The notes beneath the pieces are model-generated. The model made no database searches. It worked only from the letters and a program-made list of their open reading frames with translations, and had not been told where the DNA came from. DNA of 64,000 nucleotides from Candidatus Gugararchaeum adminiculabundum (GTDB lineage Archaea > Micrarchaeota > Micrarchaeia > Burarchaeales > Gugararchaeaceae): positions 71,970 through 135,969 of the forward strand of contig CABMDC010000012.1 in the NCBI GenBank assembly GCA_902384795.1. Reading direction: 5' to 3'. Shown here piece after piece: positions 1 through 64,000 of this stretch; the stretch's first letter is position 1, and each line of letters starts with the position of its first letter. The position numbers were made by a program, and so were the translations under genes.

Positions 1-900
1 TTTAGTTGCACTGCTCTTTGTCCCCTCATCATCGAATTCAAATGAGCCGAATCCGCCAGGGACTCCCGGGTCGTCGGTGATGTTGACAATTTCTGCGCCG
101 ATTTTTTTGCCTAATTTTCCTTTCAAAATTGTGTCATTGCTCATGATCGCATCCGCTTCGCTTGCATGGCCCACTGCCTCGTGCGCCATTACCCCTGCCA
201 TTTCGCTGTCAACAACTGTTGGGAAAAATCCTTTTGGAGGAGAGGATGCTTTCAAAAGGCGAAGCGACATGGAGCAGGCTTCCTCTGCCCGGTGTTCCAA
301 ATTCTGCAAAAATTCAAATCCGCCCCTGCCTCCGATGCTTTTTCTCCCCTCTTCCAATCTTCCGTTTTCTTTTGCAATTGCCATGAAATAGGCAATGATG
401 AGAGAATCTTTTGTGATTAGCCTCGCGCCCTCGCTGGAAAGGAAGACTTTTTCTCTTGATGAATCGGAATAGCGTAAACTCACATTTTTGATTTTGGGGC
501 TTTGCTTACGCATGAAATTTCTTAATTCAAGAAATCGGCTTACTTTTTCTTCGAGCGAAATTTCCGCCGGGGGCTTTTTTGCCTTTTGCTCAAATGTTTT
601 CTGAAGCGGAATTGAAGTGTGCAATTTGTTTTTACCTTTCCCGAGCGAGGCGAGGCGCAGGGCTGAATTCAGAAGCGATTCGACATCTGGTTTCTCTGAG
701 CTTGCGAAACCCCAGCTTCCATTTTTCAGAACCCTGCAGCCAAGGCCGAATTTGGTGCTTGCTGTGATTTCTGTTTCATCGTCCTTTATGCGAATGGAAG
801 TGAAAGGAGTGGTGTTGATTCTTAGGTCGGCGTAGTCGCACTGGCTAGAGGCTTTTTCCAGCAGTTTTGATGCCTTGTCCAGGTCAATTGGGCTGTCCAT
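1..900 (-). CDS. TldD/PmbA family metallopeptidase, partial (start codon at 898-900, continues beyond window start)
   Basis: Reverse-strand translation from 900 gives an uninterrupted frame to position 1. N-terminus reads MDSPIDLDKASKLLEKASSQCDYADLRINTT...GCRVLKNGSWGFASS, the typical TldD/PmbA N-domain. A HEAVGH (HExxxH-like) motif follows later. Not in ORF track because it runs off the window. Confidence 0.55.
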   Translation of the reverse strand, partial: MDSPIDLDKASKLLEKASSQCDYADLRINTTPFTSIRIKDDETEITASTKFGLGCRVLKNGSWGFASSEKPDVESLLNSALRLASLGKGKNKLHTSIPLQKTFEQKAKKPPAEISLEEKVSRFLELRNFMRKQSPKIKNVSLRYSDSSREKVFLSSEGARLITKDSLIIAYFMAIAKENGRLEEGRKSIGGRGGFEFLQNLEHRAEEACSMSLRLLKASSPPKGFFPTVVDSEMAGVMAHEAVGHASEADAIMSNDTILKGKLGKKIGAEIVNITDDPGVPGGFGSFEFDDEGTKSSATK

Positions 901-947
901 AGGGCTGGATTAGGTGTGACCAAATTATATAATTGGTGCTGCAAATC

Positions 948-1823
948 ATGTCCATGGCAATGCGCATTGTGGTGCTCGGGAGCGGCGGGGCTGTTCCCAG
1001 CCCTGAGAGGAACTTGTCCGGCATTTCGCTCCACTACGAGGGCGATGTCTATTTGTTTGACTGCGGCGAGGGGACCCAGAGGCAGATGATGAAATTCGGC
1101 TCGAGCTATGCAAAGGTCAAGGCTGTTTTCATTTCGCATTTGCATTTAGATCATTGGCTTGGGTTGATTGGGATGATTGAAACCCTTAGGCTGAATGGAA
1201 GGACTGAGAAACTGGAAATCTTCGGGCCGCGGGGGATTGCGCGCAGCGAGCTGCTTGTTCGGGATTTTGTCACTGTTACTGAAATCGGGGATGGGTTTGA
1301 ATACAAGGGAGACGGGTTCAAAGTTAGAGCGTTTGATGTGGAGCACGATAAAGGAGGAATGGGATTTGTTTTCCAGGAAGATGCGAAAAGGAAATTTGAC
1401 GAGGCAAAAGCAAAGGGGATGGGCTTGAAAGGAAAGCTGTTTCGCGAGATTCAGGAAAAGGGAAGTGTTGAAACTGAAAAAGGAAAAGTGAAACTTGAGG
1501 ATGTGAGCTGGCTGCAGGATGGATTGAAAATTGTTTATTCCGGGGATACGATGCCGTGCAAAAGATTGGTAGATGAGGCGAAAGGTGCGGATTTGATAAT
1601 TCATGAGGCGACTTTTCTTGAGGAAATGAAAGAGGAAGCAAAGGAGAAGAAGCACTCAACTGCAAAGCAGGCTGCGGAAATTGCCAAAAAAGCGGGTGCG
1701 AAAAGGCTGCTGTTGACACATATTAGCGGAAGGTACAAGGATTCCAAGGAAATTGAAAAGGAAGCAAGGAAAGTGTTTGAAGAGACTATTGTTGCCAAGG
1801 ATGGGCTGGAAGTCTTACTTTAG
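948..1823 (+). CDS. rnz: ribonuclease Z (tRNA 3' endonuclease), metallo-beta-lactamase fold
   Basis: MRIVVLGSGGAVPSPERNLSGISL, HLHLDHWLGL (HxHxDH motif) and a C-terminal LLLTHIS match RNase Z. ORF track starts at a TTG (933); the ATG at 948 sits about 25-35 nt downstream of TATA-like AAATTATATAATT (914-926). Confidence 0.75.
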   Translation: MSMAMRIVVLGSGGAVPSPERNLSGISLHYEGDVYLFDCGEGTQRQMMKFGSSYAKVKAVFISHLHLDHWLGLIGMIETLRLNGRTEKLEIFGPRGIARSELLVRDFVTVTEIGDGFEYKGDGFKVRAFDVEHDKGGMGFVFQEDAKRKFDEAKAKGMGLKGKLFREIQEKGSVETEKGKVKLEDVSWLQDGLKIVYSGDTMPCKRLVDEAKGADLIIHEATFLEEMKEEAKEKKHSTAKQAAEIAKKAGAKRLLLTHISGRYKDSKEIEKEARKVFEETIVAKDGLEVLL

Positions 1824-1876
1824 GCTCTCTCATCTTGGTTTGACTCGTAACGCGTCTGGTCGAGGTTTCTTATTTT

Positions 1877-3160
1877 CTAGGGAGCGAAGGTTCCGCTTTT
1901 TTTAAGAAAATCCGCAGTGGCGATTACTCTTAGAAAGTTGTACCTATAGTCCCATATTCGTATGGCTCCGAGCGTTGTGGCGTCTACTTTGGTATACTTG
2001 CTGGTTAAGTTCCGCAGCCCCAGAGAATGCAATCTTTTGGCTGGTGAAACTGCATTATAGAACAGATAGGATCCGGCCCACACTTGCAGTTCGCTGAGGC
2101 TCTTTGGATTAACGCCCATCCTTTTGACTTCGCTCAAAAAGGAATCCCGCCTGGATGCGAGGAGGGCTGAGAATGCTTCAAAAGCGCAATCGATATCTCT
2201 AAAATTGTAGTTCTTGTACTCTCGGCTCGCAGTGAAATCCTGTCTTAGATAACCTTTATCCTTGAGTTCGGCAATGCTTTCAACAAATGTGTCCATCCCA
2301 AAGTCAGCAGTGGAGAGCCCATAGGGTAATTTTAACTTGTCTGGCTGTTCCACCATATCCAAAATTAGCCCTTCTTTAAACGCTACCGCGGCTAGGAAAT
2401 TTGGATCCAGCCCGCTCCTCTTTGATGCTTTGAGGATCGTCTCTCGCAAATGCTTTTTCGTGCTGGCGTCTATGCCCTCTTCTCCTGGAATCACTTGAAC
2501 CGGATTAAAATAGGAACGCATCAAAATTGTCCCGACGCCATACTTTTCGTAAAACGGCTTTGCTTTTCGGCCCTCAGCCACGCTTGTTTTTTCAAATTTT
2601 TCAAAAACCGAAGAATCCTTTGCATTGGTTACTGCTTTTTTAAGCCGCACTAAAAGATGATACACTGTCCAAGGGTCGGTTTCATTGAGTATCTTGATTA
2701 GTGTTGATTCGCATAGATGAAAGGAACTGCTTCCGAGATTTTGATTGTTGATAACTCCGACTAAGACATCGGAAACCTCGCCTGTTACGTCCTGCCTTGA
2801 TTTATAGATATCAAAAATCCGCGCTAGTTCAAGGGTCATAAGTGGCAGGTCGCTTTCGTGAGCAGGATTCAATGAGCCGAGCGCTTCAAAAACATACCAC
2901 TGCTTGCCGCGTGCTGCCTTTACCATCTCGTCAAGTGCTTTTTTTGTCTGCCCTAGCCCCTCTGCTGGATTCTTTGATTGGGCGATCAGTACAAGCGCTG
3001 AGTTCGGAAGCTTGTCGCCCCATTCGCCAAGTTCAGCCTTTATTTTTTTGACCGCTTTGTCGGTTTCGGCTTTCTTAACTACTTTAGAAGCCATTTCCTC
3101 CCATCCTTTGGCAAACTGCTTGCGCCTTTCGGCTTCTGGCTGTTTTTGAGCGGAGTCCAT
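1877..3160 (-). CDS. hypothetical protein (427 aa)
   Basis: Long uninterrupted ORF with coding-like composition. No family recognised by eye. Confidence 0.5.
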   Translation of the reverse strand: MDSAQKQPEAERRKQFAKGWEEMASKVVKKAETDKAVKKIKAELGEWGDKLPNSALVLIAQSKNPAEGLGQTKKALDEMVKAARGKQWYVFEALGSLNPAHESDLPLMTLELARIFDIYKSRQDVTGEVSDVLVGVINNQNLGSSSFHLCESTLIKILNETDPWTVYHLLVRLKKAVTNAKDSSVFEKFEKTSVAEGRKAKPFYEKYGVGTILMRSYFNPVQVIPGEEGIDASTKKHLRETILKASKRSGLDPNFLAAVAFKEGLILDMVEQPDKLKLPYGLSTADFGMDTFVESIAELKDKGYLRQDFTASREYKNYNFRDIDCAFEAFSALLASRRDSFLSEVKRMGVNPKSLSELQVWAGSYLFYNAVSPAKRLHSLGLRNLTSKYTKVDATTLGAIRIWDYRYNFLRVIATADFLKKSGTFAP

Positions 3161-3398
3161 GATTAGTTTATGGAAGAGGCGGGATAAAAACTTGACCTTT
3201 TGTCTGCTTTAGGCAAGCGAGCAAACTTTGTTTGCGAGTCTTGCTTTGCATTATTGATTCTAGTCTGGATGTTGAACGCGTAGAGCTGCTTAGGGAAAGC
3301 AATGTACGCTCTACCGTCGAAAGCTCGAGAGAGCCGAATTTTAGGGTTTTTTCGCCTAGCCAACGGGAGTGTGGCTATACCCTATTTAAATGTGAACT

Positions 3399-3412
3399 AA
3401 CGATTAATCGTT
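3399..3412. promoter_or_regulatory. 14-bp perfect palindrome AACGATTAATCGTT between TATA box (TATTTAAA about 3383-3390) and the ATG at 3419; candidate operator
   Basis: Directly read: ...cctatttaaatgtgaactAACGATTAATCGTTgattgcATGgcc. The palindrome overlaps the expected TSS about 25 nt downstream of the TATA. Confidence 0.35.
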
Positions 3413-3418
3413 GATTGC

Positions 3419-3802
3419 ATGGCCAAGAAAAAACCGGCAAAAAAGGCTAAAAAAGCCGCTAAACCTAAAATAAAGGCTAAATCTAAGCCCAAATTGGCAA
3501 AAAAGGCTAAAGTCTCCAAAAAGGGAGGAAGAGGGCGCATATCAGTCACTAAAATAGTGGATGACGTGCCTCCGAAAGCCGTATTGCCAACAGTTGCCAG
3601 GGAATTGCCCAATCCCGAGATCCCGGAGCCCATGGAGGAGCAGGTCGGCAGGCAGATATTCGCGCCAGCCGACAGGGTGCACCTGCAGAATATGACTTTC
3701 GAGATTGCGGGGATAAAGAGGGGGCTCGCAAAGATGACTGAGCAGCTGGAAAAGCTCGAAAAGCAGATCAGGGAGCTTAAGGGCGCTATTCCGGATGATT
3801 AG
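3419..3802 (+). CDS. Lys/Ala-rich basic protein with C-terminal coiled coil (histone H1-like / nucleoid-associated candidate)
   Basis: N-terminus MAKKKPAKKAKKAAKPKIKAKSKPKLAKKAKVSKKGGRGR is an AKKA/KPK low-complexity basic tail typical of DNA-binding tails. C-terminal LEKLEKQIRELK is a heptad-like coiled coil. Confidence 0.5.
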   Translation: MAKKKPAKKAKKAAKPKIKAKSKPKLAKKAKVSKKGGRGRISVTKIVDDVPPKAVLPTVARELPNPEIPEPMEEQVGRQIFAPADRVHLQNMTFEIAGIKRGLAKMTEQLEKLEKQIRELKGAIPDD

Positions 3803-3898
3803 GCAAAAAGGTTAGCAGCCGAAAAACTAATTGAGTGAAAAACTCGCATTAATAGCTTACTTGTTGCTCTTGCCCGACACTCGCTCTTACTCGTCGCC

Positions 3899-4102
3899 CT
3901 ATTCGCTTCTTGCGAGCTTCACATCTTGTTCGGTAATTGTTTTCCTGCCTGCGTGATTTGCGTACTTAATGGCCTTGGCGCCGATTTCCTGGCCCCTGGC
4001 TTCAAGAGCCTCTGCCAATGCAGCGCACGCGCCTTCGCTGATTCTTTCTGCTCCTGATTTGCGCAAAAGTCGGTCCATGGAAGCCAATGACAAATCTGAC
4101 AT
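3899..4102 (-). CDS. archaeal histone (histone-fold, HMf family)
   Basis: MSDLSLASMDRLLRKSGAERISEGACAALAEALEARGQEIGAKAIKYANHAGRKTITEQDVKLA matches the archaeal histone fold at about 67 aa. The internal Met at 4102 is preferred over ORF-track start 4135. A TATA-like ATATAAAAAT lies upstream on the minus strand. Confidence 0.7.
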   Translation of the reverse strand: MSDLSLASMDRLLRKSGAERISEGACAALAEALEARGQEIGAKAIKYANHAGRKTITEQDVKLARSE

Positions 4103-4164
4103 CAAAACCACCTGCTTAGAGATATCCGCGCACATTTTTATATTGCTTGGTGCAAGAAAGACCC

Positions 4165-5202
4165 ATGGCGGCCGGGAAATTGAGATTAGGGCTCGCGAAC
4201 AGGCTCGAAATAGCGCTAGATAACGGGGGAGCGGAGCATTGCTTCATGTCCCATGCGCACACTGATCACCTATTTTCCGCCAATGGAAGGAAACTGATTG
4301 CGAGCGAGGAAACGCGTGTGTTGGCTGGGAGCGATGTTGAATCGGCTGAAAAAATTCAGAAAATTGACGGAGTGAAGATGAGGCTCGCGCATGCCGGACA
4401 TATTTTGGGCTCGAGCCAATTAGTGATTGAAGATGAAGGCGCTGGAAAGAAAATCTGCTATACAGGGGATTTCAAATTGCAAAAAGGGATTACTTGCGCA
4501 AAAGGCGAAATGGTGGAATGCGATGAGCTGATGATTGAGGGAACGTATGGATCACAGGGAATGAATTTCCCTGAAAGGGAGCAGGTCGGGATTGATTTGG
4601 CTGAGTGGGTGCAGAAAAAAAGTGCGCGCGCGAATGTTTTGATTGGAGGATACCCGCTGGGAAAATCGCAGGAGCTGGTGGCAATTTTAAATAAACACGC
4701 TGGAATTGTTCCAATTGTGCACCAGAAAATAGAGGAGAAATGCAAACTGTATGAAAAGCTGGGAGTGAAACTCAAGAGAATTGCCGCTGAATCGAATGAG
4801 GCTGAGAAATTATTGCCCAAGGGATTTGTGGCAATTGTTCCGCCGCAGTATGCGAACCCGGGTTTTGCTTCTAAAATTGAATCGATTTATAACCGTGAAA
4901 CTCTGACTGTGAGCGCGACTGGCTGGAGCATTGCCTACCGGTTGCACACTGATGCGAGCTTTCCGCTTTCTGACCATGCGGATTTGGGGGAGATTATTTC
5001 CTATGCCAAGGGAAGCGGGGCGAAAAAAGTCTGGTGCTGCCTGGGAAATGAGGAATCGCTTTCAGCAATTTTGAGGAAGTGCGGGATAGACGCGGCGCCC
5101 TTCAATGATGAGCAAAGCCAATTAAAGCTGACTAATAAAACATTCACTAGGCGGAAGAAGCGCGAGGCAGTTATTGCGCCGCTGAGTGCGAGTTTAGGGT
5201 GA
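4165..5202 (+). CDS. metallo-beta-lactamase fold RNA-processing-type hydrolase (beta-CASP-like)
   Basis: SHAHTDHLF (HxHxDH), later HILGSS, and C-terminal DHADLGEI resemble MBL/beta-CASP nucleases. ORF track begins at TTG 4147; the in-frame ATG at 4165 follows a shared AT-rich TATA. Confidence 0.55.
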   Translation: MAAGKLRLGLANRLEIALDNGGAEHCFMSHAHTDHLFSANGRKLIASEETRVLAGSDVESAEKIQKIDGVKMRLAHAGHILGSSQLVIEDEGAGKKICYTGDFKLQKGITCAKGEMVECDELMIEGTYGSQGMNFPEREQVGIDLAEWVQKKSARANVLIGGYPLGKSQELVAILNKHAGIVPIVHQKIEEKCKLYEKLGVKLKRIAAESNEAEKLLPKGFVAIVPPQYANPGFASKIESIYNRETLTVSATGWSIAYRLHTDASFPLSDHADLGEIISYAKGSGAKKVWCCLGNEESLSAILRKCGIDAAPFNDEQSQLKLTNKTFTRRKKREAVIAPLSASLG

Positions 5203-5825
5203 TTGGCATCGGACTTAATATCGGAATTTGGATTGACGGGTTGATGTATCCCAGCAGGTATTTCAAGGAGATTGAAGGGAGAGAGGATGCTAAAAGAATT
5301 GCCAAAAATATCCTGATTGCAGGCGTGCTCATGGGGCTTGTGCCAGTAATTTTGCAAATCATACTACTCAAGGTTTTCCCGGGCCAGGTGCTGGAGCTGA
5401 CAAAACAGCAGCAGCCCGAGGCGCTGGAAGTGGTGAAAAACCTGGTTGCGACCCCGCTCACTGAACTGATTTACAGCGGAGCCATTACAACCGTGCTTTC
5501 TGCCATAGTCACTTCCATTGGATTGTTCATGCTGTTTGGATTCACCTATTTGCTTTCGCTGGCATTGGGCTCGCGGGGAAAAATCATGACCCAGTACCAT
5601 TACCAGGCCGCGCTCCTTGTGCCCATAACCATCGGGTGGGCGATTCTTACCTTAATTTTGGGGGTTGTGCTCGGGCTTGCGGCATTGCTGCTCTACCTGA
5701 TTTACCCCATGAGCATCGCCCTGCGCGAGACGCATAAGATGGCGACATGGAAAGCGGTTCTGATTTCAACCATTTCAATTTTCATGGTGCTGTACCTGAG
5801 TGCTACGCTGGTCAGGCCGTTCTGA
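5199..5825 (+). CDS. polytopic membrane protein (Yip1-like topology)
   Basis: Five or more hydrophobic helices (LIAGVLMGLVPVILQIILL, AITTVLSAIVTSIGLFMLFGF, ALLVPITIGWAILTLILGVVLGLAALLLYLIY, LISTISIFMVLYLSA). GTG start overlaps the upstream stop; alternative ATG at 5244. Confidence 0.45.
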   Translation: MIGIGLNIGIWIDGLMYPSRYFKEIEGREDAKRIAKNILIAGVLMGLVPVILQIILLKVFPGQVLELTKQQQPEALEVVKNLVATPLTELIYSGAITTVLSAIVTSIGLFMLFGFTYLLSLALGSRGKIMTQYHYQAALLVPITIGWAILTLILGVVLGLAALLLYLIYPMSIALRETHKMATWKAVLISTISIFMVLYLSATLVRPF

Positions 5826-5832
5826 GGATGAT

Positions 5833-6027
5833 ATGATGATACAAACCTGGTGCGAAATCTGCAAAAGCCCCTGCTTCCCGATCTCGTGCATCCTGTGCGG
5901 TGCGAAAGTGTGCACCGAGTGCCAGAACCAGGGAGTGTGCAAGAGGTGCAGGTTCGGCAAGAAAGTGCTCAAAATGAGGCCCGGTGATTATATTCCGGTT
6001 GTGGGCGGCTGGAAAGTCAAGAAGTAG
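5833..6027 (+). CDS. small Cys-rich zinc-ribbon-like protein (64 aa)
   Basis: MMIQTWCEICKSPCFPISCILCGAKVCTECQNQGVCKRCRF contains several CxxC pairs. Short ORF, so uncertain. Confidence 0.3.
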   Translation: MMIQTWCEICKSPCFPISCILCGAKVCTECQNQGVCKRCRFGKKVLKMRPGDYIPVVGGWKVKK

Positions 6028-6468
6028 TGGGCGCGAGGCTAGTTTTCTCTCGGAAGGAAGGGCTTAAATATCTCCTAATTCATAATGTAATCAAGGAGTG
6101 GTGAGCGAACAGCCAACTAGCCCTTACGAAGAAGGTTTTGACGCTGTGAACAATATGGCATCAAAACAGTCCTAGCAGGGATTGAAGAGGAAGTTCTGCC
6201 CATCGCGAAATCTTCAAATGCCGCTTAAGGCGGCGGCGGAAACAGAAACGAGACCCTGGACCGAGGATGAATATGACGAAAGGAAGACGAAGTCCGATTG
6301 GGATGAAACGCGTCCTCCATAAGAAGCATGTGCGATGCAAGGCCTTTGAGCCGCTTAGTCGAATGCTGTAAAAACAAAAGGCAGACTATGACTCGCCACT
6401 CCCCTTTTATTCACCCACTAGCCCTCGCTCAAATTAAATAGCTTTTCAAGCCAAATAGAATACAAAAT

Positions 6469-6541
6469 GGGCTCGTAGTCGAATGGTTAAGACGCTGCTC
6501 TCACACAGCAGAGATTCCCGGTCCGATTCCGGGCGGGCCCA
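6469..6541 (+). tRNA. tRNA-Val (anticodon CAC), CCA not encoded
   Basis: Manual cloverleaf: acceptor GGGCTCG/CGGGCCC (one G-U), D-arm GTCG..AGAC with GG in loop, anticodon stem CTGCT/AGCAG, loop CTCACAC giving CAC, 5-nt variable, T-arm CCCGG-TCCGATT-CCGGG, discriminator A. Total 73 nt. Confidence 0.75.
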
Positions 6542-6603
6542 CTGCCCATCCTTTTCTTTTGCAAAAAGAAAAGTCTGGTCGAATCCAAAAGAAAAAACAA
6601 TTG

Positions 6604-6676
6604 GGGCCTATTGTCGAATGGTTAAGACGTCACCCTTACACGGTGAAGACTCCCGGTCCGATTCCGGGTGGGCCCA
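6604..6676 (+). tRNA. tRNA-Val (anticodon TAC), CCA not encoded
   Basis: Same architecture as the upstream tRNA. Acceptor GGGCCTA/TGGGCCC, anticodon stem TCACC/GGTGA, loop CTTACAC giving TAC, T-arm CCCGG-TCCGATT-CCGGG. 73 nt. Confidence 0.75.
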
Positions 6677-6772
6677 CTTCTAATTCTCGGTGATTTGAAC
6701 GCAAGTTTATAAAGTTGCAGATTGTAAAACAACATGTAATTAGGTGGGCACTTGAATAAACCTGGCGCCGTG

Positions 6773-9061
6773 ATGGCTGCCGCGGAAAAAATAACTGCAA
6801 ACAGCGGAGTTGCAACTTCTTCTTTTAATGGAAATCTTCTTTCGGCGCAGAAAACAGGCATGCGGCTCCAGGATGCAATTGAAATTCTGCGCCAGGGCGG
6901 AATAGGGTTTAATGGAAAAGTTGTGCACTGCTGGTACGAGGCGGCCGAGGCGCTCCAGGGGAAAAAGGGGCTGTTCTCGGTAAAGGCCGCGGTGAACACA
7001 ACCGGCAAATCTGTCAGCGAGCACGGGATATTTTTCCTGGACGTGCCTTTGAACGAGGTTCCTGCAAAAGTCAATGAAGTTTTGAATAACATGGAAAACG
7101 CGGGGATGGATAAGGAACAGGGGGTTTTGATCCAGCCAATGGCCGAAAACGGACTGCATATGATGGCGGATATGAGGCAGACTCCTTTTGGCCCAGTGGT
7201 AATCCTTAAGCTCGGCGGAGACGCATCAGAGGAGAAAACCATCACTGTGAAAGCATTTGGAGAAATGACCCAAAAAAAGCGCGAAAGGCTTGAGGAGCAA
7301 ATTGCAAAGATTCCTGCAATAAAGCGCAGGCCGGAATTGGTAAAGCCTCTTGCTGATTTTGCTGAAAAGCTTCTGAAAATCGGAAAGGATTTCCCCCACG
7401 TTGGCGAGATTGAAATGAACCCGCTCATCTGCTACAAGGATGGGAGGATTTCGCCTGTTGATTTGCGCGCCTTCACTTCCAATCTTGAGCCGGGCAGGGT
7501 TCCGGCAATGAGCCAGGAGGAGTTCAACAGGCTGATGGACTGCATGGTGAATCCGGCTGTCCTTTTTGTCGTTGCTCCAAACGGAAAATTCAAGATGGAT
7601 GGGGGAGTGGAAAGGTTCCTCATGACTGCGAATGCGATGAGGACCAGCCTGGGCGATAACGGCTGCGAGGTCTACTTCATCCACCCCAAGAAGGATAAAA
7701 TGGACATGCATGATTTTGAGGGAAATTTAATTGCAAAGGATGTGAAATGCTATCCAACTGTGCGCGCAGCCATGATGGCGATTCGGGACAAGCCTGACTG
7801 CCTGTTGGTGTGCCTTCCGCCCAAAGAGACTATTGAATACTTGGAGGAATGCCTGGAACTGGGAATCCCGAGCGCTGTTTTCATGGGGGCAGGGTTCAAT
7901 GAACTTGGAGGCGAGGGGGATGCTTACGCGCAAAGAATCCGGGAGCTCATGGCAAGCGGTAAAATGGTCATAATCGGGCCGAACACCGTGGGCATGCAGA
8001 GCTTCCTGGCCAAAGTGGACTCGAGCTTTTCGTCTGGAGGAGGGCTCGGGGATTATAGGACCCCTGAAGGAGGGGAAGGGATTTGCGCAGCGACCCAGAG
8101 CGGAGGAGTGATGAACACCATAGTCAATTTCGTCGCGGCCGAAGGGGAGAGGATGGATGTTGCGGTCGGCCTGGGGAACATGCTTGGGATTGAGGACATC
8201 GGACTGCTTGCGGAGTATTTTGCCACAAGGCCGGGGACAAAGGTTGCCCAGTTTTATTTGGAGGGCTCGATTTCGCCGGCGTTTGTCGAGGCAGTGAAAA
8301 GGCACTCAAAGGATGTCGCGTTTGTTGTGATGTGCGCAGGGAAAAGCGAGTCTGCGAAAAGTGTGAAGAATACGCACACTGACGCGCTCATGGGGGACTA
8401 TGAGGCGGTTGAGCTTGCACTCAGGGATGCGGGAGCGATAATTGTAAGGGACATTGAGCAGATGAAAATGGTTTCAAGGGCGTGCAATGCCGGCATGGAT
8501 GTCGCGCTTGCCGCAAAAATCAGTGCGGCGCTTGAAAAAGGGGAGCCTGCGCCGGGAGTTGGGCTTTTTGTGCAGTCAGGCGCCGATGGAAGGATTTTCA
8601 TGGATGTAATTGAAGAGCAGGGAATGAAGCTTGCTCCGTTTTCACCGGAAATAAAAAAACAAATGCGGGAGATGGGGTTTATAGGGGATTACATGGGGGA
8701 TGGCCCTTATCTGGACCTGGGGGCAAAGCCGGACATGGCCGGAGTGTTCAGGACTGTTTCACAGGATGCCGGAGTAGCGTTTGTAATTGTTGCAACAACA
8801 AAAATTTTCTGGGCCGGATTTGTTCCGAGCTGGGACGGGACCCCTGCGGTCATGTACCTGGGGGATGATCCCACTGGGAATATCACAAAAGTCATGACCA
8901 GGAAGGGAAAAGTGAATGTGCTGCTTGAAACAAACGGGGAACCGCGCATTGCGACGTTTGAAGGAAAGGGCTGGCCTGCGGTTACGCGCAACCCGAGCAC
9001 TGCGGTGGAGTTCGCAAAGCACATGATGCAGAGGAGCCAGTGGCTTGCTGAGAATAAATAG
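6773..9061 (+). CDS. acyl-CoA synthetase (NDP/ADP-forming), fused ATP-grasp (beta-like) then CoA-binding (alpha-like) domains
   Basis: N-half has ATP-grasp features (VKAAVNTTGKSVSEHGIFFLDV, EIEMNPLI). C-half has a CoA-ligase/CoA-binding signature (VIIGPNTVGMQS, LLVCLPPKETIEYLEECLELGIPSAVFM). Domain order appears beta-then-alpha. Confidence 0.5.
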   Translation: MAAAEKITANSGVATSSFNGNLLSAQKTGMRLQDAIEILRQGGIGFNGKVVHCWYEAAEALQGKKGLFSVKAAVNTTGKSVSEHGIFFLDVPLNEVPAKVNEVLNNMENAGMDKEQGVLIQPMAENGLHMMADMRQTPFGPVVILKLGGDASEEKTITVKAFGEMTQKKRERLEEQIAKIPAIKRRPELVKPLADFAEKLLKIGKDFPHVGEIEMNPLICYKDGRISPVDLRAFTSNLEPGRVPAMSQEEFNRLMDCMVNPAVLFVVAPNGKFKMDGGVERFLMTANAMRTSLGDNGCEVYFIHPKKDKMDMHDFEGNLIAKDVKCYPTVRAAMMAIRDKPDCLLVCLPPKETIEYLEECLELGIPSAVFMGAGFNELGGEGDAYAQRIRELMASGKMVIIGPNTVGMQSFLAKVDSSFSSGGGLGDYRTPEGGEGICAATQSGGVMNTIVNFVAAEGERMDVAVGLGNMLGIEDIGLLAEYFATRPGTKVAQFYLEGSISPAFVEAVKRHSKDVAFVVMCAGKSESAKSVKNTHTDALMGDYEAVELALRDAGAIIVRDIEQMKMVSRACNAGMDVALAAKISAALEKGEPAPGVGLFVQSGADGRIFMDVIEEQGMKLAPFSPEIKKQMREMGFIGDYMGDGPYLDLGAKPDMAGVFRTVSQDAGVAFVIVATTKIFWAGFVPSWDGTPAVMYLGDDPTGNITKVMTRKGKVNVLLETNGEPRIATFEGKGWPAVTRNPSTAVEFAKHMMQRSQWLAENK

Positions 9062-9063
9062 AA

Positions 9064-9723
9064 CTAATTTTTCCTGAGAATTTTTTGCTCCAGCTTGTTC
9101 AAAAACTGCCCCAGCCCCGCGCCTGCGTTCGCGAGCTCTTTGCTTTTCCAGTAGAAAATTAGCGGAGTTGCTATTGAAAGGAAAAGCGCGACTGCGAAAA
9201 CCACATTCATTCCGTAATCAGGGATGAAGGTGTGCATTCCCTGCACTGTCCTGCCATCGGAAAGATGGAATGGAACCAGGTAATCTAGATAGTCATTTAG
9301 CAGGAACCAGCCAATGATGGCGGGCGCGATTTTGAAATCGAATTTTTTTGGAATCAGCAAAATGCTCTCAACAACCATTAGCAGATGCGGAAGGAGAAAT
9401 AATGCTGAAACGAACAGCGCGTCCTGCAAAGAGGTGTAATAGTAGCCCCAGTTGAACAGGATGACGAATGCTGACCAAAATCCGTATTTCACTAAATAAG
9501 AAGCTGCGAGCAGCTTGAACCAGTCTTCTTTTATTATGCCTGCGAATGCTATTGCCGCGAGAAGAACCGAAACTGGCGAGTCTGCGATCAGGGGCCAGAG
9601 AAAAATCGGAAAGAACGGAAGCATGGGGTTGAAAGCGTAGTAGAAATACACTCCCCAAACTCCTGCAACGCCGTTCAGGAATGAGACTAATTTTTGCCAA
9701 AGAGGTATGCCCATGTCGATCAC
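9064..9723 (-). CDS. polytopic membrane protein of unknown function
   Basis: Six or more predicted TM helices rich in Phe/Trp/Tyr. Its start codon directly abuts the stop of the upstream MBL gene (9724), suggesting co-transcription. Confidence 0.5.
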   Translation of the reverse strand: MIDMGIPLWQKLVSFLNGVAGVWGVYFYYAFNPMLPFFPIFLWPLIADSPVSVLLAAIAFAGIIKEDWFKLLAASYLVKYGFWSAFVILFNWGYYYTSLQDALFVSALFLLPHLLMVVESILLIPKKFDFKIAPAIIGWFLLNDYLDYLVPFHLSDGRTVQGMHTFIPDYGMNVVFAVALFLSIATPLIFYWKSKELANAGAGLGQFLNKLEQKILRKN

Positions 9724-10284
9724 TTATTTCTGCTCAGTTGGCCCATGACCAGGGCACAGAAGTTTGTAATCCAATTTGTCTATGAATTTCAATGAATCTA
9801 TAATTTTCTCCTCATTTCCGCCGGGCAAATCTGTTCTTCCCCTGTCGCCATCGGCGAACTTTGTATCACCGGAAAAAAGAAGCCCGTTATTTTTCTCTAG
9901 GATGCAGATGCTGCCTTCAGTGTGCCCGGGTGTCCAGTAGATTTCCAAATTGAAAGTCCCCCATTTGAAATTCTTGAAATCATAGGCGCGCGCGTTCTTT
10001 GGGACTATGCGGAAAAGCAACTTGACAAAATCACGCTCGTGCAGGTAGACGTTTTGCCAGTCTGGCTTCACTCCTCCGCTGTGGTCATGGTGAGAATGGG
10101 TCAGAAAAGTGTAAGTTGGAGTGAGCGAATCCAGCTCCTGCACTCCGCCATCTCCGGAATCAATGATCAGTTTCTCGCCCTTGCCATTGTCCAGAAGATA
10201 GATGTTCGAGCAGGTGCGCTCGTCCGTGCGAATCATCTGTATGTTCTCGGTTAGCTTTTGCATGGGTCCATTGGGAATGAGCAA
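9724..10284 (-). CDS. metallo-beta-lactamase fold hydrolase (glyoxalase II-like)
   Basis: LTHSHHDHSGG (HxHxDH), WTPGHTEGSICI, LLCPGHGP give the classic MBL motif series. Alternative start Met at 10263. Confidence 0.6.
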   Translation of the reverse strand: MLIPNGPMQKLTENIQMIRTDERTCSNIYLLDNGKGEKLIIDSGDGGVQELDSLTPTYTFLTHSHHDHSGGVKPDWQNVYLHERDFVKLLFRIVPKNARAYDFKNFKWGTFNLEIYWTPGHTEGSICILEKNNGLLFSGDTKFADGDRGRTDLPGGNEEKIIDSLKFIDKLDYKLLCPGHGPTEQK

Positions 10285-10351
10285 AACTATATATATGCTC
10301 CAAGGAGCAAGCGTAGCACGGATATTTGGGTCGTAGTGGAGACGGCTTGGA

Positions 10352-11197
10352 ATGATTTACACCTTTGAATCTTTTGAGGAATTTCAGGCAAAAGCCGCTG
10401 GACTCGGCATAAAGAGCGACCTTGCTGCCCTGACAAAGCTCAGTATCCTGTTCTTTGAATATTACACCGACCAGGAGCCGAACTATATAGTGATGAGCCT
10501 GCTCAACTACCCGCGCGAGAAGCCCAACACCCTGTTGGTAATCACCAGGGACAATTCGCTGATTTACCCGAAGGTGCAGATTGAGAATGACGCGATGCTC
10601 GCGGAACTGCGGAAGAAAACCATGTATGCCGAGAGCACCCTTGTCGGCTATTCCGTGCTGAAGCAGATTCTCGGGAATTACCTGGCGAAATTCGAGGAGA
10701 TAACCAAGATGATTGACGAGCTGGATGAAAGGCTTGAATTCGACAAGGTCGAACTGGTCTCGCGCGAGCTGAAGAGGTTCAGGGACAAGGTTGACGACCT
10801 TTTGCAGATAATACTAAGAATCGAGGAAAAGGAGGTTAAGCTGGTGGATAACAGGGTGCTTGCCTACGAGTTCGACATACTGATTGCAAAGACCAGGCTT
10901 TTGGCGGACAGGTGCAGGAGCAAAATGGAGGAGATAAACGTCCTCAGGGACAAGTGCGATGTGATTGAGGCCAAAATCCTGAATAAAAGGCTGGAAAAGC
11001 TGACGGACATAATGAAGAAGCTGACCGCGTTCACGGTGATCATGATGATTCCGAACATCATATCCTCGCACTTTGGCATGAACTTCAAGTACATGCCCGA
11101 GCTCAGCATGCTAGATGCCTATCCGGTGGTGATAGCCGTGACCCTGCTTATCATGGGCGGGGCGGTCTTGCTTTTCAAGAAGTGGGAATGGCTGTAG
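10352..11197 (+). CDS. corA: CorA family Mg2+/Co2+ transporter
   Basis: C-terminal two TM helices flank the GMN signature (SHFGMNFKYMPEL). A long cytoplasmic coiled-coil N-domain is present. Confidence 0.75.
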   Translation: MIYTFESFEEFQAKAAGLGIKSDLAALTKLSILFFEYYTDQEPNYIVMSLLNYPREKPNTLLVITRDNSLIYPKVQIENDAMLAELRKKTMYAESTLVGYSVLKQILGNYLAKFEEITKMIDELDERLEFDKVELVSRELKRFRDKVDDLLQIILRIEEKEVKLVDNRVLAYEFDILIAKTRLLADRCRSKMEEINVLRDKCDVIEAKILNKRLEKLTDIMKKLTAFTVIMMIPNIISSHFGMNFKYMPELSMLDAYPVVIAVTLLIMGGAVLLFKKWEWL

Positions 11198-11359
11198 AGC
11201 GTACAGTGTGCGAACAGAGCCGCTCTACCCTTTCAACATCCAGAGCTAAACAGGAACTGCTTCGGATGAAGAGCTCGCGATTACTCGCTCGCTCTCATCC
11301 TCCGCCGATAGCCGGGGGCGCCATTGGTTTATCTTTTTTTGTCTGCCAAATTCCAGCTT

Positions 11360-12397
11360 ATGCAGCAGAATACGGCACAGCTAAGGAGATTGGTGCTCGA
11401 GAAGATTTCCGAGGCCGAGCTGCAGCAGAGGATAGGTGCGAAGATAACCGAATATGCCGGGCTGCTCACCAATGACGCCGGGCTGGAACTGATAGCCGGG
11501 GAATTGGGAGTGAAATTGGAGTGGAATGTTTCTGTTTCTGATCTGCAGCCAGGCATGAGCAATGTGACCGTGGAAGGGGAGATCACGCGTATTTTCCCTG
11601 CAAAAGAGTTTGAGAAGAGAAGCGGGGGAAAGGGAAAACTAAGAAGGGCCTTTTTGAGCGACGGAAAAATGGAAAGGGCGATTGTGCTCTGGGACTCGGA
11701 CTGCGCGCTCCTGGACGGGAAAGTGGCGCGCGGGGACCAGGTAAAAATTTCAGGCGCGTATACCAAAATGGATGAGCTGTTCCTGGGATATAACGGGACG
11801 ATTGAAGTGATGAAAAAAGCCGAGAAAAAGAAGCTCAATGAACTGGAGGATGGCGAGTTCGTGGATGTGATGGGGGTTGTGCGCGAGATAAGGCCGGATG
11901 TGAAATTCGAAAGGGAAGGCGAGCAGCGGGTGATGAAAAGTTTCGTGCTCATGGATGAGTCAGGCGAAGCAAGGGTGTGCGTCTGGGACTGGATTGACAA
12001 GATTGCGAAAATGAGATTGAATGACGAAATTCACCTAAGCGGAGGGAAAGTGCGAGAAGGGGAAATCCATGTGGGAAAAAATTCGCACATTGCATTGATT
12101 TCAAAAATCAGGGAACTGAAGGATGCGAAAGAGGGAGAGGAGATTGAAGTGAAAGCAGTGATTGCAGAGGCAAGGGTGGAAGGCAATGATAGGATTGTGG
12201 CGCGGCCCGAGGGGAACAAATACGCGCTGGTTTTCCAGGGAGAGCATGCGCTGAAGCTGCTGGGGATTAGGGAATTGCCGGAAGGGGTTGGCATGAAAAC
12301 TGTTTTTGAATTGAAAAGGGAAACCCTGGAAAAAAGCGAAATCGAGGTTGCGGGAAAATTGTCCGGAACCAGTTTTGTTGTTTCTAAGATTAACTAA
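11360..12397 (+). CDS. replication protein A-like single-stranded DNA-binding protein with three OB folds
   Basis: Three OB-fold-like units: VEGEITRIFPAKEFEKRSGGKGKLRRAFLSDGKMERAIVLWD, MGVVREIRPDVKFEREGEQRVMKSFVLMDESGEARVCVWD, and AVIAEARVEG. ORF track starts at TTG 11324; ATG at 11360. Confidence 0.55.
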   Translation: MQQNTAQLRRLVLEKISEAELQQRIGAKITEYAGLLTNDAGLELIAGELGVKLEWNVSVSDLQPGMSNVTVEGEITRIFPAKEFEKRSGGKGKLRRAFLSDGKMERAIVLWDSDCALLDGKVARGDQVKISGAYTKMDELFLGYNGTIEVMKKAEKKKLNELEDGEFVDVMGVVREIRPDVKFEREGEQRVMKSFVLMDESGEARVCVWDWIDKIAKMRLNDEIHLSGGKVREGEIHVGKNSHIALISKIRELKDAKEGEEIEVKAVIAEARVEGNDRIVARPEGNKYALVFQGEHALKLLGIRELPEGVGMKTVFELKRETLEKSEIEVAGKLSGTSFVVSKIN

Positions 12398-12413
12398 ATT
12401 GCAGAGGGAACGA

Positions 12414-13538
12414 ATGCAGGAAAAGGAGATTGAGGCTATTTTACAGAAACGCGATGCGGTGGAGAAAGAGCTAGCGCAGATTGGGGAAAAGAATTTCGAG
12501 AATGCGCTGGAAGTGCTGGATGAGGTCAGGAATTTGGTGGAGTTCGCGCTTGAGCTGGAGAAAAAAGGCGAGGACATTGTGAAGCAGGATATTGTGCCAA
12601 GGATGAAATTTGCGCAAAAGAGCAGGCAGGCGGGCAAGAGTTTCAAGAGAATTGTGGACTGGATTAATGCGCTGCATGCGCAAAAGGAAATGCAGGAAAG
12701 GGAAGCGCTTCTGTTCGGTGATGTTCTCAAAAGGCTGAGGAGCAGGGAGCCGGGGAAAGCAAAGGACGAGCTAAGGAAACTGGAACATATCCAGAAATTG
12801 GGCGAAAGAAGGGAGGAGACTAGGGCGCAACTCGCCGAGGCAAGGGAGCAGGTGCAAAGGGAGCTGAACCAGGCGAACAAAAAGCTCTCTGAAATTGAAA
12901 TGCTGCTTGAGCCGGAGCCGCTGGAGCAGGCAGGGGAGTTTGGGAAGCTGGAAGCCGCGTTGCGGCAATATAATATATGGAGGGCCGGGATGCTGGAAAA
13001 GATGCAGGCGCTCCCTCTGCCGAAATTGCTTGACTATTACCTGAAAAGGAGCGAAAAGCTGGAGGAGCTGGGATTCCCGAAGCCAATGAAAAGGGAGGAT
13101 GCGGGGGAGATGCAAAAGCTGTTTTCCTCTGACCCGCAGCTGGCGGGAAAGAGCGCTGCGGAAATTCTGGAGCTAATGAACGAGAGCGAGGGGAAATTGA
13201 ACCACCTGCTGTCCGATTCGCGCAAATTCCTTTCCCTCGTGAGAGGTGAGCGGCAGTGGGTTTCCTTGCTTGCAAAAATCGGGGTTAGCGGGTTTATGGC
13301 CTTGGAACTGGGAGAGCAGGAAAGGGCCAGGGGGATAGGGGAATTTGACCCTGCCAGGGGAAAGGAGCTGGAACTGATTGCTGGCACTGATTTTGCGAGA
13401 GTGGTGGAGCTGAGGGCCGCTTCCGAGAAGCTGGGAAGGATGCGCGGGATGAGGGGCAAAATAAGGGTTGAGGAAAAGGGAGAACTGGAGAAAAGGGCCG
13501 AGGGGCTTGAGAGAGTGCTCGAGAGAATGGGCGGCTAA
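12414..13538 (+). CDS. coiled-coil protein, unknown function
   Basis: Highly charged heptad-rich sequence (EKEIEAILQKRDAVEKELAQIGEKNFENALEVLDEV...). ATG at 12414 is 16 nt after the RPA stop, with GAGGGA SD-like sequence. Confidence 0.45.
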   Translation: MQEKEIEAILQKRDAVEKELAQIGEKNFENALEVLDEVRNLVEFALELEKKGEDIVKQDIVPRMKFAQKSRQAGKSFKRIVDWINALHAQKEMQEREALLFGDVLKRLRSREPGKAKDELRKLEHIQKLGERREETRAQLAEAREQVQRELNQANKKLSEIEMLLEPEPLEQAGEFGKLEAALRQYNIWRAGMLEKMQALPLPKLLDYYLKRSEKLEELGFPKPMKREDAGEMQKLFSSDPQLAGKSAAEILELMNESEGKLNHLLSDSRKFLSLVRGERQWVSLLAKIGVSGFMALELGEQERARGIGEFDPARGKELELIAGTDFARVVELRAASEKLGRMRGMRGKIRVEEKGELEKRAEGLERVLERMGG

Positions 13539-13602
13539 TTGTGTTAAAAAGTGTGGAATAGGTTAATATACTTGTTTTTACATAATCTACCAATGGTTAG
13601 GT

Positions 13603-15345
13603 GTGATTAGATTGAAATTTCAGGACGTTAAAATAATCGCTGGCAACATGATGAACAGGAAAAAGGCTAGTGTGAACAAGGCAGGCCAGGAGGAGCTGGT
13701 GAAAACAGGGGAGAAGGTTGTGCCGCTTAGGCAGCCGGCTGAGATCCTTCCGTTTGCAAAACAAAGCGAAGAGCTTACGCATGATTCGGGGAGGGCTGAG
13801 AAAGAAGAGGGAAGTGCACAGATTGAGAAAGAGGTGCAGCAGGAGAAACCAGTGTATGAAAAACCGAAAAAGCGCAAGCTGAAAAACGAGGTCAAATTTC
13901 TGATCGTATTGGCCGTATTCTGGATGCTCACCAGGATATTCTCACGGGAGCACATTGAGGCAGTGAAAAAATGGAGAGAGGAGGAGCCGGTTTTCCCGTT
14001 TGGAAAAATAACCAGCACCATGCTTGTGAAGAACCACAGGCTTCCCTTGGTGGAATTGAAAACTAAGCCAGAAACGCTGAAAAAATACGATGCCAGGCAA
14101 AGGAATGCTGCTAGGCCTCTGGCTTGCGAAATGGACAGGCAGGCGGACAAGCGGAAGGCGGGAAAAACCACAGAGCAGGAGAAACTGGGATTTGGGGGAA
14201 GAGTTTACGGATGGCTCAAAGGAATCGGAACTGATGATTCGATCAAGACTGCGAAAATTTTGCAAGAGGGGGATAGGGGGCCGGGTGAGCCGTTTTGCGC
14301 CTATGTTTTTGATGTGAAAAACGGCAAATATGAAGGAACTTACGGGTTTTTTGCCTATGATGCGAAAACGCTCAAAGCTGATAGATGGATTTCAATTGAA
14401 ACCGGATACAGGACTGCAATGCTGAAAAGAGTGCTGGCAAGCACCGTGGTTCGGCCCGGAGAAATCGGGCAGATTGATGCGTTTACTCCGGCAAGAAGCG
14501 GGGTTGACCAGCGCTATTGCATGGGCTGGATTTCCAACTCTGACCCTGGAGAGGAGCATAGGATGAGCCGTGGAAGCGTAGTGGATGTGGTCAAAGGAAG
14601 CCTTAGCGGGATGAAAGGAATTGTGAAAGGAACAAAGGGCGGGCTTGTTCTGGTCTCGCCAGTGACATTGGGCAATGACATTAAATTTGCAACCAAGCCG
14701 GAGAACCTGCGCAAGCTTGAGAATCCGAGCATAAACAAGCTTAAGGCGCGCTTCAGGCATGCCATTTATGTCGAGGGAGATGACGGAAAGGAATTGCCCG
14801 GAGCGGATAGGATTGGCAAGTTCATGCTTGACGAGCCGGTTGAGATTTCCGGCGGCGTGTATGTGGGATTGCGGGGAAAGATAATCGGAGCAACTAAAGA
14901 TGGGGAAATTTTGATTCACCCTGAATCTGCGGGCAAAAAAGGAGTTGCCATAGAAAAGGAAAAACTACGCCTGCCAAGCAGCAGCGATGCGCAGGCTTCC
15001 AAAAAAATCACCCTTCCATTGGAAAAGCCGGTTTTGGAATTCAAGGCTGACCGCAGAGTTGCGGTGGAAGCGGAAAATTTCACAGTGAAACAAAGGGCAT
15101 TGAGCTATGTTTTTGGAACCAAGAGGGGGGAATCCGGAGTAATGGCCGAATTCACTGCCAAAAACAACAGCCTGGGCAGGAGAAGGACCCTGCGCATTGT
15201 GGCAAGATGGGAGAACGCAGGCACTATTGTAGAGGATGCCCTGGATATCAGGGTTAGGGCGAGGGAAACCAAGAATGTCAGGTTCATAACCCTGCAGCCC
15301 AGGGAGGGATTTGCCAAGGTTTCCGTCGAAGTGCGGGAGAAATAG
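13603..15345 (+). CDS. hypothetical membrane-anchored protein with two KOW-like motifs
   Basis: One TM helix (VKFLIVLAVFWMLTRIF). KOW-like G-rich motifs at GSVVDVVKGSLSGMKGIVKGTKGGLVLV and VEISGGVYVGLRGKIIGATKDGEILI. GTG start in track; alternative ATG 13648. Confidence 0.45.
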   Translation: MIRLKFQDVKIIAGNMMNRKKASVNKAGQEELVKTGEKVVPLRQPAEILPFAKQSEELTHDSGRAEKEEGSAQIEKEVQQEKPVYEKPKKRKLKNEVKFLIVLAVFWMLTRIFSREHIEAVKKWREEEPVFPFGKITSTMLVKNHRLPLVELKTKPETLKKYDARQRNAARPLACEMDRQADKRKAGKTTEQEKLGFGGRVYGWLKGIGTDDSIKTAKILQEGDRGPGEPFCAYVFDVKNGKYEGTYGFFAYDAKTLKADRWISIETGYRTAMLKRVLASTVVRPGEIGQIDAFTPARSGVDQRYCMGWISNSDPGEEHRMSRGSVVDVVKGSLSGMKGIVKGTKGGLVLVSPVTLGNDIKFATKPENLRKLENPSINKLKARFRHAIYVEGDDGKELPGADRIGKFMLDEPVEISGGVYVGLRGKIIGATKDGEILIHPESAGKKGVAIEKEKLRLPSSSDAQASKKITLPLEKPVLEFKADRRVAVEAENFTVKQRALSYVFGTKRGESGVMAEFTAKNNSLGRRRTLRIVARWENAGTIVEDALDIRVRARETKNVRFITLQPREGFAKVSVEVREK

Positions 15346-15448
15346 GGCGGGAAGGATAAATACACGAAAACCCATCAACAAACAAAAGGTATTTAAAGAA
15401 GTTCGTGTATAGTAATGGTGACAAATGTAATTTTTGTGGGAGATACTT

Positions 15449-17947
15449 ATGGCTGAGGAAAAAAAGGAACCAACTGGGGAAGCGGGAGCTGGCGCGGAAG
15501 CTGGAAAAACAAAAACTGGCAGCGGCGCCAATATTGTAAAAAAAGCCAGGGAACTGCTCTATGTCCCGGAAGAAAATTCGGTAAAAGAAAAACTCAAGCC
15601 TTCGCAAAGCCCCGACATAAAGAATAATGATATTTCTGCTGTTCTGGCGATTGTTGCCAAGGAGGCCGCACATATAAGGAACGTGGCCGCAAGGATAAAG
15701 ACCCTTGAATCAACCGGCAGGGAAGAGGATGAAAAAATTGCTGGCGCGCTTAAGGAAATGGGCAGGGCGGAGTTCGTCTCCCCGTTCATTGGCAATTACC
15801 TTGACCCTTCAACAACCGGGAAAAAAGAAATTGCTGCAAGAAGGAGGGCCATAGGCGAGCTTCCGGGTTTCGGGGTTTTTGCTTCTCCCGAGCCGCTTGA
15901 AAAAATTGCCAAATTTGAGCCCAGGGCGGGCGGCATGTTCAGCAAGCCTTTCAATCTTATGTTCTATGGGGCGACAGGGGCAGTCCTGTTCCTTTCAGGG
16001 ACCGCCTTTGTGGCGCTGAGCTTCATGCAGGCATCGGGCGTGTTGGCAACCGTGGGAATCGGATTTGCTGCTGCGGAAACCGGAGTCACCTATTATGTGA
16101 GAATGCTTGCGAAAAAATACCACCCCTATGTGGCCGACCATAAGCTTGCGATTAAAGCGCTGGAGCAGATGGGGGACGTGGACGCGATAAAAAGCATGAA
16201 AAGGATTTTTAATTCCACGGATTCGCTTGAGCTGAAAGCCGAGATAATCGGAGCTTTCAACAACATGCTGGAATCTCCCAAGAAAAAGCCGGGAACAGAG
16301 AAGGAGATACTGGGAATTCTGCTTTCGATCGTGGCGAACAACAAGCTGCCGCTCACGATTTCACAAAGGACCCTGGCGGTTATCAGGGGAAAAATGGACA
16401 AGTTTGAGGCAGAGCTCGGGCTCGCGGAAGTGGGAAGAATCAACGAAACGCTGGTCCTGCTTGCCAACAATTCAAAAAGACCGACCCGCACCGAAGCGGT
16501 TGAATTCGTGCTCTCGGAAATGGGAAAGGGAAAACTGGGCGTCTTCAGGGCGTTTGGAGCCTATGGGGATTACAGGAATGTCCGGAGGAATATCAGGATA
16601 GAGGCGATGAAACTTCTTGCCGAATACTGCAAGAGGAACATCAGGGCGATAGAGGACCCGGCCAGCCCGCTGGTGACCGAATACAGGCACAAATTTTCGC
16701 CTGTCTTCGCAAAGCTCGCACACCGCGATGCTGCGAAAAACAGCGCTGAATTCACCTATGACAAGCGGGTGGGCGGGGAAGCGATAAGGCTGATGAATGA
16801 GATACAGGCGACCTCTGCGAACACTGCGCCGAAAAAAGATGCGCTGCACTCAAAGATTACCGATGAGGCCGCTGGAAGAAGGGTTGGCTTTTCGAATGAG
16901 GGCGGAGTTGGCCTTGCGCCCACAGAGCCGCCGTTCAGGTATGGCGAACCAAAAATCAAGCTGCCGGAAATCATGGCGGTTGATGATGCAAGAAAAGAGG
17001 GCGCTGAAATTGGCGATGTTTCAAGGCTTCACTGGAACTATGGAGAACTAAGAAGCTACGCAAAGAAAAGCGGTGCGGACATCGGTGGACTGGTAGTTAA
17101 TATTATTGACGAGCTGAAGAAATTGTCTTCAACAAAAATTGAAGTCAGGGGCAAACAGGACAAGGTGGACGGGGAGAAGACTGCCCAGCTCGGACTGACA
17201 ATAGTTGCTGCTTTGGAAGGAATCTGGCACAAGGAGGCCACCGAGGCATTGGGAGAAATCGCGTCAAGGGCAAAGGACAATGAAATGGGAACTTCAGTCA
17301 CTCTTGCTGCTGCTGAAACCCTGAGAACAAGGCTGCAAAAATTTGAAACTAATGGCAATGCCGAGCACAACATAGCCATCCGGGAGAGCAACCTGTTTGC
17401 ATTGGGCGGGCTGATTCAGAATAAAAATGCCATTGAAGAGGTCAAGCTTGTTGCGGTAAGCACTGCAGCGGAGAATTTGCCTGACAATGATTTGAGGGCC
17501 ACGAGCGTGAGTATTCTCGTGCACGGGCTGGCGGATTCAAGCCTTGCGATCAATGAGAAAGCTCTGGACGGGCTGAAGGCGGTGTCCTATGCAGACGAGG
17601 TGCAGGAAGCGATATTCGGCTTTGTGAAACAGCATGGCGATAATAGCGAAACAAGGGTTGAGATAAGGATCAAGGGAATTGAGATATTGGAAAACGCCGA
17701 GCTTGCCAGGATTGAGAACTGCGGCAGCGTTGAGGAGCTTGATAACAAGAGCACGGCGGCAAGGGCGCTTGACTGGCTGGACAACAATATTTACAACTCA
17801 GGGGAAAATCGCAGTGTGAAGAGCGCTGCTAACATTTCAAAATCAGGCATACAGACAGCGCTGGACCTGAAGAGAGAAATCCTCAGCCCGAATACGGGAG
17901 CTGGAAATCAGAATCGAACAGGGGCCAACAGAAAATTGGAACTGTAG
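15449..17947 (+). CDS. hypothetical HEAT-like repeat protein with a TM hairpin
   Basis: Two adjacent hydrophobic helices (FNLMFYGATGAVLFLSGTAFVALSF, ASGVLATVGIGFAAAETGVTYYV) are followed by alpha-helical repeat units resembling HEAT/PBS-lyase repeats. Confidence 0.45.
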   Translation: MAEEKKEPTGEAGAGAEAGKTKTGSGANIVKKARELLYVPEENSVKEKLKPSQSPDIKNNDISAVLAIVAKEAAHIRNVAARIKTLESTGREEDEKIAGALKEMGRAEFVSPFIGNYLDPSTTGKKEIAARRRAIGELPGFGVFASPEPLEKIAKFEPRAGGMFSKPFNLMFYGATGAVLFLSGTAFVALSFMQASGVLATVGIGFAAAETGVTYYVRMLAKKYHPYVADHKLAIKALEQMGDVDAIKSMKRIFNSTDSLELKAEIIGAFNNMLESPKKKPGTEKEILGILLSIVANNKLPLTISQRTLAVIRGKMDKFEAELGLAEVGRINETLVLLANNSKRPTRTEAVEFVLSEMGKGKLGVFRAFGAYGDYRNVRRNIRIEAMKLLAEYCKRNIRAIEDPASPLVTEYRHKFSPVFAKLAHRDAAKNSAEFTYDKRVGGEAIRLMNEIQATSANTAPKKDALHSKITDEAAGRRVGFSNEGGVGLAPTEPPFRYGEPKIKLPEIMAVDDARKEGAEIGDVSRLHWNYGELRSYAKKSGADIGGLVVNIIDELKKLSSTKIEVRGKQDKVDGEKTAQLGLTIVAALEGIWHKEATEALGEIASRAKDNEMGTSVTLAAAETLRTRLQKFETNGNAEHNIAIRESNLFALGGLIQNKNAIEEVKLVAVSTAAENLPDNDLRATSVSILVHGLADSSLAINEKALDGLKAVSYADEVQEAIFGFVKQHGDNSETRVEIRIKGIEILENAELARIENCGSVEELDNKSTAARALDWLDNNIYNSGENRSVKSAANISKSGIQTALDLKREILSPNTGAGNQNRTGANRKLEL

Positions 17948-17985
17948 GGCTAACTGTAGACTGGATAAATCCTTGGGGACCACAT

Positions 17986-19809
17986 ATGCACAAGCTAAAA
18001 AAAATTGCAGTGGATTGGGAGCAGGTTCCGAAAAGCGTTGACAAAAAGCTTTTGGGCACCCCTGATTTTGCAAACAGGCTTTTCGAGGCGCTCGAGATTA
18101 CCAGAAGCGGCAGAAGCGCGGAGGTAATCGCAGGGAGAATAGTTGCGGGTAAAAAAATTATTCTTGAGATAAGGCCGCTGGAAGGGGAGAAGATAGACGC
18201 ACTGGCGCACAATGTTGCGCTGGACACGATACTTTCCTCGTTTTTTAATAATTTCACGACCAGATATGACGAGTATAAGCCTGGCCCATTCCCCTGGACG
18301 CGCGGCCTGAGGCTGAATAAATTCGCCCGCGGGATTGGACCGTGGGAAGCGAGAAAAACAGAGCAGATCGGCTCGGTCCAGTACAACAAGGTATTGTCCA
18401 AGATGGGGCTGGATGCCCATGGCCAGTTTGACATAAAAAAGAACGAGATTAGCGAAGCTGCCGCTGCTGCCAGAAAAATCGTAGATGAAATGAGGCCGAA
18501 GAAAATTGAAGCCGTTGTTGAAGTTGCCCAGGCAAGCCCAGGGCGGGTGCTAACAGTGCCGGGCGAAAATGAAGAGATTCTTGAAATTGCCGCTGAACCG
18601 GAAAAAACAGCTCCTGAGAAAAGGAGGCTGAGAATTCAACCGATAGTTGTAATGGGAATTTTCCTATTGGCAGCCGGAGTGATTTCCATATTTTCTGCTG
18701 CCCATATAGTAAACCGATTAATGCCAAGGGGCGAGAAGATGACTACAAGGAAAATTACTGCGACCGCATATGATGGAGGCAGGCGGGAAGTGGGAAATCT
18801 GGAGAAAAAAATCTCGCTAGCGATTCAAACATGGAGCACTGCCCGCAGGGTGAACAGCGAAAGGGTAGAAGCTGAGAATAACAGGCAGCGGGCAGCCGAG
18901 ACTGCTGCGGCAAGAAAGAAAGCCGAAAGGGAAGCTGCTGCTAAAAAGCGCGCAAAGGCGGATGCAGCCGTACCTAAACCCAGGGAAGTGAAGGCGCCGG
19001 CAATCGTTAAACCTAAACCACGGGTGCTGGAAAAACCGAAAGAACCGGCTCCTGAATCACCCGTACAGCCGCCTAAAATGGCAGGGCCACCTAAACCACC
19101 TGAACCAGTAAAACAGGTGACACCGCCGGAACAGGTAAAGCAGGTGAAACCATTTTTGGCGCGAATTGGCAAGAAGCCGGCGCCCAAGCCCGCGTTCGCA
19201 CAGTCGGAGATTCGCGCGGAAAAGAGAATGCTTGAAGCCGCAAGGCAGGCAAAAAGTGAGCAGGAGCTGAAGAATAAGTGCGGAGTATGGCAGAGGGCTG
19301 CGAACCGTTCTCCTAAATCTGATGTTGCCCAGGCCTGGGCAAGAACCAGGGGCCAGATTGAGAAAAGAATGTGGGAACTCAAACAGATTGAAAAAGAGCA
19401 GCAGAGACAGAAACCCAAAGTCAAGGTGAAAAATGATAGGCAAAAACTGAAGCAGCAGCCAAAGGCGAAGGAGAAAACAAAGGCAAAAACACAGGTGAAA
19501 CCGAAACATGTTAAGCAGAAAATTTCGCAAAAGCCTAAATCAGAACCGCGGAAAACAGTAACTAAACCACGGCCAGCGGCCAATCCGGAGCCTAAACCTG
19601 AACAGCCGCCAGTTGCAGCTGAAACAACAAAAGTAAAGTATTATGTTAAGCACGGAAAAGTTGTCGCATTCGTTCCGCAGAAGAATGAGGGCGGCAATTT
19701 TGTCGGCAAAAAAGGAGCGGATGGCTCGGGCAAGTGGGTTGCGATTAAGGAGCAGGATGCGTTTTCAAGCCCGGAAGCGGCCCAGGAAGCTGCCCAGGGA
19801 AAGAAGTAG
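17986..19809 (+). CDS. hypothetical membrane protein with long Lys/Pro/Glu/Ala-rich low-complexity spacer
   Basis: TM helix LRIQPIVVMGIFLLAAGVISIFSAAHIV. About 200 aa of AAKKRAKADAAVPKPREVKAPAIVKPKPRVLEKPKEPAPESPVQPP-type sequence, then a small C-terminal domain. Confidence 0.45.
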   Translation: MHKLKKIAVDWEQVPKSVDKKLLGTPDFANRLFEALEITRSGRSAEVIAGRIVAGKKIILEIRPLEGEKIDALAHNVALDTILSSFFNNFTTRYDEYKPGPFPWTRGLRLNKFARGIGPWEARKTEQIGSVQYNKVLSKMGLDAHGQFDIKKNEISEAAAAARKIVDEMRPKKIEAVVEVAQASPGRVLTVPGENEEILEIAAEPEKTAPEKRRLRIQPIVVMGIFLLAAGVISIFSAAHIVNRLMPRGEKMTTRKITATAYDGGRREVGNLEKKISLAIQTWSTARRVNSERVEAENNRQRAAETAAARKKAEREAAAKKRAKADAAVPKPREVKAPAIVKPKPRVLEKPKEPAPESPVQPPKMAGPPKPPEPVKQVTPPEQVKQVKPFLARIGKKPAPKPAFAQSEIRAEKRMLEAARQAKSEQELKNKCGVWQRAANRSPKSDVAQAWARTRGQIEKRMWELKQIEKEQQRQKPKVKVKNDRQKLKQQPKAKEKTKAKTQVKPKHVKQKISQKPKSEPRKTVTKPRPAANPEPKPEQPPVAAETTKVKYYVKHGKVVAFVPQKNEGGNFVGKKGADGSGKWVAIKEQDAFSSPEAAQEAAQGKK

Positions 19810-19940
19810 CTGAATTGCTGATTTTCTCTCGTATTTCACCGGCACTAAGGGGCTTCGGCTCTTTTTAAAGCAAGCGAATTTCCATCCCTAGTGTAAGCAA
19901 GAGGTTTGCGCGTTTTACCAAAAAACCCGCGGTGAAATGA

Positions 19941-20192
19941 ATGAAAAAAATGGAACAGAAAGTTGAAATGAGAAATGAGCCCGAAGGGGAAAAGAAAATC
20001 GGTGAAAGGCCGGACTTCAGAATCGTCCAGCCAGAAACCGTAGAGGACGGGTCCACGGTCTTCAAAAGTGTGGGAGCCATGTGGAAAAAGACAAGCAAGA
20101 GCGGGAATGAGTTTTACACGCTCAAAATCGGGAAGCTCAAGCTGCTGGTTTTCAAGAACACGCCACGCCCGGATGGGGCGGAGAGCGCGTAA
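19941..20192 (+). CDS. small hypothetical protein (83 aa)
   Basis: ORF with GGTGA SD-like sequence upstream. No recognisable family. Confidence 0.3.
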   Translation: MKKMEQKVEMRNEPEGEKKIGERPDFRIVQPETVEDGSTVFKSVGAMWKKTSKSGNEFYTLKIGKLKLLVFKNTPRPDGAESA

Positions 20193-20297
20193 TTCGTGCG
20201 GGAGGTAGAGGCAGAGAAGGCGAATCTGTCGGGGAAAGAACCGAGAGAAGAGTGTGAGAAGAAGGGGATAAACATAAATTAGAGGAAGGTGTATTAT

Positions 20298-21323
20298 ATG
20301 GCTAAGAAGAGTAATGTTGAGGAAGTTGTTATGGTGCAGGAAGTGGCTGAAATGCAGACTGCGGAAAAGGAAAAAAAACCTGAGAAAAAGGAAGTTGAGC
20401 TAGAGGATTTGCCAGGGATAGGCCCGTCTACTGCTGAAAAGCTCAGGAGAGCGGGCTATGACACTATAGTAAAGATAGCCACAAGCTCGCCCTATGAGCT
20501 GGAAGAGGTTGCTGACCTGGGAGTGGAAACCGGGAAAAGGGCGATCAGCGCTGCAAGGGATGCGTTGGAAATGGGGTATGAAAGAGCGGATAAAATCCTT
20601 GAAAGAAGGAAAGTGATTACTAGAATTACTACAGGTTCAAGCGAGCTGGATGGGCTGATTGGAGGAGGGGTTGAAACCCAGGCCATTACCGAAGCGTTTG
20701 GAAAGTTCAGCTCCGGGAAATCACAGCTGGGTTTCCAGCTGGCTGTGAATGCACAATTGCCGGTTGAGCGCGGGGGATTGGGTGGAAGCGTGCTGTTCAT
20801 TGACACTGAAAGCACTTTCAGGCCTGAGAGAATTAAGCAACTGGCCGAGGCATTGAAAATGGACCCAGACCAGGTGCTCAAGAATATTCATGTGGCTAAG
20901 GCAGTGAACTCTGACCACCAGATGCTGCTGATTGAAAAGTCCGAGGAGATTATCAAAAGGGAGAATATTAAATTGATCATCATTGACTCCCTAACCAGCC
21001 ATTTCAGGACGGATTATATTGGAAGAGGGGCGTTGAGTGAAAGGCAGCAGAAGCTGAACAAGCACATCCATGCTTTGCAAAGGCTCGCGGACCAGAATAA
21101 TCTGGCTGTTTACATTACCAACCAGGTGATGGATAACCCAGGAATCCTATTCGGTGATCCAACCACCCCGATTGGTGGCCATGTGCTGGCGCACGCTGCA
21201 ACCTACAGGTTGTACTTCAGAAAGAGCAAGGAAGAGAAGAGGATTGCCAAATTGGTAGACTCGCCTTCCATGCCTGAGGGAGAATGCGTGTTCCGAGTGA
21301 CGCCGGAAGGAGTAAGGGACTAG
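20298..21323 (+). CDS. radA: DNA repair and recombination protein RadA
   Basis: N-terminal HhH region ([27 protein letters not shown]), Walker [26 protein letters not shown] and [12 protein letters not shown] match archaeal RadA. GAGGAAGGTG SD lies 6 nt before ATG 20298. Confidence 0.85.
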
Positions 21324-21343
21324 ATAATCCATTAAAGGAAAGA

Positions 21344-21375
21344 GGAGGGATTCGACGCTGGCTCCCTCTTTTTCT
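21344..21375 (+). terminator. hairpin plus T-tract downstream of radA
   Basis: GAGGGA-ttcgacgctggc-TCCCTC stem-loop followed by TTTTTCTT. Confidence 0.4.
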
Positions 21376-21427
21376 TACTGTTTTTTAAGTTTTTTCATAC
21401 AAAATCATACTGAGAGGGTGAAACTGT

Positions 21428-21685
21428 ATGACGCATATATACGAACGGGGGCAGCTGGTGATTCCGAAATATTTCAGAAAACTTCTTGGCTGGGATAAGG
21501 GCACCGAGGTCAGATTTAATGTTGAAGGAAATAGGCTCGTGGTGGAGAAAAAAACTTTGATAGCGGACGAGATGGAAGAATTCGCAAGGGAGAATGGCGT
21601 TGACTTGAAAGGGAAGACCGACTTTGATGAGGAATATGATGAGGGCATGCGGAAGAAATACAAAAAAATGGGGTTGAAGTTTTGA
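21428..21685 (+). CDS. AbrB/SpoVT-domain antitoxin (VapB-like)
   Basis: RGQLVIPKYFRKLLGWDKGTEVRFNVEGNRLVVEK is a SpoVT/AbrB swapped-hairpin motif. The stop overlaps the next gene's start (ATGA). Confidence 0.6.
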   Translation: MTHIYERGQLVIPKYFRKLLGWDKGTEVRFNVEGNRLVVEKKTLIADEMEEFARENGVDLKGKTDFDEEYDEGMRKKYKKMGLKF

Positions 21686-22080
21686 TGTTCGTAGATGCTA
21701 ATATTTTCATCATTGCGGCACTGCAGGCAAGCGGGAATGGACAAAAATGCAGGGAGTTTATAAAAAAAATAGAGGCCGGGGAGCAGCGCTCAATAACTTC
21801 TGTTTTGGTTTTGGATGAAGTACTGAACAGCATTGAAATTCATACTGGGAGCAGGGTCAAGGCAAAGTCTATTGTAGAGAAAATTCTTTCAACGCAGAAT
21901 CTTGAAATCTGTGAAGTGAACATGAAACAATTTGGGAAATCGATAAAATATTTTGAGGCCGGCTTGAGGCCAAGGGATGCACTGCATGTTGCGGTGATGC
22001 TTGAGCAGGGTGTTACTACGATACTTTCATTTGACAGGGATTTTGATTCGATTCCCGCGATAAAACGGCAGGAACCGTAA
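21682..22080 (+). CDS. PIN-domain ribonuclease toxin (VapC-like)
   Basis: MMFVDANIFI (N-terminal Asp), LVLDEV, ALHVAV, SFDRDFD give the PIN acidic residue pattern. Confidence 0.65.
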   Translation: MMFVDANIFIIAALQASGNGQKCREFIKKIEAGEQRSITSVLVLDEVLNSIEIHTGSRVKAKSIVEKILSTQNLEICEVNMKQFGKSIKYFEAGLRPRDALHVAVMLEQGVTTILSFDRDFDSIPAIKRQEP

Positions 22081-22105
22081 AAAGCAAATGAAGAAAGAGG
22101 CTGAA

Positions 22106-22528
22106 CTACTGTTTCACTGCGCGTAGAACTTCTGTTTTTGTGACCTTGTTGTCAAAATGAGAATAGTCGCGGTAGTGCATGAAAGTAGTTACGGTGACAT
22201 TGTAGTCAGCAGGGTTGGTGGAAGTGTTGCTCCAGATTTCCACGTTCAAATTCTTGGATTCGTCCGGCTTGAACTGGCCGATGCGGAATTCTTTTCGGTG
22301 AGTTAAGCCGGTTTCATCGAACCCGAGCTGTTTTGGCAGATCGATGACTATGCTGGACATCACTGTCTGGCCCGAGATGTTGCGCACATAGGCGGTGAGA
22401 ACCGTCTTGTCCTTGCGGTTCGCGGCGAGCCTGAATGGCATTAAAGACAGGCGGATGACAAACGGGGTCTTGCCCGCAAGCTCCTTTTCATAGTCCTTCT
22501 TTCCGAGGATTGAATCTAGAAAGCCCAT
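22106..22528 (-). CDS. hypothetical protein
   Basis: ORF; ATG at 22528 preferred over GTG 22546. No family recognised. Confidence 0.4.
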   Translation of the reverse strand: MGFLDSILGKKDYEKELAGKTPFVIRLSLMPFRLAANRKDKTVLTAYVRNISGQTVMSSIVIDLPKQLGFDETGLTHRKEFRIGQFKPDESKNLNVEIWSNTSTNPADYNVTVTTFMHYRDYSHFDNKVTKTEVLRAVKQ

Positions 22529-22581
22529 GCTATAGAATCTGCTCACATAAGAATAAAAACCCTGCCAAAGTAACAGAAATC

Positions 22582-25047
22582 ATGTGCATTCTGAGAGTCG
22601 AGGGAAAGCGGGCCGTGATGGACTGCGCAGTTGACTCAATTGAAATGTTCACCAGCGACTGCGTGCACTCGCACCTCAAGGCGCTGACAACTCTTTCTGA
22701 TTTGGAGCTCAAAACCCTGCGCTACGAGGAGGAAATCATAGTCGAATACGGGGAGGAGAAAGCCAGCGTAATTTTGGAATACATCGACACCCTGAGGCAG
22801 ATTGAGGGAATTCTCCTCGATCCGACGACCTATGGAAGCACCCAGGACGAGGAATACGACAACAGGAAAAAGCTGCTCAAGCGGTTTTACGAGTATGCTT
22901 ACATGTCACCGCAGATGGCCTACCGGGTGCTCGCGGACTATAATGAGCCACAGCCCCAGCGAAGCCTTTACGTCGAAGGATGGCGGAAATTCAGGGCCTG
23001 GGTAAACGGCATTATGAAGAGCTACTCGGACACGCAGATGTACAAGATGTGCCTGAAGTTCGGGGATATCAGGAGCGTGTTCCTGGAACTCGCGAACCTG
23101 AGGAGCGCGCTTTTCCTGGAATCGCTTTTGCTAAAAGTGCCCGCGGACGCGAAGCCGCTCACAGGCAAGGATGCGGTCTATGATTTGGGTCATGGGATAA
23201 GGGCGAGAATTTACGAGCTGCCTGTGACCGAGACCTACCTTTACATTCACGAGAATCCAGAAGTCGACAACCTATCCCCGGAGCTGCAGAAAATCCTCAA
23301 GGAAGAAGTGGAAAAGGGGATGCAGGAGGCGCTGCCCGAGGGGGTGGATTTCGGCACCTATTTCGACGAAAGGACAAGGGATTTCAGGGCGCATTTCATT
23401 GACCGGGCTGAAAAGGAAAAGATAAAAATAACGCCCATGCAGGCGATGGCCATGGCACGGGAAGCATCTGCCTGGACAGTCGGCCTGGGAAGCCCGATAG
23501 AGAACATGTCCCTGGACAGGGCGAATATCACCGATGTTTATATTGACGGGGAGAACGCCCCGCTATATATAGAGCATATCAAGTTCGGCCTGTGCCACAC
23601 CTTGTGGAGATATAACAAGGCGATGATGCAGGGAGTGGTCAAGAATATCATTTCCACCACCAAGGGGACGAGGAAATTCGACCAGAATAACCCGGTTGTG
23701 GACGTGGTTCTCACAAGGCTGAATATGAGGTGCCACTTGCAACGCCCGCCAGCGACTTTCCGGGAAACCCAGGCTGCGCTGAGAATGACCAAGGAAACCC
23801 CGTTCACCTATGCGCAGTATTTGTACAACAAATCCATGAGCGCTTTCTCGGCGGGCTATGACGACTTGATGGTCACACTCGGGTGTTCCGAGGCAGTTTT
23901 GGGATTAAAGGGAGTCGGAAAAACAGCTTTTACCGCTGCGAAAGTTCTGGCAATCGGGCAGAAGAGAAGGATTCTGCCGATCCAGGATATTGAGGAAATT
24001 CCGACCATGGCTTACAGGAAAAGAGGGTTCCACATGGGCGCCATGAGGGTGCAATCCAGTGACAAGGAAGTTACCAGCAGCACTGAATTGGACCTGGTGG
24101 CCATGGCAAACGCGAGCCTGAGAATGGGAGATTCGTGCCTGATCATCAACGAAATCAGGTCACGCTTGGCAATCCAGGGGATTATCAATTTGCTGAACAC
24201 CCAGCCAGGGGTTTTCGTGCTCTACAATTTGCACGCAGAATCTTTGAGGGATGTGCAGGACAGGCTGGAACTGGTGTTCGGAGTCCCTTCTGCTTCCATG
24301 TTCACCACTGACAGGTATTCGTTCCTGAAGAAGGTGAGGTTCGGGAGAAAAGGAAGGGTCTACCGATTGCTCGGAAAGCAATATGAAACAGACCAGGAGC
24401 AGCACAAGTTTGCGGAGATATTCTCGTTCAAGAGAGGGGAATCGATTGATGACTCGAAATTGGAATGCGAATTTGTCGCAAACCCGGAGGCGAATCTCTG
24501 GGATTTGAGCGGAGTGAATATTGCGAAATTGGAAAAGGATTTGAAGGTCCATTACATTCCGCCCGCGCTTGCAAGAAGGGCGGAGGAGAGCGGCATAAAG
24601 CCGGAGCAATACATTGTGCAGGCTTTCATGAAAGGAAAAATGTACTCAACAATTACGAAGAAGGCGGTGGACAGCGGGAACAACGGTTTGCTGGAAATTG
24701 ACTTTGTGCTCAAATGCAACATGTACATGAACAAGCTTCTCAAGGAAAAGGAAAAACCGGATGGAAGCATAGATTTCGCGGAAATAGACAGGACCTGGGA
24801 AAAACAGTTCCCCTTGCTCGTGAGCGAATATGAGAGGGAAACACTGCAGGCAAAAGGCAAGCCTGAGCCCGAGAAGGCGAAGAAAGCGGCCGCTGAAGAG
24901 ATGAGCTCTGTGGAAGAGACAGGAGAGGGCGAAGAGGGAATACCTGATGCTGAAAGAGTGTCCGCTGGAACCGCCACAAGGAAACAGGAAAAGGAAAAAC
25001 CAAAAGCAACTGAAAAGGAGAAGCCTGCTGCTAAAAAGAAGAAATAA
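22582..25047 (+). CDS. divergent FlaI/VirB11/GspE-family secretion-type ATPase (oversized, about 820 aa)
   Basis: Walker A GLKGVGKTAF (GxxxxGKT), Asp box ILPIQDIEEI, Walker B-like LRMGDSCLIINEIRSRLA, then TQPGVFVLYNLHAESLRDVQDRL in place of the conserved His box. Long N-terminal extension and a Lys/Glu-rich C-terminal tail. Confidence 0.5.
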   Translation: MCILRVEGKRAVMDCAVDSIEMFTSDCVHSHLKALTTLSDLELKTLRYEEEIIVEYGEEKASVILEYIDTLRQIEGILLDPTTYGSTQDEEYDNRKKLLKRFYEYAYMSPQMAYRVLADYNEPQPQRSLYVEGWRKFRAWVNGIMKSYSDTQMYKMCLKFGDIRSVFLELANLRSALFLESLLLKVPADAKPLTGKDAVYDLGHGIRARIYELPVTETYLYIHENPEVDNLSPELQKILKEEVEKGMQEALPEGVDFGTYFDERTRDFRAHFIDRAEKEKIKITPMQAMAMAREASAWTVGLGSPIENMSLDRANITDVYIDGENAPLYIEHIKFGLCHTLWRYNKAMMQGVVKNIISTTKGTRKFDQNNPVVDVVLTRLNMRCHLQRPPATFRETQAALRMTKETPFTYAQYLYNKSMSAFSAGYDDLMVTLGCSEAVLGLKGVGKTAFTAAKVLAIGQKRRILPIQDIEEIPTMAYRKRGFHMGAMRVQSSDKEVTSSTELDLVAMANASLRMGDSCLIINEIRSRLAIQGIINLLNTQPGVFVLYNLHAESLRDVQDRLELVFGVPSASMFTTDRYSFLKKVRFGRKGRVYRLLGKQYETDQEQHKFAEIFSFKRGESIDDSKLECEFVANPEANLWDLSGVNIAKLEKDLKVHYIPPALARRAEESGIKPEQYIVQAFMKGKMYSTITKKAVDSGNNGLLEIDFVLKCNMYMNKLLKEKEKPDGSIDFAEIDRTWEKQFPLLVSEYERETLQAKGKPEPEKAKKAAAEEMSSVEETGEGEEGIPDAERVSAGTATRKQEKEKPKATEKEKPAAKKKK

Positions 25048-25077
25048 GAAATTAGCTTTGCCTGCTCCCTAACCTAT

Positions 25078-25692
25078 TTACCTGGGCCGTATTTGAGTCT
25101 CTACTTTTACCGGTCCCCTGTCAAAAGTTGGCTTCTTCGGGGCCGGGGCAGCCGGCTCGCTTGGCTTCTTTCCCCTTGAAAGGAAAATGATTATTTCCAT
25201 TACTGCGATTATTACGCCGATGTAGGGGTAGGTGATGCCGCCGACTAGGATGGGGATTAGGAACAGGCCGATTGGAATCAGGCGGTTCTGCGCGTTGCGT
25301 GAAATATAGGCGGACAGCCCGCTTGTGGCAAGCAGGAGAATCCAGACGAAGTAGCAGGTTAGCACATTGCCGCCCCGGATGTTTGCCAGGATGCCTGCGC
25401 ACCCGCTTTTCACTCCGAGAGTAAATGGCTGCGGGCCTGCGAGCGGAAGGACGCATTCGCTTGAATCCGCATAGCCCTCAACGCACTGGGCCGAAGAGAC
25501 CGCATTTTTGCTGACCAGTTCCTTATCAGTTGCTTCGGTTGCAAAAACACAAACACTCGCATTGTTGCAATAGCCTTCTGCGCAGTCGGCTGTCACTGAG
25601 CAGGACTGACCCACTTTCTTCAGCTGCTGAGCCGAAACTAGCGAAGCCAGGAGAATTGAAAGCAATGCGAACAGAAAAATTTTCTTCATCAT
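25078..25692 (-). CDS. Cys-rich secreted/membrane protein (signal peptide, knottin-like ectodomain, three or more TM helices, Pro-rich tail)
   Basis: MMKKIFLFALLSILLASLVSAQ signal. CSVTADCAEGYCNNASVCV and CVEGYADSSECV modules. TM helices CYFVWILLLATSGLSAYI, LIPIGLFLIPILVGGITYPYIGVIIAVMEIIIFL. Start is 2 nt after the giant gene stop. Confidence 0.5.
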   Translation of the reverse strand: MMKKIFLFALLSILLASLVSAQQLKKVGQSCSVTADCAEGYCNNASVCVFATEATDKELVSKNAVSSAQCVEGYADSSECVLPLAGPQPFTLGVKSGCAGILANIRGGNVLTCYFVWILLLATSGLSAYISRNAQNRLIPIGLFLIPILVGGITYPYIGVIIAVMEIIIFLSRGKKPSEPAAPAPKKPTFDRGPVKVETQIRPR

Positions 25693-25694
25693 TT

Positions 25695-28600
25695 TTACAA
25701 CAACTCCTTTAGGGGATTCTTCTCGCGCAATGCAAACGCGGCTATTTCAGTCAATGCCACTGCAACGCCGATGAATACTATGCTTACAAACCCTACGACC
25801 AGCGGGACTCCGAAGACTCCGAATGGGACTAGTTTGAATGGCTCTTTCCTTGCGGAATAGGCCGCTGTTGCGCTTAGCACAATCAATAGTGTCCAGAGTG
25901 AGGTGTTCAGCCAGTCGGGTATGGAAACCAGCTTTGAGCCCTTGGGCCCTTCTACGCATTTGTTTTCGGAACAGTATCCTATGCAGCAGTCCCCGGTTAT
26001 GGAGCATGATTTGCCTATTCCGCTGCATTGCCTGCAAACATTCTGGCTGCAGGCGGAACCCGCGCAGCACTGGCCGGATGTGTCACAGCCGCTTCCGATT
26101 GATTTGCATGGCTTTGGAATTTTGCAGAAACCGTTTTCACAGGAGCCTAGGCAGCAGTCGCTGTTCTGGGAGCAGGTGGAGCCAAGCGATTTCCCCAGGG
26201 GAATTAGCGTGACTGTGGCGGTATAGGCATTGTTGCTTCCTGCAAATGCAAGAGCCGAAGGAGCTGAAGTTGCTGAACCGAACCATAGGGCCTGAATCTT
26301 GGTGGCAGGGGCAGCAGATGAATCGGTTGGTGGAGCCTTGGTTGCAGCAGCACCAAACCACAGAGTCTGGAAGTTACTGGCTTCGGTGGATAAAACCTGA
26401 ATTGCTGCCACGCATTTTCCGTTAACTACACTTCCGAAGCAGCAGGTATTGTCATCGGTCATCTGTCCGCCAAGCTTTTCGCAGGTGGTGCACTTGCCAT
26501 CAACTAGCTGCCCAAAGCAGCAAGTGCCATCAACAGCTGGCGTTCCACCAAGCCTTTCACAGTTGGGAGCACATTTGTTGCTGCATTTTCCATTAAATAT
26601 TTGGCCGAAGCAGCAGGAACCTGATGGCAATGTTGCTCCGCCAAGCCCTTCGCAGGTGGTGCACTTGCCGTCGATTATGTTTCCAAAGCAGCAGGAATTG
26701 TCAGCCTGTGTTTTACCGCCGAGCTTTTCGCAGGTGGTGCACTTGCCATCAACTAGCTGCCCAAAGCAGCAGGAACCGTCATCCGTTGTCTTTGCGCCCA
26801 GGTCTTCACAAGTTGGGCATGGCGGGTTGGTGCAAGTTGGCTCGCATTTGCCGTTAACTACATTGGTAAAGCAGCAGGTGCCGTCTGCAAGAGGAACACC
26901 TCCTTTTTGTTCACATGTCTTGCAATCGCCAGTTGTGCAGCAGGTGCCGTCTGCAAGAGGAACACCTCCTTTTTGTTCGCATGTCTTGCAGCCTTCTCCT
27001 ATGCAGCAGGCGTCGTAGCCAATGAACTTGCCGTAGAGATCATAGGCACAATTCTTGCAGGTGCCGTCTGGAAGAGTGACTCCTCCGTTTTGTTCACAGT
27101 TACTGCACTTGCCATTGACTATCTTCCCGTGGCAGCAGGAGCCGTCTGGCATGGGCGTTCCGCCGAGCTTTTCGCAGTTGGTGCAAACACCGTTAACTAC
27201 CTTGTCAAAGCAGCAAGTTCCATCCGCAAGAGGAACTCCTCCTTTTTCTTCGCAGGTTGGGCATGGCGGGTCGGTGCACGAGGCGCATTGTCCATCCACT
27301 ATTTGAGTAAGACAACAGGAGCCGTCTGGCATAGTAACTCCTCCTTTGTCCTCACAGGTGCAGGGCGGGTTGGTGCAGCTTGGCTCGCATTGCCCGTTCA
27401 CTACTTGGGTTGCACAACAGGTGCCGTCGGGCATTGTTGTTTCGCCTGTGGGGCAGACCGACATGCATTTGCCGTCTATGACCGTGTTGGGCGGTGTGCA
27501 GCAGGAACCGTCGGACAGAAGTGTGCCGCCAGTTGAAACACAGTCTGGACACTCGATAGTCCCGCCGTCTACTTTGCACTTGTCACAACCATCTCCTACG
27601 CAACATGCATCGGATTTCAAGTAGTCTCCGCCAACGTCAGAGCTGGTGCAGTTTCTGCAGACTCCGTCTATGTATGCATCGCCTTTTGCAACGCATTTGC
27701 ATTCACCGGTTAAGCAGCAGGAACCGTCGGACATTGTTGTTCCGCCAAGTCCTTCACAAGTATCAACTATTACCGTAACTTTCTTTTTTTGTGGAATAGC
27801 GCAAGTAGTGGCCCCGCCATAGATATCTGAAGTGTCTGCCAGTGAAACCTGGGTTGCGGCGCTTAATGATAGAGTCTGGCGGCCACGGGTGGCCAACTCC
27901 AGGGACTTGTTGCACTCGCCATTGACTAGGTTTCCAAAGCAGCAGGAGCCATCTGGCGCTGTAACCGCACCTTTGTCCTCGCAGGTGTAGCTGCATGCAA
28001 TGGCAGCGTTGCAGTCAACATCAAAGCTGCTTACAAACTGCTTGCCTCCATCTTCGCAGGTGAAAACAACATCGGAGTTTTTAACGCAGCTAGGACAGGT
28101 GAAAACTGCAGTTGCAGTGAATGGAACTGCACCTTCTAATGGAGTTACGGTTAAGCTGCATCCCGATGGATTCGGGAGGTCGGTAACAGCAACGTTTTTT
28201 GCTTGCTCCGGAATTTCTTCAACAGTTGCCCTTGCTGCAAAAATGGTTTTTTCATTAACTTGTGGATAGGTGCATGTTCTGGATGCAGTAAATGTGTTGT
28301 CAAAGGAAACCGGAATGGCTGGGTCGCCTGGCATGCATGAGATTAGAGCAACGCCAATTGGCCTCTGGTCGCAGGTAACAATTATGTTTGAACTGAATTC
28401 GCCCACGTCCAGATCAGGACAGGCATAGGCATCACAAGTAAGATTCACCGGACATTCCGCTATCTCGAAATTAATGCTCTTTGAAGCATAGTGGGGTTTG
28501 GCCACCAGGGCGATATATTTGCCTGGCAAATCCGGAGTGAATGTTAAATTGCCATCACTGCCAGTTGTGAATGTGGAACCGAGGGAGGGAACAGGCGTTA

Positions 28601-31600
28601 GCGTGCCATCTGAATTTATGCGATAGAAGCTGGCAGTCACGTCTGGGATCGGAGTGCCGATGGGTTCTCTGGCAGTGAACAATGCAGATTTGCCGGCGCA
28701 TACTTTGTTGTCCAAGGTGAAATCCAATTTACAGGTGTTGCTTGCTTCACAGGTTTTGGGCGGATTGACAATGTCAATGGAGCAGCCGGTGAGTGTCTCC
28801 ACAGCGCTCACAATTGGATCGTACCCCGGCTTGCTGCATGAGCAATACCAGGAATGCGTATCATCGCTGAGGTTGCCCATGGTATAGGTATAACCAGTAT
28901 CGGTCTCGATTGTGCTGTGCGACGTTCCGTCCAGATAGACCGAACAGGTGGCGTAGGGCAAGTGATTTGGATATGAACCCGGTCCATATTTTACTCTGCC
29001 TTCAGCAGCAACGAAACGGGTCATGGAGAATGAAACATAAGAGGTATTTGTTCCGCCTGCTCCCATCATGAAAACCGTTGAGGAGGTAAAGTCAACACCT
29101 GTTATGAGCTGGTTAAGATGATTGCCAGGAGCGGAATAGGTGAGGTTGAGAACGTGAGTGTCTTCATTGTAATCAAAACTCAGATTGCCATCTTTGGCGG
29201 AATAGTTGCCGTAAGTTGGGCCAAAGGGCGTGAACTGGTTTGAACCGCTCGCATTGGTTACCATTATTATAAAGGTGACGGGTATGGCCGAATCGTTGAA
29301 GAAATAGACAGTGATTGCGTGGCCGGTCGTTGGGTCGGAAAGCATTAACGCCCCCATGGACCGATTTTGACCGTCAGGATTTGCGCGCAGGTCTGCGGAG
29401 ATATTGTCAAGCTCAAGGTGGTGGAGGTTTAATTGTGGCTGGAATGACACTAAGGCAAAGTCATTCTCTGTAGTCGAGGTCCCGTTGAAAACCAGGGCGC
29501 CATTTTGCTGGACCATCGTGACATTGGAACCTGCGCCGGCAACAGGAGACCAGTAATAGGGGTTCAGGTACGTGCTGTTGAAGTAATCTACATAAGCCTG
29601 CGGGTCAGATGACTTCTCCAAGAGCAGGATATTGCCGATTCCAAATTGCATCGAAGAACTGTTTGTTGCGCCGCTGATAATTTCGAATGTCGTGTTATCC
29701 GTGAAAGTCAACCCGCCAACGGTTAGGGCGTTTTGCGATAGAGAATCTGGATTCGTGTAGTTTATGACAAGCCAGTTCCGAACCCGGTCATAGGTGAGGG
29801 TGATTGTGTCGTTTACCGGAGCATAGGAGGTTAACTGGGCGTATGCCCCCTGGCCAAAGCCGTAGTATGAGCCGGTTGAGTTTACAACGTCAGAAATCAC
29901 CACAAATGGGATTGGCGGCATGCTGGTGGAATAATTTAAGGCAACAGGATATGAGTAACCGGGTGTAACATTGAAAGTGCTATTGAAAACCGAATCATTG
30001 AAAGTGAAATCATTGCCCACACCATGGCCGATTAAAGCGCTCTTGACAAATGCATAACAGGGAGCGTGAATCAAATTAGTGACATCGGAACAGTTCATAA
30101 GCCCGCAGGAGGAACTCCAGTAGACAGTGGTGTCGTCGAATGCAGGGAAGCCCGATGCATCTATGCAGGAAACATCATAACTCTCATCCGGATTTGCGCC
30201 TTGCAGCAATTCACCGTCATAACTTACTTCTTCTATGCTTGGGCTGGTTCCCATCCCAGTGGGGCAGGTGAGGAGGAACGTTACGCGGCCTGGGCCGGTA
30301 ATCCCATTGGTGCAGTCCCTGCCGTCTGTGGTAACAGGTGAAAACGAGGAGGAGTATCCAACGGATGCACCCGAATAGTTGATTAACATCACTGAAAGCT
30401 TGTTGCCATTTGACCCGTCATAGAGTTTCAACTGCACGTAGGAATAGTTTTCTGTGTCGGATGTGGCATTGAGCTGGATGGTAAGATTGCTTAGTTTTAT
30501 TATATAGGGCTGGAAGCTGTGATTGAATAATATGGAAGTGGAATCGCTCTCAGATGATGTCGAATCCACTGTTCCGTTGAAATAGAGGCGCCCGTCTTGA
30601 TAAATCGTGAGGTTGTTTCCCTGAACCGCGGGATCCCAAAGGTTTGGATTGATGGTAGTGCCTTCGAAATAATCTTGGTAGAGCGTGGACTGAACCGCGG
30701 CATGGTAATCGCAAGTAAATTCAGTCGTTGTGCTATTTCCTCCGTTATAGACCGTATCGCAATGAACGCCCATAAGAATTTCCGTGGTATTGGCAAAGTA
30801 CGGTTCAGCGCAGGTGTTTGTTTCGTCACAATAGCCAGTGCAGCAGGATTCGTTATCAGCGCACGGATCTGCAAGAGCCAGGCAATCGACACAGGTGTTG
30901 TTTAGGGGTTCACAGAGGTCTGAGCAGCAGGAAGAGTTGGTGGTGCAGGTGGTGCCATCCGGAATGCAGTCGCAAGTAAATGTGTCAAGGTTGCAAAAGT
31001 TAGAGCAGCATTGCGAGTTGTCATTGCACATTTCGCCTAGGGCGGTGCAATCGCAGATGCCGGTGAAAATGTTGCAGTACTCTGAGCAGCAGGATTCATT
31101 GGTAGTGCAGACAGTACCATCGGCATAGCAGTCACACTCACCTGAGGATAGATTGCAATAGCCCGTGCAGCAGTCGATGTTGCCGGTGCATGAATCTGTG
31201 GCAGGCAGACAGGAAACGCAGGTGCCGGACAGGGGATCGCAGAGGCCGGAGCAGCAGTCAGCGTTGCCGGTGCATGAATCTGCGAGCGCGAGGCAGGAAA
31301 CGCAGGTGTTGTTCAGTGGTTCGCAGAGGTTTGAGCAGCAATCTGTGTTGTTATCGCAGGGATTGGTGAGCGGCTGGCAGGCGCAAATGCCTCCGTCGCA
31401 GAAGTCAGTGCAGCAGGAAGCGTTGTCAGTGCAGGTGGTGCCAGTGGCATTGCATTGGCAGGTGTTTGTAGTGAGATTGCATGAACCAGAACAGCAGTCG
31501 AGATTGTCGATGCATCCGGCAGCAACTGGCAAACAGTCGACGCAGATGGCGGCGTAACATATGTCTGAACAGCAGGAGGCGTTTTCAGTGCATGAATCTG

Positions 31601-34600
31601 TGGCAGGCAAACAAGCGACACAGGTGCCGGAGATAGGATCGCATAGGCCAGAGCAGCAATCAGAGCCTGAAGTGCAGGCGGCGGTGTTAACTTTGCAGTC
31701 GCACTCGTTCGTTGCATTGCAATAATCAGTGCAGCACTCCGAATCTTGTGTGCAGGCTTCACCTATTCCATTGCAGTTGCCCTCTAATATTCCATATAGG
31801 GAGCCGGGAGTAAGGCCGTTGAGAGTAAGCGTGTTCGCCTGGGTATCGAGGGTTGCGTGCATCTCGACCCAGCCGCCAGCATCGTAGCGCCAAATATCAA
31901 AAGTGCCTTCTTTGTCAGCACTGGTGACTTCACTGTCATCCCAGGAGAAGACAACCGTGTCTATTGCGCCAGTGCCTGTTGCTGTGATGTTCACAAATTT
32001 CTGGCGGAAGGACACATAGTCAGTGGGCAGGGAAGTGCTGTTTGTCGCCCATTTGACCAGGTAACCATAGTTTGATTCGACATTATCGATTATCGAAATG
32101 CGCGTGAAGTTTGTGTAATTTCCATAGTAGGGATTGTCTATGTACATGTTTGAAAGCCGGATGTTGTCCATGGCACCGCCCGTTCGGACGATGTATAAAT
32201 CTCCTTGTGAATTGTTATAGAAATGGAAGTTCGAAGCATTCACATTGCTTGTGTCAAATAGCGCCATTCCGTAGCCAGTGTTGCTGAAGAGGGTGTTGTT
32301 GCTCATAATGAAACCAGAGCTGCTCATGATCCCTATGCCCTCAAGGCTGGTGCTGATGTTGTTTCCGGAGATTGTGGAATAGGAGGACAGGCTGCTTATG
32401 AAGCCGATGCCTGCGCCGGTCGAGCGAGTGATGGAATTATTGTAAATTGATAATTGACGGGAATCAATGGCGAAGACACCATAGCTGCTGTTTGAAATAT
32501 CGTTTCCGACTATGGTATTGTTATTCGGATTCGGGTGAACGGCGATGAGATAAATTGCAGAAGTGGTATTGGTGATATTGTTGTGTGTAATCAAGTCCAT
32601 CGGATGGTCCGCTATTATGTAAACGCCGGCCTGGAAACCGGTAATGTTGTTCCCGGATGCATATACTGAAGAATTGATATTTGCTATGGCAGCACCCGTT
32701 GCAGAGAGCGACCGGATGTCGTTATTGATCACGTTCATCTGGCCCCGCTGTACGAGGACAAACGGAACCTCATGACCGCTAAATGAAAGCCCGTTGAAAA
32801 ATATTGAATAGACGGACATGCCATAGTCTGCGGACACATTAATGGAATTGTCCTGGACAGTGAAGACGCCGGCGTAATCCAGAGCCAGCTTGCCATGGGA
32901 AACTATCTTGCTGTCGGTGATAGCTACAATAACGTTCATCAGCCCATAGAACCCTGCGTAGGAGTTGTTTCCGCCATTGCTATAGTAGATAGTGTTGTTC
33001 GAGAAAGTAGCGCGGGTGCTCCAGACATCGGGGCCAGGGGGCGTACCGCCCATGAACATGACGACAAGCAGATATCCCAGCCCTCCAGTCAGCGGATTTG
33101 CGGTTTCCATATACGCAGCATCGCTGGATGTGATGTTAAAGTAGCTGTCATAAACAGTCGCATTGCTGAGGTCTTCAAGTACGATTGTAGCTTTTTTCTC
33201 GAAATCACTGTCATGCAAAATAACCGTTGCATTGTAAACATGAATCGAAGCCGGCAGAGGACCGAGACTGCCACCCAGAAGCGGAGTCCCCAGGGAAGCG
33301 GAATTGTTTGTGTCAAAAAGAAATGAGACATTTGTAATTTGGTGGTTGTTGTAGAAGAGGATTCCATAGGCGCAGTCGTGGATTTCGTTTTGGTATGCTG
33401 CCTCGCTGTATAGCATATTGTCATCTACGCCCTCCCCTCCGTAGAAAAACCTGTCACTTGCCGTAGTATCAATGCCGTAGGTAAAGCTTGATTCATTGCA
33501 GCGTATGATAGCATTCTCCAGGCGGAGCGTGTTATTGGAATGTATCACCGCATAGTAGAGATCGTTCCGGGAGGTTATAGGGCTTATCACGCCATTGTAA
33601 AACTTAACCATATCACCGCCAGTCATGTCAATGGCGGTCATATTGGGGAACCGGCGCGATATGCTATCAAGCTGACAGCCGCCCACGCCTCCACAACCAA
33701 TACGGTTGTATTGTGGAGAGCCGATTGCGAGATTGATTTCAGAATCTATCAAAGTGAGGTTGGAATTAGCCATGAAAACGGCGAGGTATTCAGGGTAAAT
33801 AGTGTGACCGTATTCGTAGTTGAGGAAGTACGTTAGATGGGTGCCCCAGCTAAAACCATCGTAGAGATCGGTTCCGCCCGTAAAAGAGTGATAATAGGTA
33901 GGGAGTTGACGTGGAATGCCTATTGTAACGTCAGTTAAAATGGCTTCGGCTTTGTCCACGCTAAGCCCTATGGTTACGTTTGAATTAGATAGAGACAATG
34001 CGTTAGGCTGGCGGATTCCGGGGATATATGTTGAAGACTGCGGACCACTACCCGCCCCGTAGGCATTCTCCGCGATGTAAGCATTGCCGATGATTGAATT
34101 CGTGACTGTGACAAGTTGAGTGCCCCGCAACACACTGAAATCGCCAGCGATTTCTGAATTGTCAACAGTAATTGTTGTGGCAGGCGTTGCGCTGTTCCAG
34201 CAGGTTGTTGCCTCGAAACTGCCCAATATGCTGTCGGATACATCGGCGTCTGCATGGTCAACTGACACACCGCTCGCAGAGTCTCCGGTGTAGAGGGTCG
34301 CGCTTGGATTGACGTCTTCCACTGAGATGCTGGCTTTATTCCAGCCGTACAGGCAGCTGCGGGACTGCTCTCCGCAATTCGCGTTTCCAGTGGTGTTGAA
34401 AACAAGGGCATTGCAATTGGCCGTGTCTTGGGCATTTCGGGCGTAGTAAAGGCAGAAATTGCGTATAGCAGCATATGAATTGCTTAGGCACCAGTTGTAT
34501 TCGTCGTCACTGCGAGTGCCAGAAGTTAAACTGACACCGCTGGTTGTTTCTAGACCGGAAATGCTGGCGGACGTGCCTCCGCCTTCTTTGTCTTTTATGG

Positions 34601-35408
34601 TAACGCTAGAAGCGCGGCCAGTGACGTCCACTGTGTTAGCCCGCTGAATATTGATGGAAGTTTCGAGATTTGGGCCGTTATAGCTGGGGGTTGGGTCATA
34701 ATCAATATAGGTAATGTCAGGGGTCGTGGAACCGCCGGCATAGCAGTAGCCGCACTCGTTTGTTATTACATTATCACTGCCTGCGCTATTTACACTACTA
34801 CTGCCTTCTTCCCAATAGCTAACGACATTGCTCTGTGAGAAATTCATTGGGCCGCCGCCGCATATTACCTTGTCTCCTGGTGCGCTATTGGGAGTACAAG
34901 AGTCCGGATGAGGGCAATCGGAATAGGCGCACTGCCAATATTCGACTGAAGCGTTTCGACCGTAATACCCGTTGCAACTAGATAGAAATTGGTCTTCTGT
35001 TTCGCAACCTCTAATTGCGTCTCTCATCGTATTGTAACTGCTAGGAGAGTTAGTTTGATAACGCGACAGGGCGGTGCAATCGACTTGATAGTAAGTGTAA
35101 TGGCCACCCCAGCCATCAGGTACTTGGTAGGAGGAAGAAAAGGCGCTCGGCAGGGAGTAGTCGTTGGAACGTCCGCAGACACATCCGTAAGTTCCGCAAC
35201 TTTCTTCCACTTGCTTGTCAGCTGGCACAGTGCATGTATTGGCGCAACCACTAGAATGCCAGGAAGCGTAGGTAGAGGCGACACATCCACCTGAGGAATA
35301 GGGGTCGCTGGGAGTATAGTAAGTACATGTTGCAAAGGAAACGGGCGTCAAAGCTATGAGAATGAAAAAGAGGAAATACACTGCAGGCAGCAGCTTTTTT
35401 CCCATCAT
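25695..35408 (-). CDS. giant secreted cell-surface protein (3237 aa): signal peptide, beta-helix-like repeats, two Cys-rich tandem module arrays, C-terminal TM anchor
   Basis: Single uninterrupted 9714-nt ORF. N-terminus MMGKKLLPAVYFLFFILIALTPVSFA. PbH1-like repeats (NNITGFQAGVYII, NNITNTTSAIYLIA, GNDISNSSYGVFAI, YNNSITRSTGAGIGF...). About 12 modules of CxDNxDCCSGxCxxxxxTC. About 16 modules of GGxxxxDGSCCFGxxVxGKCTTCE. Dense NxT/S sequons. C-terminal helices LWTLLIVLSATAAY and FGVFGVPLVVGFVSIVFIGVAVALTEIAAFAL. Confidence 0.7.
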   Translation of the reverse strand: MMGKKLLPAVYFLFFILIALTPVSFATCTYYTPSDPYSSGGCVASTYASWHSSGCANTCTVPADKQVEESCGTYGCVCGRSNDYSLPSAFSSSYQVPDGWGGHYTYYQVDCTALSRYQTNSPSSYNTMRDAIRGCETEDQFLSSCNGYYGRNASVEYWQCAYSDCPHPDSCTPNSAPGDKVICGGGPMNFSQSNVVSYWEEGSSSVNSAGSDNVITNECGYCYAGGSTTPDITYIDYDPTPSYNGPNLETSINIQRANTVDVTGRASSVTIKDKEGGGTSASISGLETTSGVSLTSGTRSDDEYNWCLSNSYAAIRNFCLYYARNAQDTANCNALVFNTTGNANCGEQSRSCLYGWNKASISVEDVNPSATLYTGDSASGVSVDHADADVSDSILGSFEATTCWNSATPATTITVDNSEIAGDFSVLRGTQLVTVTNSIIGNAYIAENAYGAGSGPQSSTYIPGIRQPNALSLSNSNVTIGLSVDKAEAILTDVTIGIPRQLPTYYHSFTGGTDLYDGFSWGTHLTYFLNYEYGHTIYPEYLAVFMANSNLTLIDSEINLAIGSPQYNRIGCGGVGGCQLDSISRRFPNMTAIDMTGGDMVKFYNGVISPITSRNDLYYAVIHSNNTLRLENAIIRCNESSFTYGIDTTASDRFFYGGEGVDDNMLYSEAAYQNEIHDCAYGILFYNNHQITNVSFLFDTNNSASLGTPLLGGSLGPLPASIHVYNATVILHDSDFEKKATIVLEDLSNATVYDSYFNITSSDAAYMETANPLTGGLGYLLVVMFMGGTPPGPDVWSTRATFSNNTIYYSNGGNNSYAGFYGLMNVIVAITDSKIVSHGKLALDYAGVFTVQDNSINVSADYGMSVYSIFFNGLSFSGHEVPFVLVQRGQMNVINNDIRSLSATGAAIANINSSVYASGNNITGFQAGVYIIADHPMDLITHNNITNTTSAIYLIAVHPNPNNNTIVGNDISNSSYGVFAIDSRQLSIYNNSITRSTGAGIGFISSLSSYSTISGNNISTSLEGIGIMSSSGFIMSNNTLFSNTGYGMALFDTSNVNASNFHFYNNSQGDLYIVRTGGAMDNIRLSNMYIDNPYYGNYTNFTRISIIDNVESNYGYLVKWATNSTSLPTDYVSFRQKFVNITATGTGAIDTVVFSWDDSEVTSADKEGTFDIWRYDAGGWVEMHATLDTQANTLTLNGLTPGSLYGILEGNCNGIGEACTQDSECCTDYCNATNECDCKVNTAACTSGSDCCSGLCDPISGTCVACLPATDSCTENASCCSDICYAAICVDCLPVAAGCIDNLDCCSGSCNLTTNTCQCNATGTTCTDNASCCTDFCDGGICACQPLTNPCDNNTDCCSNLCEPLNNTCVSCLALADSCTGNADCCSGLCDPLSGTCVSCLPATDSCTGNIDCCTGYCNLSSGECDCYADGTVCTTNESCCSEYCNIFTGICDCTALGEMCNDNSQCCSNFCNLDTFTCDCIPDGTTCTTNSSCCSDLCEPLNNTCVDCLALADPCADNESCCTGYCDETNTCAEPYFANTTEILMGVHCDTVYNGGNSTTTEFTCDYHAAVQSTLYQDYFEGTTINPNLWDPAVQGNNLTIYQDGRLYFNGTVDSTSSESDSTSILFNHSFQPYIIKLSNLTIQLNATSDTENYSYVQLKLYDGSNGNKLSVMLINYSGASVGYSSSFSPVTTDGRDCTNGITGPGRVTFLLTCPTGMGTSPSIEEVSYDGELLQGANPDESYDVSCIDASGFPAFDDTTVYWSSSCGLMNCSDVTNLIHAPCYAFVKSALIGHGVGNDFTFNDSVFNSTFNVTPGYSYPVALNYSTSMPPIPFVVISDVVNSTGSYYGFGQGAYAQLTSYAPVNDTITLTYDRVRNWLVINYTNPDSLSQNALTVGGLTFTDNTTFEIISGATNSSSMQFGIGNILLLEKSSDPQAYVDYFNSTYLNPYYWSPVAGAGSNVTMVQQNGALVFNGTSTTENDFALVSFQPQLNLHHLELDNISADLRANPDGQNRSMGALMLSDPTTGHAITVYFFNDSAIPVTFIIMVTNASGSNQFTPFGPTYGNYSAKDGNLSFDYNEDTHVLNLTYSAPGNHLNQLITGVDFTSSTVFMMGAGGTNTSYVSFSMTRFVAAEGRVKYGPGSYPNHLPYATCSVYLDGTSHSTIETDTGYTYTMGNLSDDTHSWYCSCSKPGYDPIVSAVETLTGCSIDIVNPPKTCEASNTCKLDFTLDNKVCAGKSALFTAREPIGTPIPDVTASFYRINSDGTLTPVPSLGSTFTTGSDGNLTFTPDLPGKYIALVAKPHYASKSINFEIAECPVNLTCDAYACPDLDVGEFSSNIIVTCDQRPIGVALISCMPGDPAIPVSFDNTFTASRTCTYPQVNEKTIFAARATVEEIPEQAKNVAVTDLPNPSGCSLTVTPLEGAVPFTATAVFTCPSCVKNSDVVFTCEDGGKQFVSSFDVDCNAAIACSYTCEDKGAVTAPDGSCCFGNLVNGECNKSLELATRGRQTLSLSAATQVSLADTSDIYGGATTCAIPQKKKVTVIVDTCEGLGGTTMSDGSCCLTGECKCVAKGDAYIDGVCRNCTSSDVGGDYLKSDACCVGDGCDKCKVDGGTIECPDCVSTGGTLLSDGSCCTPPNTVIDGKCMSVCPTGETTMPDGTCCATQVVNGQCEPSCTNPPCTCEDKGGVTMPDGSCCLTQIVDGQCASCTDPPCPTCEEKGGVPLADGTCCFDKVVNGVCTNCEKLGGTPMPDGSCCHGKIVNGKCSNCEQNGGVTLPDGTCKNCAYDLYGKFIGYDACCIGEGCKTCEQKGGVPLADGTCCTTGDCKTCEQKGGVPLADGTCCFTNVVNGKCEPTCTNPPCPTCEDLGAKTTDDGSCCFGQLVDGKCTTCEKLGGKTQADNSCCFGNIIDGKCTTCEGLGGATLPSGSCCFGQIFNGKCSNKCAPNCERLGGTPAVDGTCCFGQLVDGKCTTCEKLGGQMTDDNTCCFGSVVNGKCVAAIQVLSTEASNFQTLWFGAAATKAPPTDSSAAPATKIQALWFGSATSAPSALAFAGSNNAYTATVTLIPLGKSLGSTCSQNSDCCLGSCENGFCKIPKPCKSIGSGCDTSGQCCAGSACSQNVCRQCSGIGKSCSITGDCCIGYCSENKCVEGPKGSKLVSIPDWLNTSLWTLLIVLSATAAYSARKEPFKLVPFGVFGVPLVVGFVSIVFIGVAVALTEIAAFALREKNPLKELL
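26400..27600 (-). repeat. intragenic tandem repeats (about 90-nt unit) encoding GGxxxxDGSCCFGxxVNGKC modules, some copies near-identical at DNA level
   Basis: For example, gccgagcttttcgcaggtggtgcacttgccatcaactagctgcccaaagcagca occurs at about 26466 and about 26728 almost identically. A 50-nt duplicate at about 26877 and 26942 encodes KTCEQKGGVPLADGTCC twice. Confidence 0.6.
30800..31790 (-). repeat. intragenic tandem repeats (about 99-nt unit) encoding CxDNxDCCSGxC knottin-like modules
   Basis: The protein shows 12 consecutive modules such as CTDNASCCTDFCDGGIC, CDNNTDCCSNLCEPLNNTC and CTGNADCCSGLCDPLSGTC. Antisense ORFs in the track are themselves repetitive. Confidence 0.6.
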
Positions 35409-35743
35409 GTGTATCTGCTCCTTAGCGCTCGATAATCAGGAGGCGCGGGCATCTTATCTGTAGGCCCTGTTTGGTTATAAGTAAGAACCTGTTGAATTGA
35501 TGCTTCCTGCTCTTGGATTAATTGCGGATTGGGTTGGGGCAATGGCAGAAGCGATGAAACAGCGGATTTTGTCCCTTGCCCTGCCTGCCCGGCACCGTCG
35601 TCGTCTGAAACAAGAGCATTGGCAGCAGGCGAAGATTGGGTGAAAGAAAAGGAGATGTATAACAGTGAGATTACGACGATGGAGACTAATAGGCAGATAA
35701 CTAATAGCGAACGGCTATAAGTAAGACCTTTGACCACACGCAT
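35405..35743 (-). CDS. small single-TM protein, first gene of the giant-protein operon
   Basis: TM helix SLLVICLLVSIVVISLLYISF followed by a Gln/Pro-rich tail. Its stop overlaps the giant gene start by 4 nt (ATGA). Confidence 0.45.
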   Translation of the reverse strand: MRVVKGLTYSRSLLVICLLVSIVVISLLYISFSFTQSSPAANALVSDDDGAGQAGQGTKSAVSSLLPLPQPNPQLIQEQEASIQQVLTYNQTGPTDKMPAPPDYRALRSRYT

Positions 35744-35814
35744 CGAATTTGCTTTTAAACATGCGAGTATTTAAATATTTCTGAAATCGTTCAGAAGGTA
35801 AAGGGAGTGGAAGG

Positions 35815-36897
35815 ATGGGAGTGCACGAAAAGATCCGCGAAATTGAGGAAGAGATGGCGCGAACGCAGGTCAACAAGGCTACTGAAAGGCATCTGGGCCT
35901 GCTGAAAGCGAAGTTGGCAAAATTGAAAAAAGAGATAATTGGAGGAAAGGGAAGCAAAAAAACAGGAAGCTCGGGATTTGACGTAAAAAAAAGCGGTGAC
36001 TCGACAGTTGTCCTGATTGGATTGCCGAGCGTGGGTAAAAGCACAATCCTGAACAAGATGACAAAGCAGCAGTCTAAGGTCGCTGCCTATGCGTTCACAA
36101 CTCTCACAGTGATCCCGGGAATTTTCGAGTATAAGGGAGCAAAAATCCAGATTCTGGATTTGCCGGGAATCATCAGCGGCGCGAAAGAGGGCGCTGGACG
36201 CGGAAGGGAAATTCTGTCAGTTGCAAGAAGCGCGGATTTGATTATGATAATTCTGGACGTGTTCCACCCGAACATCAAAACCATTCTGGACGAGCTGGAA
36301 GGATTCGGGATCCGCCTGAACCAGAAGCCGCCCAATGTGGTGATTACGAAAAAGCAGAAGGGCGGAATCACTGTGAACCGCACGGTGAAGACCACGAAAT
36401 TGGATGACAAAACAATTGAGGATGTCCTTGGGGAATACGGGATGCACAGCGCGGACGTGGTTATCCGCCAGGATGTTTCGGTCGATGAATTCATTGACGT
36501 GGTGGTGGGAAACCGCGAGTATATTCCGGCAATCACCGTGCTGAACAAGGTGGATTTGGTGAGCAGGGATTATTTGAAGCAGGTAAAATTTTCCTATCTT
36601 CCTGTCGCTGCCGAGAAAAATTTCAACATTGACAAGCTGAAGGATGCGGTTTATGACGGGCTTGACCTGATCCGCGTTTACACAAAACCCAGGATGGGGG
36701 AGGCGGACATGAAAGAGCCCATGATTGTGCGCAGCGGAATTACGGTGGCGGAATTCTGCGACCGGCTGCACAGGGACCTGAGAAAAAATTTCAAGTACGC
36801 GCAAATTTGGGGAACGAGCGCGCGGTTCCAGGGGCAGAAAGTCGGCATTGAGCACAGGCTTAAAGACGGGGATATTGTGACGATTGTAGCAAGATAA
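35815..36897 (+). CDS. developmentally regulated GTP-binding protein (DRG/Obg-family GTPase with C-terminal TGS domain)
   Basis: G1 GLPSVGKST, G3 LDLPGII, G4 NKVD, and a C-terminal TGS-like region (LIRVYTKP...GDIVTIV). TATA TATTTAAATATT lies about 35 nt upstream. Confidence 0.8.
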   Translation: MGVHEKIREIEEEMARTQVNKATERHLGLLKAKLAKLKKEIIGGKGSKKTGSSGFDVKKSGDSTVVLIGLPSVGKSTILNKMTKQQSKVAAYAFTTLTVIPGIFEYKGAKIQILDLPGIISGAKEGAGRGREILSVARSADLIMIILDVFHPNIKTILDELEGFGIRLNQKPPNVVITKKQKGGITVNRTVKTTKLDDKTIEDVLGEYGMHSADVVIRQDVSVDEFIDVVVGNREYIPAITVLNKVDLVSRDYLKQVKFSYLPVAAEKNFNIDKLKDAVYDGLDLIRVYTKPRMGEADMKEPMIVRSGITVAEFCDRLHRDLRKNFKYAQIWGTSARFQGQKVGIEHRLKDGDIVTIVAR

Positions 36898-36904
36898 AAA
36901 TTAC

Positions 36905-37030
36905 AATAGGTAGCAACACCCGCAAATGCGGCGCGCCTTCCCGGAAAGGCGCGGTTTGCGCTCGGGCGCAAACCTGGAGCCGCGCGGTGTTGCTGCGAAA
37001 ACTGAGGCACACGACAGCGAGCGTGTAGTT
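36905..37030 (+). other. GC-rich nested-hairpin element downstream of DRG (candidate structured RNA or terminator structure)
   Basis: AGCAACACC...GGTGTTGCT outer stem enclosing CGCAAA..TTTGCG and GGCGCGCC..GGCGCG inner stems. Local GC far above genome average. An ORF from ATG 36926 would translate it into an Arg-rich peptide. Confidence 0.2.
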
Positions 37031-37066
37031 GCGAGAAAAAATAATGATGGAAATTTTGGTGGTTGC

Positions 37067-37321
37067 ATGAGCAAGATTGCTGAAATAAAAAAAGTGAAAG
37101 AATGGTGCAAGAAAATCAAGGCTGAAAGAAACCGCGTCTATGCGATTGAAAGAAATCCGTTCCAGGAGGAAATTTCCTGGATGAGAAGGTTCACGAAAAT
37201 AGAAATCGACCGGCCGCAGTCCATTGCCGACAAATATTCGCTTCTTTATGATTCGGCCACTGATTCGCTCTATGAGTACATAAATAATTCCTGGAGAAAA
37301 GTTTCTGAAATAGAATTTTAA
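37067..37321 (+). CDS. small hypothetical protein (84 aa)
   Basis: In-frame ATG with GGTGG SD-like sequence 5 nt upstream. Product MSKIAEIKKVKEWCKKIKAERNRVYAIERNPFQEEISWMRRF... Confidence 0.3.
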   Translation: MSKIAEIKKVKEWCKKIKAERNRVYAIERNPFQEEISWMRRFTKIEIDRPQSIADKYSLLYDSATDSLYEYINNSWRKVSEIEF

Positions 37322-37392
37322 TTTATTTATTTTCTTGTTTTGTTTTTGATTTATATTTTTTTATTTTTTGAAATGGAAAACGAAAAAGAGAA

Positions 37393-38340
37393 TTAGACGA
37401 GATTGAATGTCACTAGCACATTTGTCCAGTCAACTGAAGAGCGCACTGTCCCTTCCTGAAGCAGAATATAGGGATTGACTCTTGGCGCATCCAGCATGCC
37501 CACGCCCATATCTTTGGGAAGCCTTACTTCGAAATGGAACATTGGGCGGAGATTTTTTGCATTGCCGCTGTTTCCTGTTTTTTGCAATGGAGTGTCAACT
37601 GTGACTTCCTGCCCCTCGGCCGCCAGATTTTCGCCAGCATGCAGGTAGCGGGTGTGGAGGATTCCCTGGATGGGCCCCGCATCGGTGTAAACAGTGACCA
37701 CTGAATCATGATTTACATTTATGTAGTAGCCTGCGTCGGCATCAAAGTGTGCATGGCGCACTTCTCCATCGCGCGCTGCAAAAACTAAGTCGCCTTTTGT
37801 GAGCGCCCAGTCAACTCCTGAATGGGTTTTGCCCTTCCCGGCCCAGGGGCGCGGGCGGCCATAGGCGCCGGTGCGCGAGAGCGGCGGCTTGTCCATGTTC
37901 ATGTCAAAAATTCCTGCATTGAAAAAATCCGGGTTGAATCCACGCGCAGGGAGGATTAGCTTGGGATCTGAAACAATGGTCAAATTGCCGTCGCCTGTGA
38001 GCGAAACTTCACGCTTTGCCAGCATGGTGAACGCCTGGGCATATTCACTTTCTTGCAGGGAATGGCTCGAATCAAGAAGAGGATCGTTTATCATGGGCTG
38101 GTGCGATTTTTCAAGTGAAACCACGAATTTTATTTCAGGCTGTTTTGTTTTTTCGTTTATGCAGATTAGCTGGAGGATTTTTGCATCAGTGACTTCTGGA
38201 AATTCGTTTTTTTCATATTTGCCCATGAATAGGCGGCAAAACTCCAGGGAAGGCGCCGTGGAAAGAAGGGAAATGACATTGGCGCCCGGAGTTTTTCCGA
38301 GAAAATTTCTTGCTGGTGTTGGGTTTTTCAAAATTGCCAT
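37393..38340 (-). CDS. M23 family metallopeptidase (LytM/lysostaphin-like domain), no signal peptide evident
   Basis: HSGVDWA...GDLVFAARDGEV...AGYYINVNHD...TRYLHAGENL...QKTGNSGNA...HFEV reproduces the HxxxD and HxH M23 motif series. Confidence 0.65.
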   Translation of the reverse strand: MAILKNPTPARNFLGKTPGANVISLLSTAPSLEFCRLFMGKYEKNEFPEVTDAKILQLICINEKTKQPEIKFVVSLEKSHQPMINDPLLDSSHSLQESEYAQAFTMLAKREVSLTGDGNLTIVSDPKLILPARGFNPDFFNAGIFDMNMDKPPLSRTGAYGRPRPWAGKGKTHSGVDWALTKGDLVFAARDGEVRHAHFDADAGYYINVNHDSVVTVYTDAGPIQGILHTRYLHAGENLAAEGQEVTVDTPLQKTGNSGNAKNLRPMFHFEVRLPKDMGVGMLDAPRVNPYILLQEGTVRSSVDWTNVLVTFNLV

Positions 38341-38475
38341 GGGAATTCACTGTTATTAATTATGTATTAACGAGTATTTAAGCGTGCAGGGATTTCGAAA
38401 CGTTTATAAAGGAAACCAGTTTAAAACCGTGGTTAAGCGACCAGAAAATTAGGCAATACAGAGAGTGTTTAGACC

Positions 38476-39165
38476 ATGTCACCAGTAGCCACTAAAAGTT
38501 CCAGAAGGGAGGTAGTGCCGATCGAGGCGGATTATGCCCCCAGCGAGAACCTTTTCAGGAGCTCCACCGAATGGAGGGCGAAACTTCCCGAGGATGAGGC
38601 CAAGATTTACGATGAGCAGATGAAGGAGCTTGAGCAGCTTTCAGTGCAGCTGAGGGAGCTGAAGGAAGCGCCCCTGGCGATCAGCGAGATGAAAGCGAAT
38701 GAACTCAGCGGGCCCGAGATGCCGGCGGTGATCAAGCCGCCCGCGCCAAACCTGCAGACGCCAAAAGGGCTGGGAGCGGAACTGGGGCCGAGGATAGGCG
38801 CGGCGAAACAGCAGGTTGCGGAGTATGTTTTTGCCCTTAAAATGAAAATCATCGAGCTTGTTGCTAGAATAATGAACGGCGCTTTTGCCAGCAGGAGAAA
38901 GGAGAAGAAAGGCAAGGGGATAAGCGAGCACGGACAGAAAGCCCTGGACCACCTGGTGAGGATTGCGACGGTCCACAATATTGCCATGGAATCAAACGGA
39001 GAAGAGACCATTGATTTCGACATTGCGTTCGGAAAAGCGTATTACGAGATACTTTTCATTTCGCAGAAAGCCGAGCAGGAAGGCCTGGAAGGAAAAGATG
39101 AAAGGAAAAAATACGGCAGGAGATACCAGGATGCGATTGAGAATTTTGCTTCTAAAATTAGGTAG
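38476..39165 (+). CDS. hypothetical protein with coiled-coil segment
   Basis: ORF with ATG start. No family recognised. Confidence 0.45.
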   Translation: MSPVATKSSRREVVPIEADYAPSENLFRSSTEWRAKLPEDEAKIYDEQMKELEQLSVQLRELKEAPLAISEMKANELSGPEMPAVIKPPAPNLQTPKGLGAELGPRIGAAKQQVAEYVFALKMKIIELVARIMNGAFASRRKEKKGKGISEHGQKALDHLVRIATVHNIAMESNGEETIDFDIAFGKAYYEILFISQKAEQEGLEGKDERKKYGRRYQDAIENFASKIR

Positions 39166-39177
39166 AAAAGTAAACGT

Positions 39178-39966
39178 CTAATTTGTTTTTCCCAGTTGTT
39201 TTGACTTTTTAGCCGCAGCCTTGACCGCCTTGGCGATTGTTTTTTTCAGGTTCTTTTTGTCCAGCACCTTTAATCCTTCTTCTGTCGCGCCGCCCGGGGA
39301 AGCGACCATTTTTATCAAATCCTGCGGGGACAGTTCGGCCTCAAGGAGCATTTTTCCTGCGCCTATTGCAGTCTGCGCGGCGAGCTTCAATGCGGTTGCC
39401 CGGTCAAGCCCCAGCTCAACCGCCTGCTCAACCATTCCGTCCACGAACAAATAGAAAAATGCAGGCCCGCAGCCGCTCAGGCCTGTGACCGCATCAAGCA
39501 ATTTCTCATCCACGGGCAGGCAGATTCCTGCCGAGGAAAAAATCTGCTCGACCAATTTCGCATCCTCTTCCTTTGCTTTTTTTCCGAGCGAATAGGCGGC
39601 CGCGCCTGCACCGACCATGAGCGGGGTGTTGGGCATTACGCGCACAATTTTCGCCCTGGGCATCTTTGATTGCAGAAGTTTCAGCTTGATTCCTGCTGCA
39701 ATTGAGATGATTAATTTTCCCTCGGAAGCTCCGGAAATTTCATCGAGCAGGGAATTTATGTCCGCTGGCTTTACTGCGAGAATTGCCACATCGTTCTGGC
39801 TTACGCATTCGGAATTGTTTGTTGAAACCGCTATGCCACGCGAGCGCAATAGTTCTGTCTTGTGGCCTTCCTTGTCAGTGACGGTTACGTCGAATCCGCC
39901 CTTTTCCCTGAGCGCTGTTGCGAGCGCGCTGCCCATTCTTCCTGAACCTATGATTCCTACACGCAT
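39178..39966 (-). CDS. proC: pyrroline-5-carboxylate reductase
   Basis: MRVGIIGSGRMGSALA (Rossmann), RVMPNTP, GCGPAFF and MVASPGGATEEG are P5CR motifs. Confidence 0.8.
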   Translation of the reverse strand: MRVGIIGSGRMGSALATALREKGGFDVTVTDKEGHKTELLRSRGIAVSTNNSECVSQNDVAILAVKPADINSLLDEISGASEGKLIISIAAGIKLKLLQSKMPRAKIVRVMPNTPLMVGAGAAAYSLGKKAKEEDAKLVEQIFSSAGICLPVDEKLLDAVTGLSGCGPAFFYLFVDGMVEQAVELGLDRATALKLAAQTAIGAGKMLLEAELSPQDLIKMVASPGGATEEGLKVLDKKNLKKTIAKAVKAAAKKSKQLGKTN

Positions 39967-40039
39967 GAGAACACCAGAGCCGATTTCACAGGCAATATAT
40001 TAAATACTTTTAAATACCTCCTTTGGCAAATCGACACTC

Positions 40040-40720
40040 ATGGCGACTCGGAAAAGGAGTGCAAGAACAGGAAAAACCGGAATGAAGAAGGGCGAAGAAT
40101 CAGAGAAAACACTAATGCTCGTTGAAACCGAAGCCAAGGACATTGTTGGAATTGAGGATATCAGGAAACTCAAGCAGGCGAGCCAGAAAAGAACTGCCCT
40201 GATAAGGAGCACCAATGTTTCGGAGCATGTGATATTGGGAACCATAGTGGACAGGATGATCGCCCGCATTTATGAGAAGAAACGGGTCGGCTTGGACGAG
40301 GTCTGCAAAGAGCTTTCCATAAATGTGAAGCATGGCGAAAAGATTGCGAAGATGCTAGAGGAGAGCGGGCTGGTGCAGATAAATTACCCGTTTTTCACCC
40401 CCTGGAAAACAATGCTCAAGGCAACCCAGGAGAACATAAGGATGCAGAAGAAAATCATGCGCAATGAAAAGACCGCGCAGGTTGCGCAGGAAATCTCAAT
40501 CGGGCTGAAGCAGCACGGGGAAAAGCTCGCGAGCTCGGAAAAGGAGATTCTTGAAAGAATAAGGAGTATAGAGGAGTTTGCAGCCAGTGCGGCATACCCG
40601 GAGCACACGCAAAAAGTAAATGAAAAAATAAGCGAAATCCATGAGATGAACAGGAAGCTGGATTCGCAGGCACAGGAGCTTGAAAGAAAATTGAGGCTTT
40701 TTGCGCCGCCTAGTTCTTAA
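40040..40720 (+). CDS. hypothetical protein, paralog A (winged-helix-like segment plus coiled coil)
   Basis: Shares the segment ...KHGEKIAKMLEESGLVQINYPFFTPWKTML with the gene at 41610 (...KQAERIASMLEESGLVSIRYSLLNPGKTII). A coiled-coil tail follows. Confidence 0.45.
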   Translation: MATRKRSARTGKTGMKKGEESEKTLMLVETEAKDIVGIEDIRKLKQASQKRTALIRSTNVSEHVILGTIVDRMIARIYEKKRVGLDEVCKELSINVKHGEKIAKMLEESGLVQINYPFFTPWKTMLKATQENIRMQKKIMRNEKTAQVAQEISIGLKQHGEKLASSEKEILERIRSIEEFAASAAYPEHTQKVNEKISEIHEMNRKLDSQAQELERKLRLFAPPSS

Positions 40721-40752
40721 GGTTTATAAATCAGCCCGCCGAATTGTTTCCC

Positions 40753-41625
40753 ATGGAAAATGCAGCCGATGTGCTCTCAAGCATATACTATGATTACATG
40801 CAGAACAAGCTCGGCAAGGGCAACCCGATTGAGAAGGCAGTGGAACAGCTGATGTTTGATTTCGGCGGAAAGGATGTAGATGGGCTGGCAGTTTATGCGA
40901 TTCCTGCCGGGGGCAAAACCCAGTTTAGGTGCGTGACCCTGGACAAAAAAGGGGCGCCGGACCAGAAGGAACAGAAAGAACTGGATGAGTTCATAAAAAA
41001 AAGCAAACCGACCGGCCCTGTCTATTTCATCAGCATGCTCAAGAAAAAAAATGTCAAGAATATGCCGCTTAACCTTGATGAAAAACTCGAGGGCGGAAGG
41101 GGCAACATCATATGCTCTGCAGTGAAAATTTACGGAGAAGCCGGCGCTGGCGAGCTGAAAAAACTCGCACTGGAAAAATTTGAGAGCAAGGCTGCGACCT
41201 GGATCGCGCTCCAGGAATTTTCGCGCTACACCCACCACATGCAGATGATGGACAGGATTTTGGGCGGGCATTTCATCACGGTGCCGGTGGTGAACATGCC
41301 TAAGAAGGAAGCGTTCAATGCCGTTTTCTGGGGAAGGATTGATGAGCGCCCCAATGACAGGAAAAGGAGCATTAGGGTTTATGTGGAGAAAAACGGCTGG
41401 GCTCAGGATGAGGCGCTCAGGGATGCGGTGCAGGAACAATACGGGAAGTATTGCGCCATAGTCGGAGGCAGGGCGAATATCTTTTTCATGACCCCGAGGT
41501 TTATTGACCTGGCAAGCAAGGGGAGAGCAGACGTAATTGATGATGAATATTTCAAGGAATGGGAGACGGTTGACATTTTGACCTGCATGAAGACATCAGA
41601 CCTGAAAAAATGGGAAGACAAGTGA
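40753..41625 (+). CDS. hypothetical protein (about 290 aa)
   Basis: ORF flanked by the two paralogs. No family recognised. Confidence 0.45.
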   Translation: MENAADVLSSIYYDYMQNKLGKGNPIEKAVEQLMFDFGGKDVDGLAVYAIPAGGKTQFRCVTLDKKGAPDQKEQKELDEFIKKSKPTGPVYFISMLKKKNVKNMPLNLDEKLEGGRGNIICSAVKIYGEAGAGELKKLALEKFESKAATWIALQEFSRYTHHMQMMDRILGGHFITVPVVNMPKKEAFNAVFWGRIDERPNDRKRSIRVYVEKNGWAQDEALRDAVQEQYGKYCAIVGGRANIFFMTPRFIDLASKGRADVIDDEYFKEWETVDILTCMKTSDLKKWEDK

Positions 41626-42233
41626 TTGATTTGGTGATAAAGGAAGAAGAGCAAAAAATGAAGACCGTTGTGGACCTGGTCATCGAGTACGTCCAGAAAG
41701 CGGGCGAAGTGACGGTCAAGGAGATGTCCTCGGATCTCGCGCTTAGCGCAAAGCAGGCCGAGAGGATTGCCAGCATGCTGGAGGAAAGCGGGCTGGTTTC
41801 CATCAGGTATTCGCTCCTTAATCCCGGGAAAACAATCATAGTCAGCAACATGGGAAAGGGGAAAGTTAAGGAAACAGAGGGCGGGAACAGGCTCAAGGAC
41901 TGCGTCAATGAGATAGTCTGCGATATGAGGGAGAACGAAAAGCTCCTGCAGGAAACCGAGGCAGTGATTTTGGAAAGGCTCAGGAAGGTTGAGAACTTGG
42001 TGAACAGGGTCAACACCAGCTCAAAAGCGGATAAAAAAGAGATGGAAACCCTGGAAAAAGAGATGGAAGAGATAAACTGCCTGAAGGGAAAGCTTGATGA
42101 CACTGCCATTGACCTGCAAAGAAGGCTCCAGGCATTTGGCGATGACCTGAAGCTGAAGGATGAGACAAAGAGGAAGCATGAGGGGATTGTGGGGAAGATT
42201 GCGAGCCTGGCAGGAAAAATCAGGAGAAAATAA
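41610..42233 (+). CDS. hypothetical protein, paralog B of 40040-40720
   Basis: See paralog A. The ATG at 41610 overlaps the upstream gene end by 16 nt; alternative ATG 41658. Confidence 0.45.
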   Translation: MGRQVIDLVIKEEEQKMKTVVDLVIEYVQKAGEVTVKEMSSDLALSAKQAERIASMLEESGLVSIRYSLLNPGKTIIVSNMGKGKVKETEGGNRLKDCVNEIVCDMRENEKLLQETEAVILERLRKVENLVNRVNTSSKADKKEMETLEKEMEEINCLKGKLDDTAIDLQRRLQAFGDDLKLKDETKRKHEGIVGKIASLAGKIRRK

Positions 42234-42236
42234 AAT

Positions 42237-43199
42237 CTTAGAGAAACTAGAACTATTTTTTCGTGAAGTAAATTTAGCAGCTTAGTTTTCCACTTGGGCA
42301 GAATTTTTCAAGATTGCATTTTTGGTTCCAAACTTTTTTTCAAATCTGAATTTTATTTTCAGATCATTTCAAATTAATTTTTTGGGAATTTTAATTGTAA
42401 AAACGCTTTAGAAAAAAGATTGTTAGCAAAACGTAGAGTATTTTTTCGAGAGTGTTTTTAGCGCGTGGATGCACGGACAGCATCTCGTTTTTTGCCATTC
42501 TTTTGCTGCGAAAAGGCTAGCCTTCACGCGCCAAAGTGTGCTGTTGCTGCGAAAGTTTGCAATTCTACGAACGCGAGCGCGTACGCGCGCGTGCGCGACA
42601 ATAATACCATGATTGCGGATTGCCCCTCGTAAAATGGGAAGAGATGAAATTGCCGGAAAATGCAAAAAATTGGTTGGTTCGCATGCTGGTAAACCGAATA
42701 TTCGGCCGGTTACCGATGCAGTAGAACTGAAAATGAAACGCAGCTGCGCTTCCGGATCGCATGGTTTACCGTAATCATGTTGAGCGGCAAAAGTGGATAG
42801 CGCAAGCCGGCCTGTTTGCGCAAAGTGCCCGGAAGCCTGGGAAAATGCGGATGCAGTGTACTGCAATGATGTGTGGACGGAATGCGGTTTACTTAGTTGG
42901 TGAAAACCCCTCGGAGAAATTGCTGGAAAAAATGAGTTTGATGATTTCGCGGATCAGCGTGAGCGCGCTGGGGAAAATAAATCGCACATTGGAAAAAATG
43001 GGAAAAACTAGGAGGTAAAAAATCATATTGAAAAGATATTGTTAGCTTAGCCAAAAGTTTATTTTCACTGAATTTTTCCCCAATTTTTAGCGCGAATTTT
43101 TAATTTTGAATTTTTTCCAAAAAATTGAATATTACGTAAAAATTACGATTTGACCACAAACTTATTAAATGCCCTTTGTGTTTAACTGTGTGGGATTAG
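42237..43199. other. about 960-bp gene-free region: AT-rich arms with GAATTTTT-type tracts flanking a central part with degenerate direct repeats (GAAATTGCYGGAAAAAATG-like) and a 21-nt alternating purine-pyrimidine run
   Basis: No convincing ORF on either strand. Repeats at about 42641, 42916 and 42990. GCGCGTACGCGCGCGTGCGCG at about 42577-42597. Confidence 0.4.
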
Positions 43200-43214
43200 T
43201 TGAGGGGTGAAGTT

Positions 43215-44225
43215 ATGCGCGCGAGGACTATCATAGTTGCTGTTTTACTTATTGGAGTGTTCCTAGTGGCATTGAGCTACATAGGTGGCATACACTTGAT
43301 TGGAGGGCCGTCCGCGCTCATGGCAGGGGAAAATGAGGGCATTGCGTGCAAAGGGGATGCGCCTGCGGATTTTTGCGATGGAAACGTGGCTAAATACAAT
43401 GCAACCTGCATAGGGGGCGAGTGGGTATTCCAGGAAGATAAATGCTTCATAAAATGCGAAAACGCCAGATGTGTTGCCTACAAATGCGCTACGGACTGCA
43501 GTGACGGAGACGACTCGACCGCTGATGTGTGCAATATTTTCAATGGAAAATGCGAGCATTATACAAAAGTGAGAGCTGAGGGGCAGGCAACTGAAGCCGC
43601 TGGCATAAAGGCGCCGGGTGGAGTGCTTATTTTCCAGCAGGGGGCCGACAATTCCCTGATTTATGGGGACTATTTTAGGCTTGAATTGCTGAAGGTTTAC
43701 AGGCATTTGGGAACAATCGCGGATGACACTGACTATTTTGTCATTGAACTCAGCGCGCAAAATCTGAACAACAGCGAACAGGAATTCAGGCCGCAGATGA
43801 CGCTCGCGGATGGTTCAGGAATTGAGCACCCGCAGCTGGCAAGGTGTGGGAAGGATGGAGGAGAGATTAAGACCGGAAACCTTGACCCCGGGGAAAAGGT
43901 CGCTGGAAAGGTCTGCTTTGGAAGCGATGTGCATAATTCGTTCCCGCTAAGGCTCTATGTGGGCAAATGGTATGACTACGTCCTCATAACAGATGATTTT
44001 GTGAGAATTGAAAGATCGAAAAGAACAACTACAGATCACCGCGGAGGAGGAAGCAGCGGGGCAAGCACGAGCACTGCGGATACAGGAGACACGTCTGATG
44101 CGGGGGAGAATTGGCTGCCGCCAGCGGATGATAGTGGCACCGATAATGGTGGCGGGGAAGTGGTGCCCATAACGCCCGAGCCTTCGGATTCCGAGGGTGA
44201 GCAGTGGCTTCCTGAAGCCGAGTGA
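43215..44225 (+). CDS. secreted/membrane-anchored Cys-rich protein with acidic Gly/Ser/Asp-rich tail
   Basis: N-terminal hydrophobic anchor IIVAVLLIGVFLVALSYIGG and eight or more Cys in CKGDAPADFCDGN...CIGGEWVFQEDKCFIKCENARCVAYKCATDCSDGD. Tail has repeated GENWLPPADD / GEQWLPEAE. SD GAGGGGTGA lies upstream. Confidence 0.5.
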   Translation: MRARTIIVAVLLIGVFLVALSYIGGIHLIGGPSALMAGENEGIACKGDAPADFCDGNVAKYNATCIGGEWVFQEDKCFIKCENARCVAYKCATDCSDGDDSTADVCNIFNGKCEHYTKVRAEGQATEAAGIKAPGGVLIFQQGADNSLIYGDYFRLELLKVYRHLGTIADDTDYFVIELSAQNLNNSEQEFRPQMTLADGSGIEHPQLARCGKDGGEIKTGNLDPGEKVAGKVCFGSDVHNSFPLRLYVGKWYDYVLITDDFVRIERSKRTTTDHRGGGSSGASTSTADTGDTSDAGENWLPPADDSGTDNGGGEVVPITPEPSDSEGEQWLPEAE

Positions 44226-44265
44226 ATGTTGAACATTTTTATTTGTGCGTTTGCCTGTTAATTGC

Positions 44266-45069
44266 ATGGCAGGTGCGGCGGGCATAGGGAAAATAGTGAA
44301 CGAATTTTACGAGTCCTATCCTTACCCATGCCTGCCTCTGCAGAAGCTGACGGATGTCACCGGAAAAATGCATGCGAACGTGATGGAGGACATCCTCGCA
44401 ACCGCGGGCCTGAAATACGGGGATTTGAAGGGAAAAACCGTGCTGGATGCCGGCTGCGGGACCGGGGAGAAATCGGTCTATTTTGCGCTGTTCGGCGCGC
44501 GCGTGAAGGCTTTTGACTTGTGCAACGCTTCGCTGGAAATTGCGCGGAAAAATGCGGGGAAATTCAATGCAAAAGTGGATTTTGAAAAAGCCGATGTGCT
44601 GAAGTACGAGAGCGAGGAGATGTTCGACCATGTGTTCTGCCTCGGGGTCCTGCACCATACGGAAAATCCGCGCGCTGGATTTGAGAGGCTCGCCCTGCTG
44701 GTGAAGCCAGGCGGGACGATTACCATCGGGCTGTATAGCGCGTATGGGAGATTGCTCCATAGGTTTTTTAGGGAGAAAATTGCGCGCGAGGCTGGCAAGG
44801 GGTTTGAGCAGAGGCTGGAAGTGGCAAGGAAAAAAGTTTTTGGAAGGGAATTCAAGAGCGCGCATGAAAAGGCGTTCGCAGCCGACAAGTACGCGAACCC
44901 GCACGAGAGCCATCACACAATTGAGGAAGTGAAGGGCTGGATGAAGGGAAGCGGATTTGAAATGACCGGTGTGCATCCCGAAGTGAAGGGGAACCAAAGG
45001 CTCGCGCAGCTCCAGTGGTTATTGGGAAGAAAGGGCTTTTTCGTGGTGAGCGGCAGAAGAATCAAGTGA
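44266..45069 (+). CDS. class I SAM-dependent methyltransferase
   Basis: VLDAGCGTGEKSVYFA (motif I), then AFDL and VFCLGVLHH (motifs II/III). Confidence 0.7.
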   Translation: MAGAAGIGKIVNEFYESYPYPCLPLQKLTDVTGKMHANVMEDILATAGLKYGDLKGKTVLDAGCGTGEKSVYFALFGARVKAFDLCNASLEIARKNAGKFNAKVDFEKADVLKYESEEMFDHVFCLGVLHHTENPRAGFERLALLVKPGGTITIGLYSAYGRLLHRFFREKIAREAGKGFEQRLEVARKKVFGREFKSAHEKAFAADKYANPHESHHTIEEVKGWMKGSGFEMTGVHPEVKGNQRLAQLQWLLGRKGFFVVSGRRIK

Positions 45070-45151
45070 AACCTAGGCTGCCGGGAATAATTTTTTCACC
45101 AGCAGAATACTGCGGTAACGGTTTTAAACATGGATTGCTCTAAGGGTTAGC

Positions 45152-45691
45152 ATGGATTGGGAGAATCAGGCGGAGATTAAGGGAAAAGACGCTGAGAAGG
45201 AGAAGCTCAAGAAAAGCGTAGCCTCCAGGGGGATTCCGTCCAATGAATCGCTGTACCTGCCTGCGCACTACAGCCCCGAGCTGAGGAGCTTTCAGGATTC
45301 CAATGAAGTTGCCACACGAAATTTGTGGGATTTGGAAGAGGTCGTGAATTTCGTTTTTCCAAAAAAATACCAGCAAAAATACCACGAGGATGCGATGGCG
45401 TTCTTGCTTGTGCTCACCAAAAAAATCACCATGAGCGGGAGTGAAATCCACCAGTTTGTAAAGGAAAGCGGGGCGAGCAAGGCGACATTTTACAATCGTG
45501 TGCTCCCGAGGCTGAAGAGAATTGGGATTATCAAAGTGGAAAGGGTCACGCTGGTGGCGGTGGAAAGCAAGAGGAAATACAGGCCCATGATCATCACCCT
45601 GTCAAAAACTTTTGGCAATTACATGGCCAAGATTGGCGACTCCTGGCTGGCAGCGGTTGATGATGCCAGAAGCAGGAAAGTACGGGAGTAA
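45152..45691 (+). CDS. hypothetical protein (possible winged-helix regulator)
   Basis: ORF with ATG start. The C-terminal half (SGSEIHQFVKESGASKATFYNRVLPRLKRIGIIKVER) resembles a wHTH. Confidence 0.4.
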   Translation: MDWENQAEIKGKDAEKEKLKKSVASRGIPSNESLYLPAHYSPELRSFQDSNEVATRNLWDLEEVVNFVFPKKYQQKYHEDAMAFLLVLTKKITMSGSEIHQFVKESGASKATFYNRVLPRLKRIGIIKVERVTLVAVESKRKYRPMIITLSKTFGNYMAKIGDSWLAAVDDARSRKVRE

Positions 45692-45744
45692 ATGAATAAC
45701 GCTTAGATAAAAAATCAGGAATAAAACAAGTGGGAGTGATTTCA

Positions 45745-47001
45745 ATGGATTTTGAAAAGGAAAAGAACCGGGTATTTGACATAATCGCAAAGCAGAACAA
45801 GTGGAGGGGCGGCGAATGCCTTAACATGATTGCCAGCGAGAACGTGATGAGCCCAGTTGCTACGAAAGCTTATGTTAGCGATTTCATGCACAGGTATGCG
45901 GAAGGATTGCCGCACCAGAGGTATTACCAGGGGACGAAGTTCACGGACGATATTGAGGACATGTGCAATGACTTGGCAAAGAAATTGTTTGGCGCTGATT
46001 TTGCGGATAACAGGGTGATTTCAGGAGGAGTTGCCAATGTGTGCGTTTTCTCTGCCCTAGCAAAGCCTGGCGAATTATTGATGGGCCCCGGAACTCCGGC
46101 TGGCTCACACATTTCGCACGAGAAATTCGGCGCAGCAGGAGTGGTCGCGCTGAATGTGGAGCACTATGAGTTTGATTTTGAGAGGTATGATATTGATGTT
46201 GAGAAAACTGTTGCAAAAATTCGCTCGCTCAAGCCGAAGATTGTAACTCTCGGGGGAAGCGTTATCCAATTCCCGCATCCTGTGCGCGAGATTAGGGCTG
46301 CTGCGGATGAGATTGGCGCGACTGTTGTTTATGATGGGGCGCACGTGCTGGGCCTGATTGCCGGGGGGGAATTCCAGCAGCCGTTGAAAGAAGGCGCGCA
46401 TGTGATGACCGCAAGCACGCACAAGACGTTCCCAGGCCCGCAGGGGGGAATTGTGCTTGGAAAGGGATTGGATGAAAAGAGGCAGAGGAAGATTCAGAAT
46501 AGGATTTTCCCGGGAATTGTTTCAAACCACCATGTGCACCGCTTGCCAGCGATGGCTATTACTTTGCTTGAAATGATGGAATTCGGAAAGGATTATGCTA
46601 AGCAGACTGTGAAAAATTCCAAGGCGCTTGCAGGCGAACTGGACAGGCTGGGGATGAAAGTGCTGATGAAGGAAAGGGGCTTCACTGTCTCGCACCAGTT
46701 TATTGCTGATGTGAGAAATTTTGGCGGAGGAACCAAGGTTGCCGATGCGCTCGAGGAGTGCAACATGATAATCAACAAAAATCTGCTGGCATTTGATGAT
46801 GTGAATAATGCCGCCAATCCCAGCGGGATTAGAGTGGGAACACAGGAATTGACGCGGTTCGGGATGAAGGAAAAAGAGATGAAGCAGGTTGCTGACCTTA
46901 TGGTGAGAGCGATTGGGGGAGAGAATAAGGAGAAAGTGAAAAAGGAAGTTGTTGAACTTAGGGGACGGTTCAAAGAAGTGCAATACTGTTTCAAGGGATA
47001 A
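45745..47001 (+). CDS. glyA: serine hydroxymethyltransferase
   Basis: LNMIASENVMSPV, a PLP-lysine region THKTFPGPQGG and VISGGVANV are SHMT signatures. Confidence 0.85.
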   Translation: MDFEKEKNRVFDIIAKQNKWRGGECLNMIASENVMSPVATKAYVSDFMHRYAEGLPHQRYYQGTKFTDDIEDMCNDLAKKLFGADFADNRVISGGVANVCVFSALAKPGELLMGPGTPAGSHISHEKFGAAGVVALNVEHYEFDFERYDIDVEKTVAKIRSLKPKIVTLGGSVIQFPHPVREIRAAADEIGATVVYDGAHVLGLIAGGEFQQPLKEGAHVMTASTHKTFPGPQGGIVLGKGLDEKRQRKIQNRIFPGIVSNHHVHRLPAMAITLLEMMEFGKDYAKQTVKNSKALAGELDRLGMKVLMKERGFTVSHQFIADVRNFGGGTKVADALEECNMIINKNLLAFDDVNNAANPSGIRVGTQELTRFGMKEKEMKQVADLMVRAIGGENKEKVKKEVVELRGRFKEVQYCFKG

Positions 47002-47004
47002 TGA

Positions 47005-47886
47005 ATGAAAAAGCTTTCTCCGGAAGAGGAGCGGATTATAGCCCATAAAGGCACTGAAAAGCCGTTTAGCGGCGAATATTGGGACTCTTTCAGGGCAGGG
47101 ATCTATTTTTGCAAAAGGTGCGGAGCCCCGCTCTATTGGTCAAAGGACAAATTCAAGTCTGACTGCGGCTGGCCTTCTTTTGATGAGGAAATAAACGGGG
47201 CAGTTAAAAGAAAAAAGGATGCGGACGGGATGCGCACGGAAATAATGTGCTCAAGATGCGGGGCGCATCTGGGGCATGTTTTCACTGGGGAAAAATTAAC
47301 TTCGAAAAACACGCGCCATTGCGTGAATTCGATTTCCATGGAATTTGTCCCTGAGGAGAAGATGAACGTGCAAACCATGGTCCTTGGAGGGGGCTGCTTC
47401 TGGTGCGTTGAGTCGGCGTTCTTGCTCGTTGACGGAGTGATTGAGGTGACCTCCGGCTATGCCGGAGGAAAAACCAAAAATCCGGCTTACAACGAAGTTT
47501 GCAGCGGGAAAACGGGCCATGCGGAAGTTGTGAAGCTGGCGTATGATGCTAAAAAAGTCTCGCTGGAAAAGCTGCTTAAAATATTCTTCAAAATACATGA
47601 TCCGACTTCCCCGAATAAGCAGGGGAATGATGTGGGGAACCAGTATAGGTCCGCGATATTTTACACAGAGGATTCGCAGAAAAAAGAGATAGAGGAATTT
47701 GTGAAAAACGCGCAAAAGGAGTATGAAAAGCCGATTGTTACTGAAGTGAGGAAGCTGGGCGAGTTCTATAAAGCTGAGGAATATCACCAGAGGTATTTCG
47801 AGAAGAACCCTCTTCATCCCTATTGCCTTCTTGCGATTCCGCCCAAAATCAGAAAAGTGAAGGAAATTCTGGGTAAAGAAAAGTAA
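47005..47886 (+). CDS. msrAB: bifunctional peptide-methionine sulfoxide reductase MsrB-MsrA fusion
   Basis: N-half has MsrB zinc motifs CKRCGAPLY...CGWPSF...CSRCGAHLGHVF. C-half has the MsrA active site GGGCFWCVE and GYAGG. Confidence 0.8.
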   Translation: MKKLSPEEERIIAHKGTEKPFSGEYWDSFRAGIYFCKRCGAPLYWSKDKFKSDCGWPSFDEEINGAVKRKKDADGMRTEIMCSRCGAHLGHVFTGEKLTSKNTRHCVNSISMEFVPEEKMNVQTMVLGGGCFWCVESAFLLVDGVIEVTSGYAGGKTKNPAYNEVCSGKTGHAEVVKLAYDAKKVSLEKLLKIFFKIHDPTSPNKQGNDVGNQYRSAIFYTEDSQKKEIEEFVKNAQKEYEKPIVTEVRKLGEFYKAEEYHQRYFEKNPLHPYCLLAIPPKIRKVKEILGKEK

Positions 47887-47930
47887 AAAAAGGAAACACA
47901 ACTTTAAAGTATGGATTGCTAAATTAGTCC

Positions 47931-49802
47931 ATGTCCAATCCAGATACAATGGATGTGCTGCAGAAAGCCGGCAAAAAAGTAGTGCTCCTTGGGAATGAGG
48001 CTGTTGTAAGAGGGGCGCTGGAAGCGGGCATGGGATTTAGTGCTTCCTACCCTGGGACTCCGAGCAGCGAAATAGGGATTACGCTGGCTGCTATTGCTGA
48101 CAAGGCCGGATTTTACTGCGAGTGGAGCACCAATGAAAAAACAGCTTTTGAGGCCTGTGTTGGAGCTGCCTATTGCGGGGTGCGGGCGCTAACCGCAATG
48201 AAGCATTTTGGGATGAATGTTGCGCTTGATTCTATTTTGCCAGTGGTTTATACGGGAGTAAAAGGCGGGCTGGTGCTGGTGATTGCCGATGACCCAGGGG
48301 GGTTCAGCAGCGCGCAGTCAGAGCAGGATGTGCGCTATGCTTTGAGAATGGGAAACCTGCCAACCATTGAGCCGTCCAATGCGCAAGAGTGCATTGAGTT
48401 TACGAAATTGGCATTTGAAATCAGCGAGAAATACGAAACTCCGGTGGTGCTAAGGACTACTACTTTTGTGAATCACTGCCTTGGGAGCGTGAAACTTGGC
48501 GCGATGAAGAAGCCGAGAACCCAGGGGAGATTTGAGAAGAATTACGAGAGATATTACAATATCAGGCCGGCGATCCAGAAAATGCACAGGGCTGTGCTGG
48601 AAAGGCTGGAGAGAATTGAGAAAGAGTGTGCCGGTAAACTGAACCGAGTTGAAGGAAGCGCTGGGGGGAAAAAGAAAGTTGGGATTGTGGCTGGCGGAGT
48701 CTGCTATGAGCATGTGAAAGAGCTTGGGCTAAAGGATGTGAAGATTGCAAAAATCGGGATGAGCTATCCGATTTCGCGCGAGTTTGTTGTGAAATTTTTG
48801 AAGGGGCTGGATGAGGCGATTGTTGTCGAGGAGCTTGAGCCTATAATTGAAAATTTTGTAAAACAGGTTGCAAAGGATGTGAATCTGGGATTGAAGGTGC
48901 ACGGGAAGGATATTTTGCCAAGGGTTGGCGAATTTTCCCCTGATTTGATTTACGAGAGGATTGCGCCTGTTCTTGGGCTGAAGAAAAAAGATTGGAAAGA
49001 GCAGGAGAAACTGCTGGCAGGGATAAAAATTCCGCCCAGAAAGCCTGTGCTCTGCCAGGGGTGCCCGCACAGATCTACTTTCTATGCCGTGAAAAAAACG
49101 CTTGGGGAAAATTTCGTCTGGGCAGGGGATATCGGCTGCTATATCCTGGGGATTTATGAGCCGTTCAAAATGCAGGATTTTGTGATTTCCATGGGAGCCG
49201 GGGCGGGGATTGCGCACGGAATTTGCAAAGTGAGCGGGCAGAAACCTGTTGTTTTCATGGGAGACGGGACATTTTTCCATGCCGGGATGCCGGCAATTGC
49301 AAACTTGGTGTACAATGATTCAAGGCCGCTGCTTGTGATTATGGATAACGGGATTACTGCCATGACCGGGCACCAGCCGCATGCAGGAATGGGAAAAAGA
49401 GCGGGTGGAAAAGATGCGCCTTCGATAAAGATTGAGGAAGTGCTGAAGGGATTTGGAATCAAGAATATTGCAATTGTGAATTCGTTTAATCAAAAACAGG
49501 TGCAGGAAACGGTGAAGGAATTTGCCAAAAAAGATGAGCTGGCTGTGATAATTTCGCGAGGGGGATGCAGGCTGCTTGCAAAAAGGGAAGCAAGAAGGAG
49601 CGGAAAGGATTTCCCGGTGTTTGAAATTGACCAGGCTAAATGCACCAAATGCGGCGAGTGTGTCATGCATTTTGCCTGCCCTGCAATTTTGAAAAAGGAT
49701 AATGGAACGTTTATGATTAACCCGGACTTGTGCTGGGGATGTTCGGTGTGCGGCCAGATTTGCCCTGCTAGAGCGATTAGAGCGAAAGTGAAAACGGTTT
49801 GA
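47931..49802 (+). CDS. iorA: indolepyruvate:ferredoxin oxidoreductase alpha subunit
   Basis: TPP-binding region GDIGCY...GAGAGIAHG...MGDGTFFHAG and C-terminal 2x[4Fe-4S] motifs CTKCGECVMHFACP and CWGCSVCGQICP. Confidence 0.8.
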   Translation: MSNPDTMDVLQKAGKKVVLLGNEAVVRGALEAGMGFSASYPGTPSSEIGITLAAIADKAGFYCEWSTNEKTAFEACVGAAYCGVRALTAMKHFGMNVALDSILPVVYTGVKGGLVLVIADDPGGFSSAQSEQDVRYALRMGNLPTIEPSNAQECIEFTKLAFEISEKYETPVVLRTTTFVNHCLGSVKLGAMKKPRTQGRFEKNYERYYNIRPAIQKMHRAVLERLERIEKECAGKLNRVEGSAGGKKKVGIVAGGVCYEHVKELGLKDVKIAKIGMSYPISREFVVKFLKGLDEAIVVEELEPIIENFVKQVAKDVNLGLKVHGKDILPRVGEFSPDLIYERIAPVLGLKKKDWKEQEKLLAGIKIPPRKPVLCQGCPHRSTFYAVKKTLGENFVWAGDIGCYILGIYEPFKMQDFVISMGAGAGIAHGICKVSGQKPVVFMGDGTFFHAGMPAIANLVYNDSRPLLVIMDNGITAMTGHQPHAGMGKRAGGKDAPSIKIEEVLKGFGIKNIAIVNSFNQKQVQETVKEFAKKDELAVIISRGGCRLLAKREARRSGKDFPVFEIDQAKCTKCGECVMHFACPAILKKDNGTFMINPDLCWGCSVCGQICPARAIRAKVKTV

Positions 49803-49851
49803 GAAGTTGATGGGGGATGAACGGTTTGAAAGAAAAAATGGTGAATAGAAA

Positions 49852-50448
49852 ATGAAATTTAATGTGTTGCTCACTGGAGTTGGCGGAGAAGGGGTTTTGC
49901 TAGCTTCGGCGATTCTTGCGCGGGCTGCAAACATTGAGGGGTACGAGGTGCATGGAATTCAGCTGCACGGGCTTGCGCAAAGAGGGGGGTCCATTCCGAC
50001 CTATGTGCGATTTGGGGATAAGGGGGGGATATACTCGCCGATTATTCCCCGAGGCGGGGCGGATTTGATTATTGGGCTGGAGACTATTGAAGCTGCAAGG
50101 AGCTGCTATTTTGCGGATAAGAAGAAAACGAATTTCCTGATTGACACTTATACGGTGGTGCCTGTTTATGCGAACCTTAGCGGAGTGAAATATCCGTCTG
50201 AAAAGGAAGTGGAAAAAATGATTGCCCCTTTTGCAAAGAGCATAACCATTGTGGACGCCTCGCGCCTGACCAAGGAGAAACTGGGAAGCGCGCTCTATGG
50301 GAATGCCATGGCTTTCGGGGTTGCGATTGGCAAGGGCCTTTTGCCCCTTAAAAGAAAGAGCCTGGAAAACGCGATGGCTGAGACTATTCCGCGGGATATG
50401 GAGAAGAACTTGCAGGCATTCAAGATGGGATTGGAATTCAGGGGCTAG
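49852..50448 (+). CDS. iorB: indolepyruvate:ferredoxin oxidoreductase beta subunit
   Basis: MKFNVLLTGVGGEGVLLAS...HGLAQRGGS matches the POR gamma-type domain, directly downstream of iorA. Confidence 0.75.
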   Translation: MKFNVLLTGVGGEGVLLASAILARAANIEGYEVHGIQLHGLAQRGGSIPTYVRFGDKGGIYSPIIPRGGADLIIGLETIEAARSCYFADKKKTNFLIDTYTVVPVYANLSGVKYPSEKEVEKMIAPFAKSITIVDASRLTKEKLGSALYGNAMAFGVAIGKGLLPLKRKSLENAMAETIPRDMEKNLQAFKMGLEFRG

Positions 50449-50464
50449 CAAAAAGCTGGGAGAA

Positions 50465-52174
50465 TTAGATTCCGCCACCTGACCTGTTGCTAACGAGCCA
50501 TTCGGCTGCGGTTTTTGCGTCCATTTGGAGCAGGTCAAGATATTCTTCGCGAATCCCCTGGAGGAGGATATCTTTGCTTATTGAGCCGTAGTGTTGGAGT
50601 TTGTTATTAACGAAGTCCAGAATAAGACGCACTGCCGGATGATTTTCTGGAGGTTCAGGAAACTCAAGCTCTGCGCTGTGCTGCACAAGGAAAGAGTGAA
50701 CATCCTGTTCCGTTTTAATGGGAAGTTGCGCATTTGCTTCAAGTGAGAGCAGATAAGTTTCAGCAGCTTCTTTGGACATGCACAACGCATCGCGGTATTG
50801 CATGGCGAGCGCGAAAACTTCCTGATCGGAGATGGTTGTTGTGCGACCATCCGTGTATTGGGCAGTGACCCAGTCGAGCATTTTCTTCACAGCCGGGTGT
50901 TCTTTTGCCAAATTAGTGATAGGAATACCTGTCTCGTCCCTGTGCAGCTGAAGCCATAGCACAATTCCCCCAGTGCCAGATGTTTGGGATATGGTTATGC
51001 TAGGCTGCGAGCCAACAATTTCGGGGTCAAAGGAAAAGTAAACAGTCTTGTTCTTGAACAGGCCGTCGGCGTGGAGTCCTGCCGAGGTGGCGAACGCGTT
51101 CGAACCCTGCAATGGGGTGTTGGAAGGGATTTGCGCGCCCATGCGTTTGTAGTACTCTGCTATCTCTCCGATTACTTCGAGCCTTATGTCGTTGCCCGGG
51201 CGAATCCTGCCGCCGAAAATGCGGAAATACTCCACAGCAAGAGCTTCTAGGTGCGTGTTGCCGGTCCTTTCCCCGAAACTAAGCAAGGAAGCATTGACTG
51301 CGCCGCAGCCATAAAGCCAGGCAGTGACCGCGTTTGCAAGTGCCCGGTGAAAGTCGTTATGGCCATGCCATTCCAGCTGCTTGGATGGGACACCTGCCTC
51401 ATATTGCAATACATGCATGAGTTTTGGAACGCTGATAGGCAGGACTGCCCTTGGTTCGAACGTTCCCACGCCCAGAGTGTCGCAGAGCCGGATTTTGATG
51501 GGCACCTTGGTTTCTTGCGCGCGTTCCATCAGCTTTTGAGCGAAGGGAACAATGAACCCATAAATGTCAGCGCGTGTGACATCTTCAAAATGGCATCTTG
51601 GGATTACACCGTTCTCCAGCGCCGCGTCCACAACGCTCAGGTATAGTTCGAGCGCCTCCTTCCGTGTGCGGGCTAGCTTGAGGAAAATGTGATAGTCGGA
51701 AGCTGAAGTGAGTATACCAGTTTCTTTCAGGCCCGCATCTTTTACAAACTGGAAGTCCTCGGGAACCGCCCGTATCCAGCCTGTCACTTCTGGATAGGCA
51801 TAGCCCAGCTCGAGGCATTTCGCAACCGCTTCCCTTTCGGGGTCCCTGTAAAGGAAGAACTCGGACTGCCTTATCAGCCCCCCAGACCCTCCGAGCTCGT
51901 GGAGGAGCTTGTAAATCTCCACTATGTCTTTGACAGCATAGGGTGGGCGCGCCTGCTGGCCGTCGCGGAAAGTGGTGTCTGTTATGAGCGGCTCTTCAGC
52001 GGGCAGGAACGGAACCGTCTTCCAGTCGAAAGATATTCTTGGAGGTTCGTTAAACGGAAAGAGCTCTAGGAACTTATTGGCTTCGGTAACATTAGTAACA
52101 TCAAGCTTTCCAACGTTCCTGTGGAATTTGCATCCATCGGGCACCTTGCGTGTGGTCGAACCAGTACCATTCAT
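50465..52174 (-). CDS. 2-isopropylmalate synthase / homocitrate synthase family protein (DRE-TIM metallolyase) with N-terminal extension
   Basis: TDTTFRDGQQ, HGHNDFHRALANAVTA and FGERTGNTHLEALA match the LeuA/CimA/NifV catalytic motifs. Confidence 0.65.
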   Translation of the reverse strand: MNGTGSTTRKVPDGCKFHRNVGKLDVTNVTEANKFLELFPFNEPPRISFDWKTVPFLPAEEPLITDTTFRDGQQARPPYAVKDIVEIYKLLHELGGSGGLIRQSEFFLYRDPEREAVAKCLELGYAYPEVTGWIRAVPEDFQFVKDAGLKETGILTSASDYHIFLKLARTRKEALELYLSVVDAALENGVIPRCHFEDVTRADIYGFIVPFAQKLMERAQETKVPIKIRLCDTLGVGTFEPRAVLPISVPKLMHVLQYEAGVPSKQLEWHGHNDFHRALANAVTAWLYGCGAVNASLLSFGERTGNTHLEALAVEYFRIFGGRIRPGNDIRLEVIGEIAEYYKRMGAQIPSNTPLQGSNAFATSAGLHADGLFKNKTVYFSFDPEIVGSQPSITISQTSGTGGIVLWLQLHRDETGIPITNLAKEHPAVKKMLDWVTAQYTDGRTTTISDQEVFALAMQYRDALCMSKEAAETYLLSLEANAQLPIKTEQDVHSFLVQHSAELEFPEPPENHPAVRLILDFVNNKLQHYGSISKDILLQGIREEYLDLLQMDAKTAAEWLVSNRSGGGI

Positions 52175-52289
52175 GAACCTACATTTGTTGTCAAAAGTAT
52201 TTAAAGCTTACAAAAACAGGGGGAGAGCGGGGGCTAACGCCGGGTATAAACAACGCGGACAGATGCCGGTTAACTGCGCCAGAAAAAAG

Positions 52290-52661
52290 TTATTCGTTGC
52301 CCAATCTTTCGCACCGCAAATCGATTCGCTTTTCTTCCCTGCCGACAATGGAGCCGTCGTTGCCGAACCCATAGGCGATTATGCGCACAGGATAGACTTC
52401 AGGGTAGGAGCGCGCGCTCCCGTAAATCTTGCATTTTTTCGTAAGCACTTCGCGGGGGCGCATGATGCCGACGCGCACGCGGCCCTTGGTAAGCTCGCGG
52501 TCCGGCGCAAGGGAAACCGCCTCGGGCACGATGATGTCGCACTCGCTCCAGATTATGTCGTTTGCTTCGTTCTCGAGCTCGATGGTGAGCTCTACCTCGT
52601 TGCGCACGAATGCGTTCAGCCTAAGCGGGTAAAACCTGTGATTAATCTGAAATAATGCCAT
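52290..52661 (-). CDS. hypothetical protein
   Basis: ORF; ATG at 52661 preferred over GTG 52787. Weak. Confidence 0.3.
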   Translation of the reverse strand: MALFQINHRFYPLRLNAFVRNEVELTIELENEANDIIWSECDIIVPEAVSLAPDRELTKGRVRVGIMRPREVLTKKCKIYGSARSYPEVYPVRIIAYGFGNDGSIVGREEKRIDLRCERLGNE

Positions 52662-52795
52662 GAATAAACTCCGGGTATAATGAGACGGGGGGTTATTTAA
52701 AAATGTAGGTGAGGTTTTGGCCGAATGCCGGGGGAGATTGCCCTCGGAAAAGAAAGTCTTTTCACCGGAATCCACCCCTTTCTCCACCTATTTAT

Positions 52796-53299
52796 ATGGG
52801 AAGCGCGGTAAGAGAAGTGAAGTTGAGATTGATGATACCTGAAGCGGCATACATAAGAAAGGAAAATACTGTGCGCGACATGCAGCTGCCCGGCGACGTG
52901 CTAATGACCAAGAGGTCGATTATGCGATGGCTCGCGCTGGCGCTCGGCCTGGTTTCTCCCAAGGAAAGCAGGCAGTTGATGCTCTATGTTTTCGAATCGC
53001 TGGTGAACTTCCATCTTAAGAAAAAGAGCCCGGATATCCATGAGATCGTGGCCCAGGTGAAAAAGAGCACTGGCAAAAAATCCAGTGAGAACGAGGAAAC
53101 CCTGACCAAGGCGGTTAGGTATCATTTGAACTATTTGCAGAAGCAGGGGATTATTGAAAGGGAAAAGGGAGCTTACAGGTTTGTGGTGCCTTCCATGAGC
53201 GAGGACGATGATTTGGCAAGCTGTTTGGAGCAGGCGTATGTGAATAATGTTAACTCTGCTTTTCAGAAAATCAAAAAGGCGCTGAAGGCATATGAATAG
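52796..53299 (+). CDS. hypothetical protein (possible small wHTH regulator)
   Basis: ORF track gives 52709; in-frame ATG at 52796 avoids overlap with the divergent gene. Weak. Confidence 0.35.
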   Translation: MGSAVREVKLRLMIPEAAYIRKENTVRDMQLPGDVLMTKRSIMRWLALALGLVSPKESRQLMLYVFESLVNFHLKKKSPDIHEIVAQVKKSTGKKSSENEETLTKAVRYHLNYLQKQGIIEREKGAYRFVVPSMSEDDDLASCLEQAYVNNVNSAFQKIKKALKAYE

Positions 53300-53416
53300 A
53301 TGAAACGCGCGTAAATGGGGGAGGGTCAGGAGGAGCCTGAAACTGGGGAGGGGTGCTCCCCTCCGCGGTTCGGGAAAGCGATTAAAGCTTACGAATAGGA
53401 ATATTCTGCTGTTGGG

Positions 53417-56101
53417 ATGGAGTTTATGGCTAGAATAGAGGAGCTAATTAAAGAGAGATTTTCGGGCTACACGGACATTCAGAAGCTCGCCATACCTGTG
53501 GTTTCGTCTGGGAAAAATACGCTGATTATTGCGCCCACGGGATTTGGGAAAACAGAGGCGGCAATTTTGCCGGTTCTCGCAAAATTGGAGAGCAAGAATG
53601 GGGAGCCGGGAATCCAGGCACTGTACATTACTCCGACCAAGAGTTTGAACCGGGACATGATGGAAAGAATGACCTGGTGGTGCAAGGAGCTGAAAATCGC
53701 CCTCGCAGTGAGGCACGGGGACACGAGCCAGAGTGAGAGGCTGAAGCAGTCGAAAACCCCGCCCCAATTGTTGATTACCACTCCTGAAACTTTGCAGTCC
53801 CTGCTTGCTGCGAAAAAAGCAGGAGCTGGATTGAAGAATGTGAAATATGTGATTGTGGATGAGATTCACGAGCTGTTTGATTCCAAAAGAGGGGCGCAGT
53901 TTTCCATTGCCCTGGAAAGGCTGAATGAAAGGGCTGAATTCCAGAGGATTGGAATTTCAGCGACCGTGGGAGAGAAGACTTCCATGGCGCAGTTTTTGTG
54001 CTCAAAAAGAATGTGCGAAATCATTTCACTTTCAAAGTATAGGGAGCTGGAAATCAAGGTCGAGAATCCCAGGGCGAATGAGGATGATGCGGAGCTTGCG
54101 AAAGAATTATTTTTGGATGGGAAAGCGGTTGCAAGGATGAAAAGGATCAAGGAGCTTGTTGAGGAAGAGAAGACGCTGATTTTTGTTAATACAAGGCAGA
54201 TTGCCGAAACTCTGGCAAACAGGCTGCTGATTTTGCGTGCGAATGTGGCAATCCACCACGGGTCGCTTGCGCGCGAAATCAGGATTGCTGCCGAGGAGAA
54301 TTTCAAGAAAGGGAAAACCCAGGGGCTGGTTTGCACAAGCTCGCTGGAACTGGGGATTGACATTGGCGATGTGGAAAAGGTTGTGCAGTACATGAGCCCG
54401 CGCCAGGTGGCAAGGATGCTGCAAAGGGTCGGAAGAAGCGGGCATTCTGCCGAGAGAATTGCAAAAGCGGTTGTGATCACTTCCGATGACGAGGATAAAC
54501 TGGAGGCCGAAGTGATTGCCGAAATGGCAAAGGAGGGATTGGTGGAAAGGGAAGAGCCGCACAGGAATGCGCTGGATGTGCTTGCGCACCAAGTATGTGG
54601 AATTTTGCTTGAGAAGGGAAATGAGCAGGGAGAAGAGGCGGGGAACACAGGAGAAAGGAGCGGAACAACTTTTGATTATGTCTATTCACTGGTTACGCGC
54701 GCTTACAATTTTTCAGGCCTGCCAAAAGAGGAATTGGAAAAGGTGCTTCAGCAGTTGCATCTGGAAAGAATCATCGGCTACTCTGGAATGCAGGCTGGCG
54801 GGCAGATTCGGGGGACAGGCAGAACACGGGAATATTACTACTCACATTTGAGCACGATTCCAAGCCAGAAAAGAATGGCGATTAGAAATGCTGCCACAAA
54901 TTCGCTCGTGGCTTCACTGGATGAGGCGTTTGCAAGCACCCTGGAAAAAGGAGTGCTTTTCATAAGCAAAGGAATCCCCTGGAAAGTGCTGGATATGTTT
55001 GAGGATGAGATAATTGTCGAGCCCGCTGAAACACATTCGCTCGCAGTGCCGGACTGGACCGGGGAAGAAATCCCGGTTAGCTTTAATGTGGCGCAGAGAG
55101 TCGCGGGAAGAAGGGAGAAAGTGCAGACACCGATGCCTAGGGAGAAACTGGCTGTGATTGAATCCTGCGAAGAGGTCATTGTGATTCATCTGCATGCGGG
55201 AAATCGGATCAATGAAACAATTGCAAGGGTGCTGGGCGAGATTTTCACAACCAGGTTCGGGGCGAGCGTGTTTGTTTCCAGCGACCAGTACAGGATTGTG
55301 GCAAGGATGCCAAGGCCGACCAAGGCAGAGTGGGTGAAGCAGGCACTGCTGGAAACATTTGACATTTCTGGAACTTTGAGAAATTTTGTTCCGACCACTT
55401 CGCTTTTCAGGTTTAAGCTGACCCATGTGGCGCGCGCATTCGGCCTGCTTGGTGACGACGGAAAAATGACGCGCAAGCTGGCCGAGATGCTCAAGGGAAC
55501 TCCTGTTTTTGACGAGGCTATGAGAACCTTCTTTTTGGATTATTTGGATGTGGAAGGGGCGCAGAAAATTTTGGGAGAAATGAGGGGAGGGAAGATTGAG
55601 GTTGAAACGATTAATGTGGGAAAATTAACGCCTTTGGGAAGAAAGGGGGTTGATGCGGTTAGCGCGAGTGAATTAATTGCACCGGTGGAACCGAGCAGTG
55701 AAATTGTCAAGGCGTTCAAAAACGGGATTATGGAGGAGAACATCAGGTTTGTTTGCACCTATTGCGGGAAATATTTCTACAGGAAGATTTCAAAAATTGG
55801 CGCAAAGGAGAAACTGAAATGTGAGCACTGCAATAGCCCGATGGTTGCTGTGCTGAATAAGAAGAACAGGGATTTGAATGAGAAAGAGACCAAGAAACAG
55901 AAGAAGGAGCTTCTGAAAATTGCGAGCCTGGTTGATGCCTATGGAAAAAGGGCGGTTATTGCCCTGAGCGCCTATGGGGTCGGGGTGGATGGCGCCACCC
56001 GGATTCTGCAAAGGCTGCACAGGGATGAGGATTACCTTTTCGTGGACTTGCTTGAGGCGCAGAAGCAATTTATAAGGACGAAGAAATATTGGAGTGCATA
56101 A
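53417..56101 (+). CDS. Lhr-like ATP-dependent DExH-box helicase with C-terminal zinc ribbon
   Basis: Motif I APTGFGKTE, Ia YITPTKSLNRD, II VDEIHEL, VI QRVGRSGH. C-terminal CTYCGKYF...CEHCNSP is a Cys4 ribbon. Confidence 0.65.
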   Translation: MEFMARIEELIKERFSGYTDIQKLAIPVVSSGKNTLIIAPTGFGKTEAAILPVLAKLESKNGEPGIQALYITPTKSLNRDMMERMTWWCKELKIALAVRHGDTSQSERLKQSKTPPQLLITTPETLQSLLAAKKAGAGLKNVKYVIVDEIHELFDSKRGAQFSIALERLNERAEFQRIGISATVGEKTSMAQFLCSKRMCEIISLSKYRELEIKVENPRANEDDAELAKELFLDGKAVARMKRIKELVEEEKTLIFVNTRQIAETLANRLLILRANVAIHHGSLAREIRIAAEENFKKGKTQGLVCTSSLELGIDIGDVEKVVQYMSPRQVARMLQRVGRSGHSAERIAKAVVITSDDEDKLEAEVIAEMAKEGLVEREEPHRNALDVLAHQVCGILLEKGNEQGEEAGNTGERSGTTFDYVYSLVTRAYNFSGLPKEELEKVLQQLHLERIIGYSGMQAGGQIRGTGRTREYYYSHLSTIPSQKRMAIRNAATNSLVASLDEAFASTLEKGVLFISKGIPWKVLDMFEDEIIVEPAETHSLAVPDWTGEEIPVSFNVAQRVAGRREKVQTPMPREKLAVIESCEEVIVIHLHAGNRINETIARVLGEIFTTRFGASVFVSSDQYRIVARMPRPTKAEWVKQALLETFDISGTLRNFVPTTSLFRFKLTHVARAFGLLGDDGKMTRKLAEMLKGTPVFDEAMRTFFLDYLDVEGAQKILGEMRGGKIEVETINVGKLTPLGRKGVDAVSASELIAPVEPSSEIVKAFKNGIMEENIRFVCTYCGKYFYRKISKIGAKEKLKCEHCNSPMVAVLNKKNRDLNEKETKKQKKELLKIASLVDAYGKRAVIALSAYGVGVDGATRILQRLHRDEDYLFVDLLEAQKQFIRTKKYWSA

Positions 56102-56132
56102 ATGAGCGGATGGAATAGCGAAATGAGATTGC

Positions 56133-56906
56133 ATGGTGAAATGTATGCCCATAATATTTTACTCAAAACTGGATCTTGCCGGGACCAATATTGTCAAATT
56201 TCTCAGGGAGAATTTCAGCTTCAAAAATGCGGAAATCGTGGAGCTGGAAAAGGAATCGATCAGGAGCGACGAGATCGTTGCGAAATATGAGAGCGACTTT
56301 TTTGTTTTTGCAAGCAGGCACAAAAGCGAAACAGGCAAACCTTCTTTTACTGTTCATGTGCCTGGGAATTGGGCAAAAGCCGAGGCGGGTGGAAGGGAGA
56401 AAAATGTGAGCTGGAGCTATGGGAGCCTGATGAAGGATGCGCTGCTGGCGCTGGGGAGATTGAATTCCTTGCCAGTGTTTATGGAAGCTGACCACCACGG
56501 GCCGTTCTGCAAATGCCCTGCCATGTTCTTTGAAATCGGAAGCAGCGAAAGGGAGTGGAAGGATGAGAAACTGGGAATGCAGGCGGCCTGGGCGCTGAAT
56601 GAAATTATGGGCGTGAAACCTGGAGCGAGGAAAAAGTACGCGAATGTTTTTGGAGTTGGCGGCGGGCACTATTGCCCTACTTTTACCAGAAGGATGCTGG
56701 ATGAGGAGAATGGGGTGGCTGTGGCGCATGTGCTGCAGAAATATTATGTTGATGAGATAACTCCGGAGATATTCGGCCAGGGGATTGAAAGGAGCAGGGA
56801 GAAAATTGAAAGGGTGGAGATAGACTGGAAAGGGCTGACGGCGCCCCAGAGAGAAAAAGTGCAGAGGATGTGCAAAGATTTAAATGTGGAAATTGAACGA
56901 TTATAG
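56133..56906 (+). CDS. dtdA: D-aminoacyl-tRNA deacylase, archaeal type
   Basis: FASRHKSETGKPSFTVHVPGNW, EADHHGP, FFEIGSSEREW and GVGGGHY match the archaeal DtdA family. Confidence 0.75.
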   Translation: MVKCMPIIFYSKLDLAGTNIVKFLRENFSFKNAEIVELEKESIRSDEIVAKYESDFFVFASRHKSETGKPSFTVHVPGNWAKAEAGGREKNVSWSYGSLMKDALLALGRLNSLPVFMEADHHGPFCKCPAMFFEIGSSEREWKDEKLGMQAAWALNEIMGVKPGARKKYANVFGVGGGHYCPTFTRRMLDEENGVAVAHVLQKYYVDEITPEIFGQGIERSREKIERVEIDWKGLTAPQREKVQRMCKDLNVEIERL

Positions 56907-56908
56907 CT

Positions 56909-57745
56909 ATGGAGAATAAGCGGGTAACGATAGTTGGTGCGATAGTTTTCGTAGAACTTCTGTTCCTGGCATTCCTGTTCCTGGGAAAAAAACCCGAATT
57001 TTTGCAGGTGGGGAACATGCTCTCTCCGCTTCTCTCCCTGGCCGCTTTTACTGCAATTTTCAGGGTCTACTCAAAATTCGAAAAGGGCTCGATGCAGAGG
57101 AGAGTGTGGCTCTTTTTGGCGCTGGGAATGCTTTGCTGGTTTATCGGGGAGATGGAATCCCTTTACTACGCCGCCACATCCGCCTCGATTAGGGTCGCCT
57201 CTGTTTTTTCCATTGGAGAAATTGCCTGGCTCGCAGGCTATGTGTTCTTCAGTGCTGCGCTTTTCTTCCAGCTGAGGTATTTCACAGAAGCTGTTTCCAG
57301 AAAAGGAGGGATAGTGGAGGCGGGAGTGAATTCGCTCAAGGAAAGCGGGCCTGCCGCGGCAATTGCAATGGTTGGCTCGCTTTTGATTGCAGTACTGGTG
57401 ATAGGCTTCATGCTTGTGCCCATAAACAACTCTGCCATGATTTTTGAGCAGAAGCTAATGCTGTTTGCCTATTTGCTCGGAGATTTCATACTGATCGTGA
57501 TGTCATTGCTGCTGCTTTCCTTGCTTGTGGGCGGGGAGCTGGAAGCCCCGTTCGGCCTGCTCGCTGGCGCGCTCACCATAGCAGGGCTGACAGATGTGAC
57601 CATAACCACCGCGCTCCTGGCTAATTCGTATATTCCCGGAGGGGCGCTGGATTTCTTCTCCCTATTAGTGTATGTTGCCCTGATGGCAAGCGGCGAGATA
57701 ATGAGGCAGAAGCTGGTTGCCGCTGAAAATAGAAGTGAAAGATGA
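56909..57745 (+). CDS. polytopic membrane protein, unknown function
   Basis: Seven or more hydrophobic helices. Confidence 0.45.
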   Translation: MENKRVTIVGAIVFVELLFLAFLFLGKKPEFLQVGNMLSPLLSLAAFTAIFRVYSKFEKGSMQRRVWLFLALGMLCWFIGEMESLYYAATSASIRVASVFSIGEIAWLAGYVFFSAALFFQLRYFTEAVSRKGGIVEAGVNSLKESGPAAAIAMVGSLLIAVLVIGFMLVPINNSAMIFEQKLMLFAYLLGDFILIVMSLLLLSLLVGGELEAPFGLLAGALTIAGLTDVTITTALLANSYIPGGALDFFSLLVYVALMASGEIMRQKLVAAENRSER

Positions 57746-57770
57746 AGCAGATAGATTACATTGTACACTC

Positions 57771-58670
57771 TTACATTGAACGGAGGCGCTTTACTCTTTC
57801 TTCAATCGGAGGATGAGTGCTAAGAAGCCCGGAGAGCATTTTTCCCTTTAGCGGGCTTGCGATGTAGAGCTGGGCAGTGGTGTCATCCGCCCTTTGCAAT
57901 TGGGTCGGGTCTTTTCCTATTTTTTCCAGCGCGCTTGCGAGCCCCTCGGGGTAGCGCGTGAGGCGCGCTCCGTTCGCATCGGCCAGGAATTCCCTTTGGC
58001 GCGAAATTGCGAGCCGGATCAGCTGCGCGATTATGGGCGCGAGAATCATGAAAATTATCCCGATGATCAGGAGAAATCCGCCTCCACCTCCTTCGCCTTT
58101 TCGATTATTGCTGCCCCTGCCCGAATAGAGGAATGAGCGCAGGAAAATGTTGGAGATGATTCCAATGAGCCCGACCATTATCACAGCGTAAAGCGAGACG
58201 CGGATGTCGTAATTCTGGATGTGCGAAATTTCGTGCGCAACCACTCCCTCGAGCTCCTGCCTGCTCATTTTGTCCAAAAGCCCCGTGGTGACCGCCACAT
58301 AGGAATTTTTTGGATCGCGGCCGGTTGCAAAGGCATTGGGAGCAGGGTCCTGGATCACATAGGCTTTCGGGGCGGGGATGCCTGCTGCGATTGCCAGCCC
58401 TTCAACCGTATCCACGTAAAAGACATACTTCCGGTCAGTGGCAGGCTGGGCGCCGGTGAGGGAAAGCAGCATGGACGCGCCCTGAAAATAGACCAGGAGC
58501 GAGTAAAAAATGCCGAAAATGAAAGTGATTTCTATGCCGAACTCGACTGAGCCAAGATAGACCCCGATGAAAAAACCCAGGGAAACCAGAACTAGGAAAA
58601 AAACAAAAAATAAAAGGTAGGTTTTCCTCTTGTTAGACTCTATCTGGTCGTAAAAAGAGGAAAAAGGCAT
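57771..58670 (-). CDS. htpX: HtpX-like M48 zinc metalloprotease
   Basis: N-terminal TM helices. HEISHIQNYD (HExxH), a later downstream Glu, and a Gly-rich loop GEGGGGG. Confidence 0.75.
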   Translation of the reverse strand: MPFSSFYDQIESNKRKTYLLFFVFFLVLVSLGFFIGVYLGSVEFGIEITFIFGIFYSLLVYFQGASMLLSLTGAQPATDRKYVFYVDTVEGLAIAAGIPAPKAYVIQDPAPNAFATGRDPKNSYVAVTTGLLDKMSRQELEGVVAHEISHIQNYDIRVSLYAVIMVGLIGIISNIFLRSFLYSGRGSNNRKGEGGGGGFLLIIGIIFMILAPIIAQLIRLAISRQREFLADANGARLTRYPEGLASALEKIGKDPTQLQRADDTTAQLYIASPLKGKMLSGLLSTHPPIEERVKRLRSM

Positions 58671-58696
58671 GTGAAGTCCACTCCATCCGTATTAGA

Positions 58697-59251
58697 TTAG
58701 AAGGATACTTTCACTGCCTCTCTTGCCGCTTCCTCAATCTTGAAGTACTCCCTTGCTATGAAGCCAAAGCTTCCTGCAATCAGGCTTCCTGGGAACAGCT
58801 GAATCTTGGTGTTGTATTCCATCACGCTGTCATTGTAGAACTGGCGCGAATAGGCGATTTTGTTCTCTGTTCCAGTAAGCTCGTCCTGCAATGCCTTGAA
58901 GTTCTCATTGGCCTTCAGCTGCGGGTATGCTTCTGCAACTGCGAACAGGCTTTTGAGCGCGCCCGTGAGCATGTTGTTGGCATCTGCTTTTGCAGCAGGG
59001 CCCTGCGCGGTCATCAGTGCCGAGCGGGCTTTGGTCACATTCTCGAAAACGTCCTTTTCGTGTTTTGCATAGCCCTTTACAGTGGCAACCAGGTTGGGTA
59101 TCAAATCATACCTCCTCTTGAGCTGCACGTCAATCTGCGACCAGGCGCCGTCTATGCGCGTGCGCAAAGTGACCAGGCTGTTGAAAATCATTATTATCCA
59201 GATTATCACTAGCGCGAGTACTCCGATTATGCCTATTAATATTGCATCCAT
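58697..59251 (-). CDS. lemA: LemA family protein
   Basis: N-terminal TM then [24 protein letters not shown]...[13 protein letters not shown]...[23 protein letters not shown] matches the LemA signature. The adjacent HtpX pairing is conserved. Confidence 0.75.
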
Positions 59252-59469
59252 TACCTCACCTCTTGAGGGTACCTTATGTAAAAACCATGCTTAAAAGAGT
59301 ATTCCTTTTTGTTCGGGTTGCAAAGGCGACGCCGCCATTAGGCGGTTGCTGCCTCGAGGCAGCAACCCGCGCCACGGGGCGCGGGCTCGAGCCGCCGGCG
59401 CGTCGCCTGGCTATGGACTCGGAGCCGCTGCGCGCCACTCGCCTGGGAGGGTTGCGGGTGAAGAAACTT

Positions 59470-60687
59470 TTAGAAATCGCTCAAGCGGGACTGGCGCAAA
59501 ATTTCGCTCTTTTTCGTGTATTTCGAGAGAGGGACGCGCAGCCTTGTCTGTAAATATTCAAGAACAGCTGGAAGTGTGGAGAACTTCTTTGGAGTGGATG
59601 CGAGCGCATGGCGCGCGTTTTCGCGCACTTCCCAAACCCCCACCGGAACTATGTATCCCTCGTAAATTTCGCGGAAAACCAATGCGCGCGCCTGCTTTCC
59701 CCTTCTGTTTAGGTGTTCGCTGACCGCGAGGCGGGAAGCGTAGTAGCCGCCTGCCTGGTTTGAGTAATCTTTCTTTCCTGTGAATGGCTCATGGTCTTCG
59801 GTCACCTGGAAATTGGGAGCACCGAAAGCCCAGAGCGTGCCTGGAGCCCAGGCCTCGAATTGCTCGAATTCCCATTTGCCAGGCATCAGGAGAATTTCGA
59901 AATGATTGTGCAGGAACTCGGCAGTATAGACTTCGAAGTCTGAAATTTCCGGTGATTCTCTGATTTTGGGAAGCAGCTGCTTGGAAACTATGTCATCGGT
60001 GGCCGTGATGCTCCATCTTGTCGGGACTAATTTCTTGTTTTTCTGCTTTCCTAAAATTCCTGTTGACATGATTTTTGTCAAATAATAAACATCATGGCCA
60101 TGGGAATAGAGCTCATCAATCGCCTGGGTTGCGAGCAAATTTTCTTCGAGAATTTCATCAACCCTTTTGGGAATCACCGGATTGTCGCACACCTTGAAAT
60201 TCTTGAGCATGCCGTCGGGCCCCAGGGGCGCGGTTACGGGCGAAAATTTTAGCTGGAATTTCGGCTTGTTCTTGAACTCCACTTCCACATCGATGTTTTT
60301 TGTGGAGAGAACTGTTTCCTGGGTTTTTTCCAGAAGAGGGTCGCTGGATTTATCGCGCGGGGCAAAGATGCCTGAGACTTTTTTTGAGCGCAGCATGCTG
60401 GAGGTGAAATTGATTATGTCATTGTAGGATGCCTTGCCATACCATTCAACTGGCGAATCGTTCGCCTTCTTGTCCTCGGAAATCGAGACCATGGGGCCAT
60501 AGTAAACATTGGGGTAGCCGTAGGAGCCAACAAAGGCATTCGGAGGCGTGGGGCCGAAAACGACTTCCTTTGCGTTCAGCTGGCGCGGAAGCTGGTTGTT
60601 CAATTTGTCCAGTATGGGACAGGAGGCCAGGCCGCAGGCGCGCTTGGTGCCTTTGCAGGTTACGCATTGTTCGTAAGGGATTTTCAC
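59470..60687 (-). CDS. Nre-like protein (archaeal DUF650/DUF651-type, N-terminal Cys4 zinc finger), putative DNA-repair associated
   Basis: N-terminal CVTCKGTKRACGLASCP zinc finger and about 400 aa length fit the archaeal Nre family. Assignment is by recollection of family features only. Confidence 0.4.
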   Translation of the reverse strand: MKIPYEQCVTCKGTKRACGLASCPILDKLNNQLPRQLNAKEVVFGPTPPNAFVGSYGYPNVYYGPMVSISEDKKANDSPVEWYGKASYNDIINFTSSMLRSKKVSGIFAPRDKSSDPLLEKTQETVLSTKNIDVEVEFKNKPKFQLKFSPVTAPLGPDGMLKNFKVCDNPVIPKRVDEILEENLLATQAIDELYSHGHDVYYLTKIMSTGILGKQKNKKLVPTRWSITATDDIVSKQLLPKIRESPEISDFEVYTAEFLHNHFEILLMPGKWEFEQFEAWAPGTLWAFGAPNFQVTEDHEPFTGKKDYSNQAGGYYASRLAVSEHLNRRGKQARALVFREIYEGYIVPVGVWEVRENARHALASTPKKFSTLPAVLEYLQTRLRVPLSKYTKKSEILRQSRLSDF

Positions 60688-60745
60688 AAGAAAAGATTGG
60701 TGAAAATAGAATAAAAAGGATAGGAGGCGCGGGTGCCGGTGAAAT

Positions 60746-61501
60746 CTACCTTGGCTTTAGGGAAGCGGATTCCCACATCACTTCAAAATAGGAATTGAAT
60801 GCTTTCGCTGCACTCTTGCTTTTGATTACGAACATTGTGAATTCATCGCCTAGGCTGATTACCACTTTGTCATTATAGATGAGAAAAACCGCGGGCGTAA
60901 AAATGTCCTTTGGCATGAACCTTATTTCAACCGGCGAATAGCTGGAAAGCCCTTTCGCTGTTTCTATTGCGCCACTATTGATGAGTATCTTCGCCTTTAC
61001 TCCCTTTTCCGAGCGGTTCTTGTGGAACAGCTGCACCGCTCGCAGGAACTGCTTTCCGAACTCGTAAATTCCCATGATGTGGACTTCCTCTCCTTTTTTG
61101 AGCTCTTCGACTATGCCTGAAAAGGGGGTTTTGACGCCTCTTGCTCCGGTGAAAAGGGACGCCTCTTTTTCCTCTGCGGCCTGCTTTTCCAGGGAGAGAA
61201 GCGAGGGCAGAATCTTCACCACTGATGCTTCCTCTTCTTCCACGCGCTTTTTCTTCTCCCTGAGATATTCGAGAATCATGCTGGGCGAAGCTGCCTTGTA
61301 GTGCTTCAGGCCGCCCTTGAGAAAGGAGCTTGCGAGCCCCTTGTTTGCGAGCTTTTCCAGCACCTCGTAAATTTTCGAGTCGGCTGTTTTTGAACTGGTG
61401 ATGATTGGACCGGTTGTTGAAGGGCCTAGCTCAAGTAGTGCCAAATACACTTTGATTTCTGATTTGGTGAGCCCGATTTCCTCGAGCGCCTTTTCTTCCA
61501 T
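60746..61501 (-). CDS. trmB: TrmB family transcriptional regulator
   Basis: N-terminal wHTH EIGLTKSEIKVYLALLELGPSTTGPI, a coiled-coil linker, and a C-terminal effector-like domain. Confidence 0.65.
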   Translation of the reverse strand: MEEKALEEIGLTKSEIKVYLALLELGPSTTGPIITSSKTADSKIYEVLEKLANKGLASSFLKGGLKHYKAASPSMILEYLREKKKRVEEEEASVVKILPSLLSLEKQAAEEKEASLFTGARGVKTPFSGIVEELKKGEEVHIMGIYEFGKQFLRAVQLFHKNRSEKGVKAKILINSGAIETAKGLSSYSPVEIRFMPKDIFTPAVFLIYNDKVVISLGDEFTMFVIKSKSAAKAFNSYFEVMWESASLKPR

Positions 61502-61610
61502 AAATGTGTTTCTCCTCTGAAGCTCTTAAAGCTTTCTTTTACCCCTACCTAGGGAGGGGGCAGTTAATAAGTATCACATATTGCCATAATAAATAACAGG
61601 GGTGATTGGT

Positions 61611-62357
61611 ATGGTTGAAACTGTAAACGTCAAAATAGGTGGAGCGGCGGGTAGTGCTAAGACTGTAAAAGTCACACCTGTTGCCGGGCTGACTCCGTTT
61701 GAAGCACTCGTACGTGGGAACGCGCGCGGCGAGCGGATAGCCGATCATGCCTTTTTCAACAAAATGCTTCGCGGAAAGGATAAACGAGAAAACTTCGTTC
61801 GATTGCCGGGAGGGTTAAGCACCAGAAGCGGATGGTTTGAAGGTGAATACTTAGTAGTCGGAGGCAAGGGCAAGCCTGTAGGTAAAGGCGTGGAGACCCA
61901 ACACGTTTACAAGGGGCACGTAATTACCCTGCTCTATCAAACTCCGCCGGAATACCGGGATGCTATTGACACAGTGCTCGCATGCACGCACGGTTTTTTG
62001 CCAGACGGCACGCCAACCATTCAGATACTTGACAACAAGGGCAACCCCGTACTTGGCATGGACGACGCAACGGAAAGAATGTCAGTGAAGCTGAACGGGC
62101 AAATTTACACAGTAAAAGTCAAACGGAGAGGTTTGGGTACAGACTGGGATGCAGAAGGAGATGAAAAAACATATATAACGCTTGGCTATCGTGCTGATCA
62201 CGGTCTTCTGGGCCATGGCTACACCAACGGAGAGGAGTTCCACTTGATCTACTCACTCTTCAGCTCGTTTTACAGATCCGGGCTGTATATCGCCCGCGAC
62301 CAGGATGCGACAAAGGATTCCGGGAAAGTTAGCGGAAGCGAGGAGAAAAAATCGTGA
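61611..62357 (+). CDS. hypothetical protein
   Basis: ATG 61611 preceded by GGTGATTGGT SD. No family recognised. Confidence 0.45.
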   Translation: MVETVNVKIGGAAGSAKTVKVTPVAGLTPFEALVRGNARGERIADHAFFNKMLRGKDKRENFVRLPGGLSTRSGWFEGEYLVVGGKGKPVGKGVETQHVYKGHVITLLYQTPPEYRDAIDTVLACTHGFLPDGTPTIQILDNKGNPVLGMDDATERMSVKLNGQIYTVKVKRRGLGTDWDAEGDEKTYITLGYRADHGLLGHGYTNGEEFHLIYSLFSSFYRSGLYIARDQDATKDSGKVSGSEEKKS

Positions 62358-62364
62358 GGTGATT
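62340..62364 (+). repeat. 25-nt exact repeat copy 1 (GAGGAGAAAAAATCGTGAGGTGATT) at a gene junction
   Basis: Identical 25-mer recurs at 63156-63180. Both copies span a stop codon and end 3-4 nt before an ATG. Confidence 0.5.
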
Positions 62365-62367
62365 GGT

Positions 62368-63156
62368 ATGATGAAAAAAATAACCTGTGAAATAGTGAGG
62401 AGTGCAGCGGTTGAAGCTGCTAACGGCAGTGCAAAGACTAAGCCTTTGGCTGAATTCTTTGAAAAAATGTCACACAGCACCTTGAGATTGGAAGAGTCAT
62501 TGAGATTGGGAGGATCATTGGGAAGAAAAATAGCGGATCTGACCAAAGAGGAAAGAACCGCCCTTCTGGACTCGTTCCTAGTGTCCATGAAAGACAAGAT
62601 GGGAAGCGGCGAGGAAAGCGAACTTCCTGGCAAAATCAAGCGCCTGGTAGACGTAGCTGACCATCCCGATGTGTTCAAGTATGCTCGCACTGGATGTTAC
62701 CTGCCCAGTAATTATAATGCGTACTGGGCCGTGCAGGAAGGTCTGGTTGAAGTGGCAACTTCGCTGGGTACAGTGAGTGCAGTGGAGGGGACGGTGGACC
62801 TGCTTTTGGCAGTTTCATCTCTCTATGGAAAAATCACCTCTCCATCTGAAAAACTCTTCACTGAAACAGCTTCGGGAGTCTGCAAGGTGCTTTGCAAATC
62901 CAGAGACGAGAAGCTCCTGGCGGTGATGGCTGAAAAAATTCGGGAGTTAGTCTCCATGCGCGAGTTTGAAATAGCGCTAAGTTTTGTGAAGGCATTGGGA
63001 GCCATAGGCGGTAGAAAGAAGGCTGAGGGAGTCGGAAAGTCTGTGCGCGACCTTTGCGAGTTTGTCGACAGGGGACTGAGAACCTACCATGGCGGAGATG
63101 ATTTGCCGATATGGATCCGGAACTGGTGCGAAAAGGAACTGGATGAGGGACGGTAG
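62368..63156 (+). CDS. hypothetical alpha-helical repeat protein
   Basis: ATG 62368 preceded by the conserved GAGGAGAAAAAATCGTGAGGTGATTGGT element. Helical repeat-like sequence. Confidence 0.45.
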   Translation: MMKKITCEIVRSAAVEAANGSAKTKPLAEFFEKMSHSTLRLEESLRLGGSLGRKIADLTKEERTALLDSFLVSMKDKMGSGEESELPGKIKRLVDVADHPDVFKYARTGCYLPSNYNAYWAVQEGLVEVATSLGTVSAVEGTVDLLLAVSSLYGKITSPSEKLFTETASGVCKVLCKSRDEKLLAVMAEKIRELVSMREFEIALSFVKALGAIGGRKKAEGVGKSVRDLCEFVDRGLRTYHGGDDLPIWIRNWCEKELDEGR

Positions 63157-63180
63157 AGGAGAAAAAATCGTGAGGTGATT
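63156..63180 (+). repeat. 25-nt exact repeat copy 2
   Basis: See copy 1. Followed by ATG of a 19-codon ORF (63184-63243). Confidence 0.5.
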
Positions 63181-63229
63181 TGAATGACGATGAAACAAAA
63201 GGCACCAACGAAAGGGAAGGGGATTGCGC

Positions 63230-63979
63230 CTACTTTAGCATAGTAGAATAGGCAAAACCCGTGGTTTTTCCGTCTGTGTCAAACTGCCAGCTCGAGTCGC
63301 CGTTAAAGGCCGCGATGAACACGTCGCGCTTTTGTGCCGAAGCGCGGAGTTCAAGGGCAGACCGGGGGGCGAGCATGCAGTGATAATAGAAGAACGGGCT
63401 CCGCGTCCTGAATGGGACCTGATAGCTAAGGGGGAACTCACTGGGATTGGCGTGGATTCCGCCGGCATCCATGGAGAAGGCTATGTTCCAGCGGTCAATG
63501 GTTTCTTGTTTTAATGTGCCAATGGGCAGTCCCTTATTGTCAAAGAATTTCTTGAGCCTGTCCCACGCCGTGTTAATGCGCTCTTGCCTTTTGTGGCCTC
63601 CCCTTGGCCCATATTTTGCCTTGTCTGCGGCCAGGAAAAGATTTTTTACCAGCACCTCATTTGGCTGGAGATCGGGCCCGAATAAATCGCTCATCTTTTG
63701 CTCGTCCCTCAAATCCGGTGATAGATAGGCGAGCAGGGATGAGAAGAACGGCTGGGAGATGAATTCGTATTCAAGGAGAACATTGTAGATCATGGAAATC
63801 TTTTTTTCCTTGGGAGTCACATTCTCGGGGACTTTTGGATGCTTGTATTTTTCAAAAGTGTCTGGCTTGAAAGCGCGCACTATATCCTCCAGCGCCCGGG
63901 GGGCCACAATGGTGCGCAGGAAAATCCTTCGCGCTGCATTTTCGCGCACTTTCCAGTCCCAGGAGTTCAGGTCGATCAT
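63230..63979 (-). CDS. hypothetical protein (249 aa)
   Basis: Full ORF with ATG start. No family recognised. Confidence 0.45.
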   Translation of the reverse strand: MIDLNSWDWKVRENAARRIFLRTIVAPRALEDIVRAFKPDTFEKYKHPKVPENVTPKEKKISMIYNVLLEYEFISQPFFSSLLAYLSPDLRDEQKMSDLFGPDLQPNEVLVKNLFLAADKAKYGPRGGHKRQERINTAWDRLKKFFDNKGLPIGTLKQETIDRWNIAFSMDAGGIHANPSEFPLSYQVPFRTRSPFFYYHCMLAPRSALELRASAQKRDVFIAAFNGDSSWQFDTDGKTTGFAYSTMLK

Positions 63980-64000
63980 GTCCTGGGGGAGAATTCTTAC

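Follow-up and report, generated by a model that had tools for sequence, protein, structure and literature searches.

The giant protein and the 204-aa protein (p204) encoded next to each other in Candidatus Gugararchaeum adminiculabundum (DPANN, Micrarchaeota), the source organism recognised from the self-matches of both proteins in public protein records, carry homologous copies of a membrane anchor, which, as judged from sequence comparison, is a previously undescribed domain family, so far confined to Micrarchaeota. For the function of the pair, we propose that the giant is a glycosylated, disulfide-rich adhesin and p204 a co-expressed paralogue of its anchor, with the two co-assembling in the membrane, a reading to which we give a probability of roughly 0.55 and in which the co-assembly step is purely what we infer.

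Organization of the locus

The features of the locus in the window, by which is meant the whole 64-kb stretch of DNA that was analysed, are collected in Table 1. The original prediction had placed three ORFs here on the minus strand in a tight operon, and all three were found in their places. The junctions are also as it had described them: in acATGAtgg at 35405-35408 the TGA stop of the 112-aa ORF (p112) overlaps the ATG of the giant gene, and in TAA-aa-ATG at 25690-25697 only 2 nt separate the giant stop from the p204 start. Independent promoters between the genes, which would speak against an operon, were not seen, as no TATA-like box was found upstream of the internal ATGs of the giant gene and of p204, where it was looked for. 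With a single TATA box, a Shine-Dalgarno sequence AAGGAG before each of the two internal genes, and internal junctions that leave no space for further expression signals, the giant gene, p204 and the p112 ORF look like one transcription unit. The predicted tight operon is thus supported by its sequence signals, and p204 would be translated from the mRNA of the giant via its own Shine-Dalgarno site.

Table 1. Coordinates of the features of the locus within the window
Feature	Coordinates	Strand	Basis or remark
112-aa ORF (p112)	35405..35743	-	ORF and translation; coding status uncertain
Giant gene, 3237 aa	25695..35408	-	ORF and translation
204-aa gene (p204)	25078..25692	-	ORF and translation
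TATA-like box, palindromic, TATTTAAATA	35768..35777	.	putative archaeal promoter in 71-bp divergent intergenic region
Shine-Dalgarno-like AAGGAG, giant gene	35418..35423	-	9-nt spacer to giant ATG; sequence reading
Shine-Dalgarno-like AAGGAG, p204	25704..25709	-	within final codons of giant gene; 11-nt spacer to p204 ATG
Right-handed beta-helix region, giant residues 898-1097	32118..32717	-	Pfam Beta_helix, NosD
Cys-module array 1, giant residues 1206-1525	30834..31793	-	regex map; Pfam UPF0506
Cys-module array 2, giant residues 2472-2976	26481..27995	-	regex map
Shared C-terminal domain of giant, residues 3073-3232	25713..26192	-	BLASTP to p204; family profile
T-rich tract ATTTCTTATTTCTTCTTTTT	25033..25052	-	putative archaeal oligo-T terminator; sequence reading

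The TATA box lies about 28-32 nt upstream of the p112 ATG, a box at -28 to -33 is also present in at least five other ATG-start genes of the window, and TTTAAATA occurs 8 times in the window as compared with 2.4 expected. We infer that this box is the operon promoter and that p112 is leaderless; the same box is possibly also the promoter of the divergent DRG GTPase gene. At the other end, the T-rich tract begins 26 nt past the p204 stop and overlaps the 3' end of a convergent ORF, the unit being limited by a divergent gene on one side and a convergent gene on the other. A scan for bacterial sigma-70 promoters and intrinsic terminators gave no excess (8 versus 11.4 and 9 versus 11.0, respectively); these are bacterial signals and are uninformative for an archaeon. 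RadA and DRG GTPase genes flank the locus, in line with its assignment to this archaeon, and a FlaI/VirB11-like ATPase gene is convergent to the operon.

Domain structure of the giant and of p204

The giant, which bears the name 'Right handed beta helix region' in the public record of Ca. Gugararchaeum adminiculabundum, combines a signal peptide and a right-handed beta-helix with Cys-module arrays of two kinds, central domains of uncharacterised type and, at its C-terminus, a membrane anchor. Its Cys residues total 220, and its N-glycosylation sequons number 79 as compared with 45 expected, with a 2-2.5-fold enrichment in the distal domains. The beta-helix region is matched by Beta_helix (PF13229; E=2e-12, 47.5 bits, cut-off 25.9) and by NosD (PF05048; E=1.3e-7, 31.8 bits, cut-off 23.6), a domain type that is common in the surface proteins of archaea. 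According to the regex map, array 1 has about 12 modules of the form C-x(4-8)-C-x(5-7)-CC-x(3-4)-C-x(3-9)-C with 70 Cys, and array 2 has about 20 modules of the form C-E-x-x-G-G-x4-D-G-S-C-C-x7-G-x-C. When giant residues 1200-1530 were run as a segment, UPF0506 matched 5 stretches (E=2.7e-7, 31.3 bits versus a cut-off of 23.2); array 2 gave no Pfam match. An 84-nt unit of array 1 is duplicated at 80% identity, and in array 2 units of 66 nt (87% identity) and 102 nt (77% identity) have been duplicated recently at the DNA level.

In Pfam, the giant gave no match to PKD, LamG, protease, nuclease or S-layer domains, and among PDB sequences it has no relative at E<=1. A ConA/LamG-like assignment of the central region (residues ~1530-2240) was dropped for want of Pfam support. 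The NCBIfam models for archaeosortase or PGF-CTERM-type sorting signals match neither the giant nor p204, and the C-terminal domain of the giant extends over about 160 residues with several helices. Taken together, the giant is likely a secreted, N-glycosylated, disulfide-rich modular surface protein, that is, an adhesin or fibre, where the role of adhesin is read from the domain types only.

The p204 gene, whose product is recorded publicly as 'Uncharacterised protein', has a codon score of 0.18, which is inside the coding range (coding windows score at least 0.09, and non-coding frames have a mean of -0.45 and a 95th percentile of -0.08). By hydropathy the protein has a signal peptide and the hydrophobic stretches 110-128 and 136-175, in agreement with its earlier description as a polytopic membrane protein. 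Its ectodomain has two small Cys modules, the second of which has lost two of the four Cys, retaining only Cys 2 and Cys 4 and having GYA in place of GYC. After the modules come the motif GVKSGCAG...C next to the membrane, three helices by prediction, and a tail that is basic and rich in Pro. The AlphaFold2 model has a mean pLDDT of 77.8, rising to 88-96 at residues 111-170, with helices at 109-133, 138-153 and 156-172. A single frameshifted gene was excluded, since the giant and p204 ORFs each start with a signal peptide of their own.

The shared C-terminal domain and the anchor family

In BLASTP, p204 residues 25-177 align with giant residues 3073-3232 (160 residues) at 59.7 bits, E=4e-14 and 27% identity, so that the predicted match between p204 and the C-terminal modules of the giant is confirmed as significant. 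The membrane anchor, of two or three spans, is the best-conserved portion of this homology: the membrane parts score 128 against 25.8 +/- 4.8 in 2000 shuffles (z=21), and the ectodomain parts 73 against 34.2 +/- 6.2 in shuffles (z=6.3). The original prediction had named a Cys module as the shared element; its quoted Cys motifs do align, CSVTADCAEGYC with CSQNSDCCLGSC, but what is shared is the whole C-terminal domain including the anchor. In the giant, this domain has three Cys modules and then the hydrophobic anchor, and it is of the CC type and without the KSGCAG loop. The identity between p204 and the giant C-terminus is 27-29% overall and 35% in the anchor, and that between p204 and small proteins of other organisms is 40%. 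An origin of p204 by recent tandem duplication was ruled out, since p204 is closer to those small proteins than to its neighbour. Within the window, only the giant and p204 genes carry the domain.

Word-indexed homologue searches with the giant and with p204 matched only the query proteins themselves, the family alignment gave only 5 matches in such a search, and an exact look-up of the p204 sequence among contigs gave no match. Searched with a profile, the family was found to comprise about 60 clusters of sequences, for which 62 representatives pass E<=1e-3 and 30 pass E<=1e-10; the named members are all from Micrarchaeota, and no Pfam model covers the anchor domain. Family members have weak matches to Conotoxin_I2, Dickkopf and late-nodulin models. 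The family takes two forms, namely stand-alone proteins of 170-250 aa and the C-termini of surface proteins of 450-4031 aa. The family profile is matched by p204 over its full length and by the giant at residues 3061-3237. The signature of the anchor is a Trp opening helix 1, a basic first loop, an invariant Pro, Gly-x-x-x-x-Pro-x-x-Gly in mid-stretch and a Glu in the last helix; among 62 non-redundant family sequences, P147 is conserved in 100%, G159 in 98%, W117 in 92% and the membrane-embedded E166 in 85%. All of W117, R132, P147, G151, P156, G159 and E166 are present in p204, and the giant has their equivalents except for Val in place of P156. The stand-alone subtype has two 4-Cys modules C-x6-C-x3-G[YF]C-x4-6-C and then GxKSGCxG...C...C[ND]xxW, of which p204 has module 1 complete, KSGCAG and the last Cys, with Tyr replacing N/D. 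We thus regard p204 as essentially the anchor with a minimal ectodomain, that is, a stand-alone member of the family.

AlphaFold2 predicts the anchor helices confidently in both copies. For the C-terminal 177-aa segment of the giant, they are helices 105-128 and 134-168, with pLDDT of about 83-86 there. The two models differ on the 35-residue hydrophobic stretch, which is one long helix in the giant versus a hairpin in p204. The basic residues of the anchor are at the first loop and the tail, with none in mid-stretch, and this pattern favours three membrane spans rather than two.

Pairing of large and small members in Micrarchaeota

In another Micrarchaeota clade, the gene for a small member comes immediately after that for a larger protein with the anchor at 13 of 13 loci in nine other Micrarchaeota assemblies. 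Taking these loci and the window together, the spacing is tight everywhere, at 2 to about 12 nt or with an overlap. Synteny in related genomes, to which the original prediction had pointed, is therefore present for the large anchor-bearing gene and its small paralogue. Of the small flanking genes that it expected at homologous loci, however, only the p204 type occurs (at all 13), and no equivalent of p112 was found at any locus retrieved. The large-type anchors group with large-type anchors (42-97% identity) and the small-type with small-type (39-97%), and the partners inside one pair have 20-31% identity. This type-wise clustering together with the low within-pair identity indicates that the pair existed before these speciations and that its two genes were duplicated together. 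The giant anchor of the window has only 13-21% identity to the large-type anchors of this universally paired clade, and the adjacency in the window may therefore be an independent event.

The pairing is not universal in the family. Solitary small members are the P0003 group, which is the closest to p204 (40% identity), P0004, P0007, P0010 and P0039. Large anchor-bearing genes are monocistronic in P0035, P0044 and P0059, and a further one, P0041 (at locus L033), is in an operon without a small partner. In the assembly GCA_043810245.1 a small member and a large member are on separate contigs, from which it follows that linkage of the two forms is not required. A search for related loci with p204 and its closest relatives gave nothing in genome contigs and only two 2-kb contigs in metagenomes, so that no close relative of the operon came to light for a direct comparison of synteny. 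Two claims of the original prediction are not upheld by these data: p204 cannot be called the anchor, because the giant carries its own, and it is not a dedicated partner, because its closest relatives and four other small members are solitary and large forms also occur without a partner. Note also that at L021-L024 and L033 an anchor-less giant beta-helix protein adjoins a separate Cys-rich anchor protein, the two being fused in the window, which hints at a Rosetta-stone link between beta-helix and anchor proteins.

Model and alternative explanations

In the model that we prefer, the giant would be held in the membrane by the Micrarchaeota-specific C-terminal domain, with its Cys modules, juxtamembrane Cys loop and two- or three-helix anchor. 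Through its homologous helices p204 would pair with the anchor of the giant, giving a hetero-oligomeric membrane base, and it would be an auxiliary anchor subunit, usable also by further proteins that carry the anchor, and not a partner reserved for the giant. As a wider and only tentative proposal, the stand-alone proteins and the C-terminal anchors might together be a Micrarchaeota-specific hetero-oligomeric platform for mounting giant adhesins, a new archaeal system, in which the helical bundle at the base would be made complete by the small subunits, the conserved Glu inside the membrane lying at the interface, and cargo of various kinds (beta-helix, CARDB, Cys-knot stalks) would either be part of the same chain as the anchor or dock to it as a protein of its own. 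If this is true, the platform is a candidate base of the host-contact structures of these symbionts.

Instead of co-assembling, p204 could be a minimal family member that works alone and came to lie beside the giant by tandem duplication or 3'-end recombination. The complete anchor of the giant, the five solitary small members, the three monocistronic large members together with the fourth that lacks a small partner, and the assembly with both forms unlinked would all be expected in this case. Yet p204 did not arise by recent copying of the giant C-terminus (27-29% identity to it versus 40% to small proteins of other organisms), and in the other clade the adjacency has been kept at all 13 loci of the nine species-level assemblies, through duplication of the whole pair and with tight spacing everywhere, whereas archaeal gene order seldom lasts so long without selection; we hold independent paralogues to be possible but rather doubtful. 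The location of the p204 gene, downstream of the giant gene and apparently co-transcribed with it, is also what would be expected if p204 were a biogenesis factor of the giant (a membrane chaperone, an insertion or disulfide helper or a quality-control decoy) that binds transiently to the anchor or the Cys modules. The Cys motifs of its ectodomain (GYC, KSGCAG) and the conserved intramembrane Glu could then be functional sites, and small members are kept as single genes in many genomes, as would hold for a general factor. We consider this explanation improbable and continue to prefer the co-assembling anchor paralogue.

A separate question is whether the operon has three genes or two, p112 being in the latter case an untranslated chance frame inside a 335-nt 5' leader. 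The one transmembrane segment earlier predicted for p112 is there: hydropathy gives a basic N-terminus, one hydrophobic helix (~residues 12-33) and a Pro/Gln-rich low-complexity tail. Its earlier role as a conserved operon component does not hold, as no homologue or equivalent was found in any related locus retrieved, its codon usage is poor, and the public protein collection that was searched contains neither its exact sequence nor the variant starting at GTG. These findings would be expected of a chance frame, as would the codon score of -0.17, below every coding window of the training genes, the lack of matches in Pfam and NCBIfam, and the low-complexity tail. On the other hand, the p112 ATG sits at a leaderless-start distance from the sole TATA box, a run of 112 codons without a stop behind a given ATG would arise by chance with a probability of ~(61/64)^112 = 0.005, the frame has a basic start followed by a clear hydrophobic helix and ends in an exact ATGA overlap with the giant start, and no other of its six frames has a higher codon-usage score, one antisense frame equalling it. 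A chance frame is in our view a serious contender at somewhat less than even odds, and p112 is a lineage-specific addition, which may encode a small protein held by a signal anchor or be no more than 5' leader that happens to be open. In the class III signal peptides of archaeal type IV pilin-like proteins, [KR]-G is followed directly by a hydrophobic helix. The p112 N-terminus MRVVKG/LTYSRS LLVICLL... has K-G-L-T, but with Arg at +5 and the helix from +7; no pilin model of Pfam or NCBIfam matches, and the surroundings showed no platform protein with multiple spans. An Rfam scan of the p112 region gave no match at E<=0.1, by which a riboswitch or other structured RNA was ruled out there.

DPANN archaea rely on contact with other cells, and to our knowledge little is known about the way in which their giant surface proteins are fixed in the membrane. 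A preprint on the Micrarchaeota S-layer explicitly leaves the anchoring open (10.1101/2021.04.28.441871). The anchor domain found here exists in two settings, as part of large adhesin-like proteins and as a small protein of its own, with the pairing preserved across distant lineages. The profile and the two-gene module are thus a handle for finding surface and host-interaction proteins in Micrarchaeota genomes, and they let hetero-oligomeric anchoring be tested in cultivated Micrarchaeota.

Comparison with known systems

The framework of knottins, or inhibitor cystine knots, is C-C-CC-C-C, as in the omega-conotoxins, with the disulfides knotted as I-IV, II-V and III-VI. The modules of the giant have this six-Cys spacing with the CC doublet, and array 1 passes the UPF0506 cut-off; by their sequence pattern they can be called Cys-knot-like. 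They differ in that a dozen or more of them follow one another within a membrane protein of an archaeon, and the stand-alone family has a 4-Cys version (C-x6-C-x3-GYC-x4-6-C).

Giant surface proteins are also found in other DPANN archaea, where the SPEARE proteins of Nanohaloarchaeota have reportedly been described by Hamm et al. in 2019. In Micrarchaeon Mia14, surface proteins of the PKD/CARDB/LamG type are described (PMC5498576). Like these proteins, which are thought to mediate cell-cell contact, the giant is very large, lineage-specific, secreted and multi-domain, and comes from a small genome. It differs from them by its Cys-knot-like arrays and by a multi-helix C-terminal anchor that has a stand-alone paralogue; in the literature searched, we found neither Cys-knot arrays nor such an anchor with its paralogue.

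A giant extracellular protein tied to a small transmembrane partner is found in animals, namely cubilin-amnionless, or cubam (PMC6283879). This is an analogy only, as cubam is eukaryotic and consists of two unrelated proteins, with cubilin having no transmembrane segment. The two-component S-layer of Sulfolobales, made of SlaA and the membrane stalk SlaB, is put forward in the Micrarchaeota S-layer preprint as a possible model of anchoring (10.1101/2021.04.28.441871). No similarity of the giant or p204 to S-layer domains was found in Pfam or NCBIfam. In both cases a large outer protein is encoded together with a small one that is anchored in the membrane; SlaA and SlaB form one surface structure, as the giant and p204 would in our model. 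The difference is that in SlaA/SlaB the large protein is anchor-less and the two are unrelated, whereas here the giant is itself anchored and p204 is a paralogue of its anchor.

Shared anchor domain

As judged from hydropathy, p204, the 204-aa product of the last gene of the candidate operon, has a signal peptide followed by hydrophobic stretches at residues 110-128 and 136-175, and the 3237-aa giant protein encoded just before it has a signal peptide and a hydrophobic stretch at 3190-3229. The original prediction was that the p204 ectodomain matches the giant protein's C-terminal Cys modules. The two Cys motifs that it quoted do align with each other, but the description was incomplete, the homology extending through the membrane anchor: BLASTP aligns p204 25-177 with giant residues 3073-3232 (E=4e-14, 27% identity). 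The anchor part scores 128 versus 25.8 ± 4.8 in 2000 shuffles (z 21) and the ectodomain part 73 versus 34.2 ± 6.2, again in 2000 shuffles (z 6.3); of the two, the hydrophobic anchor is conserved better. The anchor similarity exceeds generic hydrophobicity, and the conserved positions include W117, R132, P140, P147, G151, G159 and E166. AlphaFold2, run with the family alignment, predicts p204 helices at 109-133, 138-153 and 156-172 (pLDDT 88-96 at 111-170), and in the giant C-terminal segment a helix at 105-128 and one long helix at 134-168 (pLDDT about 83-86). Of its four Cys, the second module of p204 retains only Cys 2 and Cys 4, with GYA for GYC; the absence of Cys 1 and Cys 3 would fit the coordinated loss of one bridge under 1-3 / 2-4 disulfide pairing.

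Within the window only the giant and p204 genes carry the domain. The profile built from their two copies and run against 1.84 billion cluster representatives matches 62 proteins with E≤1e-3, of which 30 reach E≤1e-10, with every organism-named member belonging to Micrarchaeota or Micrarchaeia. Pfam and NCBIfam hold no model that covers the anchor domain, giving only weak conotoxin, Dickkopf and nodulin matches. The domain occurs either as a stand-alone protein of about 170-250 aa, laid out as a signal peptide, two C-x6-C-x3-G[YF]C-x4-6-C modules, GxKSGCxG...C...C[ND]xxW, the anchor and a charged tail, or at the extreme C-terminus of proteins of 450-4031 aa, preceded by beta-helix, Ig-like and Cys-module regions and many sequons. 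Across the 62 non-redundant sequences one Pro is invariant, a Gly is conserved in 98%, a Trp in 92%, a Glu in 85% and two juxtamembrane Cys in 96% and 91%. The intramembrane Glu is present in both anchors of the window; in the clade with universal pairing, at least the L003-type large anchor has Leu instead and its small partner retains Glu.

Coordinates of features of the candidate operon, its products and its neighbours
Feature	Position	Strand	Remark
p112	35405..35743	-	ORF confirmed
giant	25695..35408	-	ORF confirmed
p204	25078..25692	-	ORF confirmed
p204 second Cys module	25453..25503 (residues 64-80)
beta-helix	giant residues 898-1097		Pfam
C-C-CC-C-C modules	giant residues 1206-1525		passes Pfam UPF0506 with segment scanned alone
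second Cys-module type	giant residues 2472-2976		no Pfam match
duplicated units	26871..27010, 27234..27434, 31167..31340		in giant Cys-module arrays
palindromic box	35768-35777
divergent GTPase gene	35815..36897	+
convergent ATPase ORF	22510..25047	+
Peptidase_M23 gene	37393..38340	-
three successive large ORFs	13603..19809	+	upstream of radA

Architecture of the giant protein

Other large family members resemble the giant protein only in the Cys arrays and in the anchor. The 79 sequons of the giant protein (45 expected) lie mostly in its distal two thirds, the membrane-proximal third having nearly none. Since short DNA segments of 66, 102 and 84 nt are tandemly duplicated inside the Cys-module arrays, at 77-87% identity, ongoing module turnover, with recent module gain, is indicated by the sequence. 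At four loci in other assemblies (L021-L024), the gene for an anchor protein of about 450 aa is overlapped at its 5′ side by that of a very large, anchorless secreted protein (2718 aa at L023, span 466..10510), and the small paralog also follows the anchor-bearing protein. Similarly, at L033 (1..8808) a 935-aa Cys-rich anchor protein is encoded after both a NosD/beta-helix protein of 2720 aa and a CARDB protein. The giant protein of the window thus looks like the fused form of this arrangement, and the existence of split and fused versions suggests that the Cys-rich anchor part would be a stalk for variable distal cargo.

Pairing of large and small members

In two related Micrarchaeia lineages (L001-L005), a gene of at least 947 aa or of 1006 aa carries this anchor at its end (domain E about 1e-30) and the small member starts 10-11 nt after it. 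Moreover, a synteny scan with the subfamily alignment, taking one genome per species, gave 13 loci in nine assemblies, four of which have two loci each, and at all 13 a larger same-strand anchor gene (about 450, 790, 1010 or 1190 aa) lies directly 5′ of the small gene. One pair of this kind, a 1193-aa anchor protein with a 224-aa small protein of Micrarchaeota type (L030, DYKD01000070.1), is filed under a MAG of the spirochaete Brevinema andersonii, the contig being probably mis-binned.

Because identities in the paired clade are 42-97% among large-type and 39-97% among small-type anchors and only 20-31% between partners within a pair, the pair was evidently inherited and duplicated there as a unit. 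For the window itself, a recent duplication giving rise to both p204 and the giant anchor can be rejected, since each is nearer to proteins of its own form in other organisms: p204 is 40% identical to stand-alone proteins elsewhere (the P0003 group) and 27-29% identical overall to the giant C-terminus (35% in the anchor), and the giant anchor is nearest to those of the large proteins P0041 and P0032. By these comparisons the two are old paralogs. Identity between the giant anchor and the large-type anchors of the paired clade reaches only 13-21%, so the adjacency in the window may be an independent event. The pairing is recurrent, but p204 is no dedicated partner of the giant protein: it belongs to a family that also exists independently, with five solitary small-member genes (P0003, P0039, P0004, P0007 and P0010); there are also large members with no small neighbour (P0035, 3868 aa; P0059, 2279 aa; P0044, 4031 aa). 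P0010 and P0059 come from one assembly, on separate contigs. At the locus of the 4031-aa relative (L018), a glycosyltransferase gene and a CAP-domain gene, not a small anchor paralog, lie 3′ of the giant gene; its eRF1 gene (15112..17685) holds an intein with a LAGLIDADG endonuclease.

Operon signals and p112

The three predicted ORFs are all present on the minus strand. The TGA of p112, the 112-aa first ORF, shares bases with the giant ATG (acATGAtgg, 35405-35408), and the giant and p204 genes are 2 nt apart (TAA-aa-ATG, 25690-25697). AAGGAG precedes the giant ATG (9 nt between) and the p204 ATG (11 nt between), and a T-rich tract lies past the p204 stop. The exact TTTAAATA motif has 8 copies in the window versus 2.4 expected, one of them, inside the palindrome TATTTAAATA, beginning 32 nt 5′ of the p112 ATG; this palindromic box could serve both divergent genes. 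No TATA-like box was found upstream of the internal ATGs of giant and p204. A scan of the window for bacterial promoters and terminators, irrelevant for an archaeon, gave no enrichment, and Rfam gave no family match. Based on the flanking genes, the TATA box, the AAGGAG sites and the T-rich tract, a single transcript is well supported as the predicted product, in line with the one-operon claim. Note also that TTTAAATA-like boxes begin 28-33 nt 5′ of the ATGs at 35743, 40040, 45152, 47931, 52174 and 56909, the last five belonging to the at least five other ATG-start genes with TATA-like boxes at -28 to -33. Leaderless transcripts of archaea have a box at about this distance from the ATG, and these six cases indicate that such transcripts would be common in this genome.

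Whether p112 is a real gene is less evident. Its ATG is at the leaderless position, its 112 open codons have a chance of about 0.005 from the given ATG, its end overlaps the giant start as ATGA, and it has a basic N-terminus and then one hydrophobic helix by hydropathy, as the predicted single-TM protein should. Against this, its codon score of -0.17 falls short of even the lowest coding window (0.09), yet exceeds most non-coding frames, both possible start forms are missing from the public protein collection, where three neighbours are present, Pfam and NCBIfam give no domain match, and related loci have no equivalent ORF 5′ of their large gene. On balance its translation is somewhat favoured. 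With MRVVKG-LT, the N-terminus of p112 is similar to the class III (pilin) signals of archaea, a weak lead only. p112 is peripheral and has no conserved place in the system.

Genomic setting

Public proteins of Ca. Gugararchaeum adminiculabundum, encoded on a 268,376-bp contig, match p204 and the giant protein exactly, and the neighbouring GTPase belongs to the same record. This DPANN archaeon of the phylum Micrarchaeota is represented by a metagenome-assembled genome and stands alone in its order (PMC8561730); the words giant, large protein and beta helix are absent from that paper, and the locus is therefore undiscussed there. The window encodes RadA and a DRG-type GTPase, both in keeping with an archaeon. 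The candidate operon is flanked by the divergent GTPase gene, 71 bp off, and a convergent ORF ending 30 nt past the p204 stop. The former has MMR_HSR1, MMR_HSR1_Xtn and TGS domains, the DRG/Obg-type architecture, and its public label 'Fe(2+) transporter FeoB' is likely a misannotation. The latter encodes a divergent secretion or pilus ATPase of the FlaI/VirB11/TadA type (NCBIfam matches at E=2e-14 to 1e-9, every one far under the equivalog cut-offs), with no multi-span platform protein seen near it; the TTG listed as its start is probably an error, since the exact product is missing from the public collection. Farther off, a 315-aa protein of this archaeon has a Peptidase_M23 domain (E=4.9e-12), a peptidoglycan-type endopeptidase fold that might act on bacterial neighbours, and the three large ORFs before radA (580, 837 and 607 aa) have one predicted hydrophobic segment each and no significant Pfam match.

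Conclusion

The giant protein and p204 share a homologous, Micrarchaeota-specific anchor domain whose pairing is evolutionarily recurrent. The observation behind the original prediction is thus confirmed and extended, and its interpretation is supported in part, by the anchor homology and the recurrent pairing. We propose that the small paralog p204 would co-assemble with the giant protein's anchor, the two anchors forming the membrane base of a glycosylated adhesin, and we put the probability of this overall statement at roughly 0.55. The anchor domain and its gene module are a new family and a new module, set within what is already known of giant surface proteins in DPANN archaea.

Follow-up and report, generated by a model that had tools for sequence, protein, structure and literature searches.

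What is a single gene of 9.7 kb doing in an archaeon with a small genome, and is such a gene real? We addressed this question for a minus-strand open reading frame (ORF) at 25695-35408 of a 64,000-nucleotide stretch of DNA, the whole of which is called the window here and supplies all nucleotide positions. An earlier note on this DNA had described one uninterrupted 9.7-kb ORF filling about 15% of the window, had likened its product to giant adhesin-like proteins of small-genome archaea and bacteria, and could assign its combination of modules to no named family. The ORF indeed runs from an ATG start through 3237 codons with no interruption (15.2% of the window). Its product is a 100% match to an NCBI nr protein of the small-genome DPANN archaeon Candidatus Gugararchaeum adminiculabundum (Micrarchaeota), encoded on a 268-kb contig, and no family for the whole protein was matched in Pfam, NCBIfam or PDB sequence searches. 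The identical entry carries only the automatic name "Right handed beta helix region". The giant protein has a mass of ~340 kDa and contains 220 Cys (6.8%). Taken as a whole, the best explanation, to which we give a probability of roughly 55%, is a genuine gene for a ~340-kDa anchored cell-surface fibril with Cys-rich spacers and a distal binding half.

The gene and its operon

The ORF is a genuine gene of Ca. Gugararchaeum adminiculabundum. Its GC content resembles that of its surroundings, and housekeeping archaeal genes (RadA, DRG GTPase) lie nearby. Collapse of repeats in the assembly is unlikely, because the repeat units are only 60-87% identical in their DNA (most 60-80%; best tandem pair 87% over 66 nt). 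An artefact or chimera of collapsed or mis-joined repeats would be in keeping with the origin of the sequence from a metagenome-assembled genome (PMC8561730), with the presence of two long repeat arrays, and with the databases searched, which hold no second, independent copy of the protein and none from the GTDB-representative collection. We nevertheless consider it highly improbable: the repeat units have diverged in their DNA and are therefore resolvable by short reads, the 9.7-kb frame stays open through every domain junction, the arrays are set apart by non-repeat domains, and the surrounding contig has a coherent operon structure.

No full-length relative was found in other Micrarchaeota, either by a word-indexed search with the full length or by phmmer with aa 2150-3237. 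Absence from the word-indexed search is weak evidence; it returned only the protein itself among 8000 saturated candidates, and its insensitivity is such that a query with the second array missed even itself and a profile of the C-terminal anchor recovered 2 of its own 14 members. GTDB representatives likewise yielded no relatives, and the source genome itself was also not retrieved, so it is evidently absent from that collection. Exact look-ups in a contig index recovered neither the giant protein nor RadA, in the case of RadA probably owing to a different start codon.

The features of the locus, all on the minus strand, are listed from upstream to downstream.

35405..35743, minus: putative 112-aa ORF with a single N-terminal hydrophobic helix
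35331..35408, minus: signal peptide, aa 1-26 (MMGKK...TPVSFA, followed by T; hydropathy 2.23 over aa 1-31; -3/-1 rule)
34209..35330, minus: N-terminal region, aa 27-400, with 22 Cys; membrane-distal tip
32019..34208, minus: Asn/Ser/Thr-rich region, aa 401-1130, containing a right-handed parallel beta-helix (Pfam)
31776..32018, minus: short beta-rich domain between the beta-helix and array 1, aa 1131-1211 (tentative)
30807..31775, minus: array 1, 12 tandem six-Cys ICK/knottin-like modules, aa 1212-1534 (module alignment)
28959..30806, minus: two paralogous domains, aa 1535-2150, with cores at aa 1577-1685 and 1939-2046 (self-comparison)
27984..28958, minus: Cys-containing beta-rich region, aa 2151-2475 (sub-threshold Pfam)
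26406..27983, minus: array 2, 16 di-Cys modules, one degenerate unit and short inserts, aa 2476-3001 (alignment)
26193..26405, minus: Ala/Ser/Thr/Pro-rich linker with a duplicated 'xLWFGxA' motif, aa 3002-3072 (translation)
25953..26192, minus: three membrane-proximal ICK-like modules, aa 3073-3152 (spacing, AlphaFold)
25698..25952, minus: conserved C-terminal anchor, aa 3153-3237 (alignment, AlphaFold)
25078..25692, minus: 204-aa gene P0009, with a signal peptide, four-Cys knottin-like module(s) and a two-helix anchor

A GGAG Shine-Dalgarno-like motif lies upstream of the giant gene's start, which overlaps the stop of the putative 112-aa ORF in an ATGA. This small ORF, which has no Pfam or NCBIfam match, may open the operon; direct reading places a TATA-like TTTAAATA ~25-30 nt 5' of its ATG. 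At the other end, P0009 starts 2 nt past the stop of the giant gene and is preceded by an AAGGAG motif; it is translationally coupled to the giant gene and belongs to the same operon. Further out, at a distance of 2 kb upstream, the same strand carries a gene for an M23 peptidase, and a secretion-ATPase-like gene (FlaI/VirB11-like, 22510-25047) adjoins the locus on the opposite strand.

The giant protein opens with MMGKKLLPAVYFLFFILIALTPVSFA before T, which has the basic n-region, hydrophobic core and S-F-A at -3 to -1 of a cleavable signal peptide, as read earlier from the letters alone. It is of the Sec type, with a probable cleavage position placed by the -3/-1 rule.

Distal domains and cysteine-rich arrays

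The membrane-distal tip (aa 27-400) gave no Pfam, NCBIfam or PDB sequence match. In the Asn/Ser/Thr-rich region behind it, Pfam Beta_helix (PF13229) matched aa 959-1097 (47.5 bits against a cut-off of 25.9, E 2e-12) and NosD (PF05048) matched aa 898-1076 (31.8 bits against 23.6, E 1.3e-7). The beta-helix repeats proposed in the earlier note are thus verified for aa 898-1097 only (~200 aa; window 32118-32717), while aa ~400-900 gave no Pfam match, even as separate segments. The short beta-rich domain that follows shows a sub-threshold fn3 match (E 0.0056). The cores of the two middle domains share 34% identity over 111 aa (E 1.8e-13); the domains had no Pfam or PDB match, and a likeness to ConA/GH16-type lectins at their start found no support in the same searches. 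Judging from sequence, aa 2151-2475 are probably Ig-like (carboxypeptidase-regulatory-like) domains, as CarboxypepD_reg matches aa ~2251-2316 below threshold (E 0.002) and its match in a relative, P0002, is above threshold (E 3.2e-8). Pfam and PDB sequence searches identified no adhesion or ligand-binding domain anywhere in the protein.

The abundance of N-x-S/T sequons remarked on earlier exceeds chance: there are 79, whereas 2000 shuffles gave 45.2 +/- 5.7 and never more than 66. Sequons are densest in the distal two-thirds of the protein and cluster in the beta-helix region, in array 1 and across aa 1534-2160, with 28 in aa 401-1130 (15 expected) and 30 in aa 1535-2150 (10.9 expected).

The two Cys arrays and the C-terminal modules were counted much as the earlier note had them. 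Its 12 CxDNxDCCSGxC modules are exactly 12 tandem six-Cys modules in array 1, each of 25-28 aa with the pattern C-x6-C-x5-CC-x3-C-x4-6-C, joined by linkers of 0-2 residues and encoded by DNA copies that are 60-81% identical. Its three knottin-like modules near the C-terminus correspond to about three at aa 3073-3152, two with all six Cys and the first without Cys1. Taking the ICK framework as six Cys spaced at about C-x3-7-C-x3-8-CC-x0-5-C-x3-13-C, 12 + 2 modules conform, with C-x6-C-x5-CC-x3(4)-C-x4-6-C.

Several lines of evidence bear on the label 'knottin-like', which that note had already used. A profile of the six-Cys module matched almost exclusively ICK toxins in the PDB, several of them aligned over all six Cys; among the matches were heteropodatoxin-2 (E 4e-4) and omega-conotoxin MVIIC (E 2.5e-3, all six Cys). 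With array 1 as a segment, Pfam returned UPF0506 (PF11703) in five stretches (30.4 bits against a cut-off of 23.2), covering only the Cys-pattern half of the model, together with weaker matches to Toxin_12 and conotoxin families; with the whole protein as query, UPF0506 was not reported at E<=0.01. In 16 modules of eight related proteins Cys1 and Cys4 are missing jointly, as expected for a Cys1-Cys4 disulfide, the I-IV bond of the ICK connectivity (I-IV, II-V and III-VI, with the III-VI bond passing through the ring). The membrane-proximal modules were modelled by AlphaFold with a pLDDT of 73-80 per module, in a model that may lean towards known knottins. A Foldseek search of the PDB gave 41 matches, almost all to small disulfide-rich mini-proteins and mostly to cystine-knot toxins or inhibitors, at non-significant E-values of 0.1-10 because the modules are tiny; within that same E-value range, SGTx1 and hanatoxin superposed with an rmsd of 0.9 Å over 29 columns (range 0.9-1.1 Å, TM(target) ~0.7). 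Together, the profile and Pfam matches, the paired Cys loss and the predicted model support knottin-like modules. For their likeness to ICK toxins, homology and convergence are not separable, and shared ancestry of array 1 with UPF0506 is not established by a match to the Cys-pattern half of that family's model.

Array 2, noted earlier as about 16 GGxxxxDGSCCFGxxVNGKC modules, contains 16 'CC' modules and one degenerate unit. A module spans ~26 aa, with the consensus CExLGGxxxxDGSCCFGxxVxGKC (C-x12-CC-x8-C) and some shortened variants. The array had no Pfam match at E<=10, the Galaxin-like repeat model PF24748 included, and none in the PDB sequence search. It aligned in register, at 36% over 118 aa, with P0010, a PF24748-positive Galaxin_repeat protein; these galaxin-like relatives had been overlooked in the earlier note. 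It also resembles P0004 (40%), a bacterial-like repeat protein whose genomic context was uninformative. AlphaFold predicts two beta-hairpins per module (pLDDT 69), and the model had no significant fold match among solved structures. The equal Cys1-to-CC spacing of 12 residues had suggested a knottin that lacks the Cys2-Cys5 pair. This idea was set aside: hhalign gave it a probability of 4%, the Foldseek matches of the model are not knottins, and the galaxin similarity is stronger.

The C-terminal anchor and its paralogue

In the AlphaFold model the anchor consists of helix 1 (aa 3165-3188), a short basic loop (RKEPFK), helix 2 (aa 3194-3230) and a basic tail. Both of the hydrophobic C-terminal helices described earlier are thus present in the model, but helix 1 fails a strict hydropathy cut-off, which helix 2 alone passes. 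Helix 2 is hydrophobic over ~35 residues and is modelled as one unbroken 37-residue helix, a poor fit to a hairpin.

P0009, deposited at NCBI as an 'Uncharacterised protein' of Ca. Gugararchaeum adminiculabundum, was recovered by phmmer with the giant protein's C-terminus as query; the two anchors share 39% identity over 62 aa (E 2e-12). This anchor paralogue had escaped the earlier note, and so had the conservation of the anchor as a cassette, which sets it apart from a generic transmembrane tail. An exhaustive phmmer search with aa 2150-3237 against 1.84e9 representative proteins gave 20 matches at E<=1e-3, 17 of which are confined to aa ~3069-3234, and from these matches we defined a 'knottin + two-helix anchor' family. 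In an alignment of 14 members, helix 2 is 32-38 residues long with invariant Pro, Gly and Glu, the motif W..LL..LS..A.Y.SR.EKNKLVP is conserved, and the loop carries a net charge of +1 to +3 in every member. A Lys or Arg follows helix 2 directly in 13 members and one residue later in the other, and some members extend beyond helix 2 by tails of 30-47 residues. The full succession of Cys-knot-like module, helix 1, basic loop and helix 2 with Lys/Arg is found in aa 3073-3237 of the giant protein and in P0009.

All named sources of family members are Micrarchaeota/Micrarchaeia, and on this sequence evidence the cassette family is apparently Micrarchaeota-restricted and very rare, its rarity resting on a phmmer search that covered aa 2150-3237 only. 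The larger members P0002, P0003 and P0005 combine CarboxypepD_reg Ig-like domains and knottin-like modules with the common anchor. Four relatives have the small anchor gene on its own, surrounded by housekeeping genes, so pairing with a giant protein for co-assembly is not general in the family. Searches of GTDB and JGI metagenomes with the anchor pair (the giant protein and P0009) found no relatives; the source genome is evidently absent there. Neither protein carries a PGF-CTERM/archaeosortase signal, with no NCBIfam match and no PGF motif.

Function, rival readings and known systems

We infer that the giant protein is most likely a surface fibril of adhesin-like character, N-glycosylated and with a stalk braced by disulfides. 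Giant membrane-anchored surface proteins have been documented in DPANN archaea, with host binding proposed, and the architecture described here (signal peptide, huge sequon-rich repetitive ectodomain, C-terminal anchor) fits that class (PMC10266531). Sec would export the protein, and its C-terminal cassette would keep it in the cytoplasmic membrane. The basic loop and basic tail would both be cytoplasmic, which would make helix 2 a hairpin or re-entrant element. Of the ~3100-residue ectodomain, the membrane-proximal ~750 residues (16 galaxin-like modules, linker and three knottin-like modules) and the 12-module array would form compact, disulfide-braced, protease-resistant spacers that push the distal half through and past the S-layer. 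Disulfide formation is assumed to take place outside the archaeon in mostly anoxic trench water. The distal half would be the business end, with its two paralogous sequon-rich domains, presumably heavily N-glycosylated right-handed beta-helix and Cys-containing tip, and may bind a ligand, either carbohydrate or protein, on a surface or on another cell. The C-terminus of the giant protein probably goes back to a copy of the small anchor gene next to it that became fused to a modular ectodomain, and the two products may co-assemble via their conserved helices. According to the source paper the organism may be host-independent (PMC8561730); this weakens a role in host attachment but not one in adhesion to a surface or substrate.

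Other functions can be envisaged for parts of this architecture. Pectate lyases, GH28 enzymes and phage tailspike depolymerases all have the right-handed beta-helix as their fold, which Pfam recognised here as Beta_helix/NosD. With the M23 peptidase gene upstream, this fold invites the idea of a cell-tethered polysaccharide-degrading enzyme, a beta-helix lyase or hydrolase with the rest as spacer, which harvests sugars or breaches a partner's envelope. This is unlikely, given that no catalytic family (pectate lyase, GH28, GH55 etc.) was matched at E<=0.01 with the whole protein or at E<=10 with segments, that the PDB holds no sequence relative, and that many beta-helix surface proteins are non-catalytic adhesins. 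Alternatively, the protein could be structural, an S-layer subunit or membrane-anchored S-layer stalk rather than an adhesin. For the glycosylated S-layer protein of Ca. Micrarchaeum harzensis, copper-binding-protein-like and glycoside-hydrolase-like segments have been reported, and a second, membrane-anchored 'stalk' protein has been suggested as what might hold it (bioRxiv 10.1101/2021.04.28.441871). The membrane anchor, many sequons and beta-helix/NosD-like region would suit such a role, as would the conservation of the small anchor protein amid housekeeping genes in relatives, where a basic envelope component might be found. We hold this to be quite improbable. The S-layer check, which the earlier note had named as refuting, found no S-layer family in Pfam or NCBIfam and a composition that is not sulfur-poor: 6.8% Cys at ~340 kDa, against near-zero sulfur amino acids and 40-200 kDa in typical S-layer proteins (bioRxiv 10.1101/2021.04.28.441871). 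Moreover, the S-layer protein is reported to be conserved in the phylum, whereas no full-length homologue of the giant protein was found in other Micrarchaeota.

The Cys arrays themselves admit two further readings. They could be thiol-based metal or redox sites, which would bind iron, copper or radionuclides from trench water that is contaminated and mostly anoxic. In favour of this are the organism's provenance, a site rich in iron and contaminated with radionuclides (PMC8561730), the 220 Cys, the match to NosD ('periplasmic copper-binding protein') and partial Fer4 matches in the array-2-like P0004. We judge this very unlikely: the joint loss of Cys1 and Cys4 in 16 related modules fits a disulfide pair and not a multi-Cys metal site, spacing and predicted fold match disulfide-knotted mini-proteins, and neither array matches any Fe-S or metallothionein family in Pfam. 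The NosD family, for its part, is named for a carrier of the fold, and its match lies in the beta-helix, outside the Cys arrays. Finally, the knottin-like arrays could be functional binding units, a 12-plus-3-valent 'brush' of toxin-type cystine knots with which the archaeon grips or blocks a partner cell's S-layer or membrane proteins, with the two-helix cassette as an unrecognised Micrarchaeota-specific anchoring or assembly system. We see only a slim chance of this; if true, cystine-knot mini-proteins, which are known from eukaryotes as toxins and inhibitors, would also have a part in interactions between prokaryotic cells.

The anchored adhesin-like fibril that we favour would take up ~0.7% of a 1.47-Mb genome, which suggests that contact with something matters to Ca. 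Gugararchaeum and bears on whether the organism deserves its name, with the claim to be 'self-supporting'. DPANN archaea are thought to meet their partners through giant surface proteins, and almost nothing is known of these for Micrarchaeota. With toxin-like cystine-knot modules in tandem in an archaeon, the knottin scaffold would reach into the surface architecture of prokaryotes; array 1 offers naturally concatenated and probably hyperstable mini-domains, and array 2 a galaxin-like di-Cys repeat outside eukaryotes. The anchor cassette could serve to mark the Micrarchaeota surface proteome in metagenomes.

Among known systems, the 'SPEARE' proteins and SVXNc_0300/BNXNv_0298 of Nanohaloarchaeota (PMC10266531) resemble the giant protein in their small-genome DPANN hosts, Sec signal peptide, very long repetitive ectodomain, membrane anchor near the C-terminus, presumed surface role and large share of coding capacity; a secretion-ATPase-like gene adjoins the giant gene's locus too. 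They are 2.7-2.9 times longer, with ~75 Ig-like domains making up most of their length and a cytoplasmic VirB4/TraG-like ATPase domain past the transmembrane segment (PMC10266531), whereas the giant protein has no such domain, with 10 residues after its anchor, and its FlaI/VirB11-like neighbour belongs to a different family. No sequence similarity between the two was detected by word-indexed search over the full length or by phmmer over aa 2150-3237. With beta-helix adhesin-like and NosD-like surface proteins it shares above-threshold PF13229 and PF05048 matches and Asn-rich, sequon-rich repeats. Unlike in those proteins, the verified beta-helix makes up <10% of its length, and we found no other beta-helix protein with its Cys arrays or anchor.

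The arrays have their own counterparts. ICK mini-proteins (spider and cone-snail toxins such as Toxin_12 and conotoxins, the double-knot toxin DkTx, and nematode UPF0506) have the same C-C-CC-C-C framework and loop lengths as the six-Cys modules. The known ICK peptides are effectors of eukaryotes, free and secreted, with one or two domains (PMC6262176), whereas the 12 + 3 modules described here follow one another head to tail within a membrane protein of an archaeon. Galaxin-like repeats (PF24748), first known from the coral skeletal matrix protein galaxin, share with array 2 the ~26-residue period, the motif xCCxGxLVxG...C..LGx......CC and a predicted all-beta hairpin structure. The two differ in the middle Cys pair, which is split in array 2 (C-x2-C, not CC), and the carrier of array 2, unlike coral galaxin, is an archaeal, membrane-anchored protein. 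The C-terminal cassette, like PGF-CTERM signals and the single transmembrane anchors of S-layer glycoproteins, is C-terminal and hydrophobic, is followed by basic residues and would tether a glycosylated ectodomain to the membrane; it is set apart from them by its two helices and the conserved basic loop (R.EKNKLVP) between them.

The giant gene and its neighbourhood

The giant protein is encoded by one ATG-initiated open reading frame of 3237 codons (window 25695-35408, minus strand) that occupies 15.2% of the window, in agreement with the earlier note's uninterrupted 9.7-kb frame covering about 15%. An open frame of 3237 codons in DNA of 49% GC excludes a chance origin. NCBI nr holds an identical 3237-aa protein, from a 268-kb contig of Candidatus Gugararchaeum adminiculabundum, which is annotated automatically as "Right handed beta helix region" and has no other name. 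This organism is the Micrarchaeota (DPANN) MAG LFW-121_3 (ERS2655302; 1.47 Mb, 49.8% GC), obtained from water in a trench at a radioactive-waste site in Australia; its paper proposes possible host independence and leaves the giant undiscussed (PMC8561730). The giant gene is similar in GC content to the remainder of the window, and its neighbours are ordinary archaeal genes, among them RadA, a DRG GTPase, a PIN protein, P5C reductase, SHMT, MsrAB, Lhr helicase and Nre.

Two small ORFs on the same strand adjoin the giant gene:

35405-35743, minus strand: 112-aa ORF, a single hydrophobic helix at the N-terminus, tail rich in Pro and Gln
25078-25692, minus strand: 204-aa ORF (P0009), start 2 nt past the giant's stop, AAGGAG upstream

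The stop codon of the upstream 112-aa ORF overlaps the giant's ATG (ATGA). No family match was obtained for this ORF. A TATA-like TTTAAATA, ~25-30 nt ahead of its ATG, suggests that it may be the leaderless first gene of a three-gene operon with the giant.

Several other loci in the window were recorded. An 845-aa ORF (22510-25047, plus strand) is oriented towards the giant operon and stops ~30 nt short of it; it has no Pfam match, and its similarity to TadA/FlaI/VirB11-type secretion ATPases in NCBIfam is weak (E 2e-14 to 1e-9, far below the family cut-offs). VirB4-type ATPases have been linked to nanohaloarchaeal giant surface proteins (PMC10266531), and a 1306-aa protein encoded in a Micrarchaeia MAG (GCA_038870455.1; L008 1-3922) combines Beta_helix with DUF87/HerA_C ATPase domains in a pairing reminiscent of those giants. 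A 341-aa ORF (43200-44225, plus strand), with no Pfam match, has an N-terminal hydrophobic segment, then a Cys-rich stretch (CKGD..C..C..C..CENARC..C..C), and ends in an acidic tail of Gly, Ser and Asp; its product may also be a secreted Cys-rich protein. The gene for a 315-aa protein with an M23 peptidase domain (37393-38340, minus strand; E 4.9e-12) lies 2 kb upstream of the operon and shares its strand. In bacteria, M23 enzymes cleave peptidoglycan cross-links; the gene is odd in an archaeon and might bear on contacts with neighbouring bacteria. Two tRNA-Val genes (6469-6542 and 6604-6677, plus strand; anticodons CAC and TAC) are separated by 62 nt, the second overlapping a mechanically listed ORF (6622-7428, minus strand) and the start region of another (6752-9061, plus strand). 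Plus-strand GC skew is positive in almost every 2-kb bin, whatever the gene orientation, and AT skew reaches strongly positive values at 12-22 kb and at 40-42 kb; either a single replichore or heavy purine loading of genes rich in Lys and Glu would fit this pattern.

Anatomy and cysteine modules of the giant

The earlier description of the giant was borne out almost point by point. Its segments, by residue number, are:

aa 1-26: Sec-type signal peptide, predicted cleavage site between ...TPVSFA and T
aa 27-400: region with 22 Cys, no detectable relatives
aa ~400-1130: Asn/Ser/Thr-rich region containing the beta-helix
aa 1131-1211: short beta-rich domain, a sub-threshold fn3 match its sole match
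aa 1212-1534: array 1, exactly 12 head-to-tail C-x6-C-x5-CC-x3-C-x4-6-C modules, linkers of 0-2 residues
aa 1535-2150: two domains paralogous to each other (34% identity across 111 aa, E 1.8e-13)
aa 2151-2475: Cys-containing beta-rich region, sub-threshold CarboxypepD_reg (Ig-like) match
aa 2476-3001: array 2, 16 'CC' modules of ~26 aa, one degenerate unit and short inserts
aa 3002-3072: Ala/Ser/Thr/Pro-rich linker
aa 3073-3152: three further array-1-type modules, the first lacking Cys1
aa 3153-3237: two hydrophobic helices

The proposed signal peptide, the 12 CxDNxDCCSGxC modules, the roughly 16 GGxxxxDGSCCFGxxVNGKC modules and the C-terminal knottin-like modules with two hydrophobic helices were thus all found. 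The beta-helix-like repeats were upheld in part, Pfam Beta_helix and NosD scoring above threshold at aa 898-1097 only; the Asn/Ser/Thr-rich stretch N-terminal to this (aa ~400-900) had no match, also when searched in segments. Pfam and PDB searches did not recognise the fold of the two paralogous domains. Cysteine accounts for 220 residues (6.8%). The many N-x-S/T sequons that had been noticed number 79, compared with 45.2 +/- 5.7 in shuffled sequences (maximum 66 in 2000 shuffles), and their enrichment is absent from the last ~750 residues. In the three regions that hold the excess, observed and expected counts are 28 and 15 in the beta-helix region, 12 and 6 in array 1, and 30 and 11 in the two middle domains.

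We evaluated the knottin-like character of the six-Cys modules in several ways. A 16-module profile run against all PDB sequences matched almost exclusively inhibitor-cystine-knot (ICK) toxins, including heteropodatoxin-2 (E 4e-4), omega-conotoxin MVIIC (2.5e-3), Aca toxin and omega-atracotoxin, with all six cysteines aligned in several matches. Pfam UPF0506, a nematode Cys-rich family, scored 30.4 bits (cut-off 23.2), and weak matches were obtained to Toxin_12, conotoxin and Dickkopf_N. Among module variants tabulated across related proteins, 29 have the six cysteines complete and 16, from 8 proteins, jointly lack Cys1 and Cys4, as expected if these two are disulfide-bonded like their knottin counterparts. 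In an AlphaFold2 model of aa 3066-3237, each module has a short turn and a beta-hairpin (pLDDT 73-80). Foldseek matched this model to 41 PDB entries, almost all small disulfide-rich mini-proteins and mostly cystine knots (SGTx1, hanatoxin, Pn3a, conotoxin GXIA, squash trypsin inhibitors, the double-knot toxin; also Dickkopf), typically with rmsd ~0.9 A over 29 columns and TM(target) ~0.7, at E values of 0.1-10 that are non-significant for such short domains. Both structure models derive from shallow pseudo-alignments of internal repeats, here supplemented with two family members, and AlphaFold may be biased to folds already seen. The modules have an ICK/knottin-like cysteine framework, and we infer the cystine knot itself.

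Array 2, with consensus CExLGGxxxxDGSCCFGxxVxGKC, had no Pfam or PDB sequence match. In an exhaustive search of 1.84 billion representative proteins it was matched by two other proteins only. The first, P0010 (175 aa), clearly belongs to Pfam Galaxin_repeat (E 1.5e-17), and its alignment to array 2 is in register and 36% identical over 118 aa; the second, P0004, from a high-GC contig with uninformative genomic context, has 'CPEGAVRMPDGQCCPRQDVHDGKC' repeats 40% identical to array 2. Given these similarities, array 2 is best described as a galaxin-like di-Cys beta-hairpin repeat that falls outside the galaxin repeats by the Pfam membership test. Its derivation from a knottin by loss of Cys2 and Cys5 is only weakly supported and forms no part of our reading: the 12-residue Cys1-to-CC spacing is the same, but hhalign gave 4% probability.

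A C-terminal anchor cassette and its small paralogue

Besides a signal peptide and a four-Cys knottin-like module of its own, the 204-aa ORF carries a C-terminus that shares 39% identity with the giant's anchor over 62 aa (E 2e-12). The exhaustive phmmer search, with aa 2150-3237 as query and E<=1e-3, returned 20 proteins, 17 of which match only aa ~3069-3234, the knottin modules and two helices. One group of this cassette family is small (173-236 aa), with a signal peptide, two four-Cys modules and the anchor. Larger members (650 aa, 663 aa and one truncated at >=1203 aa) join CarboxypepD_reg Ig-like domains and six-Cys modules to the common anchor. All members with an organism name are Micrarchaeota or Micrarchaeia. 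The truncated protein (P0003; L006 1-3613, Micrarchaeota MAG GCA_035427805.1), the largest member apart from the giant, reaches the contig end and may be another very large protein; a downstream 374-aa gene (L006 4415-5539) has a faint Thioredoxin_3 match, and its product is a candidate disulfide-forming partner.

The cassette is absent from Pfam and NCBIfam, has no PGF motif and is distinct from archaeosortase-type signals. Across 14 aligned members, helix 1 spans 17-27 residues (W..LL..LS..A.Y.S) and is followed by a six-residue loop (R.EKNKLVP; net +1 to +3 in 14/14) and an uncharged stretch of 32-38 residues (helix 2) in which Pro, Gly and a lone Glu are invariant. Lys or Arg follows this stretch directly in 13 members and one residue further in the other; some cassette members have acidic tails of 30-47 residues. 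Given that both flanks of helix 2 are basic, the positive-inside rule suggests a topology with the N-terminus outside, helix 1 spanning, helix 2 forming a hairpin or re-entrant segment and the C-terminus inside. Against this reading of helix 2, AlphaFold draws one 37-residue helix.

In four relatives the small anchor gene is solitary amid housekeeping genes, so that its tandem, translationally coupled arrangement with the giant is specific to this genome. Origin of the giant's 3' end by small-gene duplication fits these observations. A LemA, peptidase M48 and D-aminoacyl-tRNA deacylase block is syntenic between the window (56133-59251) and a related DPANN contig (L001 7667-10600); on the latter a small anchor gene (P0007) adjoins the deacylase gene, whereas the window site has none and the paralogue follows the giant instead.

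Proposed role and comparison with known systems

The giant joins an export signal to a huge, sequon-enriched ectodomain with a beta-helix and two kinds of Cys-rich mini-module array, ends in a conserved hydrophobic cassette and shares an operon with a paralogous small anchor protein. We propose that it is a membrane-tethered, N-glycosylated fibril. The disulfide-braced arrays would act as compact, protease-resistant spacers that carry the distal beta-helix with the tip and middle domains through the S-layer, which Micrarchaeota possess (10.1101/2021.04.28.441871), and the distal domains would bind a ligand carried by a second cell or by a surface. The logic is that proposed for other giant DPANN surface proteins (PMC10266531). 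We place the probability of this model as a whole at about 0.55, the surface-fibril architecture being much more certain than the adhesion function.

A tethered polysaccharide-degrading enzyme, which would be compatible with adhesion, appears unlikely. That the giant is an S-layer or stalk component is quite unlikely: it lacks the tested features of S-layer families. Knottin arrays acting as multivalent binding units, jointly with a cassette that marks a new Micrarchaeota surface-anchoring system, are about as unlikely. We consider thiol-based metal binding by the Cys arrays highly improbable. Least probable is an assembly artefact: the repeat copies are 60-87% identical at the DNA level (top pair 87% over 66 nt), a divergence that makes collapse during assembly unlikely.

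No full-length relative of the giant was detected; this and our statements on rarity are limited by the single exhaustive search, which covered only its C-terminal third. The word-indexed homology search missed self-matches of the giant's repeats, so its empty results are weak, and scans of the GTDB and JGI DNA collections returned neither the source genome nor known family members.

The giant fails the tested features of PGF-CTERM signals and of SPEARE-type proteins. The tandem ICK proteins known so far are animal toxins with two domains, and few cysteine-rich repeat proteins adopt an ICK fold (PMC6262176); a limited literature search found no report of archaeal ICK-like arrays. As an anchored giant of repetitive build at the surface of a DPANN archaeon, the protein is of an already known kind; its unusual parts are the 12+3-module ICK-like array, the galaxin-like repeats and the rare, lineage-restricted anchor cassette.
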